Of a DNA stretch of 64,000 nt, positions 1 through 64,000 are shown in pieces (position 1 is the stretch's first letter; every line of letters begins with the position of its first letter). Origin of the DNA: Macrostomum lignano (Eukaryota). The notes under the pieces were generated by a model. That model ran no database searches. It was not told the origin of the DNA and worked only from the letters and a program-made list of their open reading frames with translations. The position numbers and the translations under genes were made by a program. The DNA lies in assembly GCA_002269645.1 (NCBI GenBank), contig NIVC01001413.1:229673-293672 (forward strand), in the 5' to 3' direction.

Positions 1-559
1 CAGTCCTAGGGCATAAAGGATTTCTTGGAATGCGTTAGTTGGGAGCCGCGTTTTAGGTGACCTCAAATGAAACCAATTTTTGTACGCCTCACTTGAGCCT
101 TAACAATCACAGATATTGCAGCAATATTTTTGCACTTCATTTTGTTTTTATTAATCAAATCCAGTGATCGCTTGACAAAGGCATTGCCGCCAGATTGGCT
201 TGTACAAATAATAGAAAATGATTAATTTCATGACAAAATTAGTGTCAGTAGTTACATGTAAATAACCAAAATTTTCCAAAGCAGTTCATGGGTAGACGTA
301 TACCGATTAGAACTTTCGGATGCAAAAGCATATAATAATTTGTGAACGCACGTCGGTGAGTGCAAAACAGCCTTGAGTTCGACAGTATTAGCAGCTTTGG
401 GTAGCTACTTGGTTTATGGGTTGGTCGCTCATTTACGAACCTATACAGTCAATTTGAGTCTATGCGGCTTAGAACAAGAGTTTGCACGAGTCAATGCAGG
501 AATCCAAAGCAGGTGCAGCACCCCCCCCCCCCAATGTGCATGGGGGGTGTGGCGGCAAA

Positions 560-783
560 GAAAATTGTCTGTTAACCTTGGCCTGTCTCTTCCACTGACG
601 GTGTCATTATTTATTGCCTTGATCAGGTTCGATCAAGCAAGAGCATTGTGTGAGCTAACCTCTTAATCCCGCTGTCTCTCCCCTACCCTTTCCCAATCAC
701 GTGGTTGTGGTCCCGGTTAGTTTCCACTCCCATATCCCGGATCAAACCGGTAATTTCCACTTAACCGCTCGGCCATACTGGCC
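560..783 (-). mobile_element. Degenerate tRNA-derived SINE-like element upstream of HAL
   Basis: Minus strand begins GGCCAGTATGGCCGAGCGGTTAAG (tRNA 5' end with A box), followed by GGTTTGATCCG (B-box-like). No complete cloverleaf; 3' boundary uncertain. Confidence 0.4.
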
Positions 784-938
784 TAAACACTTGGGCTGAC
801 TTGAGAGCCAATTCTTATTATAAAAGAAGCTTTTGCTCCCGATCCCCGGCTGACAAAACCCTGAAGACATTTGAAGTTAGCTGCCGGATAAACAAAAAAA
901 GTTTGTCGTCGGATTAAAAAAAGAGCACTGCGTGTGTT

Positions 939-3900
939 ATGAAGATTTTTGTCCGAGTACGAGCCGAATGGCTCACGGTGCCCGTTGCCAAGGAGACGGT
1001 CCGTTGGCTCGGAGAAGAAGCTGTTCGACGGTACAGCGCGCTGCAGCCGCCGTCGCACGTCAACAGACCTGAGAAAGTCTTCCAGATAAAGAAGACCAAG
1101 AATGGAGCAATTCTGCATCCTGAGGACAAGATTGTCTCTGTGCTGACCGATGAAGAGTACATCACTGTCAGTGAGTGAGCAGAACGCTATTGTGCAATCT
1201 TAGTAGCTGTTACGCCTCAGTGGATTCATTATGTAGTTATATGACTCGGGGTGTTCATTATGTAGTTTTATGATTACTTCATAAATTGAGTTTGAGGGAA
1301 ATCAAAAGCCTTTCCAGCTCGCACGTACAAGGCTGTGCGTCGTTTGAGATCGAATCCGTTTCTTTCAAATCGTGACTTACTTTGAATTAGCTTCAGGGGG
1401 TTCCGGGCATCCGGATACTGCGGGGAGGCGTCTACGCCCATTCCGCTGATCCCTGGCGACCACGGCAGCTGGTGCTGCGGTGACGCGCAGGGAGCTGATC
1501 CGGTGGTGCCGGACGTCCGTAGCGAGGTCCTCCTCCGGAGAGTCCATGGAGGTGGATGGTCGCACGACCGGTAGCTCTTAGGTAGTGGACGAGTATATTC
1601 TTTCAAATCTAATTAACGCTAAGATAATTGCAGTGAATTTTCGATTCGTATACTGCAAGTCAGTAGTTAATATTATTCCTAAACTCTGCGCTGCTTTGTT
1701 TAACCAATTGAATTGCTAAATATACAGTTTTAGAGAGCGACCTTCAGAGCAGTACAACAAACGTCAACATTTCTAGCGGGTTCGCGTGCGATGGCGATCC
1801 GCTTTACAGCAGCTCGTTGGCGTAAGTGATGTTTTTGTTAAACTTGAATGACAGGTGGCACATCTCTATGCCTATTTTTTGAAAGAAATTCGCATTGCAA
1901 TGCTTTAAATTGCTTAATTTTCAGCTCTGCACCCCACGTTCATCACATGTCTCCAGTAGAATCTCTGGTACTCGATGGCAACAGCTTGACAACTAAACAC
2001 CTAGTACAGCTGGGTAGGGGAAAGTACAGGATTGAGGTAAGATTTTGATGGTGATTTGTTTGCAAGCACTTCGGAAAACTCTTCAGAATTGTATTTATTG
2101 TACGCATTTTAGCTTTCGGAAGAAGCTTGGGCCGCTGTGTCCGCCGCTAGGGCTGTTGTAGACGAAATCGTTGCAACAAATCAAAGTAGGTCGACTTTGA
2201 AATTGCACACTAAAGTTCCCCAAATACTTTAATAAAATACCGGGAAAACGCTAAAAAACCCGTTTATTCGATTGCAGCTGTCTATGGAGTCACCACAGGA
2301 TTTGGCCGATTCGCGAGCGTTGTGATTGAGAAAGAAAAGCTTCAGGTACACTATATGATGCTGAGTTATGGCTAACCGACCTTTGAACTTGTAAATTTGA
2401 AATGGATTTTGTCTATTCATTTTTATTGGGGAGTTATTTTTACGTTAAGACAGACACGAGGCAGTACAATTTTGGGTTTGAATCGTCCTTAGAGAAGGAA
2501 AAAATGACATCCCTTTACTGCTATACGTACTTGAATAGTGTCGTGAATGAATTTTAAATTCAAGAAGAAATATATAATTGCTGACAGGAGCTGCAGGAGA
2601 ATTTGATCCGCTCTCACGCTGCCGGTGTCGGCAAGCCGCTCTCTCCGGAGCGCACCAGAATGCTGCTCTCGTTGCGCATCAACATCCTGGCCAAGGGGTT
2701 CAGCGGCATCTCGCCGGAGACTCTGCAGAAGCTGGTCGACGCGTTCAACGCCTCCTGCCTGCCGTGGGTTCCCGAGCAGGGCACTGTTGGCGCCTCCGGC
2801 GATCTGGCGCCGCTGAGCCACCTGGCTCTAGGCATGCTGGGCGAAGGCATCATGTGGAGTCCGAAAAGCGGCTGGGCCGATGCCCGGTTCGTTCTGGAGG
2901 CAAACGGCTTGACACCGCTGAGGCTGAAACCGAAGGAAGGCCTGGCTCTGATCAATGGCACTCAGCTTATTACGTCGCTAGGGGCTGAAGGTGAGCCAAG
3001 TAGAGACCAGCAGTAAAGAGACCAGCAGTTCTGTTCATTTTGCTGACCCTATTTAACCCCGTTTAGCGCTTTGCATTCTCTAGAGCACAAATAAATGCAC
3101 TGCAGATACATAAATATAGCATGCAGCTGATTTCTAATAAAGTTGAGCGTGGCGTCCTTCTACGAGCTACTTCAGTTGTCAATGGTAGAGAGACCTTGCA
3201 TTTCACATCTTCCGACAGGTACACAGGCTGTGTGCCTTAAGGGTTGACCTTAGCACGAGATTCAGACGCATTATCCTTTCCCGCATTGAGTCTTATAAAA
3301 TCAAACATTATTTTAATTAGCTAAAAATATAGCACAGCTGCTCATGGTTTGAGCTAAGAGGATTTTCCTTTTTCTCTTAAACTCCAGCGGTTGAACGTTG
3401 CGAGGCCATCGCCCGTCAGGCGGACGTGGTGGCAGCTCTGTCACTTGAAGTGCTTAAAGGCACGAGTCGAGCATTCGATTCGGACATTCACGCCGTCCGC
3501 CGTCACCCCGGCCAAGTGGAAGTGGCTGGAAGATTTCGCGCTCTGCTGAGCAACCACGTGTTCAAATCTGAGATTGCCGCCTCGCACAGATTCTGCAACA
3601 AAGTGCAAGACGCCTATACACTGCGCTGCTGCCCTCAGGTGCACGGAATTACCCAGGATACCATACAGTTTGCGCACAACATCATTCTTACCGAGCTTAA
3701 CAGCGCGACTGATAATCCGGTTAGTGAACTGGGTGAACACTTTTCACTTTATTTGATCTAGGCGATGAGGTTCTGTCGGGTATAAAAGATTCCCGAAGAA
3801 TCCCTGATTTCTTTCCGGTAGCATGTAGCGTCCCTTTTCTTTAGTTGTCCATGGTTATTTGATTTACCAACTTTGACTGTACTCAGGGACTAGAAGTTTG

Positions 3901-6900
3901 CTTAGCGACAGGTTTTTATTAACGAAAACTCTAGACTGCGAGTGGTAACAACAGTGATCTACGGGATCTACAAAACAACAGTAACCATACCTTATGGAGA
4001 CAAGTAACTGTAGTAAGTTGTCTTGGTACAAACGTACTCAATACACACACTCGCCCAAAATCCAGGAACAACTTTAACCCAAACTCACTGCACCACAAAA
4101 CTCATCCATAACTTTACTCCGGCAGATGGTCCTTGCCAGTCGAGGCGAAATCATTTCCGCTGGTAATTTTCACGGCGAATATCCGGCTAAAGCCTTGGAT
4201 TACCTCGCCATTGGGGTGCACGAGCTGGCCAACATCTCTGAGAGGCGAACCGAGAGACTCATGAATCCCAGTAAGTTCAACTGTGATTGCATGAAAGTCA
4301 GCTAACACGTTTGGTCATGGAGCAGCGTGACGAAATACTAAGTTAAACTATTTTAGCCTACAGCGGACTGCCCGCCTTTCTGGTTAAGGACGGAGGCCTG
4401 AATTCCGGCTTCATGATAGCCCACTGCACTGCTGCGTCTTTAAGTAAGTCAGTCCGCGTCCTAACCTTAAAACTCAAACAAACCTAAAAAATGCCTACAA
4501 TAGTTGAGGTCCATGAAAACTGGCTGTGAAACTAAATCCTAAAGGTAGCCTAAACCCTAGACTTAATTGTCGGCAGCCAAATCCTACATGTTGATCCTTG
4601 ACACACTGAGGTCCCTATTTACCTCACACTTGATACTAGCTGAATTGAAAACGAACTGGTGATCAGGGTCTCGTATAGACTCAAAGCTAATTAATAAAGA
4701 CAAAAAACACAAGAGATTGACAGACAAAATACACGAGGAGAGACAGACAAAATACACGAGGAGAGACAGACAAAATACACGAGGAGAGACAGACAAAATA
4801 CACGAGGAGAGACAGACAAAATACACGAGGAGAGACAGACAAAAGACACGGGGAGAGACAGACAAAGGACATGGGGAGAGACAGACAAAATACACGGGGA
4901 GAGACAGACAAAAGACACGGGGAGAGACAGACAAAAGACACGGGGAGAGACAGACAAAATACACGGGGAGAGACAGACAAAATACACGAGGAGAGACAGA
5001 CAAAATACACGAGGAGAGACAGACAAAAGACACGGGGAGAGACAGACAAAATACACGGGGAGAGACAGACAAAATACACGGGGAGAGACAGACAAAGGAC
5101 ATGGGGAGAGACAGACAAAAGACACGGGGAGAGACAGACAAAAGACACGGGGAGAGACAGACAAAAGACACGGGGAGAGACAGACAAAGGACATGGGGAG
5201 AGACAGACAAAAGACACGGGGAGAGACAGACAATAGACACGGGGAGAGAGACAGACGAAAGACATGAGGAGAGACAGACAAAGGACATGGGAAGAGACAG
5301 ACATAATACACGGGGAGAGATAGACAAAAGACACGGGGAGAGAGACAGACGAAAGAGATGGGGAGGGACTGACAAAAGACACGGGGAGAGACAGACGAAA
5401 TACACGGGGAGAGACAGACAAAAGACACGGGGAGAGACAGACAAAAGACACGGGGAGAGACAGACAATAGACACGGGGAGAGAGACAGACGAAAGACACG
5501 GGGAGAGACAGACAAAGGACATGGGGAGGGACTGACAAAAGACACGGGGAGAGACAGACGAAATACACGGGGAGAGACAGACAAAAGACACGGGGAGAGA
5601 CAGACAAAAGACACGGGGAGAGACAGACAAAAGACACGGGGAGAGAGACAGACGAAAGACATGGGGAGGGACTGACAAAAGACACGGGGAGAGACAGACG
5701 AAAGACACGGGGAGAGACAGACAATAGACACGGGGAGAGACAGACAAAATACACGGGGAGAGACAGACAAAAGACACGGGGAGAGACAGACAAAAGACAC
5801 GGGGAGAGAGACAGATGAAAGACATGGGGAGGGACTGACAAAAGACACGGGGAGAGACAGACGAAAGACACGGGGAGAGACAGACAAAAGACACGGGGAG
5901 AGACAGACAAAATACACGGGGAGAGACAGACAAAAGACACGGGGAGAGACAGACGAAAGACACGGGGAGAGACAGACAATAGACACGGGGAGAGACAGAC
6001 AAAAGACACGGGGAGAGACAGACAAATACACGGGGAGAGACAGACAAAAGACACGGGGAGAGACAGACAAAAGACACGGGGAGAGACAGACAAAAGACAC
6101 GGGGAGAGACAGACAAAAGACACGGGGAGAGACAGACAAAATACACGGGGAGAGAGACAAAATACACGGGGAGAGACAGACAAAAGACACGGGGAGAGAC
6201 AGACGAAAGACACGGGGAGAGACAGACAATAGACACGGGGAGAGACAGACAAAATACACGGGGAGAGACAGACAAAAGACACGGGGAGAGACAGACAAAA
6301 GACACGGGGAGAGACAGACAAAAGACACGGGGAGAGAGACAGACGAAAGACATGGGGAGGGACTGACAAAAGACACGGGGAGAGACAGACGAAAGACACG
6401 GGGAGAGACAGACAATAGACACGGGGAGAGACAGACAAAAGACACGGGGAGAGACAGACAAATACACGGGGAGAGACAGACAAAAGACACGGGGAGAGAC
6501 AGACAAAAGACACGGGGAGAGACAGACAAAAGACACGGGGAGAGACAGACAAAAGACACGGGGAGAGACAGACAAAATACACGGGGAGAGAGACAAAATA
6601 CACGGGGAGAGACAGACAAAAGACACGGGGAGAGACAGACAATAGACACGGGGAGAGAGACAGACGAAAGACACGGGGAGAGACAGACAAAGGACATGGG
6701 GAGGGACTGACAAAAGACACGGGGAGAGACAGACGAAATACACGGGGAGAGACAGACAAAAGACACGGGGAGAGACAGACAAAATACACGGGGAGAGACA
6801 GACAAAATACACGGGGAGAGACAGACAAAATACACGGGGAGAGACAGACAAAAGACACGGGGAGAGACAGACGAAAGACATGGGGAGGGACTGACAAAAG

Positions 6901-7894
6901 ACACGGGGAGAGACAGACAAAAGACACTGGGAGAGACAGACAAAAGACACGGGGAGAGACAGACAAAAGACACGGGGAGAGACAGACAAAATACACGGGG
7001 AGAGACAGACAAAAGACACGGGGAGAGACAGACAAAAGACACGGGGAGAGACAGACAAAATACACGGGGAGAGACAGACAAAATACACGGGGAGAGACAG
7101 ACAATAGACACGGGGAGAGACAGACAAAATACACGGGGAGAGACAGACAAAATACACGGGGAGAGACAGACAAAATACACGGGGAGAGACAGACAAAAGA
7201 CACGGGGAGAGACAGACAAAAGACACGGGGAAAGTCAAGGGAGAGAGACAATACAACGATGTAAAAACCCATTTTAAACCGGCAAAAATCTTTCATTCAA
7301 TATGCAACCAATTCATTTTCTTCTACACTCGCCACAACAGCCTCTGAGAACAAGGTGCTGTGCCATCCGTCCAGCGTGGACTCACTATCCACCAGCGCCG
7401 GACAGGAAGACCACGTCAGCATGGGCGGCTTCTCCGCTCGCAAGAGTCTACGCGTTGTTGAACACGTCGAACAAGTACTGGCCATCGAGCTCCTAGCGGC
7501 TTGCCAGGCCATGGAGTTCCTGCGTCCGTTGAAAACCACCGCACCCCTTGAGGCGGTTTACCGCCTAGTCCGAGAAAAGGTGCCAGCCTGGGAGCGCGAC
7601 CGCTACATGGCGCCAGACATTGTTGCCGCCACGGCGCTACTCCGCAGCGAGAAAGTCTGGCAGACGGTGGCGCCGTACATTGCCGAATACGAGAGCCTGG
7701 TGACTGACGAGATGCGGCCAACCAGCCCGACAGCTTTCTGCATCGGCCAGCAACGGAAGCGACTGACATCGGCTAGCAACGGATCGCCGACAGAGATTCC
7801 ACCGACTGTACCCACTGCTGCTGCAGCGTCTGGCGCCTCGACAATTTCGCCAGTGCCAACCTCGCCTGTGAGCAAGCGCTCCAGGCTACAGTGA
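939..7894 (+). CDS. HAL: Histidine ammonia-lyase (histidase), 10 exons, about 699 aa
   Basis: Exons joined by hand with GT-AG sites in phase: 939-1170, 1728-1821, 1925-2036, 2113-2185, 2278-2345, 2588-2990, 3388-3719, 4126-4270, 4357-4443, 7341-7894 (2100 nt). Motifs: [31 protein letters not shown] (MIO-forming Ala-Ser-Gly), [38 protein letters not shown]. Has the metazoan N-terminal extension ([24 protein letters not shown]). Confidence 0.97.
4719..7230. repeat. 23-bp minisatellite (CACGGGGAGAGACAGACAAAAGA)n filling HAL intron 9
   Basis: Period 23 read directly (e.g. 4893 to 4916); about 109 copies; explains the stop-free ORFs at 4584-7296. Confidence 0.97.
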
Positions 7895-8539
7895 GCAACG
7901 CATCGCGTGTCTTCCTAATGCTTGAACTTCGTTTGAACTATCGACTTTTTCAAATAATATTAAGTGCAATGTTACAAAAAGGGTACTTGTTAACTTCGAA
8001 CTGATTTTCCTTAAAGACGGTATTTGATTTTTCATACTCGAAGAGGCGTAACTAACTGTGTATTGATTTTTATGCAGAAAAATATCTTGGAGTTCATTCA
8101 GACGAGGGTCAAAGATAAATGAATCTCATGGATTTCTGATAAGTCCATACTGCATGAGCTGATGCTGGAGTATGAAATTCTTGTCTACCTGTTCTTGTCA
8201 AAGCTTTATCTAATTTAATTTAATAATCAACAAACGTACGTAACTAATGACCGGACTGACGATTCACTGGCTAAAACTTTTAGCAACTTTCGGTGACGGT
8301 TATTTATGAATCTTTGGTGATTTGTGTCTTCCTTTTTGGTTTCAATTTTGGTTTTAGTTTTGTATTGCTCAACGCGCTCAGGTATAAGTGCAATACTTGT
8401 ACGCACAAATATACTCAGCAGAGAAAGCGTACATATTAATATTGCTGGGTCTTTTGTTATTTCGGTAAACACGTTTGTGATGGTAAATTTTAAGACAGCA
8501 GACTATTGTACAGTAGGTACAAGCTAAACTGACTGGGGG

Positions 8540-8793
8540 AAACTGGTTTTCAATTGGTAGATTGACTGCGGAAACTGGTGTACAGTTGGTAGATTGACTG
8601 CGGAAACTGGTGTACAGTTGGTAGATTGACTGCGGAACTGGTGTACAGTTGGTAGATTGACTGCGGAAACTGGTGTACAGTGGGTAGATTGACTGCGGAA
8701 ACTGGTGTACAGTTGGTAGATTGACTGCGGAAACTGGTGTACAGTTGGTAGATTGACTGCGGAAACAGGTTTACACTGTACAGTTGGTAGATA
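8540..8793. repeat. 32-bp tandem repeat (AACTGGTGTACAGTTGGTAGATTGACTGCGGA), about 8 copies
   Basis: Period 32 (8573 to 8605); lies between two convergent genes. Confidence 0.95.
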
Positions 8794-9198
8794 TATTGAC
8801 CTAAATTTATAGAAATTCTTTAGAAAAACGGAAAAATATCTTTACAATTTTGAAATAATCGTAATTAAGCTAAATTTTGTTATTTTATTTTTCGGAAGCA
8901 ATTCAAAACATTTCGCAAATGATCGATGTATAGTGAGTGCATCGCAAAATTTTAACATTAATCAACAACAGGTAAAAAAATCTGACAATGAGCACTTTGC
9001 GAAGACTTCAGTAAAATTTTGTTAGTCCTTGAAACGTCCTTGAAATGATTTAAATAGGAATTAAGCTACAGGTAAAAGAAGACATGCTGGAAAGCGTTTC
9101 TCGATAACTAAACGACAATTAAAAGGTATAAAGTTTTACACAGTGATTAGCCTTAAAGTGTATCATCAGTCAAACTGAGAAGTATGTACTTTTAGTTT

Positions 9199-17128
<7,930 letters not shown>

Positions 17129-17723
17129 GCTTGTTTCTCTCTGGTACTGTTGAAATTTCTCCTTGTTTGGATCAGCCAGAAAAGCGCGGGTTCTTTCCTT
17201 AGGAAACCTGGAATTAAAAAGCAGAAATTCGAATATAGATTTGAGCACAGTTGATCTCGCGAGGTCAGTGACCAGTTGCTACCCAGAGATTAGATTCTGG
17301 AAAAAAAACTCCTGGTGGCAGTCTGCGCCAAGCCTGCTAGAAAGATTTTTATCAGTCAACTTTCTCATTTCGCTGCCAGAACCAGAAGAAGAGAGAAAGG
17401 CAGCGCGTCGGAACAGAAAGAGGCGAAAGGCAGCGCGTTGGAGGCGAAAGTTCGCCCCCAGATAAGATAGAGGCTCGCCCGCCTTTGCCAGAGCCTCGAA
17501 CTGCGTGACTGGCTTATCTTTGTCGCTTTCAACTTTCTACTCAGTTTCTAAGAGAAGCTCTGTAATAAGCTTGCTGGCGTGTAGAGCACTCAAAGCAATA
17601 TTGGGATGAGCTCGCTTCCATTGAACTATCACTGTTTAAACAGGTGTGTTCACAGACTGGCAACACTGATTCCTCTGCCTCACGGTTTTTTTCCTTTTCT
17701 TCCATTGCCATCTTAAGGGGGGA

Positions 17724-18960
17724 GCGCCAGCACCAAGGGGCTTTAGCACCAAGGGGCTTTAGCACCAAGGGGCTTTAGCACCAAGGGCTTTAGCACCAAG
17801 GGGCTTTAGCACCAAGGGGCGCCAGCACCAAGGGGCGCCAGCACCAAGGGGCGCCAGCACCAAGGGGCGCCAGCACCAAGGGGCTTTAGCACCAAGGGGC
17901 TTTAGCACCAAGGGGCGCCAGCACCAAGGGGCGCCAGCACCAAGGGGCGCCAGCACCAAGGGGCTTTAGCACCAAGGGGCGCCAGCACCAAGGGGCTTTA
18001 GCACCAAGGGGCTTTAGCACCAAGGGGCTTTAGCACCAAGGGGCTTTAGCACCAAGGGGCTTTAGCACCAAGGGGCTTTAGCACCAAGGGGCTTTAGCAC
18101 CAAGGGGCTTTAGCACCAAGGGGCTTTAGCACCAAGGGGCTTTAGCACCAAGGGGCTTTAGCACCAAGGGGCTTTAGCACCAAGGGGCTTTAGCACCAAG
18201 GGGCGCCAGCACCAAGGGGCTTTAGCACCAAGGGGCTTTAGCACCAAGGGGCTTTAGCACCAAGGGGCGCCAGCACCAAGGGGCTTTAGCACCAAGGGGC
18301 TTTAGCACCAAGGGGCGCCAGCACCAAGGGGCTTTAGCACCAAGGGGCTTTAGCACCAAGGGGCTTTAGCACCAAGGGGCTTTAGCACCAAGGGGCGCCA
18401 GCACCAAGGGGCGCCAGCACCAAGGGGCGCCAGCACCAAGGGGCGCCAGCACCAAGGGGCGCCAGCACCAAGGGGCGCCAGCACCAAGGGGCGCCAGCAC
18501 CAAGGGGCGCCAGCACCAAGGGGCGCCAGCACCAAGGGGCGCCAGCACCAAGGGGCGCCAGCACCAAGGGGCGCCAGCACCAAGGGGCGCCAGCACCAAG
18601 GGGCGCCAGCACCAAGGGGCGCCAGCACCAAGGGGCGCCAGCACCAAGGGGCGCCAGCACCAAGGGGCGCCAGCACCAAGGGGCGCCAGCACCAAGGGGC
18701 GCCAGCACCAAGGGGCGCCAGCACCAAGGGGCGCCAGCACCAAGGGGCGCCAGCACCAAGGGGCGCCAGCACCAAGGGGCGCCAGCACCAAGGGGCGCCA
18801 GCACCAAGGGGCGCCAGCACCAAGGGGCGCCAGCACCAAGGGGCGCCAGCACCAAGGGGCGCCAGCACCAAGGGGCGCCAGCACCAAGGGGCGCCAGCAC
18901 CAAGGGGCGCCAGCACCAAGGGGCGCCAGCACCACGGGGCGCCAGCACCAAGGGGCGCCA
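17724..18960. repeat. 16-bp minisatellite (GCACCAAGGGGCGCCA / GCACCAAGGGGCTTTA)
   Basis: About 77 copies, with two variants partly segregated into blocks. Confidence 0.97.
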
Positions 18961-19325
18961 GACTTGCAGTGAAGCTCCACTGTCTAGAAATAAATCGTAT
19001 TACGCAATTCACCCTTTGAACATCAGTTTGATCTAAAAGTAGATAAAAAACTTTAGTATGGCCGCGCAGTATACATGTATTGTCGATGTTTACTTTAAAA
19101 ACAGACCTTTTGGATTTGCAACCGTCAATCAAAGAGCAAGCAAGCGACTAAAAAAATACAACCCAACAGTTTGAGTAGTTTTGACACTTTTGAACAAAAA
19201 TTTACAATAAAAAACATATGAAAAAAACGAAATATAAAGGTGCTGTATAGAAGTGGCAATGTGCATGCAAGTAACTAAATAATTAACGTCGAGTAACAAC
19301 GGCACAGAGATGGCAATCTGCCAGT

Positions 19326-22300
19326 CTAGTGACAGTTCATCGACCATCGACCCGAAGTAGCGGCAGCGGCAGCAGCGGCAGCGGCAGCAGCGGCAGCGTA
19401 AGTGGGCGGCCAGAAGGTCAGAAAGCCGCCAGGATTGACCGGCGCCTCCTCAGCCGGAGCCGCAGTCGAAGATTCCACATTGGTTGATGAAAACTGCACC
19501 TGCTGGTTTTGATGAGTATAATTATACTGCTGATTAGGCTGGCTTGTGAAATATTGATGCTCATAGCGCTCAGTTTGAGTTGTCAGCTGCTGCTGATGCT
19601 GTGGCTGCTGTGGCTGCTGATAGTACGTGGCAGGGTAGCCAAAATTGTAGACAGGGTAGGCTGCTGAACTGTACACCCATTGCTGCTGCTGCTGCTGCTG
19701 CTGCTCGATAGAGTGCGGACAGTCGAACGGAGAACACGAGCAGCAGTGCTCAGTCTGTTCAACCGTTGGCTTGGTATCTCCGACAGTTGCAGAGATTTTC
19801 AGCGCCTTCGGCGAAGACAAACCCGAAGAAGAAGAATTCGATGGAACGTCGTCCGATGGACGACGTTTTGCATTCGCCTTTTGACGCGAGCTGAAAATTT
19901 CATTCTGCGGTCGAAAGTCCGGAGTTGGATGATCGTGGCAGCCTTTGGCCTGGAAGTACACCATCCCGTTGTTGGCGTGACGCCAAAAGTGCGTGACGGG
20001 GAAGCCGCCCTGACCGCGGCACTGGCGCAGGTAGAGCACGCCATCGGTGCACTTCGGGTTGGGGCAGCGGGAGCCTGAGGTTTGGAAGTGAGTTCGAGGT
20101 ATGGAAGTACCATTTTCTCATTAAAAATATGCTTTATCGACATCGAGAGTGACAATCGCTCAGAGTAACATGAAAAAATCAGGATCATTTAGAATCGGGA
20201 TCATTTAGAATCGGGATCATTTAGAATCGGGATCATTTAGAATCGGGATCATTTAGAATCGGGATCATTTAGAATCGGGATCATTTAGAATCGGGATCAT
20301 TTAGAATCGGGATCATTTAGAATCGGGATCATTTAGAATCGGGATCATTTAGAATCGGGATCATTTAGAATCGGGATCATTTAGAATCGGGATCATTTAG
20401 AATCGGGATCATTTAGAATCGGGATCATTTAGAATCGGGATCATTTAGAATCGGGATCATTTAGAATCGGGATCATTTAGAATCGGGATCATTTAGAATC
20501 GGGATCATTTAGAATCGGGATCATTTAGAATCGGGATCATTTAGAATCGGGATCATTTAGAATCGGGATCATTTAGAATCGGGGAATTTAGAATCGGGAT
20601 CATTTACAATCGGGATCATTTAGAATCTGGATCATTTACAATCGGGGAATTTAGAATCAGGATCATTTACAATCGGGGAATTTAGAATCGGGATCATTTA
20701 CAATCGAGATCATTTACAATCGGGATCATTTAGAATCTGGATCATTTACAATCGGGGAATTTAGAATCGGGATCATTTACAATCGAGATCATTTACAATC
20801 GGGATCATTTAGAATCGGGATCATTTACAATCGGGATCATTTACAATCGAGGAATTTAGAATCGGGATCATTTACAATCAGGATCATTTTAGAATCGGGA
20901 TCAATTACAATCAGGATCATTTACAATCGGGATCATTTACAATCGGGATCATTTAGAATCGAAGTCATTTAGAATAGGGATCATTTACAATCGGGGAATT
21001 TAGAATCGGGATCATTTACAATCGAGGAATTTAGAATCGGGATCATTTACAATCAGGATCATTTTAGAATCGGTATCATTTACAATCGGGATCATTTAGA
21101 ATCGGGATCATTTTGAATCGGGATCATTTTGAATCGGGATAATTTAGAATCAAGATCATTTACAATCGGGATCATTTAGAATCGGGATCACTTAGAATCG
21201 GGATCACTCAGACTCACCGCACTGCTTCCGCCTGGCCTTATCGCAGATCGCCGGTCTCAGGCAGATCTGTTTGATGTCGCCGCCTTCACCAATCGGCAGG
21301 CCGCACCCCGCTGAGCACAGCAGGACCCCAAGACAAGATTTTTTCAGCACCCTGACATTGTGATTGTTCGTGTTCCGCATCGCCCAGCCGCTGGTGTGCC
21401 GGCGGACCTCCTCAGATGCGTCCGAATAGATAAAGCGACAAGGACCGTTGGGCCAGTACTGATAGGCGTCCATGGCTGTTGGCTGCATGGTAAATGACAC
21501 AAAATAGTTAGCCACTGTTTAGGGTAGAGGGGCGGATTCTATTGGTCTGTAAGGTAGAGGGGCGGATTCTATGCATCTCTAGGGTGGATGGGCGGATTCT
21601 ATGCATCTCTAGGGTAGAGGGGCGGATTCTATGGGTCTTTAGGGTGAAGGGGCGGATTCTATGGGTCTCTCGGGTAGACGGTCGAATTCTATGGGTCTCT
21701 AGGGTAGAGGGGCGGATTCTATGCATCTCTAGGGTGGAGGGGCGGATTCTATGGGTCTCTAGTGTAGAGGGCGGATTCTATGGGTCTCTAGGGTAGAGGA
21801 GCGGATTCTATGGGTCTCTAGGGTAGAGGGCGGATTCTATGGGTCTCTAGTGTAGAGGGCGGATTCTATGGGTCTCTAGGGTAGAGGGCGGATTCTATGG
21901 GTCTCTAGGGTAGAGGGGCGGATTCTATGCATCTCTAGGGTGGATTGGGCGGATGGGTCTCTAGGGTAGAGGGCGGATTCTATGGGTCTCTAGGGTAAAG
22001 GGCGGGTTCTATGGGTCTCTAGGGTAGAGGGGCGGATTCTATGGGACTCTAGGGTACAGGGGCGGATTCTATGGGACTCTAGGGTACAGGGGCGGATTCT
22101 ATGCATCTTTAGGTGGATGGGGCGGATGGATCTCTAGGGAAGACGGCGGATTCTATTGGTCTCTAGGGTGGAGGGGTGGATTCGAGTAGGTTTTCGAATA
22201 GGATCAAAGTACCAATTAGAAGTTCGAACAGACCGGCCGAGTTCAGAACTTACAACAGGCAAGTGCGCGTCAGTCACCTCCCAGCTATTGGCTGATGACG

Positions 22301-22364
22301 CTGAGGTGGCACCAACCGAAAGACTCTGCGACTGTCCCGACTGCTGCTGCTGGCCGAGTGTCAT
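19326..22364 (-). CDS. gcm: Glial cells missing (GCM-domain) transcription factor, 3 exons, about 374 aa
   Basis: Exons 22254-22364, 21218-21482, 19326-20074 join in frame. GCM domain motifs: [76 protein letters not shown]. Poly-Q/poly-A low-complexity tail. Start codon uncertain; an upstream exon is possible. Confidence 0.95.
20180..21205. repeat. 16-bp minisatellite (ATCATTTAGAATCGGG) in gcm intron 2
   Basis: About 64 copies; homogeneous to about 20580, then divergent. Confidence 0.97.
21520..22170. repeat. About 30-bp minisatellite (AGGGTAGAGGGGCGGATTCTATGGGTCTCT) in gcm intron 1
   Basis: About 21 imperfect copies. Confidence 0.95.
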
Positions 22365-22628
22365 CTCCCCAAGTTCTGAGTACGAATTTGAATATTTTCT
22401 AAACAAGCTAAGGAGGCTGGGTTGCTACAGCTTTACACCTGTCTCAGACTTTTTATTTCCAACTGTGTGATCTCAATTGATGATCTCCAACAATCAAATG
22501 CGGTAACCAATGGGAGGACAGCTTCGTGAAATTGAATCGGGGGTTCTAGCTTCCAGCTCCAGAGCCCACCCCATCGCGATGAAACAGCTGGCCAATGAGC
22601 TTCCGCTTCTTCAGGTCAGGAGGGATGG

Positions 22629-22807
<179 letters not shown>

Positions 22808-22916
22808 TCCAGTCCAGACTTCAGTTTTAGGCCTCCTTGGAAAGCTTTGTAGAGCCAGCTGTATAGCTAGCTGATCGAGGAGTTCCAACTTCCCTCCTTT
22901 CCCTCCTGACTGGCAA

Positions 22917-24502
22917 ATGCGGGTCAGAGCCAGACTCTTGTTGCAAGACATTGAGCAACTCCAATTTCAATTTGCCCGTATGATTCGTTTAAATTAATGT
23001 GTAGCAGGCGTGGGCCAAATGTTCTGTTCCAGTGTGACATCCCACAAGAGTCTATGTTAAACAAGCACCATTTCCTGTTGCTTCTTCAATGCAAACAATC
23101 TACAAGCAGCCAACCTGCCTGTACCGCTGCTCTTCGTGACCCGCGGTAAATGAGCCACTTGAAACAACAAGTTTCTTTTGGAATGAATTTAAAACATACG
23201 ATGTTTTCCCTTTGATTACAATAAACATTTTCAATTCGTATTTATCTGTAACCTATAACTTGACATCAATTCATTCATACTGTGACTTCAAGTACGAGTA
23301 AGTTTTATATGGCGTTGAAAAAGAGACATGAGTAAAAAATAGATAAAAGCCTCAGTGACTCAAAAATTTTTTTGTCAGAAATCAGAATGGAACCAGAATG
23401 CGCGTCCAAACAGTCGCAAGAAGCGCCATTGTCAAAGGAGTGTCGCCAGAGTGAGTTTCAAAGGGGCGCCAGAGTGAGTGTCAGAGGGGGCGCTAGAGTG
23501 AGTGTCAGAGCAGGCGCCAGAGTGAGTGTTAGAGAAGGCGCCAGAATGAGTGTCAGAGATGGCGCTAGGGGGAGTGTCAGAGATCGCCAGAGTGAGTGTC
23601 AAAAATGGCACCAGAGAGTGTCACAGGGGTGCGAAAGTGAGTGTCAAAAATGGCGCTAGAATGATTTTCAAAGATGGCGCCAGAGTGAGTGTCAGAGATG
23701 GCGCCAGAGTGAGTGTCAGAGTGGCGCCAGAGTAAGTGTCAGAGATGGCGCCTAAGTGGGTGTCAGAGATGGCGTCAGAGTAAGTGTCAGACATGGCGCC
23801 AGAGTGAGTGTCAGAGGGGCGCCAGAGTAAGTGTCAGAGATGGCGCCAGAGAGAGTGTCAGAGGCCGGCGCCAGAGTGAGGGTCAGAGGGGCGCCAGAGT
23901 AAGTGTCAGAGATGGCGCCAGATAGAGTGTCAGAGGCCGGCGCCAGAGTGAGGGTCAGAGGGGCGCCAGACTGAATCTCAATCTTAAAGGCCTCAATTCG
24001 AAATAACATGGTTTTAATCGGTCATAAAATCGATTAATGCAAATTAAATTAAAATCAAATGCTAATTAATCTTAGGGGTATCATTTCATAAAACTCTCGG
24101 AGGCAGGCGAGATAAGAACGGCTGTAGTACGAGCGTACAGTGTCAGGCAGTTTGCATAGCTCTGTTCTCAAATTTTGAAAAATTAAACAGCATGCATCCC
24201 ATGGGCCGCGTACGCAAGCCTAAGCTGCTGAATGAGACTGTCCCGGCCGGGGCTGCAGTGTTCAAGTTCTGACCCGCATCAAAGGCAAAAAAGCAGCAAC
24301 CCATAGGGTTGTCTGTTATAACACGGGGCTCAGCCACGGTGTTCTAGAACTCAGAACTCTGACTCAGCGCGTGGCCTGAAATTTTTCCCTATATACTCGT
24401 AATATCCTTGCGATACAGAGTCAGATATTAGCAAGTTTATTTATTGTGTCAACTTCAATCGCCCCCCCCCCCCTATCCTACGTAAGCTGCGACAGCCCGC
24501 AT
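22917..24502. promoter_or_regulatory. Cluster of three consensus GCM-binding sites upstream of gcm
   Basis: ATGCGGGT 22917-22924, ACCCGCAT 24272-24279 and GCCCGCAT 24495-24502 match the GCM consensus (A/G)CCCGCAT. Function is inferred. Confidence 0.55.
23440..23970. repeat. Degenerate 22-bp minisatellite (GGCGCCAGAGTGAGTGTCAGAG)
   Basis: About 24 imperfect copies. Confidence 0.9.
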
Positions 24503-24885
24503 GCAAAAGCTGATTAAATTGATTCATAAAAACCTGTCTATGGAAGTCATATAAAATTGCCTTTTCCTAGCTTTTTTTAGTGGGGTATTCAGCAGGTACA
24601 AAAGTTTAGAATAAATGCATATGCAAGGGGAGGGTTATGTTGTGCGCGAATTAGAACATTTTTTAATTCCTTCTGACGGATCTGAACTTCTGAAGCTTAT
24701 TAGCTTTGCTATGAGAGTGTTACTATCCAGAGAAATGTCTGATGTGTAAAATTCGATGATTTCCTAGACAGAGCATTTACTTGCGCCCTGCAGTTTTACA
24801 AAAGAATTTCAAATTATATCGAGAATTGTATAGTCTGTTGCAGACATTGCTTATTCTCACAGCCGGGGGGGGGGTCGCCCACCAA

Positions 24886-26112
24886 GAGACAGGGTGCCCA
24901 CCAAGAGATAGGGGGCGCCCACCAAGAGACAGGCTGTCCATCAAGAGACAGGGGCGCCCACCAAGAGACAGGGGCGCCCACCAAGAGACAGGGAAATCCA
25001 CCAAGAGACAGGGAAATCCACCAAGAGACAGGGAAATCCACCAAGAGACAGGGAAATCCACCAAGAGACAGGGAAATCCACCAAGAGACAGCGAAATCCA
25101 CCAAGAGACAGGGGCGCCCACCAAGAGACAGGGAAATCCACCAAGAGACAGGGAAATCCACCAAGAGACAGGGAAATCCACCAAGAGACAGGGGTGCCCA
25201 CCAAGAGACAGGGAAATCCACCAAGAGACAGGGAAATCCACCAAGAGACAGGGAAATCCACCAAGAGACAGGGAAATCCACCAAGAGACAGGGAAATCCA
25301 CCAAGAGACAGGGAAATCCACCAAGAGACAGGGAAATCCACCAAGAGACAGGGAAATCCACCAAGAGACAGGGAAATCCACCAAGAGACAGCGAAATCCA
25401 CCAAGAGACAGGGGTGCCCACCAAGAGACAGGGAAATCCACCAAGAGACAGGGAAATCCACCAAGAGACAGGGAAATCCACCAAGAGACAGCGAAATCCA
25501 CCAAGAGACAGGGAAATCCACCAAGAGACAGGGAAATCCACCAAGAGACAGGGAAATCCACCAAGAGACAGGGAAATCCACCAAGAGACAGGGAAATCCA
25601 CCAAGAGACAGGGAAATCCACCAAGAGACAGGGGTGCCCACCAAGAGACAGGGAAATCCACCAAGAGACAGGGAAATCCACCAAGAGACAGGGAAATCCA
25701 CCAAGAGACAGCGAAATCCACCAAGAGACAGGGAAATCCACCAAGAGACAGGGAAATCCACCAAGAGACAGGGAAATCCACCAAGAGACAGGGAAATCCA
25801 CCAAGAGACAGGGAAATCCACCAAGAGACAGGGAAATCCACCAAGAGACAGGGAAATCCACCAAGAGACAGGGAAATCCACCAAGAGACAGCGAAATCCA
25901 CCAAGAGACAGGGAAATCCACCAAGAGACAGCGAAATCCACCAAGAGACAGGGAAATCCACCAAGAGACAGGGAAATCCACCAAGAGACAGGGAAATCCA
26001 CCAAGAGACAGGGAAATCCACCAAGAGACAGGGAAATCCACCAAGAGACAGGGAAATCCACCAAGAGACAGCGAAATCCACCAAGAGACAGGGGCGCCCA
26101 CCAAGAGACAGC
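24886..26112. repeat. 20-bp minisatellite (CCACCAAGAGACAGGGAAAT)
   Basis: About 61 copies; source of the ORFs at 24777-26293. Confidence 0.97.
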
Positions 26113-27084
26113 GGTTAGAGTTGCGAGTTGCGACCCTTTCCAATTAAAATTCCCGCGTACACCTGATGGGCGCGCGCTCCTGCTGACTGTCGTGAGCTGT
26201 TTGAATGCATGCATCGCACGGCCATTAATTTTTGGTTTGGTTCTGCCCCATTTATTGGTGGAGAATTGCTGCATTCTCCCGTGCAACCCCTAATAAAATA
26301 GTGGAGATACAAAGAGTGGGGGCATTATGCATATACAGTAGGGGGGCCGCTTCCTGAAGCAACTCGCAAAAGGTGCTCCGGAAGAGTATATTATGGATTA
26401 TTGTGCCCGAGGAAGACATAATGGATATAATATTGCCTCTTTGAAGGAGTTTTCTTGGTTTATAGAAATCATAGCGAATTTATTGCCTATAGCTAGCTAT
26501 ATAAATCAAATCTTTTCACTAAAAACGAAGCGGAGCATGCATAAACATCTGAGGCTAATTGCCATACATGTCTCTCACCACAACAATCCGATGTAGGTGG
26601 CGTGGCCCTGCACAATATCCGCGGGAGAATAATCGTGACAAAGACTAACTAGATGTTTTTACAGTTAGTTGAGTAGATATAGGGTCATTTTTCCTATAGC
26701 TAGGACATCGTGATTATAATTGCGTCGATATTATTTCTATTCCTATTATTATATTCTAACTATACATTATATATAGGATGAGCCTTTGATCATATATGAA
26801 TAGTAGAATACTACTCTCGTAGATGCATTTGAGCTACATTTGCACATTTTCTATTCCATACAGTAGTGTACATGTCATTATTAGCAACTACAGTGTATGA
26901 CATCTAATACATGTGCTTTCAGGCGTTTATAATCAGCATTTTTTATTAACTAGCTAAGTGCAGCAAAACACATGATATCCGGGTCGTACATCTAAATATA
27001 CTAAATCTCTAAGGTTTGTATGTTTGAATGAATGTCCTGTAACAAAACCCATCACATCTCACAGACTTTACAGTTTCTCATGAA

Positions 27085-27676
27085 GGGTGCAGCCCATTTC
27101 GGCGAAGGAATTTTCGGCGAAAGACGCTTCAGCGAAAGTGAATTTTAAGTTTCAATAGATGTTACATTTCGGCGAAAGAAAGTGACCAGTTCGGCGAAAA
27201 GATGGGCTATACGTATATATTGCAAATAAACCACTTTGCTTCGGTAATTGAAGCTTTTAATAAATTGTTCATTATTTGCAGTTAGAAAATTTAAAAACTC
27301 ATGACTTAGCTCGTAGTTATGTTATGTACATGCGATCTATCGATATGCAGTCGATAGATTAGGGATGATGACGGTGTGGTTTTTCAGATTAAATCCCAGG
27401 CTCCTAAAATCGTACTTTGAAATTCCGCCGTAATGAAAGGGCATCTAATAAAACAACTAAATTAAACTGCGACAAAACAAAAACATGTTTAGATAAAATT
27501 AGTCTCTTTAAAGTTCATCGTTTTTTAACTTACTTCTAAAACAAAAACTTCTCAGCAAAGCTTAGAATAAATTTTTCGCCGAAATGGTCAGCTTTAGACG
27601 AAATGCTCATTGCGAAAGTATTTTTCGCCTTATTGACTTTCGCCGAAAATTCTTTCGCCGAAGTAGGTTGAAACCC
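27085..27676. mobile_element. MITE / non-autonomous DNA transposon, about 590 bp
   Basis: Imperfect TIRs (GGGTGCAGCCCATTTCGGCGAAGGAATTTTCGGCGAAAG vs reverse complement of the right end, GGGTTTCAACCTACTTCGGCGAAAGAATTTTCGGCGAAAG); flanking direct repeat TCATGAA at 27078-27084 and 27677-27683. Confidence 0.85.
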
Positions 27677-28756
27677 TCATGAATACTGTTGCACTGATTT
27701 ACTTCGAATAATACAAAGCTTTTACTTACAGCTTTTGCATGTATCAAAAACTTCATGCTATTTATGGATAACTTAATTACTCTTTTACATTACCTTCTAA
27801 AATGAAAGTGAGTTAATAAAATACTCGTTTTTTGTTTAACTAAGCATTTTTTCGGTTTGCTCATTTTCTAAGATTAGTGCACGCTTCCCGAATAAGCAAA
27901 CAGCAAAAACTCGCCGCGCCCTTGAATTTTTGCATATTTTCTTCTAGAATTTGATGCAGAGCTGATTCCAGAATTTATTATTTTTCTCTAACTGACCCAA
28001 ATATTATTCTTTTCCAGGGCTGGATAAATTATGTTTTGCCTTTGGCTTTAGTTAACTTATTTGTATTTGTAACCTACCACTATGTAGTATGCCAACGCCT
28101 AGGCCTACTATTATGCTTTTTTTCTGAGTTTTACTTCTTGTTATCATTGTCTTTAAAGTATTTTTTATTATATTATTTAAAATATTTGGTTTGTGTATTT
28201 TGTATTATGCAGTATCTAAAAAGGACCAGTGTTGGGCACCAGTCTATTAATAAGAATTAATCCATTAGCCTAATCCAAGTGTTAATAAGCATTTAAGATT
28301 TTTCATTAATATTAAATAGACTGCTGTCAAGATTTTTTGGACTAACAGTAACAGATTAATAAAATTCGTGTTAATAAATTTATGAGTTAATAACACAGTC
28401 ATTGTTAATGTTATTGTTAATGGCAATGTCAATGACCAAACACACAAAGAAAGATTTAAGACACAAAGAAAGAACAAAAATATAAGTGTAGCAAGAAGTT
28501 ACAATTACAACATTATGAATATATTCAAAATTACCTATATGCCTAATTAATCTCTTTGTTTATGATAATAATCATGTAAATGCAATAACTTCCTATTAAT
28601 GAACTTTATTAATGAAACTAGCAATCTTCGCCCCCCGTTGGGGGACATCTGGATAGAATCTCTGTTCTCTACAAGTAACAAAAAGACAGCCAAATAAAGC
28701 CTTCACAAAGACAGCAGAAGAACTGCTCAAATAAAGTGTAATGCAAAAAGAAATCA

Positions 28757-29010
28757 TCCCCCAGATAGCAAGCATCCCCCAGATAGAAAGCATCCCCCAG
28801 ATAGCAAGCATCCCGCAAATAGCAAGCATCTCCCAGATAGCAAGCATCCCCCAGATAGAAAGCATCCCCCAGATAGCAAGCATCCCCAAAAAGCAAGCAT
28901 CCCCCAGATAGCAAGCATCCCCCAAATAGCAAGCATCCCCCAGACAGCAAGCATCCCCCAGATAGCAAGCATCTCCCAGATAGCAAGCATCCCCAAATAG
29001 TAAGCATCCA
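28757..29010. repeat. 18-bp minisatellite (AGATAGCAAGCATCCCCC)
   Basis: About 14 copies. Confidence 0.95.
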
Positions 29011-29112
29011 TCAGACAATAAGTAGCTAGTGCAACAATTTCCTTAGCTCTATAGTGGCTCCTTTAAAATTGGCATGACGCTTACTTTTACGTTTGAAATT
29101 GTATAAATTTTA

Positions 29113-31140
29113 TGTTTGACATGGCGGCTCTTTAATGTTTGACATGGTGGCTCTTTAATGTTCGACATGGTGGCTCCTTTATGTTTGGCATGGTGGCTCT
29201 TTAATGTTCAACATGGTGGTTCTTTTACGTTTGACATGGTGGCTCTTTAATGTTTGACATGGTGGCTCTTTAATGTTCGACGTGGTGGCTCCTTTATGTT
29301 TGACAAGGTGGCTCTTTAATGTTCGACATGGTGGCTCCTTTATTTTTGACATGGTGGCTCTTTATTGTTTGACATGGTGGCTCTTTAATGTTCAACATGG
29401 TGGCTCTTTAATGTTCGACATGGTGGCTCTTTATTGTTCGAAATTGTGGCTCTTTAATGTTCTACATGGTGGCTCTTTAATGCTCTACATTGTGGCTCTT
29501 TAATGCTCTACATTGTGGCTCTTTAATGTTCTACATATTGTGGCTCTTTAATCTTCAACATGGTGGCTCTTTAATGTTGGACATGGTGGCTCTTTATTGT
29601 TCGAAATTGTGGCTCTTTAATGTTCTACATTGTGGCTCTTTAATGTTCTACATATTGTGGCTCTTTAATCTTTGACATGGTGGCTCTTTAATGTTTGAAA
29701 TTGTGGCTCTTTAATGTTCTACATATTGTGGCTCTTTAATGTTCAACATGGTGGCTCTTTAATGTTTGACATGGTAGCTCTTTAATGTTCGACATTGTGG
29801 CTCTTTAATGTTCGAAATGGTCGTTTTTATGTTTTACATTGTGGCTCTTTAATGCTCAACATTGTGGCTCTTTTATATTTAAAATAAAGTCTCTTACTCT
29901 TATATGTTTGACATGGTGACTCTTTAATGTTCAACAAAGTGGCTCTTTAATGTTTGACATGTTGGCTCTTTAATGTGTGACATAGTGGCTCTTTAATGTT
30001 TGACATGGAGTCATGTAAATATTTGGCATGGAGTCACGTATATGTTTGACATGGTGGCTCTTTAATGTTTGACATAGTGGCTCTTTTATGTTTGACATGA
30101 TGGCTCTTTAATGTTCGACATGGTGGCTGTTTAATGTTTGTTATGGAGTCATATGTATATCTTTTACATGGTGGCTCTTTTATGTGTGACATGGAGTCAC
30201 GTATATATTTGACATGGAGTCACATTTATGTTTGACATGTTGGCTCTTTAATGTGTAACATAGTGGCTCTTTAATGTTTGACATGGAGTCATGTATATAT
30301 TTGGCATGGAGTCACATATATGTTTGACATGGTGGCTCTTTAATTTTTGACATAGTGGCTCTTTAATGTTTGACATAGTGGCTCTTTAATGTTTGACATA
30401 GTGGCTCTTTAATGTTTGACATAATGGCTCTTTAATGTTTGACATGGTGGCTCTTTTATGTTTGACATGATGGCTCTTTAATGTTCGACATGGTGGCTGT
30501 TTAATGTTTGTTATGGAGTCATATGTATATGTTTTACATGGTGGCTCTTTTATGTATGACATGGAGTCACGTATATATTTGACATGGAGTCACATATATG
30601 TTTGACATGGTGGCTCTTTAGTGTTCGATATGGTGGCTCTTTAATGTTTGACATGGTGGCTCTTTAATGTTTGACATAGTGGCTCTTAATTTTTTACTTG
30701 GTGGCTCTTTAATGTTTGACATGGTTGCTCCTTACCATATGACATGGTGGCTCTTTAATGTTTGACATGGAGTCACGTATGTGTTTGACATGGAGTCACA
30801 TATATATTTGGCATGGAGTCACGTAAATGCTTTACATAGTGGCTCTTTATGTTCGAGAAAGAGTCATAAGAATATGTTTTACATGGTGGCTCTTTTATGT
30901 TTGACATGGAGTCACGTATATGTTTGACATGTAGTCACGTATATGTTTGACATGGAGTCACATATATGTTTGACATGGTGGCTCTTTAATGTTTGACATG
31001 GTGGCTTTTTAATGTTTGACATGGTGGCTCTTTAATGTTTGACATGGTGGCTCTTTTATGCTTGACATGGTGGCTCTTTTATGTTCGACATGGTGGCTCT
31101 TTAATGTTCAACATGGTGGCTCTTCTATGTTTGACATTGT
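29113..31140. repeat. 23-bp minisatellite (TTGACATGGTGGCTCTTTAATGT) with variant TTGACATGGAGTCACGTATATGT
   Basis: About 88 diverged copies. Confidence 0.95.
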
Positions 31141-33419
31141 GCTTCTTTTATGTGTAGCAGTTTTGTGTTTTTAATGTGTTTTAATAAAAAAATCTTTTTG
31201 CACTACTAAGATTTGAACCCAGGTCACTACATTAGCATCCCAGTCTGTTCGCATCTGGGCTATCTCTTTTCATTTGGAGAACATGAATTGTGGCCCTTAT
31301 AATTCAATTCTTACAGCAAGCCAATTGAAGTAGAAAGTTGTGACATAATCAATTTCTCAGTCAGCCAGTATCAGTCTCAATTCAAGTTAGCAATATGGTT
31401 ACGCAATTTCAATCAAGTCTTGTGTGCGTTTCTGTGGCACTGTTTTCAACTTGTTGTGATGCAATCTTTATCACGATCGTAATTCAGCCAGTCAGTTTTT
31501 TTTCTAGCATTCCTACAATGCATTTCAAGTCAAAAATTTGGCTTGACCTTTGCAAAAAAGCATGTTTTTCGAATATTTAATCCCCTTAACATTGAGCAAT
31601 TTCTTAGCCAAAATGCATTTACCGTCCCAGGAAAATTTCTGATCGAATGGTGCAAGTTTGAAGAAAATCGGTTGAGCCATTTTTTCTGAAATCTATCGCA
31701 TAGCTAGTTAGTTATAGACATTTCATTTTTAGTATATAGGATAAAATCGTGAACTTTATTGCTTGTGCACTATAATCAGGAAGGTGGCACAGCACTGTGT
31801 GCCAGAATAATTTTTTGGGAGATCTGTGCACCATTTATAGCCATCTATGCACTGTTTCTATACCCTATATGATAGTAAATATTATACTAGGCCTACATTT
31901 TTATAATATTTCTTTAAAAATTGCAATTGAAAATACTAGGCCTACTGTTGTTATATTTTGTGAATATTTAAAATATTTCTTATAAGTTGTATGCAATATA
32001 ATCTATATATTATATATATTAGTGTTTTGTTTTAAATACTAGGTGAAATTTTACTATAAAAAGAAGCCAGTTGAGAGCCAAGAAAAAATTATTAAGCTTA
32101 TTTTGAACTTAATCTAAGTTCAGCTTTTCAAAGCCTTTTACTTCATGTAAGACAAAGTCAAATCAGCCTCAGGGCTTGTATTCACTCATATTACTTATTT
32201 TGAGTAGTAGATAGCAACTTAGGAATAGCCCTAAGATTGGGAGAATTCAATCTGTTCTTAAAGTTAGAAAATAAGACATCCAGATTTAGAATCTAGGACA
32301 TTGCCTTTAGAAGGTAGAAATCCTCCCACAGGGTAGAATAGTCTAGACTTAGGTTAGAGTCTAAGAAACCCGCCTCAAGGCAGAATGCCTAGCAAGTAAG
32401 CTGTGACCCTTTGATCCTGGGAATGCCTAGGACAAGAGTATAAAAACTTTTAAAATATAGGAATATGATAGCCAGTGCCATAAGACCACTTAGGCCAGAA
32501 GTATAGTACATGTATATACACTACCAGTAGATTATATGCTATTAATAGATATATATGCTACTAGAAGTACACAATCTAGAAAAGTACAAGTATTATAGGA
32601 ACTATTAGTACAACTTTGAGGACTTAAGAGAGATTTTTATTGAGAGAAATTTAGCCTTGTAACAACTTGGTGGCAGTTTGTAAGATTATATTAGGGACAA
32701 AAATAACCCCTATGTCAATATTGTAAGTAAAAAATGATAATAAATATACTTTGAATAAATTCTAGTAACTAAAAAAGTTGCTCTAATTCATTTGAAAAAG
32801 GAACAAAATGAGCATTTTTGTTTTAAACTAAATCTTATTTTTCTAAAAAGAATTATATAGAAAAGTTTGTTTTACTATATGTTATCCAATTTCAAACTCA
32901 ATACACTGCGTAAATATAGCAAGTTGTAAAGCATAGTGACCAAGTCATGTTAGTATGTGCTAAATATTTAAAGGACTATAGTGTGTGCCATAATTGTGCA
33001 TTGCATGCATTGGGGACCTCAGTGTATGCCACTTTTGTGTGCCAAGTATACCAAGGACCCCTTTTGTACGCCAGAATAGACCACCTTCCTGACTATGGCT
33101 TGTGCATAAAAATTGATCACTTTGATTCACTTCTTTCCTAATCTTTCGTAACTTTCTGCTGCACTTACAATGGTACTGAAACAACAGGAACCTTTGTATT
33201 TGTATTTTATTATTAAATAATTAGCTTTCAAGTTTCAAAAAATTAGTTACTTCTTTTATTGTATACTTAATATAAATCCTATATCTAAAGCTGAGTGGGT
33301 CGATCAACTGGCCAGGTTTAACACATATCTCCTCCTAGATGGCTGGCAACTCAAATGCAGGCCTTATATATATCATATGTTTATGTATATTATATGTTTT
33401 TATTATTGGCGACTTCAGT

Positions 33420-34180
33420 CAGTCAGATAAGAGAGTAGAGAGAAAGGAGAAGAGAGGAGAGATGATAGAAAACCAAGAAAAGACAGTAGATATGAGAAAG
33501 GAGAGATTAAAGATGACAGAGGGGAGTGAAGAGAGGAGTGAGGCAGAAATGAAAAGGGAGAGAGAAGAGAAGAGAGAATGTAGAGAGAAGAAAAAAGAGG
33601 AAAGAGGAAAGACGAGAGGAGAGAGGAGAGAGAAAAGAAAAAGAAGAGAGGAGAGATGAGACAGGAGACAAGAGACATAGAGAGGAAAGAGGAAAGACGA
33701 GAGAAAAAAGAAAAGGGTTGAGAGAATATAGATATGTGACATGAGAGCAGAGAGAAAAAATAGAGTACAGGATGGAGGAGAGAATAGATAAGATATAAAA
33801 GATGACAGAAAAAAACAATAGGAGATAGGAGAGACGAGGCAAGAAGAGAGAAAAGAGAGAAACAACAGGAGAAGGGAGAGAGAAGAGAGATGAGAGAGCA
33901 GAGGGAGAAATACGAGTACAAGAGAAGAGAAGAGAGAAGAGGAGAGAAAAGAGGAAGGAGAAAAGGGAATAGATGGGATAGAGGAGAGGAAAGGGGAATA
34001 AGAGAGAAGAGAGAAGACTGGAGGGAGTAAGAGCTGATAGACAAGAGAGAAGAGATAAGAGAGTAGAGATGAGGGGGAGAGGAAAGAGAAGCGAGATGAG
34101 AGGGCAGAGGAGAGAAAAGAGGAAAGAGAAAAGGGGAGAGATGAGATAGGAGAGGGGATAAAATAGGAGAGAGAGAGAGC

Positions 34181-34252
<72 letters not shown>

Positions 34253-34450
34253 GAGAGAGAGATAGAGAGAGGAAGAGAGTAAAGATGAAGGAAGAGAGAA
34301 GAGATGAAAGAGTAGAGAGGAGAAAGTTGTGAGGAGAAAGAAGAGAGTAGATATGAGATCACAGAAAGGAGAGATGAGAGATGATAGATGAATGATGATA
34401 AATAAGAGATGAGAGACCAAAGAGTAGAGAGGAGACATGAGAGACTCTCA
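33420..34450. repeat. Purine-rich (AG/GA) low-complexity tract
   Basis: Almost only A/G on the + strand; pure (GA)n core near 34170-34270. Confidence 0.95.
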
Positions 34451-35916
34451 GTCTGAACAATAGCAGCAGAGAAATGGTATTTGAAAGGTTTTATAAAGGA
34501 TTTGGAAGATGGGATTCGGATCATGGGATTCAGCTGATGGAGTTCAGGGAATGGAATTCTGGTGATGGGAGTTTTTCCCCTTTCTCCTCCAACAGAGGAG
34601 TTGGCCTTGTAGTTTTATATTTACAAGTTTTTACAATTAGTATTTATCAATTAGCTTGTAAATTGCTTAGATGACCTCTATGTTTTACAAAAACATGCAA
34701 AAGCAGAGACAATGCATTATGTAGTTTATTTTGGAAAAAAAGTATAAGATGTCTATATTTTCTATGTTAACTGTAGCGGATTAACACTTATTAACAATTA
34801 TCAATTAACTTTCAGTAAACCTAACAAAATAAGAGTAAAAAAGTGAAGATTTTTTGCTTTAACACTAATGCTTTTGCTATTAATGGAAGTTAAAGATTTT
34901 CATTAATGGTGCCCAACACTGAAAGGTCTTTAGGTTAGTTTAATAAAATAATAAATATATTTATTTTCTAATGGAATAGGCCTATCAATGTTTTTAAAAG
35001 GCATAGCAAAGTGATAGCATTGGCCAAAACAAAAAACCAAGAATAAGTTGGTGGATAAGCTATTAAGGGCATTATGATATGGGTAATTTGGTAGATAGAT
35101 AGTTGAGGATGCTATGTTGTGGCCCTTGTTTGAAAAGTGCTTTTGAGGTTGGCTTTCTTAAAAGTTGATGAGTATACTATAATAATTAGTAAAAATGTCT
35201 TTAGAGGGGTATTATATATAAAATATCATGTTTTTATGCATATAGTTTTTGATTAGAGTTGAATTGGATTTTTCATATTATTCTACTGTTAGTAGACTGT
35301 TGAGAACTTTAACCTCCTACAGTATTTTCAACTAACACATTTTAAAAAGAGCTAGAAGCAGTGTTATATACTAAATTGTTTTCTTTTTGCAAATAGTGGT
35401 ACCATTGCTAAAAAATCAAGAAAAATTACTTGAATTTTTTATAAATATGAATTAGAAAGTATGTAATTGTATACAATATATGAAGCTATAAATATATGTT
35501 GATTTAAAAGGGTATTAGACTACTTATTTAGTAGTATTGTGCTTCTTCCTTGCTTTAAAAAAACAAACCAGAATAACTCTGAATGCTATTTAATCATTTG
35601 ATTTAATAATTGCTACTATTTTAATAGCAATAGCAGACATCAAGTATTTCAAATTTTAAGTGATTAATCAAATTTAATCAATTGAAATAATTTCTGTGCC
35701 TCTCTTCAGCAGTAGAATAATTCAGGGGAGGATGAAATAATTAATCGAAAAAAGCAAACTTACTTCAATTTAGGCCCTTTTTTATTGAAATGTTTGTTAT
35801 AATGGCATTGATATTATCAACTTTGGCATGTTTTCACCCCATTGCATTTGCTTTCTACCATAGACAACAGTAAAAAATAGGACACGGATTAAACATATTA
35901 CACATGAAGCAACATA

Positions 35917-36200
35917 CATGCGCAACCTCCAAAATTCGGTCGGCGTGCGACTTAGTTTTAACAAAAAATGCGACATAGTTTTTGGCCAAAAATGTGACTT
36001 ACATGTAAAAGAAACCCTAAAGCAATATTAACGCAACTTTGGTAAACGGCAGGAGTAACTATGACTGTCTTATTAACGCAAAGTGCCTCGTTATCTACTT
36101 AGTACTACTTAGGTATTCGGGTGGGCATTTTTGCGACTTACCTTTGTTGACCGGCAAATCGGTCGGCGGGATCGGCCGACTCGGCCGACTGTTGCGCATG
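35917..36200. mobile_element. 284-bp MITE with 10-bp TIRs (CATGCGCAAC) flanked by TA
   Basis: TA|CATGCGCAAC at 35915-35926 and GTTGCGCATG|TA at 36191-36202; internal repeats of TCGGTCGGCG and G(C/T)GACTTA. Confidence 0.7.
36041..36103 (+). other. 28S rRNA-derived fragment (helix 69 to R2/I-PpoI site region) inside the MITE
   Basis: GGTAAACGGCAGGAGTAACTATGACTGTCTTA...TGCCTCGTTATCTACTTAGT aligns without gaps, 52/63 identical, to the conserved 28S sequence as recalled (GGTAAACGGCGGGAGTAACTATGACTCTCTTAAGGTAGCCAAATGCCTCGTCATCTAATTAGT). Confidence 0.8.
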
Positions 36201-36517
36201 TATTTGAAGCAAAAAGAGACACAGTTGCAGAACAGTGCTGTCGACTAGCAAGAAGGTTTCTTTAAACATTAAAAGTTGAATGTTCAGTTTTTGAGTGACA
36301 GCTTTGAAAGGGGGCTAAGAGGTTGTTTTTAGGTATTTATTTTAAGTCCAAGTCACAATTTCACGTGGCTTTGATGTTCCGTATTTGAGATTTTGAGTAA
36401 ATGGCAACACAGTTTAAGCTGCTTGTCAAAGCCAAAGAGCACCCATTAATCCCCGACATGGCCCAAGAAAGAAAAAAGTAATTTCTTCGACCGGGCCTCA
36501 AGTCTACACGATATTCA

Positions 36518-38045
36518 TTAGTCGAAATAGATCACTACCTTGTTGTTGACTCCGTCAGCTTCTATTCTCATTCTCTTGCTTTTCGGTTCCGGAACAGAAA
36601 TTCCAACCTTCTCTAGCGCGACGACAGCCGTTTCCTTAGCGTCAGGAGCCACCAGAGGCGTCTCTGGACAGTCCGCAACCAGAGTCACAGCCAGAGCCGT
36701 TTCCTTGGCCTCAGGAGCCACCAGAGACGTCTCTGGACCGTCAGCAACCAGAGGCACAACCAGAGACGTTTTCTTGGCGTCAGGAGCCACTAGGAGCGAC
36801 TCTGGACCGTCCGCAGCCAGATCCACAGCCAGAGCAGCTTCACTGACATCTGAACTCTTGCCCGTCGAATTCCCGGCAGTGATGGCACTAGTACGACTTT
36901 GCACGCCAACAGACATGCCAATGTAGCGCTCAACGGCGCTGCTACTAAGACCTGATACGAAAGTTTTTTCAATAAAATAAAAAATCTTTAATATAAGATA
37001 ATATTTTAATATAAGAAAATAAAAAATTTATGACCTGTGATCCGACAAATGTTCGCGCGTTCAATTCCAGCGTCGTGTAGTCGGGTAGCAGTTGTCTTCC
37101 GCAAGCTTTGATTGGTGTACCTTCCAGAATCTTCCGGCGCCCATCGGCGTTTTCGTGAACCATCCACCAGACTTTCCCGGCGCCCAGAACCGATTGGGCG
37201 ACAGAAAGAGCACTTGGTCACAGTCCTCAGGTCGCTTTGCGATGTAAGCCTTGTAGACACACACGATACATCGCCCATGGCTATCAGAATGGAATGCACG
37301 GACGACCTTTGGATCCCGTCGCAACTCCTTCAGTCCGCCCTGGTGCGTCTTCGTCACAGAATTTTTCACGTAATTTAGACACTCTCTCCCATCGACGCAA
37401 TCCAGTCGAATCTGCTTCTCAAATTGCAAATCTCTGAGCTCGGAACCACCACGCAAAGCAAAATGCTTGCCAACAAGCCACACAATCGCATTGGACATAG
37501 CTTGAGGTGTAGACTCTCCAAGAAGTTCGGAGCCCCGAGGCGGTCCTCGACAGAACACGGAATGGCTTCAGCTCGACGGAGTCCGGCACATTTTCCATCC
37601 CTCGTTGACAGCTTCATTGAAGCATCCAATGCTCTTCGACTCTCGCTAAATTCCGGTTCCTTCCAGAAACTCCAATCCTTCTTTAATGTGTTTTGAAAGT
37701 AGTACTGGGTCATAGAAAACAGGTCTTTTAACGTCGATGCGGTGTATCGTTCACCTTCGTGGGTTCTCACTTCAAATACAAAAAACTTGAGCAGGTAGTT
37801 CAGATCGCCTTTGCTCATTTCTTCGCTACTCTTAATCACCATTAGGCCAGTTGTAGTTCCATCAGCCCAAGCAGTCTTCTTAGCCTCGTGCCATGCAGTA
37901 AAGACGCTCATAGCCCAATCGGCCTTTTTGTGACATTTGTGATCATCTTGAAGCGTTGGACTCCTCCGTTCTTCTCTTCGTAGAAGTCGAGCAGCTCCTC
38001 AGAAATAAAAAACTCCGGTGGGTTTTGAGAAGCTCTATTTTCCAT
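36518..38045 (-). mobile_element. Degenerate Crypton-type tyrosine recombinase (DUF3504/ZMYM-like) coding region
   Basis: Frames pieced together read: WAMSVFTAW..LNYLLKFFVFEVRTHEGERYTASTL..EFSESRRALDASMK..LVGKHFALRGGSELRDL..KTHQGGL..RCIVCVY..YTNQSLRKTTATRLHDAGIERANICRITG(H)..SSAVERY. At least 3 frameshifts and an HxxR to QxxR change. GC-rich hairpin-like motif GGCCTCGGCTGCGCCTCGGCC near 38220. Confidence 0.85.
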
Positions 38046-38783
38046 GTCAATTGATTCAGTTTATTAATTGATTGATTTAGCCTCGCAGAATATCTTTACG
38101 GTCATATACACATTTTGGGGAGGGTCCCAGGCTCGTCTATGCCCAAGATTAAATACGATACTACCCCCAAAAAACGTTTTCTATGGCCATGAAGTCGGCT
38201 TCGAGACTCGTTTCTATTGGCCTCGGCTGCGCCTCGGCCAAGAAAAATTTTTGGGGGGTATTATCTTATACATAAATATCTCAGCTGCACTGAGGCTCGA
38301 ATATGTTTTTCCAGTCTTGTGTTTTTCGCAGTGATTTTAATAAAACAAACCGTTGATTAAATTGTTGACAGCTCTAGTGTGGGCCCTTTTACCCGCTTAT
38401 TTGTTTGGCACTAGTGAATGATTTATTTTTGTTTAGCGAAGACAATGATTTCTATAGCTTTGTTAAAAGCTTTGATGCCAGCATCCTAAATTTACAATAG
38501 AAGCCTTGACAGCAGACTGTTAATTGCTTCCTATGAATAAGGCGGAGTGTTTTGTCAGTTAAAATAAACCCCAAGCTCATTTGCGTCACCCTTTGACATT
38601 CAGGCGGTATTCTGCGGACTTTCTGATGTTTCGGCAATTCAAAATGGCTGAATATGTCTCTGATAATGTTGCTTGCATCTAAAATTTTATAAACAAATTT
38701 TATAAACATTTTATAAACACTAATCTATGTCAGCTACCCATGGATTAATTATCCGTGGATTTTATCTGTGGCAAAAAACTCGA

Positions 38784-39427
38784 TTTTATAAACCACTGCT
38801 AAAATCCTTTTCCTTTTATCCGCTGTTACAATCCGTGGTTAGACAAGTTGTGCCATAGACTATGTTTATTTCGCTTCTTTGTCCCCACTGCATTCATAGT
38901 TCCACAGCTAAAAAGACAAGTTAAAAAGAAAATCTGGGGGCAAATTTAATAAACATTCTAATCCATGTCAGCTACTCCGTTCATTCACAACCCTCTCGTG
39001 ACTTTCCGAACGACTTGACACGCAGAAGCTTTTTAGATGGTCCATGTGGGCATCTCTCAACAGATGGTAGAAGCCATTGGTGGCGTAATACCGAAGTGTC
39101 GTTAAAATCTGTTGTCTTATGGATAACGCACAGTTTCGCCTGCTTGCCGGTGCAAGTTATTCTTTAATCTGCTGCAGCAGCGCCTCTGCAGTAGCGGGAT
39201 TTACCCAAAAGCCTTTTTAAAAACCCGTGTTGATAAGAAAGTTCCTCCTTTCCAAAAACACGTGGAGAGCGGTGTTCTGCATTTAGCAGCCCATCTACAG
39301 TATGTGTAAAAAAATCCATGTCAGACTTGGATAGCTTTATAAAACCGATTTTGGGTCTCACAACTGGCATTTCTGACCATAGACCATTGATTTTTCATCT
39401 TGCTTAGCTACCAGTGTGTTTATAAAA
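38784..39427 (-). mobile_element. Internally deleted PIF/Harbinger transposon remnant
   Basis: Minus-strand translation at about 39290-38990 gives VNPATAEALLQQIKE*LAPASRRNCALSIRQQILTTLRYYATNGFYHLLRDAH..KASACQVVRKVTRGL, resembling the N-terminal region of Harbinger transposases. Imperfect inverted ends TTTTATAAAC(A)CACTG. Confidence 0.7.
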
Positions 39428-39470
39428 CCCACAATCTCTTTTAGCCGTTACCCGTGGCTAAATATCTGTT

Positions 39471-39640
39471 ATCTATCTATACCTATAAAAATGAAAACTC
39501 GGTGTCGTCTGTCTGTGTACAAATTTGATCGCTATTTACTCCCAAACTGCTCAACCAAATTACATCAAAGTTAGCACCCACTCTAAACTTACTACGGAGA
39601 ATGTCTTAGACTTTCGTAAGCAGATACGAACTGTAGCTAT
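39471..39640. mobile_element. End of a non-autonomous Helitron/Helentron-like element; related ends at about 31600-31742 and 43620-43855
   Basis: ATCTATCTATACCTATAAAAATGAAA...GCTCAACCAAATT is the reverse-complement counterpart of AAAATCGGTTGAGCC...TTTCATTTTTAGTATATAGGAT at 31665-31742. Superfamily is inferred. Confidence 0.45.
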
Positions 39641-40063
39641 GTGAGAAAGATGTGAAAGTGTGAAAAAAGCTATGCTAGACCTGTAAATCATCTAGTTTTA
39701 GTCAAAAGTTGCTGATTAAGACAGACTATTAGCAGTGTCGTTTGTTAGAAAGATTTTGAGACTATTAGAAAGTTTGCAATCAAAGATTTGCGAGTAACCT
39801 GCAAGAAGTCTTCAAGTAACGGGCTCTAAACTGCTTAAGAGATTTACATTTTAAGTTATAAAGCAATCGGCAAATTATTTATAGTCCTCTTGGCGTCGTA
39901 TTGCATCTAGTGACGGAGGAAATGTCAACAAAATTCCCTTATTTATCCCTTACTCCCTTAATTTAGCAAAGACAAGTAAAAATTTCTAGATTTTTATGAC
40001 ACAACCAAGTGTCGCTTTCAGGGCTCAAGTGTTGTTGAGTAATTTACGATATTCTTTGACTAG

Positions 40064-40290
40064 CTATTGGCATCTCAGCGATTCCCTCATTGAGAATTGG
40101 CATCTCAGCGATTCCCTCATTGAGAATTGGCATCTCAGTTATTCCCCCATTGAGAATTGGCATCTCAGCGATTCCCCCATTGAGAATTGGCATCTCAGTT
40201 ATTCCCCCATTGAGAATTGGCATCTCAGCGATTCCCCCATTGAGAATTGGCATCTCAGCGATTTCCCTACTGAGAATTGGCATCTCCATG
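40064..40290. repeat. 30-bp tandem repeat (TGAGAATTGGCATCTCAGCGATTCCCCCAT), about 7 copies
   Basis: Seen directly; each unit contains a TGAGA/TCTCA inverted pair. Confidence 0.95.
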
Positions 40291-40984
40291 ATAACTGGAG
40301 AGTGCATGCTATTAGCATGATGCCTGTGGTAAATATATGCGCAGAAATTTACGAAAAAATATTTTGAATTAGGGATAATGACTAAGGCTAAGAAAAATGT
40401 AGTGAAAATACAGAAATAGAAAAAAATCATGCGGTGTTCCAGGTAGTCAAATAGCTTTTTGACATCCACGTGCTCGTAGAATCCATATTTTTAGCTTTAA
40501 TTGCCATTGAATTATCTTTGATGCATTTGATGCATAGCATGATGCATCCAGCAAATAAAAGTCACGTGATGACTTTTTTCGATTTTTTACAGTCTCTTAA
40601 AGACTGTTTATAGGTGTTTTCGCTTTAACTTTAAAATACTGGGATTTATAATGCATAAATGAGCAGTTTACATGCTCCGAGAAATGTTTTTCTTTCAAAA
40701 TTTTCGCACCTTGGGTGCAGCTGTAGGTGTCGTTTTTCTTGAATCTTTCATTTGGATAATTTCTATTTCTATCTATCAGAATCCTTTGAAGTCTCCTTAA
40801 ATGTTTCTGTCGTCAACAATAATTATTGAAGAAAGCACACCTGATGTCTGTGTCAATAAGAAAAGCAACTTGTTTCTGCTTGTTTCGAAACCTGCTCTTG
40901 TCTGTTAGAGTCTCACTGTAAAAAAATTGGAATAGAATTTAGGGACGTGGTATTTGGGAATCGCACTGAAGATATCTAAGATTT

Positions 40985-41905
40985 GTAATCGAGTTTTAGG
41001 GATCTGAGATGATAGAATCGAGTTTAGGGATCTGATGAGATGGTAGAATCGAGTTTTAGGGATCTGATGAGATGATAGAATCGAGTTTAGGGATCTGATG
41101 AGATGATAGAATCGAGTTTAGGGATCTGATGAGATGATAGAATCGAGTTTAGGGATCTGATGAGATGGTAGAATCGAGTTTAGGGATCTGATGAGATGGA
41201 TGGTAGAATCGAGTTTAGGGATCTGATGGGATGGTAGGATAGAGTTTAGGGATCTGAGATGGTAAAATCGACTTTTAGGGATCTGAGATGGTAAAATCGA
41301 CTTTTAGGGATCTGAGATGGTAGAATCGACTTTTAGGGATCTGAGATGGTAGAATCGACTTTTAGGGATCTGGGATGGTAGAATCGAGTTTTAGGGATCT
41401 GATGAGATGGTAGGATCGAGTTTAGGGATCTGATAAGATGGTAGGATCGAGTTTAGGGATATGATGAGATGGATGGTAGAATCGAGTTTAGGGATCTGAT
41501 GAGATGGTAGAATCGAGTTTAGGGATCTGATGAGATGATAGAATCGAGTTTTAGGGATCTGAGATGGTAGAATCGAGTTTTAGGGATCTGAGATGGTAGA
41601 ATCGAGTTTAGGGATCTGAGATGGTAGAATCGAGTTTAGGGATCTGTAGTGCACTGCTATTGCGGGTCTCTCCTCCGCTCTCTCACTTTAGCCTTCCCCC
41701 ACGTGCGTGTACGCCCTCGCACTGTTACGCAACAGTGGCACGTTGTGCTCATTAGCTCGTTGTGCTCACTACTATATATATGCTTTAAATATACGGCCAT
41801 GAGAGGCCAACTTCTGCACTTACACAAGCGCACTACAGGATCTGAGATGGTAAATCGACTTTTAGGGATCTGAGATGGTAGAATCGACTTTTAGGGATCT
41901 AGAAT
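40985..41905. repeat. 28-31-bp minisatellite (GATCTGATGAGATGGTAGAATCGAGTTTAGG) interrupted by a solo LTR
   Basis: The array resumes after the 41645-41837 insertion. Confidence 0.95.
41645..41837. mobile_element. Solo LTR, 193 bp
   Basis: Ends TGTAGTGC...GCACTACA (TG..CA with short inverted repeat); perfect 5-bp TSD GGATC at 41640-41644 and 41838-41842; TATATATA inside. Confidence 0.85.
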
Positions 41906-42799
41906 TGAGAATTAAGCTTAAGGCCTAAGTTGTACGTGTTGAATAAGTTTAGGTTGTGATGTTTGGAAGTTTGGCTTTTTGATTTTAGGAAAATTTATAT
42001 TTACAGGGCCTATGGGCTTTGGGACCTTGGCATGTCGGGAGGTTTTCGCACATCTTTTCAAGTAATATAACCTCGGTCTAGTCAGTAGCTTATAAATATT
42101 TTGTCATCGAATAATTAGGCAGGTGTTTTTCTTCGAGGCAGTTTGAAATTTGATTATTCAGCGAAATTATAAAATTCTTGTCTCTTTGACTCTGCTCTAG
42201 CGCAGTGCAAATTGCTGTCATCACTTAATTGTTGCGTCAACAAGTTTATTTGCTTTGGCTGTACAGGGGACTTTTGAGTGGTAGATTCTGTTATGCTTTC
42301 CCTGATAAGAGCTTGGGGAATTCAGTGAGCTTAAAAGAACACGGGGAGTTTTAGGAATTCAGGCTGTTGATAAGTTTTAATTTAATAGTCAGGAATTTTC
42401 GGGGCTACAGAAATAGACGAGTTTAGGAAATAGTTTTAAATTTTCCACATTCTGAAAAATTCCTAAAAATTGTGCAATTTTTATCGCAGACCCGGTTTTT
42501 TATCACAAAATTCGCTAAAATGTTTTCTTTTTCTCTTGTTCTTCATTCAATAATTTTTTATTAGGGTGTCTGGCTACTGCCGTCTGTCTTTAGACATAAA
42601 CAGAAGAAATTGCGGGATAATAGAAGCAGAATTGTATAAAATACATAGCTTTGTAGAAATTGTAGAAAAGCTAGTGAAAAAGATTTTCGACGTGACGGGA
42701 GTTAAGATCTCTTGCGTAAGAAGAGCATTCAAGCTTATTTATGAAGCCAATATGAAGTCTCAGGGCAGTTGCATTCTAGCTTGTGCATGTCTTTGATGG

Positions 42800-43200
42800 A
42801 TTTTGCTGGAATTTCCAATGTGCTTCGATCTTTTTGAGTCATTGGGTAAACTGCTTTATCCTTTGCAGTTAAGGCTTTTAAAATTTTGATACTTTATTCG
42901 AGATTTCCTGTTCAAATAGGAAGTGAATTTCACTTTCCACCTCAGCATGGCACTTTGGGCAGGTCCTGTTCTCGTAAGGGGGATCTTTGGTCTTACAGTC
43001 ATTGTTCAGTTTATCTATTAAGTAGTGCCATTTGAAGCTGTATTAAAAGTAAGTGTCTTAGCACTGCAAATTTCTTTAATCTTTGTCTCCAGTTGTCTAG
43101 TAAAATTTAGTTCAAAACCAGCTTTCTGTGTTTTGATTGATTTCGCTAACTCATGCATGTTTGACACTTGCATTATTTCACTAGCTCGTAGATATCCAGT
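42800..43200 (-). mobile_element. Degenerate 3' fragment of a non-LTR retrotransposon ORF2
   Basis: Minus strand reads HYLIDKLNNDC..PPYENRTCPKCHAEVESEIHFLFE, resembling the C-terminal C-x2-C..E..HF zinc-binding motif of LINE reverse transcriptases; broken frames. Confidence 0.45.
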
Positions 43201-43205
43201 GTCTA

Positions 43206-43516
43206 GGGGGTTGTAGCCTAGTGGTTAGAGCGTCGGACTCACGACTTGAAGGTAGGGGGTTCGAATCCCGAATAAACTGGAACAATTTGTGTCCTTGAGC
43301 AAGACACTTAACTCTGCATTGCTTCAGTTCACCCAGCTGTAAAATGGGTGCCTGCATTAGCTGGGGTAATTGAGGGTGTGTGGGCGACCCCCAAGTCCTT
43401 GGACTGAACAGCCGTACTCCAGATGCACCGCGCAATAGCTGGGGCTGAGCTGTCGGTTGCACATTTGCCCACTGGGGCAGGTGTAATCAATTATTTACTT
43501 ATTATTATTATTATAT
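43206..43516 (+). mobile_element. tRNA-derived SINE with Nin/Deu-type core and (TTA)n tail
   Basis: A box TAGCCTAGTGG 43214-43224; B box GGTTCGAATCC 43258-43268; core TGTGTCCTTGAGCAAGACACTTAAC...CACCCAGCTGTAAAATGGG; tail TTATTATTATTATTAT. Confidence 0.85.
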
Positions 43517-44265
43517 AGATATACTAGTGAATGAAGGCTCTTTAGTCTTCAAAGGTGGGACGATTGGTTAGTTGCTCTTTGTAACTAACTAAGAAGCTAT
43601 ATTTAGATGCATCCCCAATACATACATCCGCCTAATCGACTTAATTGTTGGGTAGGAGATGTCACATGTCGGGGCTCACCGTCCACCACACCCCCGCTTC
43701 ACCCTCACCAACATGCGTCGCCATGGCAACCAAACACTGCGGATCTGGTAGCACTAAGTCTTTGACAAATTTTAGCCAAAACTGTTTGTAAATCGGTCAA
43801 GCCATTTAAAAACGGCAGCGTTTATAAATTGTAAAGCGTGATTTTCCTATATGGCACCGTTGCTACATCTTATCAGGTTCGATTTCGCAACAGTACTTAC
43901 TGGCTCGATCGTCCCACAACTAGTGGACTATATAGTTGTCAAGTTTAATGAATAAAAATTTCAAAACCTTATTTTATAATAATAATAGCTTATTGGAAGC
44001 TCCATCCGTTGTACCAAAATGTGTCCGCGGGTTTGGGCTTTTTTGCATGCTTAAATCGACCCACAGGTGCTCTCTGGTGACAATGCGCTCTTGTGCAAAG
44101 AGCTCCAAAAGGATGCACAGGTGCTTATGCACGAATAAAGGCCCTTTTATAGAAGACAACATATGCTGGTACAATATGTACATAAATGAAATTACAGAAC
44201 GCCGTAACCTAGTGATCTGCCAGCGGCCCAGGCTCGATTCCGAGTGCAGTCACATTAATCTGGGG

Positions 44266-44542
44266 CTAAATTGGAATCTCGGCTTGGCTCTGCTCGTGCA
44301 ATTAACGCCCCTTGAGGGCCAACCCCCGAGGCACAGTGAAGTGTACATGTTTAACGATAAATAAAGTCAGGGCCGCTGTGCACTCCTGTGTGAGTGTGTG
44401 CCTGTGCGTATGACTGCGTACGTATCCGCGCGCTTGTGTGCCTGCTCAGGGGAGTCGACGGAATGGGCAGCAATGCCTCTCGCCGGTTGTGTGACAGTGT
44501 CGCTTAAAGTGCGCCAGGGTGCACACAGCCTCCTGCCTCTAA
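44266..44542 (+). repeat. Dispersed repeat of about 270 bp, copy 1 (copy 2 at 51377-51640)
   Basis: Shared blocks CTAAATTGGAATCTCGGCTTGGCTCTGCTCG and GTGCGTATGACTGCGTACGTATCCGCGCGCTTGTGTGCCTGCTCAGGGGAGTCG. Confidence 0.9.
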
Positions 44543-44660
44543 CTTGAAAACTAAGTACAACTACCTATCAGAAAGTAGGTAACCTAACCTTAGCATATCA
44601 GCAGCTGCCCGGTAGAGTCTGAGTTAACAAATTTATTCAACAAATCTGCTTCCAGACCAG

Positions 44661-45601
44661 ATGCTCGCGTCAATCGCATTTCGGTTTTCTGCTGGCAGCC
44701 GCCTCTGCGTGGCTTGCCGACTGTTGTCAACTTCGCCGTGCGAGTCTCAGATCCGAGGTCAAGTTTTAGACGAAGCCCTCGCTCGGGTGCCAGATCTCGG
44801 CTGGACTCGGAGCTGCGTGGAAGCCGGGGCTCGAACCCTGGACCTGCCAGAGACAATGGCGGATTTGGCGGCGCCGCGTGGCGGAGCGGATTTGGCCCTG
44901 TACTTTATTGACAGCTGCAATGATAAGCTGGAGGCGCAGCTCAAACTCAGATCAAGTGGCTTAAGCTCTGCGGGTGAAATTTCTTTAGAGCTGGTGGGGT
45001 GCGTTGGTTGCGTATTATACTTTATGCTCTTATATTTGCTCTCAGCCATTCACTCAGCCATTCACTCTCACAGCCATTCACTCTCACAGCCATTCACTCT
45101 CACAGCCATTCACTCTCACAGCCATTCACTCTCACAGCCATTCACTCTCACAGCCATTCACTCTCACAGCCATTCACTCTCCAATGCAGTTTCGCCTGTC
45201 GCGAGCGGCTCAGCATGATCCGACCGCTGCTACCCTACTGGCCAGCTGGCATCGCCACTCTCACCGGATCGCCCAGTCTGGCCCTGGAATCTGCGGCCAG
45301 ACTTCAAAGACTTGCCGACGACATCTGCCACTACGCCGGGGACAGATCCACCGACCTCGGGTGGTACGCTCGGCGACTGGCTGTTGGGGCGGTGTACGCA
45401 TCGACTGAAGCCTTCATGCTGCAGGATGTCAGCGAGGATCTGGTCAACACTTGGGCCTTTTTGGATCGGAGGATTAACAAGGATCTAGCCGCTATTAGGA
45501 CTGCACGGCAAGTGGCTGGCGGCGCCTTTGATGTGATGAGTGTGGGAGGTTTAACTGCTGCGTCTATATGTCCGTCCGTCCTGTCTGTCTTAATGTCTTA
45601 A
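44661..45601 (+). CDS. COQ9: Ubiquinone biosynthesis protein COQ9, mitochondrial, about 249 aa
   Basis: Exons 44661-44998 and 45190-45601 in phase. Arg/Ser-rich transit-like N-terminus; motifs LDEALARVPDLGW, LADDICHYAGDRSTDLGWYARR, VYASTEAFMLQD.SED..NTWAFLDRRI. The extreme C-terminus runs into a microsatellite and may instead be spliced. Confidence 0.9.
45044..45180. repeat. 16-bp repeat (CAGCCATTCACTCTCA) in the COQ9 intron
   Basis: About 8 copies ending a few bases before the acceptor. Confidence 0.95.
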
Positions 45602-45604
45602 TGT

Positions 45605-45609
45605 CTTAG

Positions 45610-45680
<71 letters not shown>

Positions 45681-45699
45681 GTGTCTGTCTGTCTATCTA

Positions 45700-45738
<39 letters not shown>

Positions 45739-45849
45739 TAATGTCTTAATGTCTTAGTGCCTTAATGTATTAATGCCTTAGTGCCTTCATGTCTTTGTGT
45801 CTGTCTGTCTATCTCTCTGTCTGTCTGTCTTAATTTCTTAATGTCTTAG

Positions 45850-45880
<31 letters not shown>

Positions 45881-45983
45881 GTCTGTCTGTCTATCTCTCT
45901 GTCTGTCTGTCTTAATTTCTTAATGTCTTAGTGTCTGTCTGTCTGTCTGTCTGTTTGTGTCTGTCTGTCTGTCTGTCTGTTTG

Positions 45984-46018
<35 letters not shown>

Positions 46019-46035
46019 GTCTGTCTGTCTGTCTA

Positions 46036-46110
<75 letters not shown>

Positions 46111-46135
46111 TTCTGTGTGTCTGTCTGTCTATCTA

Positions 46136-46178
<43 letters not shown>

Positions 46179-46289
46179 TAATGTCTTAATGTCTTAGTGC
46201 CTTAATGTATTAATGCCTTAGTGCCTTCATGTCTTTGTGTCTGTCTGTCTATCTCTCTGTCTGTCTGTCTTAATTTCTTAATGTCTTAG

Positions 46290-46320
<31 letters not shown>

Positions 46321-46370
46321 GTCTGTCTGTCTTCTCTCTGTCTGTCTGTCTTAATTTCTTAATGTCTTAG

Positions 46371-46401
<31 letters not shown>

Positions 46402-46452
46402 GTCTGTCTGTCTGTCTGTCTGTTTGTGTCTGTCTGTCTGTCTGTCTGTCTG

Positions 46453-46490
<38 letters not shown>

Positions 46491-46493
46491 GTG

Positions 46494-46550
<57 letters not shown>

Positions 46551-46745
46551 ATCTGTCTGTCTGTCTGTGTCTCTGTCTTAGTGTCTTAGTGTCTGTCTGT
46601 CTATCTGTTTGTCTGTCTGTCTGTCTATCTGTTTGTCTGTCTGTCTGTCTATCTGTCTGTCTGTCTGTGTCTCTGTCTTAGTGTCTTAGTGTCTGTCTAT
46701 CTATCTGTCTGTCTGTTTTAATGTATTAGTGTCTGCCTGTCTGTC
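45605..46745. repeat. (TGTC)n compound microsatellite with interspersed TTAATGTCTTAGTG motifs
   Basis: Seen directly. Confidence 0.97.
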
Positions 46746-47348
46746 TGCGTTATTACATATTCTATGCGTTTTCTTCCATTTGTCATCTGTGTGACGGTCA
46801 GCTCCTAGAGCTTGGCTTTATTATTTTAAAGTCGTCCCGATGCTGTTAGTCTAAGAGTGTCCACTGTCCAGCATTCACTGAGAGAAGCTGTCGACGAATT
46901 ATAAATAATTGCCAGCTATTATTTTTAATTGGTGCGTAGGTTGCAGGTGCTTATGTTTAAAAAAAACTGCATGCTTTTCAAAGAATCTTCAGCAGAGGAT
47001 GGCCAATCTGTAAATTATGAAGAAATTTCTTTAATTCGCAGTAGAAATATTTCGACCATTCGACATTCGCTGCAGGCGGAACTCAGTCAGAGTCAAAGCA
47101 AAATGATGATTTTCAGGTGCCTCAGAAACAGCTTTACGGTTAAAATGAAGTTGTTAGCTATGGATTTTCCTTAAAAATTGCTGCTGAGTAGATTGGGAAA
47201 ATATTTATTCAGCCGCTATTAACTCCGAAATTGGCCGTCCACTGTCTGTGAAATTTAATCTCATTGATGAAAATTGCGAAGCTCTGACAATAGACAGCTG
47301 CTTGCAATCTAAATGCACAGATTTAAAGCAAGGAATAAGTGGTACGGG

Positions 47349-47349
47349 C

Positions 47350-47385
<36 letters not shown>

Positions 47386-47505
47386 GGACACACAGACAGA
47401 CAGACAGATAGACAGACAGACAGACAGATAGACAGACAGACAGACGGACACACAGACAGACAGACAGATAGACAGACAGACAGACGGACAGACAGATAGA
47501 CAGAC

Positions 47506-47536
<31 letters not shown>

Positions 47537-47545
47537 TAGACAGAC

Positions 47546-47596
<51 letters not shown>

Positions 47597-47639
47597 TAGA
47601 CAGACAGATAGACAGACAGACAGACAGACAGACACAGAC

Positions 47640-47732
<93 letters not shown>

Positions 47733-47791
47733 TAGACAGACAGACAGACAGAAACTAAGACACTAAGACATTAGGACAGACAGACAGACAC

Positions 47792-47826
<35 letters not shown>

Positions 47827-47860
47827 CTAAGACACTAAGACATTAGGACAGACAGACAGA
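47349..47860. repeat. (GACA)n compound microsatellite with ACTAAGAC motifs
   Basis: Seen directly; opposite orientation to the 45.6-46.7 kb array. Confidence 0.97.
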
Positions 47861-48899
47861 CCTGGACAAACACAGCTTGTCCAGCATCAGGGACAAGGGC
47901 ATATTCAGTACATATTTCCTCTGAAAAGTGCGCAATCCAAAAGAGACGCATGTAACGTTGATTAGAGTTCGTTGTTTAACCCTTGTTGATTGTATCTTAA
48001 TTAACTGTTAATGGGACTGACTGCTGAGCCGCTTTAAAGGCACAATAGAAATATTTGCGCCTCACTGCATCCAATTATTGGATTAATTACTAGTCACGAT
48101 CGCTGCTTCGATCTTATGCAGTAGAATCTGCGTGAATATGATAATAAAGATAAAAAGCTCCGCCTGCTGCTATAACTTGAATAGGGCACAGACTTCAATG
48201 AGCGCTTGCTGGCGTAAATATGCTTAAACACAAACATGCACAAGCGTAAAAACTCACTCATATCACTTGCCAGTATTTGTCAATTTATTAATTAGTACAC
48301 AGTAAGTTAGGGTACGCACAGTCTAGTGGTTGGATCATTGTACTCGTATAAGCGTCGTTTCAGAGTCACAGACTATAAATCGGAAAAAACGTCTTAAATT
48401 GATTCTTATGCGACTCTTGACAGCTTTTTGGTAACTTGTATCGTGACCTCGTTTATAAGTCGTCTAGAGTCACTTCCTTCCTATTTTTACTTGTGATACC
48501 TGCAACGACTCTGGCCTTGGGTACCGTTTTCATCGGGAATCCAATCTCGTACAACTCAGCCAGCTTGTCAGAACTACGCAGCACCCTTGCAGTGTACGCT
48601 CTTGTCTCCCTTCTTAGTAAAATCAGCGCTTTGTACAAGGCGCTTATGCTGACAGAGACAGGCGTCTTGTCTCTATTCTAAAACAAGATCTCCTCATGAG
48701 CAATGTAATAATGAGATTCAACCGCTATTTCCACTCGAGTTGAGTCTTTGTGACTACACGCAGCTACTCCTATCATTGGCAGCCTTTTGTTCCAGTCGAA
48801 TGGAAACGCGTAGGTGGGTGGATGGTTTGCTAATCCGCGCTTCATCTTCAACTGCATTTGAGATTTAAAAAGCCACCCACACGCATGGCATCAGAAGCG

Positions 48900-48975
48900 C
48901 TGATTGGATTCAGAAAATCCGTTATAGGTAGGGGCGGATGGGGATGCTGAGCCGTCAGAAATTGTCTATAAATGC
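48900..48975 (+). promoter_or_regulatory. Core promoter of the neuropeptide gene
   Basis: TATAAAT at 48967-48973, about 90 bp before the ATG; upstream ATTGG (reverse CCAAT) and GGGGCGG motifs. Confidence 0.6.
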
Positions 48976-49059
48976 GAGCGCTATTCGACGGGGAAATTTC
49001 TGCACACACCTCGCTGGCAAGACTAACGATTAGCAAGCTTAAAAAGCTACCAAGGAATT

Positions 49060-49410
49060 ATGAACTCCAAACTGATCATTGCTCTGGCCTCCGCCGTCCT
49101 GCTGTCCATTGTGTCCACTGATCTCGCCGCTCCGACTGCTGTTGGGTCGGGCAAGTCGTCCAGCGGTGTTGAGGATTACCTTGACTTCCTTTACCACTAC
49201 ATGCACTCGGTCAATCGGCCCAGGTTTGGCAAGCGTTCCGTACCGAACTCGGCCATGATTGGTTTCAACTCGCTGCCCCAGATTCGCTACTTCTGGTACG
49301 TTGTGTCCCGTCGTCCGTCGCGCACGATCACTGAGGCCGAGGCTAACTGGTACCTGGCCCAGGTCACCCGCTACATGCAGCTGGTGGTTAACAGGCCGCG
49401 ATACGGCTAA
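49060..49410 (+). CDS. Neuropeptide Y/F-family precursor, 116 aa, intronless, two peptide units
   Basis: Signal peptide MNSKLIIALASAVLLSIVSTDLA. Unit 1 ends YLDFLYHYMHSVNRPRF-GKR (Tyr at -10 and -17, as in NPF/NPY). Unit 2 ends YLAQVTRYMQLVVNRPRY-G-stop. Confidence 0.9.
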   Translation: MNSKLIIALASAVLLSIVSTDLAAPTAVGSGKSSSGVEDYLDFLYHYMHSVNRPRFGKRSVPNSAMIGFNSLPQIRYFWYVVSRRPSRTITEAEANWYLAQVTRYMQLVVNRPRYG

Positions 49411-49432
49411 GCGGGTTCAAAGAGAGTCGTTT

Positions 49433-49721
49433 AATAAAGCTAGTCTGGCGGTTCTGGCTGAACAGTCTACTAACTGAACTAAATAAGCTGTTGTGTGCTT
49501 GTGTGTGTGTGAGAACTGAACTCTCTTGTGCTTTTTTTCGAGTTCCCCACTGGTTAATATTTGTAGCTCAGCTGTCTTTACCTCTGACTGGACTGAATTG
49601 CAGGCTGCCAACATGCTGGGCTTGGCTCGGCGCTAGTCATCTGGCGCACACTGATGGATCAGCAAACAGCTCTTATTCGAAACCGAACATCAATGCGATT
49701 AACAACTATGTCTGAAATAAA
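49433..49721 (+). terminator. Candidate polyadenylation signals of the neuropeptide gene
   Basis: AATAAA at 49433-49438 and 49716-49721. Confidence 0.5.
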
Positions 49722-50324
49722 ACATTTCTCTTTCGTCCTAATTGTCTTTTTCCCCGCGTTTTTAAATTTCGCTGCGTTTGACCAAAGCCGGAAATTTTAA
49801 AATCAATTAAATAAAAAGGCAACATTTTTTGTGTTCAAGCATTCATTAAAAACTGCTTCTCTATTTGATGTTTCTATTTATTTCTCCCAAAAGTCAAGAC
49901 TTTAAGTGTTCTGAGTAAAAAAATATCCGTAAAGTTAAAATAAAAATTGATCAGAAATACATCTTGGGGGTGGTCGCAACTTTCAAAAAGGTATTGATTT
50001 CTACCTCAGCTGGTCAGGGCACAAGTTAAGCAAATTTGGTGGCGGTTAGTACGCACAGCTACATGTAAATAAGCTGAGCTAGGTTATAATAAGGCTCCCG
50101 ACGTTTGCGAAGATCTGAGGTGTCGCCGCGGGCTTGTCTGAGGCTGAATTTTGCGTGGAGGGCAGTCCTGCAGTCCGAAGCCCAACCTGACCTCCAGAGG
50201 TCGGAGAAGAGGTCACCAGCGCGACACTGCATCACCGCTCCCACCTGGTTCACCCAAGCGACCTGTTGCGCCGTCGCGTGGCGACTCCAGCTGACGGGCC
50301 ATATCATCCGCGCCGAGTCGCTTA

Positions 50325-50570
50325 AAGGGGCGTCGCCACCGGGGGGACATGCCCCCCAGTACAAGCTATGGAGGGACATGCCAATGCTTTGTCCCCCACC
50401 CCATCTTGTGACCCGTTTTGGAAATCAATAATTTTGCTTCAGGACGACAAAAATGAGCGCTGATAACACCGATTCTGAGAGTAATGTACATGCAGGATTT
50501 TAGTCATACACGTGTAAAATTCTTGGCTTTGTCCCTCCACCATAAATTCCATATCATGGCGACGCCGCTG
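50325..50570. mobile_element. hAT-like MITE, 246 bp
   Basis: TIRs AAGGGGCGTCGCCA / TGGCGACGCCGCTG (12/14 complementary); 8-bp TSD GTCGCTTA at 50317-50324 and 50571-50578. Confidence 0.8.
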
Positions 50571-51376
50571 GTCGCTTAAAGTCGATTTTCGACAGTGAAA
50601 ATCTTTTTAATTGTTGTTCTGGTCTTTGCCACGGAATTCTTAGCGTGATCTTTTGTCCAGCTACTTTATTCAGGGTTTAATTTAAAAAAAAACTAAGGAA
50701 AGAGATAAGCAAATTATTTGAAGGAATTAAATTCCAATCTTCTCGATTGTGTGATTGGCGGGATTTTGGGATTAAAGTGTTTTGCAACCTTGGTTTATTA
50801 AAATATCGTCAAGTCTGGGATAAAACCCGGACATATCATAGGAAATCAAAGAGCGGCGAGACCACGAGGTCAATCCGTCTGCAGCCACCGTGTGCAGCAA
50901 AGCAAAGCCTAAACTAATTGGGCTAAAATTAAAATAAAATACAGAAAGCCTGCTGTGACAGGAAACAGCTAGCTAGCCACTTTTGCAGACCTTATGCAAT
51001 TTGAATTCCTCAAGATGCTTTCATGTTTTAATCAAATTTTCTGCTAATAATTCTCAGATCTGAAAGTGTCCCTCGATCATCATGAGTTCTAAAAATAAAG
51101 TTTAGACTGAAATCAGGGCTTCAGTATAAAGTAACTCGGTTTTTTACCTATATGGTATATGGTTCAACACTGCAGAAATATCTGCTAAACTTCGTTTACT
51201 AAACACAACTGTGTTTTGAGGCTTTTCTCGACTAGCCACTGCCTGAACACCAATTTTCTCTATTTGTAATTTTGCTAGTCCAGAAAATATGGTTATTGTA
51301 AGTTTAGTAGTAATAAAAAACTCTAAATATTCTTATCTAAACTATACGGAGCTTCTTCCACAGTGTAGCTTTGAGA

Positions 51377-51640
51377 CTAAATTGGAATCTCGGCTTGGCT
51401 CTGCTCGCGCAATTAACGGCCAGATTGAAGGCCAACCCCCAAGGCACGGGGAAGTAATGAATAAAGTTAGAACCGCTGTACGCTCCTAAGTGAGGGTGTG
51501 CCAGTGCGTATGACTGCGTACGTATCCGCGCGCTTGTGTGCCTGCTCAGGGGAGTCGGTGGAATGGGCAGCCTCTAGCCGGTTGTGTGACAAAGTCGCTT
51601 AAAGTGCGCTGCAGGGTTTCACGCAGAGTCCTGTCTCTAA
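51377..51640 (+). repeat. Dispersed repeat of about 270 bp, copy 2
   Basis: Aligns with 44266-44542. Confidence 0.9.
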
Positions 51641-53055
51641 TTAAAATTTCACTAATGCATTTTGCAGCACAAGGCATCTGTTTCCCTTGGTCTGTCACGA
51701 GATCCGTTTGTCTTCGTGACCGCTATATTTTTAGTGATCTGCCGGTACACTCTCGCGCAGATGTACATGTATGGCAAGTGCGTGTTTCTGTTGTTTTTCA
51801 CATTGTTTAGTCGAGACTAAAAAGTCTTTAAAAAAGTGCACTTCTCCACGCCAAATATGGTGAACTCGGTGATGAAAATTTCCTGACAGTTGAATTATTG
51901 AATTTGGCCCAAGGCCGGCCGACTTATAGCTAAGTCGTTAAGTCGTTATATTCCATGCGACTTAGGATTAAGACATAGGATATTGGTTTGAAATAGCGAT
52001 TTTTAAGCCTTCAGCTTGTTAAATTATAATTTGTCTGTTTTGCTTGTTTTGTGCGCTTTTTATCAGTTAGTTATCCTCTATTCAAGCACTACCTACGTCC
52101 AAAGGCTCCAAAAGCCTAGTAGGTTTCTCTGTTCTCTATAAAGGATTTGCCTCTAACTGTTGGTCTAGTATGGGCGTTCCTTGTGTTTCCTTTTTTGTAC
52201 AGACGCTTATTTTTCGTGTTCAGTTTTAGTGCGTCATCCAACCTACGCTATTGACGGAGTGCTTTGTTCGCTTCTGCATTCTAGCGTGTCTATTCAATCT
52301 TTTTACCTAAAAATCTGCGGTTCGAATATATCTGTCTGATTCATTAGATACTGCAAATTTTGCAGAATTGCTTAGTGTTAATACTAAGCATGATTTAATA
52401 AAATTGATAGATTGATAGATTATAATCAGTTTTCACTGCGAATTTTCCTCAAACAATACAAAGTTATAGAATTCAAACACAAAATGAATTAAACACACTT
52501 CTTTAAAATGAGAGTAACTACTTGCAGATTTTATGTATGCAATTTCCATCTTATATTTGAATGCAAGCGCGCGAACATTCAAACCGGGAGTCAGATTTGT
52601 TTAAATAATTCATATTTGGTGAAATTATGACGCCGAAAATTTATCCATTGTAGCAAAGTATTAACAGACGCTAAAAAATGTAAGAAAATGTGGCCAACTA
52701 TTCAAACAGTCGCTGAGTACATTTGATTTTATTTATAATCACGCCTCAATTCCAGCAAACTAATATTTTTACAAACTTGAGCTTTATAACCATAATCTAT
52801 TGCTACAGTCTTGTTTTATGAAACTATTGATTATTTCATATTTTCAGGCGGTGAATCTAAAGAGAGTATAAGTTTACGTTAAAGGTGAGATGTTCTACTG
52901 AATAAAATAAAACGAAATCCTTTCTACCCGGTGAATTTCTTAGCGCAAAATTGAAGTAGTTGAAATAAGATGTAGTATTTCAATTTAAAGCGTTTAGACA
53001 GGCATTCTGGGGGCGGTTCGGCAGATTGTTGTGGTTCAGCTTGTCGCGCATTTTG

Positions 53056-56000
53056 TCAGTTGGCTTCGCATTCAACAATCTTGCACTTGGCGGCGGTCGT
53101 AGCGCTGTTGCAGCTGCACTGCCGGCATCTGGGCTGCCTCAGGTGACTGGCGATCTCGTTGGTTACCAGCGACTTCGCCAACTGGTTGTCGCCAGAGGAG
53201 CCGCTCTCGTAGAATTTGTCGAGTCGCCACACGCTGCCCTTGGCTGAAATGAAACGGTGATAGATTTTCTAAAGATACAGTAGGTTTTATTCTTTCGAAT
53301 GAATACTTCGAATGGCCTACTGACTTATCTTGGTAAGTAGTATTCTGTCATAGTTAGACAAAAAATTAATATACTCATAATTTCTTACCTTTGTTGTCAG
53401 CATCCAAGGCTAGTTCGGTCGTGCACTCTGGTTCGAATTGTCGATCAGCTCGATCGGTCATCTGGACAGCTCGGTCGCCGGTCTTGTAGTACTTCGCTTC
53501 GCCATAGCCGATCACATCGTCATCCTCAGCAGCATCCTTGATGGCCGTCTTGCTGATGGTGTGCACAAAGATCTGGTCCTTGACGCTGCGCTGGGCCTTG
53601 GCAAAGACTGAGTTGTAGCTCCAGGCTAGGCCGGTGCATCTGTAAATCGAAAGTTAAGGGAAAAGTTTCCCAGTTGCGAGTACATGCACCTTCCTCTTAA
53701 ACTGAGAGGTCTAGTCTATTGTCCATTTAGAGTCGCACAGTGTGACTTGTGACTTACGGTGTGCAGGTGAGGACAAACAGGTGCTTCTGCGCGAGTCGTT
53801 CCCACTCGTATTGCTCCGGCAAGTCGGCAACCGCCTGCAGAGCGTTGATCGGTGAGGCTGAAGAAGTCCTCGACAGGCGAAGGTTGTCCAGAGCGGCCTC
53901 CAATTCAGAGTAGGATCCAAAAAGGTGCTCGTCGCTCACTGGCAGAGCGTACAGAGCGTCGCTGTACTTGGCGATACCGAATTTAACCGACTTCAGATTT
54001 CCGTCCGTTGATTTTAGCTGATCTGAAATTGTTTGATTTATATAATTTATACATGTGGCAAATTTTTAAAGCTATAAGTTTACTTGCTAAAATGCCAAGT
54101 AAAATCGGTGCTCACCGATCTTCTGAGCCAGCTCCTTGATTCTTTCGGCTGGAACGGCAGCTTCAGCACCGCAGGCGTTATCCTCAACCAGGAACACAAC
54201 CTGCATTCGCTCCTTTAGAGAGGCCTTATCCGACACTTTGCCGCCCTTGACGATGGGTCCCTCGCTGTCAACCTGGCAGGCGACGCACTTGCTTGGCACT
54301 CGGACGCTGATGCCCTCGGCCTTGCAACGAGCCGCGTACTGGCGAGTGGCAGCGCACGCGTCACTATCCTGGCGCTCCTGCCGACGGCAAATAGTCCAGT
54401 AGGGTCGGGGATCGACGGTCTCAAAGCAGTCCAACATTGGCGACTGCCTGCTGCCGAACCAGTTGTAGCAGTCACCGCTGCTGTCACGGTCTCCAGTCTG
54501 CTCTTCGGTGATCTCTGCGGCTGAGTCGCTGACAGCTTCGACCTCGCACTGGCCGGCTGTCCAGAAGTTCATGTGCCGGCTGGCCCGGCCCTCGCGGATG
54601 TCGTTCACCCTGCGGCCATCGTTGCTGCCAGCCAGGCCGAGAACGCGACCCTGATAGAGCGGATGGACGCTGATCAGACAGGAGTCGGCGGCGCGGCTGC
54701 AGCGAACCACCAACGTATTGGGCAGCTTGCCATGGAATCGGACGGTGACGAGGTCTCCTTCGCGCCTGGCGTCAACAGACTTGTCATCGGAGGACTTCTT
54801 CTCCAGCGGCAGGCTCTCAGTTTTGTCATTCAGTTTCACCGTTCCATTGCGTTCAATGCTCAAGCTGAACATCCCGAAACGAATCCGGAGGCTTCCGCGA
54901 ACCTGACGCTCTGGTTGAGCAGAGTCCCTGCGGTACTCTTGCACGATAGAGAAGGCGCTGCACTCGAAGTCGCGGGCAATCAGATAGGAGCACGGTCGCT
55001 TGTGACTGAGTGCGACACCGTCAAAGGTGATCAGATGGTTATCACCAGACAGGATGGCGGTGCGGTGGCGGATTGCAAGCAGCCGGAAAGCCGGATTCCA
55101 GTCGCCAAGAGCCAGCTTAATTAGGGCGGCCATCTTGTCGGACGCTTTGGGCAGACCGCGACGCGTCAGTTTATTAAGAACGCGTCTCAATACAATCTGG
55201 GGTGCACTGTACGATGACCAGCGTGGCAGTTTGCTGTAAATAATTTCGCCCTCCACAGCAGCGTAGGGAGTCTCGCTTCTTAGGCATGCATCAATGCACT
55301 CGGGGCGCCAAACAGTGTATCTGATCTCGTCTTTAAGACGCAACATGCCTTGGCGGATGTCACCATTGAGGATCAGTTGAATGGTCTCAGCCAGGTAACG
55401 CCACTTACTGAGGCTCTCTTCCGAGAAAACGTAGCTCAGCAGCTCGCTAGTCTCGCTAAGGGCTTCACGTTCGACGGGTGTGGCTCCAGTATCGTACCAG
55501 ACGCGCAGCTCGAGCATCAGATTATTGCACAGGTTCCTGATGATCTGAATGTCAGCAATGTGGTTCATTCCGAGAGGCAGCAGGTCGTCAACGGCCAGAG
55601 GCTTGGCCCCAGCAACAGTTGCGGCGAGCATTGTACGCATCGGGGCCCAGATCTTTGCTACGGCGTTTTTGATGGCGTTTGCCCATGGAGCCATGCTATT
55701 CAGGTACTCCTCTGCTTGTTCGGAGCTCCATGTGCCTTGGATGTCGGTCAGGTCAGAAAGCCAGCTCTTAAGGATGTCGATTATCTCAATCGCCTTATCG
55801 CTACAGCTTTTAATGATGTCCTTCACCTGGTCCAGGACAGCTACTAGTCTGTCAATGAAATCCTGGATTGAGATTTTGTTGCACAAGTTGGCGGCAAAAT
55901 CCAGCGCCTGCTGAACGCACTGGGCAATCCACTGAGGAATTTTCGACTGGTCGAGAGCCTCCATCCATCCGCTCAGCACCTCTGACGCTACTGAAAGCCA

Positions 56001-59000
56001 TCCCTGTGCGTATTGAGTAGCAGATTGGCAAGCCTCGAGGGCGCTGCGGATGTAAAGATCGTTGTTCCTCATTGCGCGCTTCACGTAGCGGGACAGTTTA
56101 TCGATGTCGTTGGAGGCCAAATTTCGGATCTCCTCGGCAATCCAGTCGGCGTCCACGTTCGAGGAGGTGCCACCAAGCAGCGGGTTGAGACCGCTAAACT
56201 CGCTAACAGCCGAGATAGCGTCGGTCCAAGAGCTCGAAAGGCTGCGCTGCATGCTTCTCACGGCAGAATTCTCCTGGCTCGGATGCCTCCAGTTGACACG
56301 GAAGCTCATCTTGCTGTCATCCATCTGTCGATAAGCTAGGCCATAGAAGCCCAGGCGAGCAGGCACAGAAGCGGCATCAAAGAGATCGGGCTTCTGACCC
56401 ACAGTCATCTCACCTATGAAAACAGTCGCGATGAGTTCTTTGCTGTTGACGCTGATCTTAGATCTCAGGAGAACCTTCTCTGGGGTGTATTTGGGCAGTC
56501 TTAGGTCGGAGTCATGATGGAAGCTTCCGCGACCCTGATCCAGCTTAAGTGTGATCTTCTTCGTTGGTGCGCTAATCATAAACTTAAGACGGGATGCGCT
56601 CTCGTCCTTGGATGAAGCGAATGCGACCAGTTTGAAAAAGTTCTTGCCATCTGACTTCAGGCTGAGAGACACGCCGTCTTTGCACTGAAAGTTTTTGGTG
56701 GTTTATTGTTATATTTAGGTCATTTACTTTTATGCATACTTTTTATAACCTTTAAAGAGTTATATTGCTAAAATTAACTCACCGAGACAGTCAGTTCGCG
56801 CCAAGGTTGGAGCACGAACTTGATATTTTTGTCCATGGAACCCAGCTTCAACTTAAGGGTTCCGTCAATCTTGGACTGTGTGTTCCAGTTTTTGTTGTAG
56901 TTAACTTGCGATCGAACTGACAAAATGATTTTCGAGTCTTCAGAGCCGCTTACTTCCATATTAATCCGGTGATCACCCTGGCTATCACGGCTGTAGGCAT
57001 ATTTCGCAGCCAGTACGTCGATTTCGCCATTCTTATGTTTTAGCTGTACAGTGTAGCCACCGTCATTGTGCTCGAGACGAGCCTCCAGCTTGATAGGATT
57101 GCGCAGAAAAGGAGCCTTGCACTCCAGCTCGAACTCACTATCAAGCGCCTTAGCGGCCAGATGGATGGTCAACTCGATCGCTTTTTCAGTGGACACGTCA
57201 GCATCCCAGGCGATGGTGTTCTTGATCTTGAGCTTGTTGTCAGTTACCTCTGGCTGTACGTCCATGCGGATTTTCCTTGTTGGTAGGATGATCTCCAAAG
57301 TGTATGTGCGAGCTTCAGAGGCAGGAGATTTGGACTTGTAGAGAACAGTAACTCCATGAGACTGTCGCTTGTCGAGGTAGAGCTCCATAGTAACCAGACT
57401 TTCGCTAGCTGTTTCCCTAAACTCTTTGCCGATGACAAACTGACGACGCGGGCACTCTGTCTCCAACTTGAAGTCAGGAAGCACGGCATTCTCTTTCGCT
57501 GGGTTGTAGCTCAACTTCAGAGAATACTTCTGAAGGTTGTCGCCAAACTTGTCGAGAGAGAAGCTCAGTTTAGCCGGCCTGTCCTCGCTAGCGGACTCAA
57601 ACTTCATGTTCCACTCCATCTTGCCAGTGATTTGAACTTCAACCTTCTTCACCCCATAACCACTTTGTCCGTCAAGGCGGGCATCGGTTGTGCTTAGATC
57701 TTCGCCGTTGATCTTGATGGTGTCCTTGTAGACAAGAGTGTAGGCATCAGAGTCGCTTTCCATCTTACTTTCCAGACGCGCCTCCAGAGACCTGATCTGC
57801 CAGCTGGACAGCAAATCGAACTTAGATGTCAGGCTAGTCTCCAGGTCAAGATTGAGTCTTGGCTTGAAGCGGTACTTACGAGCAGTCAGCACCCACACAA
57901 TCTGCTCGGTGTCTTCGCCCAGACCGTACTGAACTTTCATCTGGCGGCCTTCAGTTAGCTGCTGAACTTCAGCCTTGAGGCTGACTGGCTGATCGATTCC
58001 AGTGCCGGGCAGCGCCAGCTGAACAATCAGCTCCTTCTTGTCCGAGTCATCGTCTCCAGACAGGAACTTGGGAAACTGAACCTTTAGATCGATCTTATCC
58101 TTAAGCTTCAGTTCAAACTTTGGCTCTCTAAAAGACGCACTGAATTGGTTTCCAATCTTACAGGTAGCCTCGACACTGGGCATATCCATATCAACGTCGA
58201 CTTTCATTACCCAGATTTTTTCATCGCTAGTACTGACCAGGTCGCTCTCGATCTTGAAAGCCTGGGGTGCGTTTCTGAAGTCGTGTTCGTAGTTCATGCT
58301 CTTCACACCGATGCAAGGAGCCTCAAATACAATGCTAAGCTTGCGGACTGAAACCCTAGCACCGATGGTTAGCTTCATCGGGTAGCTGGTAGTTGGCAAC
58401 TGGATCTTGTAGTTCGGCCAAAGAGTTAGCTCGGTGTTCTCAGCGTTGGTCTCGTGATTGATGGTCAGATCGGCTGACGCGTCCGTTAGCTCGTAGTCGA
58501 CTCGCAGTAAGTTCGGACGAGAGCTCTTGCCGTAGTTGATGGCAATCTGTTTTTGTTGCATTTTGACCTCGATGACTTTAGTCTCACCATCTGATTCAAT
58601 CTCGATCTTGGCACGAGCATCTTGCCAGTTCTGGTATTTACCTTCCCACTTCACCTGAAGCGTGTTGGCCTCATCGGAGTCGGTCGTCATGGTTACTTGA
58701 ATTTCGCCATCAGAGCCAGAGGTTACAGCGAACTCGCGTCCGAAAGCACTGACTTTGCCAGATTTAATTTTTGCGTCTTCATACTCCCAGCTGGCAGTTA
58801 TTGGTTCGCGCACTTGGGGCAGTTGCACAGACGATTTCCATTCAAAGTTATTCTCCGGTTTCACTGCGCGAACAAAGTAGGCGTCAATGCCGGAGCCCTT
58901 GATCTGCATTCCGCGGTCGATATTCGCCACTGGGATCGAGGAGTCGCTTCGCGGTGAGTTGAGCCAGAACAGCTTGGCCTTGAGCAGCTCTTCGTCGCGA

Positions 59001-62000
59001 TCAGCCATGCTAAGTGAGGCGTTAAGCGTCTTGTCAGAACCGTAGTTGTAGCTTGCCTGCAGCTTGACACGCGCCATGTCCCCTAAGAAAAATCGAAGGT
59101 CGCTATGCAGCAGGACTTCGCCCTTGATACCATCAGCAGCGTCAGTCTGAGTGTAGGCACAGTTGATTAGTTTGTGAGTACTTCCATTCCAACGGAAGGC
59201 GGCCAAAATCTGCTTCTTGTATTGGCTGTGCTCAAATCGGAAAGCAACCATCTGTAGCTTCGAAGAGGCTAGATCCATGTCCAGGCCAAGCTGGAACCTT
59301 GTCGGCTGAAGAGGGTAAGTCATGTTGGCTTGTCCAACGATCAAGTCGCGAGCCACTTCGTTCGTGCAGAAGGAGCACTTGACACGGAAGTTGACCTTCC
59401 TAGTGCCGCAAGACAGGTCCTCAACTTCATAGGTGGCAGCAGCCTCTTCGTCGTTGTACTCCACACCAGCAAAAGCGTTCTTGCTGTCCAGCTCCATGCG
59501 GGCACCGTACTTAACTTCCCAGCTTCCGTAGTTCTTTGCCTTTACTTTGGCCTCTGCCTTGAATGGCCAATAGTTAATAGCGCTGGCCAAAAGCAGCATT
59601 GGCTCCTTTGTGGTGGTATGGTCGGGCGAGCTGACTGATGCTACGAACTCAAATTCCATCGTAGGCTTCTTCTTCAGCATTAGCTCGTATTCTAGCTTCT
59701 TGTAGCTTATCTGACCCTCAAAGCCTTCGATCTCGGCTTTTCCTGTCAGACCCAGAAGGAAGCTGTAGCCAGGCGTACTGCGGCTGAATGTTGCTGTTCC
59801 ACTCTTCTTGATTTGCATCTGCTTTGTGAGGCTAACAATCTTGGCGATGGCGTCAAACTTGATTGCCTCAGGAACGTCAGTCTCCAACCTGATCTTGATG
59901 CCAGCCTCCTGAAGAAGCGGATGCGCCGTCTTCAGATCGACCATGAAGATGTTTGATTCGATTTTCAGCATGGCGCCCACGATCTTGGTGTTGTCGATCT
60001 CAATCTCCGACTCGAACTGAGCGCCGTTGTCCTGGCTGATTTCAGATTTTGCCTTCATCGACTTGAGGGGCAAAACTCCAAAGTCGCCTTCGAGCTTCAG
60101 TTCGGCTGCCTTTCGAGTTGGGGCTGCATTGAGTTCAAGACGCAGTTTAGTTTCCCGGATGGTAAGAGCAGCGACCAAGTAGTTCTCGGAATCTGCACGA
60201 CCACCAGTGACGTTCAGTTTGGAGCTCAATGGCACAGCACTGATTTGACCCTCCAAGTTGGCTAGGGCCTCGTACTTAGGAGATCTCGTCGAATAATCCA
60301 GATAACGAATCTTCATGTCCATCTTGACGTCATGCCATCTCCAAGAGTCCATAGAAGCGATCTTCAAACTGCCACTCTCACCATCATAGCTAGCATTCGA
60401 CTTTATAGACTGATCTTTGCAATAGACTTCGACCTTGATTCCCTTGCCAGAAGCGCTGTCTTTAGTTCTGGCGGCGCTCACACCGTATTTAACTTCGCTA
60501 TCAGACCAGCCCTTCACGCGAAGCAGGTGTTTCCAGATCTCGCCCTCGCGGCTTTCTAGCTTGATGACGTTTTGAAGAACGATTTCCTGAGTAGCTGCTG
60601 GTCCAGTCATTTTGCTTTCGTGTTCGAATCGCATGCCCCACAGCAGGTCGTTGAGCAGTTGTAGGCTCTTTTCGATCCTGTATCTCCCAGCTACCAGACG
60701 GACCTGGTAAGCCATGAGTTCAGCAATGTCGGCAAGGGACTGTTGATCGATACTAACGCGGTTCTCTACGTCGTAAGTCTTCTCCCGGGTCTCCAGAGTC
60801 ATCTTGTGCTTCAGCTCGTGATCTCTCTCTGGGCCTACCTGCTTCAGACGGAGGCTATGGATGCTGCTAAGAACCTTTGCGTCGTTCTTCTTGACAATGA
60901 CGTCGGCGTTCACGACACCTTCCTCCGGTCGGGTCAGGCCGCTCTTGATTTCCATTTTGTTATCCTGCCAGTCCTGCCAGAAAAACTCGTGCCTGATTGC
61001 GTCAACGCCTTCCGCCTTCTGCAGCTTGCTCTGCAGATGGAAGTAGACGTAATCGTTGTACTCGGCCTTGGCAATTTGCTCGCTCAGCATCTTCTCAGTG
61101 TTCAGGACATGCTTAACCTGGATGGCGTAACTTTTGCTTCCAAGTTGAGCTTTAGCCTTCATCTGGACCGCCTGCTTTCCAAGGGACCAACGACCCCATG
61201 GAAGGTGCTGCAGCTCGGCTTGGTACTGGGCAGTTTGTCCCTGTGATATTGATAGGATTTTTCCAGAGTTAAATCCAACTGTATATTTTAAAGCCAAGGT
61301 TCCGATTAGTAAAAACCCACAGATTTGCTTACCTCAAAGCTAATTCCATAGCTCAGCGCATATTTGTACTGCTTTCCAAGTCCATCAGTAGCGTTGGTAA
61401 ACTGACTCATCTCGATCTTCACCCGATCCACTTTGGCTGTCACAGACCTGCCCTCCTTCGAGTAGGTGACCTCTCCAGAGCCGGAAATTTCAGTCTTCTG
61501 GCTTTGCTCGATCTTCTTGACGCCGAATCGGGCATCGAAGTCGAATGGAGACTTAGCACTGTCGCTGCCGTACTGCAGCTTGTGGCTGATGGTGGCGCTG
61601 TACTGCTTTCCGTCAGCTTCCGATCGGCTGGTCAACTTTGAGTGCAAATTGTGCATGAAATTCTTGCCCATAGGGTTCTGCAGGGCAAAGTCGTACAGGA
61701 AAACGGTGGAAGCGTCGTCGGCGCTGCCTTCGACAGTCTGGCGGTACTGAACCCGGTAGCGCACGGCGGTCGTGTCGCCCTTCTGAGTCTTGTACTCGGA
61801 GCCCATCTGCCAGAAGAAGTTAGACTCCTGCAGCTTAAGATCGTACTCAAGGTTAAGCTCGTTTTTCGTGTGCATCTTAGCCTGCAGCTTAGTGGTAGCG
61901 ATTGGCAGCAGCACCGGAGTCAGGCCAGAGAACTTGTGCTCCAGGGTCACTTGCACCTTCTGGTCGATCTTATCTTTCGGGTGAACCTCTCCCTGAATGC

Positions 62001-64000
62001 TGTTAAAAATAAATACGAATTCTTTAAATTCGAAGTGGCAGGCACTGATATGAAGGAATAAGAGCTAATACTAATGATTACTCATACACTTACATAACTC
62101 CCTTCTCTGAGTCAGGTCGAACTGAGCCAGTAGCCAAATACTCGACAGAGCCAATCTGAGCCTTTGCGTTCACCTGGTGTCCAGATTCGGACTTGGTGAA
62201 GTTTGAATCAATGACAATCGGGAAGATCGGGTTTTGCAGCTCGAGTTTGTAGCTGATGTTGTCTCTACGGCTGACCGACTGGATGTTGAACTTCAGCAGT
62301 CGCTCCTTTGACTTTCGATCACCAATCAATAGCTGCAGTTGCTTTTCGCTGCGCTGACTCTTCCACTTGTAGTTCACCTCGAAGGCACTAAAGTCGTCAC
62401 TCTTTTCCAGGAACAGCTGGTAGCTGCTTGGGCACTGGAGGATCTTGCACGGGCTTGTCTGGCAGTTTGGAAGGCTCTCAGTCTTGAAGCAGATCTTGTG
62501 TCCGCCAAGCTTTTTGGCCAGACCCTCTACGCATCTTTCGCTTTGGACGCTAGCTTGCTGCGGTGTCAGTGCCTTCTCAACGTGCTGCTTGCCGGCGGTG
62601 TGCTGGAAAAACTTCACCTCAGTCTTGACCTCAGCAACGCTCTGCCTCTTGTTCAGTGGCTCGATCTTGACCAACAGCTGGCGATCGGAACTGTCATCAA
62701 GATTTTTTTTCAGGTTGACCCGCACTCCGGTGCTGGACAGGAAGCTGGTGCTAGACTGGATTCCGGCGCGTTCGAAGATAGCGTCCACGGCAACTGTGCG
62801 CAGCATCTGGATGGCGGCCGTCGGTTGCACCTGCACCGTGGCCTCTATGCCGGTGCTCTGGCTGAAGCTCATTTCAGAACGCAGGTTGGTGACGTAGTGA
62901 GACTCTTGCTTCACCAGAATTGGCAGGCCTGCAGTGGTAGGGATAGACAACGTGCTCTCCATGAGAGTTCCAGCCGCGGCGCCGGGTTTCCCGCTGACCA
63001 TAGACGGCATGAGGCTTCCAGCCTGTCCGCTGGCAATCAGAGCAGGCAGGGACTCGATGATTCCGCCGCTGAGATCGGTGTGCGACAGCTCGACCCCGTA
63101 GCGTCGAACGAACAGGTCAATTCGCGGCTTGATTCGCGTCTGGGTAAGACGAGGATGGCTCGGCTGGCTCAGCAATCAGGCTGTACGTCTGCTCGATCAG
63201 GAGCCCCTGCATGCGCAGGCCGATCTCCATAAGATTGATGGACTGGCCCTGGCTCGGCATGTTCACCGTCAGGTTGAGGCCGTTGCGCGGGATGGCGGAC
63301 TGGGCGGAGAACTGGGCACCTCGGCCTGGGCTCCGGCCTCAGGGCAGGACTGTAGTACTGGCCTTTAAGGACGTTGGAGCGGCGGCTTAGCTTCTTCAGC
63401 TCTGTGGCGGTCTTGGCGCTCAGTAGAATCGGGGACATGATGCGAGCGTCCTGGCCCTTCAGGTTTTTTAGGTGAGTGTAGACAAACATCTGAACCTGAC
63501 GGTCGCCTCGTCCTATCGAGGAGTTGACGAATATAATCGCGCAGCATTGAGGGGTTGCTGAAACCGTGGCGGGCCAGAGCTTGGAAAGCAGCGATTCGAA
63601 CTTCGGCGTCTTGGCTCTCGTCGAGCAGCAGATTGCTCAGTTGATGTTTATCAGTTGTGGAGAAGTTAGAAAATCGGCGCAGCGAGTGCAGAGCAAAGGC
63701 TCGGTAGACGATCTGCAGACGCTGATTGTTGGCGCACTGGACAAGGGAGTTGACGCCTCCTCGCATCCGACCCATGTTTCCGATAGCCAGCAGAGCCACG
63801 AAAGCGTTGTCCGAATCGGCACCGTTGAACTTGGCGCACGCCGGTCCTAGCGAGTCGGCGAAATAGTCGATAACGGCCTTCACGCGGGAGTCGGACTCGC
63901 AGTTCGGCAGCTCTTGGCAGATCTTGTGCACAACAGCGGACAAGGCGAGGGGTTCGTCACGGTTCACGCCAGTGATGAGTGCTTGGTCCTGGTCGCGAAG
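53056..64000 (-). CDS. Apolipophorin/apoB-like large lipid transfer protein (vitellogenin superfamily), 5'-truncated by the window edge
   Basis: Exons 62094->64000 (frameshifted near 63130-63520), 61333-61999, 56783-61240, 54116-56684, 53758-54022, 53389-53639, 53056-53243. LLT-module motifs LLAIGNMG, DAEVRIAAFQAL, QMFVYTHLKNL, PTTAGLPI; vWD domain HLITFDG..CSYLIARDF..GRVLGLAGSNDG; C8-like CFETVDPRPYWTIC; Cys-rich C-terminus CRQCSC..CKIVEC-stop. Confidence 0.93.

What the first reader, a model, noticed from the sequence alone, without database searches (positions are those of the whole stretch)
49060..49410. One intronless precursor encoding two tandem NPY/F-type peptides, one RPRFamide and one RPRYamide
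NPY/NPF precursors normally yield one amidated peptide followed by an unrelated C-terminal peptide, and usually have an intron in the Arg codon of the RxRF/Y motif. Here unit 1 (about 33 aa, Tyr at -10/-17, RPRF-GKR) is followed by a second NPY-like unit in place of the C-terminal peptide (Tyr at -11/-18, RPRY-G at the very end, so amidation needs no cleavage). Its RY-amide end is the vertebrate NPY/PP type. A possible N-terminal cut at SRR would give about 30 aa. There is no intron, and TATA and poly(A) signals are intact. This may be a two-ligand NPY/F system co-releasing peptides for different receptors. Whether it is already described I cannot check.
Basis: partly seen in the sequence, partly recalled or inferred. 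Interest (0 to 1): 0.75.

Follow-up and report, generated by a model that had tools for sequence, protein, structure and literature searches.

The report
Two-unit flatworm neuropeptide F precursor
This is a real, intact, intron-free gene for a neuropeptide-Y/F-type hormone precursor carrying two hormone-like units (one ending RPRF-amide, one RPRY-amide); the layout departs from the textbook one but turns out to be normal for its only detectable relatives, a cluster of multi-unit genes in the flatworm Macrostomum lignano.

Summary
Window 49060-49410 (+) is one continuous 116-codon ORF. It holds a signal peptide, an NPF unit ending RPRF-GKR, a 26-aa spacer ending RR, and a second NPY-like unit ending RPRY-G-stop. 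A TATA box lies 93 nt upstream and AATAAA 23 nt downstream.

Pfam's NPY/PP model hits both units. A search of 1.84 billion proteins found only two relatives, both Macrostomum lignano NPF precursors (E=4e-13 and 8e-8).

Those relatives change the interpretation. M. lignano has a three-gene cluster of multi-unit NPF precursors with no intron in the Arg codon. One of them is an unannotated gene with one RF-amide and one RPRY-amide unit. RY-amide ends are also known in planarian NPY genes and in C. elegans FLP-34, which likewise puts RYa and RFa peptides on one precursor.

Unit 1 is canonical. Unit 2 is divergent: one extra residue before RPRY, weaker amphipathicity and a poor N-terminal cleavage site (RR-Pro). 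It still shows strong in-frame codon bias.

Verdict: a new, divergent member of a lineage-specific multi-unit, intronless variant of the NPY/NPF family. I found no published description of that variant. Interest is moderate, and the two-receptor idea is untested.

The parts
48967..48973 (+). TATA box (TATAAAT), 93 nt upstream of the ATG
   Evidence: Read directly and by pattern scan. M. lignano relatives have TATAAA 43-125 nt upstream of their annotated gene starts, and their transcript-based models begin about 40 nt after it.
49060..49410 (+). Complete single-exon CDS of the prepro-NPF-like precursor (116 aa + TAA)
   Evidence: Pfam PF00159 hit. phmmer E=4e-13 to M. lignano NPF precursor. In-frame codon log-likelihood ratio +58.7 against -69 and -74 in the other frames; GC3 0.75 against 0.45 GC in the flanks.
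49060..49128 (+). Signal peptide (aa 1-23, MNSKLIIALASAVLLSIVSTDLA); cleavage site inferred, give or take one residue
   Evidence: Sequence features read directly. Aligns with the signal peptides of the M. lignano precursors. AF2 helix at residues 3-22 in a low-confidence model. No SignalP was run.
49129..49227 (+). Unit 1: predicted 33-aa NPF, APTAVGSGKSSSGVEDYLDFLYHYMHSVNRPRF-NH2 (mono 3685.77 Da)
   Evidence: Tyr at -9/-16 and an RPRF end. 50-53% identical to M. lignano first units, z about 16. Strongly amphipathic helix, muH 0.41, p=0.0025. Mass.
49228..49236 (+). Gly57 (amide donor) + Lys58-Arg59 (dibasic convertase site)
   Evidence: Read directly. GKR follows every RPRF/RPRY unit and is invariant in the alignment with the M. 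lignano precursors.
49237..49314 (+). Spacer, aa 60-85 (SVPNSAMIGFNSLPQIRYFWYVVS + RR); possibly the relic of a middle NPF unit
   Evidence: MAFFT places it opposite the middle unit of the M. lignano precursors in three separate alignments. Pairwise tests are not significant: protein p 0.045-0.9, DNA p about 0.5. It keeps in-frame codon bias, log-likelihood ratio +13.7.
49315..49404 (+). Unit 2: NPY-like peptide, PSRTITEAEANWYLAQVTRYMQLVVNRPRY-NH2 (30 aa, 3623.88 Da) if cut at RR; 56 aa (6692.46 Da) if not
   Evidence: Best Pfam stretch, aa 83-116 on model positions 4-36. Similar to unit 1, z=8, and to M. lignano units, z 5-7.5. One extra residue between the Tyr and RPRY. muH 0.29, p=0.145. 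Codon log-likelihood ratio +17.3 and GC3 0.87.
49405..49410 (+). Gly116 (amide donor) directly followed by the TAA stop
   Evidence: Read directly. A C-terminal Gly is a substrate for peptidylglycine alpha-amidating monooxygenase without prior endoproteolysis (established enzymology; inference here).
49433..49438 (+). Poly(A) signal AATAAA, 23 nt after the stop

Best explanation
This is a functional, single-exon gene for a secreted neuropeptide precursor of the NPY/NPF family. It belongs to a lineage-specific multi-unit, intron-less variant of that family, whose only detectable relatives are in the macrostomid flatworm Macrostomum lignano.

Inferred mechanism. The protein enters the ER and its signal peptide is removed at about residue 23. 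In secretory granules a PC2-type convertase cuts after K58-R59, a carboxypeptidase removes KR, and PAM converts Gly57 into the amide. The product is a canonical 33-aa NPF (...NRPRF-NH2). The C-terminal half already ends in Gly116, so it can be amidated without any cleavage, giving an ...NRPRY-NH2 peptide. That peptide is 30-31 aa if R84-R85 is used and 56 aa if not. Both peptides would be packaged and released together and act on NPY/NPF-type GPCRs.

Shown: the ORF, the motifs, homology, coding-type codon bias in all segments, and the multi-unit, Arg-codon-intron-free state of the relatives.

Inferred: expression, processing, amidation, receptor action, and whether unit 2 is bioactive.
For: The ORF and motifs are as described. 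Pfam PF00159 reaches its gathering score with two stretches, and each unit hits it alone.

The only hits among 1.84e9 proteins are two M. lignano proteins that UniProt names Neuropeptide F and Neuropeptide Y. They carry two or three tandem ...SRPRF-GKR units.

In the genomic DNA these genes are continuous ORFs across every RPRF codon. The one annotated 'intron' is exactly one 99-bp repeat unit.

A third, unannotated M. lignano gene encodes ...RF-GKR plus ...RPRY-GKR.

M. lignano genes A and B are under purifying selection between homeologous copies, pN/pS about 0.05-0.2.

In the unit alignment Y, Y, R-P-R and G are invariant.

In the window gene all three segments show in-frame coding bias, with log-likelihood ratios +27.7, +13.7 and +17.3 and GC3 0.69-0.87, against non-coding-like flanks.

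TATA and AATAAA are in place. The AF2 model puts helices at 35-51 and 92-110, each ending just before N-RPR-F/Y, though confidence is low.

Precedent for RYa + RFa from one NPY-like precursor, both peptides active: C. elegans FLP-34 (PMC6751662).
Against: There is no transcript, peptide or ortholog evidence for this particular gene. It is absent from the 15-billion-protein collection and from metagenome contigs, so conservation of unit 2 could not be tested.

Unit 2 deviates from the family in three ways: one extra residue between the conserved Tyr pair and RPRY, amphipathicity not above shuffles, and Pro at P1' of the RR site.

The analogous heterotypic M. lignano gene C looks unconstrained. 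It shows 7 nonsynonymous and 0 synonymous differences between two copies, its third copy is broken, and it is not annotated.

The conserved NPY/NPF Arg-codon intron is missing. The source organism was not identified.
Confidence: 0.72

Rival explanations
1. The gene is real but yields only one ligand. Unit 1 is the active NPF. The C-terminal 57 residues (spacer + unit 2) are a decaying relic of extra units and serve only as a CPON-like flanking peptide.
For: Unit 2 has a register-shifting extra residue, weak amphipathicity (muH 0.29, p=0.145, against 0.41, p=0.0025, for unit 1) and no clean N-terminal cleavage site. Alignment position suggests the spacer may be a dead unit. M. lignano gene C, the RFa + RYa paralog, evolves without constraint and is broken in one copy.
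Against: Unit 2 keeps the whole C-terminal pharmacophore, N-R-P-R-Y-Gly, both Tyr residues seven apart, and the stop codon exactly after Gly. It is the best-scoring Pfam stretch. Its codon bias is the strongest in the gene: GC3 0.87 and log-likelihood ratio +17.3 in frame only. A free-drifting tail would be unlikely to keep RPRYG immediately before the stop.
Confidence: 0.2
2. It is a silent processed retrocopy or pseudogene. An NPF mRNA was reverse-transcribed into a new site, which would explain the missing intron, and is not expressed.
For: It is intronless, whereas the family's conserved intron is otherwise nearly universal. There is no synteny with the M. lignano NPF cluster: the window flanks are COQ9 and a vitellogenin-like gene, the M. 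lignano flank is CwfJ. It is not in any protein collection.
Against: The ORF is intact. It has its own TATA box at the expected distance and AATAAA. Codon bias is maintained. No poly(A) tract or target-site duplication is evident in the flanks read. The expressed, selected M. lignano relatives also have no intron in the Arg codon, so this is a family trait and not a mark of a dead copy. An ancient retroposition that founded the whole family is not excluded.
Confidence: 0.05
3. It belongs to the sNPF/PrRP-type lineage, not the long NPY/NPF lineage. Multi-copy precursors and absence of the Arg-codon intron are sNPF-like traits.
For: sNPF precursors typically give several peptides and lack the NPY-type intron (PMC7314547).
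Against: The units are about 30 aa, not 8-12. They have the NPY Tyr20/Tyr27-equivalent pair and RPRF/Y, not RLRF. They hit the Pfam NPY/PP model over positions 4-36.
Confidence: 0.03

Closest known systems
Macrostomum lignano NPF precursors Mlig009822 (PAA66726/PAA79626/PAA75754; UniProt A0A267EZ17 'Neuropeptide F') and Mlig007142/Mlig003006 (PAA79627/PAA66725/PAA75755; 'Neuropeptide Y')
   Same: They are the only sequence relatives found (E=4e-13 and 8e-8). Both have a signal peptide followed by tandem units of about 30 aa with Y-x6-Y-x5-RPRF-G and a dibasic site. Both have no intron in the Arg codon, and both have a TATA-type promoter.
   Different: The M. lignano units are homotypic (all SRPRF-GKR, two or three per gene) and followed by a short tail. 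The window gene has two strongly diverged units (35% identity): the second ends RPRY-G-stop with one extra residue, and a 26-aa non-NPF spacer sits where M. lignano has its middle unit. Overall identity is only 34-38%, synonymous sites are saturated and there is no synteny.
Unannotated M. lignano gene 'C' (NIVC01000624.1; L002:6055-6366, L004:13788-14099)
   Same: A two-unit precursor with a first unit ending in RF-GKR and a second ending in RPRY-GKR, so an RFamide and an RYamide on one precursor. Single exon, lying inside the NPF cluster.
   Different: Its unit 1 has lost RPRF (SLSRF or SLYRF). Its RPRY unit keeps canonical spacing and a GKR + tail. It is a recent duplicate of gene A (z=16-20), not an ortholog of the window gene: window unit 2 is no closer to it than to the RF units, z=5.1. 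It appears unconstrained, 7 nonsynonymous to 0 synonymous differences with one copy broken.
C. elegans FLP-34 / NPFP-1 precursor
   Same: One NPY/NPF-like precursor gives two RxR[F/Y]amide peptides, FLP-34-1 (RYamide) and FLP-34-2 (RFamide). Both activate the NPY/NPF receptor ortholog NPR-11 at nanomolar EC50 (PMC6751662, PMC11004728).
   Different: The paper's peptide alignment could not be viewed. PMC7314547 reports the conserved intron in a nematode NPY/NPF gene. No detectable sequence homology to the window precursor in the searches run here.
Canonical NPY/NPF genes (vertebrate NPY/PYY/PP; flatworm NPF of Moniezia, Schistosoma, Arthurdendyus; Schmidtea npy-1 to npy-11)
   Same: A 30-40 aa amidated peptide with an RPRF or RxRY end, the Tyr pair, an amphipathic helix, and a GKR processing site directly after the signal-peptide-proximal peptide. 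Both F- and Y-ending forms occur in planarians (PMC2953531).
   Different: Canonical genes encode one NPY/NPF peptide plus an unrelated C-flanking peptide. They carry a phase-2 intron in the Arg codon of RF/RY (PMC2953531, PMC7314547). The window gene has two units and no intron.

Membership tests
NPY/NPF (long neuropeptide F/Y) precursor family | N-terminal signal peptide immediately followed by the NPY/NPF peptide | tested here: met
   MNSK + 14-residue hydrophobic core + STDLA, then unit 1. It aligns with the signal peptides of the M. lignano precursors. No dedicated signal-peptide predictor was available.
NPY/NPF (long neuropeptide F/Y) precursor family | C-terminal R-x-R-[F/Y] followed by Gly (amidation) and a basic cleavage site or the precursor end | tested here: met
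   RPRF-G-KR at aa 53-59 and RPRY-G-stop at aa 112-116.
NPY/NPF (long neuropeptide F/Y) precursor family | Peptide length about 30-40 aa with two conserved Tyr, equivalent to NPY Tyr20 and Tyr27 (at -16 and -9 from the C-terminal residue), on an amphipathic helix | tested here: met
   Met for unit 1: 33 aa, Tyr at -9/-16, muH 0.41, p=0.0025. Only partly met for unit 2: Tyr pair seven apart but at -10/-17 because of one extra residue, and muH 0.29, p=0.145.
NPY/NPF (long neuropeptide F/Y) precursor family | Significant match to the curated family profile (Pfam PF00159 Hormone_3) | tested here: met
   28.8 bits against a gathering score of 28.7, E=1.3e-6, two stretches. This is borderline: each unit alone scores about 16 bits. 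The M. lignano relatives carry precomputed PF00159 hits.
NPY/NPF (long neuropeptide F/Y) precursor family | Conserved phase-2 intron inside the Arg codon of the terminal RF/RY. This is a supporting synapomorphy used in orthology arguments, not part of the peptide definition. | tested here: not met
   The ORF is continuous through both Arg codons, and so are all M. lignano family members. I read this as lineage-specific intron loss. It is why I file the gene as a variant and not as a canonical member.
NPY/NPF (long neuropeptide F/Y) precursor family | A single NPY/NPF peptide followed by an unrelated C-flanking peptide (CPON) | tested here: not met
   Two NPY-like units in the window gene. Two or three units in the M. 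lignano relatives.
NPY/NPF (long neuropeptide F/Y) precursor family | The mature amidated peptide activates an NPY/NPF-type GPCR | not testable with these tools
   This needs synthetic peptides and receptor assays. A protocol precedent is in PMC4862687.
Macrostomid-type multi-unit NPF precursors (M. lignano genes A, B and C) | At least two tandem NPF-like units in one single-exon ORF, with significant whole-precursor similarity | tested here: met
   phmmer E=4e-13 and 8e-8. Collinear alignment of signal peptide, unit 1, GKR and the last unit.
Macrostomid-type multi-unit NPF precursors (M. lignano genes A, B and C) | Location in the CwfJ-linked NPF gene cluster (synteny) | tested here: not met
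   No similarity between the 64-kb window and about 60 kb of the three M. lignano cluster copies, apart from the 43-nt NPF motif and microsatellites. The window neighbours are COQ9 and a vitellogenin-like gene.
sNPF / PrRP-type precursors | Short peptides of about 8-12 aa (sNPF), or an intron in the N-terminal or central part of the peptide (PrRP-type) | tested here: not met
   Units are about 30 aa and there is no intron at all. Criteria from PMC7314547.

The most novel reading that the evidence does not exclude
The two units are distinct ligands co-released from one precursor. In this reading the canonical RPRF-amide unit and the register-shifted RPRY-amide unit have been partitioned onto different NPY/NPF-receptor paralogs. 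The macrostomid multi-unit, intron-free NPF genes would descend from a single retroposed NPF copy that then amplified its peptide unit. That would be a long-NPF lineage converging on the multi-copy organisation otherwise typical of sNPF precursors.
Probability: 0.15. Interest if true: 0.6.

Novelty: new variant of a known kind. Interest (0 to 1): 0.4.

Why it matters
NPY/NPF is one of the best-conserved bilaterian neuropeptide systems. Its 'one peptide + CPON + Arg-codon intron' gene plan is used as an orthology criterion, for example to separate NPY/NPF from PrRP/sNPF (PMC7314547). A flatworm lineage in which long NPF peptides are encoded as two or three tandem units in genes without that intron shows the criterion is not universal. 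It also gives a natural system for asking how multi-copy neuropeptide precursors arise and diverge into RFamide and RYamide ligands.

In flatworms NPY-family signalling controls sexual maturation (planarian NPY-8/NPYR-1; PMC2953531, PMC4862687), so extra ligands are of physiological interest in Macrostomum-type model worms.

The practical gain is modest. It amounts to a new gene, an unannotated M. lignano paralog, and a corrected gene model.

Tried and rejected
(1) Word-indexed homology search with the precursor found nothing. An exact look-up of the 116-aa protein found it is not on record. A metagenome scan found no relative.

(2) Organism identification failed. The HAL exon gave only 57-69% hits scattered over molluscs, trematodes and vertebrates, and only short entries were listed. 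The COQ9 N-terminus gave no hit, which in hindsight was a poor use of the last search. There are no tRNA or Rfam hits. blastn and tblastx against about 60 kb of M. lignano found only microsatellites and the NPF motif. The window is probably not the M. lignano Mlig_3_7 assembly, but I cannot name the species.

(3) 'The spacer is a decayed middle NPF unit.' This is suggested by three MAFFT alignments, but pairwise shuffle tests are not significant: protein p=0.045-0.9, DNA p about 0.5. I keep it only as a hypothesis.

(4) 'The window gene is the ortholog of the M. lignano RFa + RYa gene C.' Rejected. Gene C is a recent duplicate of gene A, and window unit 2 is no closer to C's RY unit than to the RF units.

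(5) A recent relationship inferred from shared synonymous codons in the 43-nt match was rejected: 19 of 43 identical codons against 14.5 expected.

(6) A PDB sequence search gave only a chance hit to a glucanase, E=1.2. I did not run Foldseek because the AF2 model is low confidence (pLDDT 49.6) and single helices give meaningless matches.

(7) The bacterial-type promoter/terminator scan is irrelevant to a eukaryotic gene.

(8) Literature searches for a description of multi-unit long-NPF precursors in Macrostomum or other flatworms found none in the held library. McVeigh et al. 2009 (PMC2749192) and Koziol et al. 2016 could not be read, so prior description cannot be excluded.

Full report
**1. 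What is in the sequence**

Window 49060-49410 (+) is a single uninterrupted ORF of 116 codons ending in TAA:

MNSKLIIALASAVLLSIVSTDLA | APTAVGSGKSSSGVEDYLDFLYHYMHSVNRPRF-G-KR | SVPNSAMIGFNSLPQIRYFWYVVS-RR | PSRTITEAEANWYLAQVTRYMQLVVNRPRY-G-stop

- The first 23 residues look like a signal peptide: a basic n-region, a 14-residue hydrophobic core and a small-residue c-region.
- Unit 1 has Tyr at -9 and -16 from the terminal Phe. This is the spacing of Tyr27 and Tyr20 in NPY.
- Unit 2 has the same Tyr pair seven residues apart, but one residue further from the end (-10 and -17). The cause is one extra residue in 'YMQLVVN' compared with 'YMHSVN'.
- A TATA box (TATAAAT, 48967-48973) lies 93 nt upstream of the ATG. 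AATAAA (49433-49438) lies 23 nt after the stop.

**2. Is it more than chance?**

- RPR[FY]G is expected 0.12 times in the six-frame translation of the window. It occurs twice, both times in this ORF, and none of 200 shuffles produced two in one ORF.
- Pfam PF00159 (pancreatic hormone/NPY) reaches its gathering score with two stretches: 28.8 bits against 28.7, E=1.3e-6. Each unit alone scores about 16 bits.
- The two units are similar to each other at z=8. A faint DNA trace of the duplication remains, CCRCTACATGCA, p=0.02.
- All three parts of the ORF (signal + unit 1, spacer, unit 2) show coding-type codon usage in frame 0 only. The log-likelihood ratios are +27.7, +13.7 and +17.3, and they are negative in the other frames. 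GC3 is 0.69-0.87, while the flanks have 0.44-0.46 GC and score as non-coding.

The whole ORF, unit 2 included, behaves like maintained coding sequence.

**3. Relatives**

The word-indexed search found nothing. The exhaustive phmmer search of 1.84 billion representative proteins found exactly two hits, E=4.1e-13 and 8e-8. Both are from the flatworm Macrostomum lignano:
- Mlig009822, which UniProt automatically names 'Neuropeptide F';
- Mlig007142/Mlig003006, which UniProt automatically names 'Neuropeptide Y'.

They are themselves multi-unit precursors:
- Gene A has three units: ...YFHSVSRPRF-GKR, ...YLHSVSRPRF-GKR and ...YLHSMSRPRF-GKR.
- Gene B has two units in its annotated model and three in the genome.

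In the genomic DNA both are continuous ORFs through every RPRF codon. The single annotated 'intron' of gene B is exactly one 99-bp repeat unit that the model skips. The genes lie about 8 kb apart, downstream of a CwfJ gene, on three homeologous contigs.

**4. A third, unannotated gene in the M. lignano cluster**

A six-frame motif scan of those contigs turned up a third gene between A and B:

MARLPTLILVLVLIFGTLDPPSCLA EVPEAPTQFNSADEVDEYSQDLNKYFYWLSLSRF-GKR SKTKDFRSSEEATKYVISLLQYVYWASRPRY-GKR QYRINRR

It is also a two-unit precursor with one RFamide and one RPRYamide.
- Its units are recent paralogs of units 1 and 2 of gene A, z=16 and z=19.8.
- It is intact on two contigs and broken on the third.
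- Between homeologous copies, genes A and B show clear purifying selection: pS 0.03-0.06 and pN 0.003-0.009.
- Gene C shows 7 nonsynonymous and 0 synonymous differences. It is either drifting or changing fast.

Window unit 2 is no closer to the RY unit of gene C (z=5.1) than to the RF units (z=5.3-7.5). The F-to-Y change (TTY to TAY) therefore probably arose independently.

**5. Relation of the window to M. lignano**

- Overall precursor identity is 34-38%.
- Synonymous codons at conserved residues are no more alike than codon bias predicts: 19 of 43 identical against 14.5 expected.
- There is no synteny and no shared interspersed repeat between the window and about 60 kb of the M. lignano cluster.
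- The window's neighbours are a COQ9 gene upstream and a very large vitellogenin/apolipophorin-like gene downstream on the minus strand.
- Neither the precursor nor the COQ9 N-terminus is in the protein collection that contains the M. lignano proteome.

I conclude the window comes from a flatworm with a macrostomid-type NPF family, and probably not from the M. lignano Mlig_3_7 assembly. I could not name the species.

**6. How it most likely works**

The following is inferred from established prohormone processing.
- Signal peptidase cuts near residue 23.
- A PC2-type convertase cuts after K58-R59, carboxypeptidase E trims the basic residues, and PAM uses Gly57 to amidate Phe56. The product is a canonical 33-aa NPF of 3685.77 Da.
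- The remaining C-terminal fragment already ends in Gly116, so PAM can amidate Tyr115 with no further cleavage.
- Its N-terminus is uncertain. R84-R85 is followed by Pro86, and Pro at P1' generally disfavours convertase cleavage. This is general knowledge, not tested here. The product may therefore be 30-31 aa (3623.88 or 3779.98 Da) or the full 56 aa (6692.46 Da).
- All forms share the NRPRY-amide end, which in this family is the receptor-binding end.

The AF2 model is of low confidence (pLDDT 49.6). It places helices at residues 35-51 and 92-110, each stopping just before N-RPR-F/Y. Unit 1 is as amphipathic as the M. lignano units: muH 0.41, p=0.0025. Unit 2 is not significantly amphipathic: muH 0.29, p=0.145.

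I put 0.72 on 'real, expressed NPF-family precursor of the multi-unit variant'. Within that, I put roughly even odds on unit 2 being a bioactive second ligand.

**7. The spacer**

In three independent MAFFT alignments the 26-aa spacer falls opposite the middle unit of the M. lignano precursors. The pattern is ...NSLPQ..YFWYVVSR-----R against ...TSLNQ..YLHSVSRPRFGKR or ...SLLQYVYWASRPRYGKR. This suggests a three-unit ancestor whose middle unit lost its RPRF-GK. Pairwise shuffle tests do not support it: protein p=0.045-0.9, DNA p about 0.5. It remains a hypothesis.

**8. Comparison with what is known**

Canonical NPY/NPF genes encode one peptide followed by an unrelated C-flanking peptide, and they carry a phase-2 intron in the Arg codon of RF/RY. 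Planarian npy-1 to -6 and npy-8 to -11 share this intron (PMC2953531). [quoted passage not shown] The window gene and its M. lignano relatives break both rules.

- RY-amide ends are not a vertebrate speciality. Planarian NPY-5, -7, -9 and -10 end in Tyr.
- One precursor giving an RYamide and an RFamide NPY-like peptide is documented for C. elegans FLP-34. Both of its peptides activate the same receptor, NPR-11, with EC50 19 nM and 0.7 nM (PMC6751662; PMC11004728).

On the other side, flatworm NPY receptors can be very selective. Planarian NPYR-1 responds to NPY-8 (EC50 36.7 nM) but not to the closely related NPY-1 (PMC4862687). Two receptors for two units is therefore possible, but untested.

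**9. Novelty**

The gene itself is in no searched collection. Its family, multi-unit long-NPF precursors without the Arg-codon intron, is present in GenBank and UniProt only as automatic annotations. I found no description of it in the searchable literature. Two key subscription papers, McVeigh 2009 and Koziol 2016, could not be read.

I class it as a new variant of a known kind. It is moderately interesting for neuropeptide evolution because it removes the universality of two criteria used to define NPY/NPF orthology, and it offers a model for the divergence of tandem units. It is not a categorically new system.

Noticed in passing
L002:6055-6366 and L004:13788-14099 (M. lignano NIVC01000624.1 and NIVC01001537.1); broken copy at about L003:6555-6870: An unannotated third NPF-family gene sits between the two annotated M. 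lignano NPF genes. It encodes a 103-aa precursor with ...SL[S/Y]RF-GKR and ...SRPRY-GKR units. It is intact in two homeologous copies and carries a frameshift and stops in the third. The two intact copies differ by 7 nonsynonymous and 0 synonymous changes.
   Followed up: yes
L002:10001-10426 and L004:17377-17802: The annotated 108-aa model of Mlig007142 (two NPF units) treats one 99-bp repeat unit as an intron. The genomic sequence is one continuous ORF with three units, as in the 141-aa Mlig003006 model. This is probably a gene-model or transcript-assembly collapse artefact.
   Followed up: partly
window 49222-49229 and 49388-49393: The Arg55 codon of unit 1 reads AG|GTTTGG, a weak donor-like site exactly at the ancestral phase-2 intron position. 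AACAG|G occurs in the first Arg codon of unit 2's RPRY. Splicing the two would stay in frame and give ...NRPRPRYG. The M. lignano genes have CGA or CGC at this position, so this is probably coincidence.
   Followed up: no
window 54087-63967 (-): A very large lipid-transfer (vitellogenin/apolipophorin-like) gene with huge exons, including ORFs of 861 and 1507 aa. Pfam finds Vitellogenin_N, the open beta-sheet domain, VWD and C8. It runs off the window end.
   Followed up: partly
window 4584-7296, 12478-14418, 18350-19132, 24777-26293, 33415-34524, 45931-47641: Long minisatellite and microsatellite arrays give spurious ORFs of hundreds of codons in several frames. These include (GACA)n-type tetranucleotide arrays that also occur in the M. 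lignano contigs (L002:16563-16977).
   Followed up: no
window 44661-45601 (+): A COQ9 gene (Pfam PF08511, E=6e-27). Its coding sequence appears to be interrupted around 44960-45190 by an intron filled with a short tandem repeat.
   Followed up: no
window 37061-37911 (-): Two overlapping ORFs in different frames carry QRICH1 and DUF3504 domains, a pairing I recall from Crypton-derived genes (not tested here). This is likely a frameshifted transposon-derived gene or pseudogene.
   Followed up: no
window 19326-20039 (-) and 7355-7894 (+): [quoted passage not shown] The latter's best hits, at 65-69% identity, are to molluscs and trematodes.
   Followed up: partly
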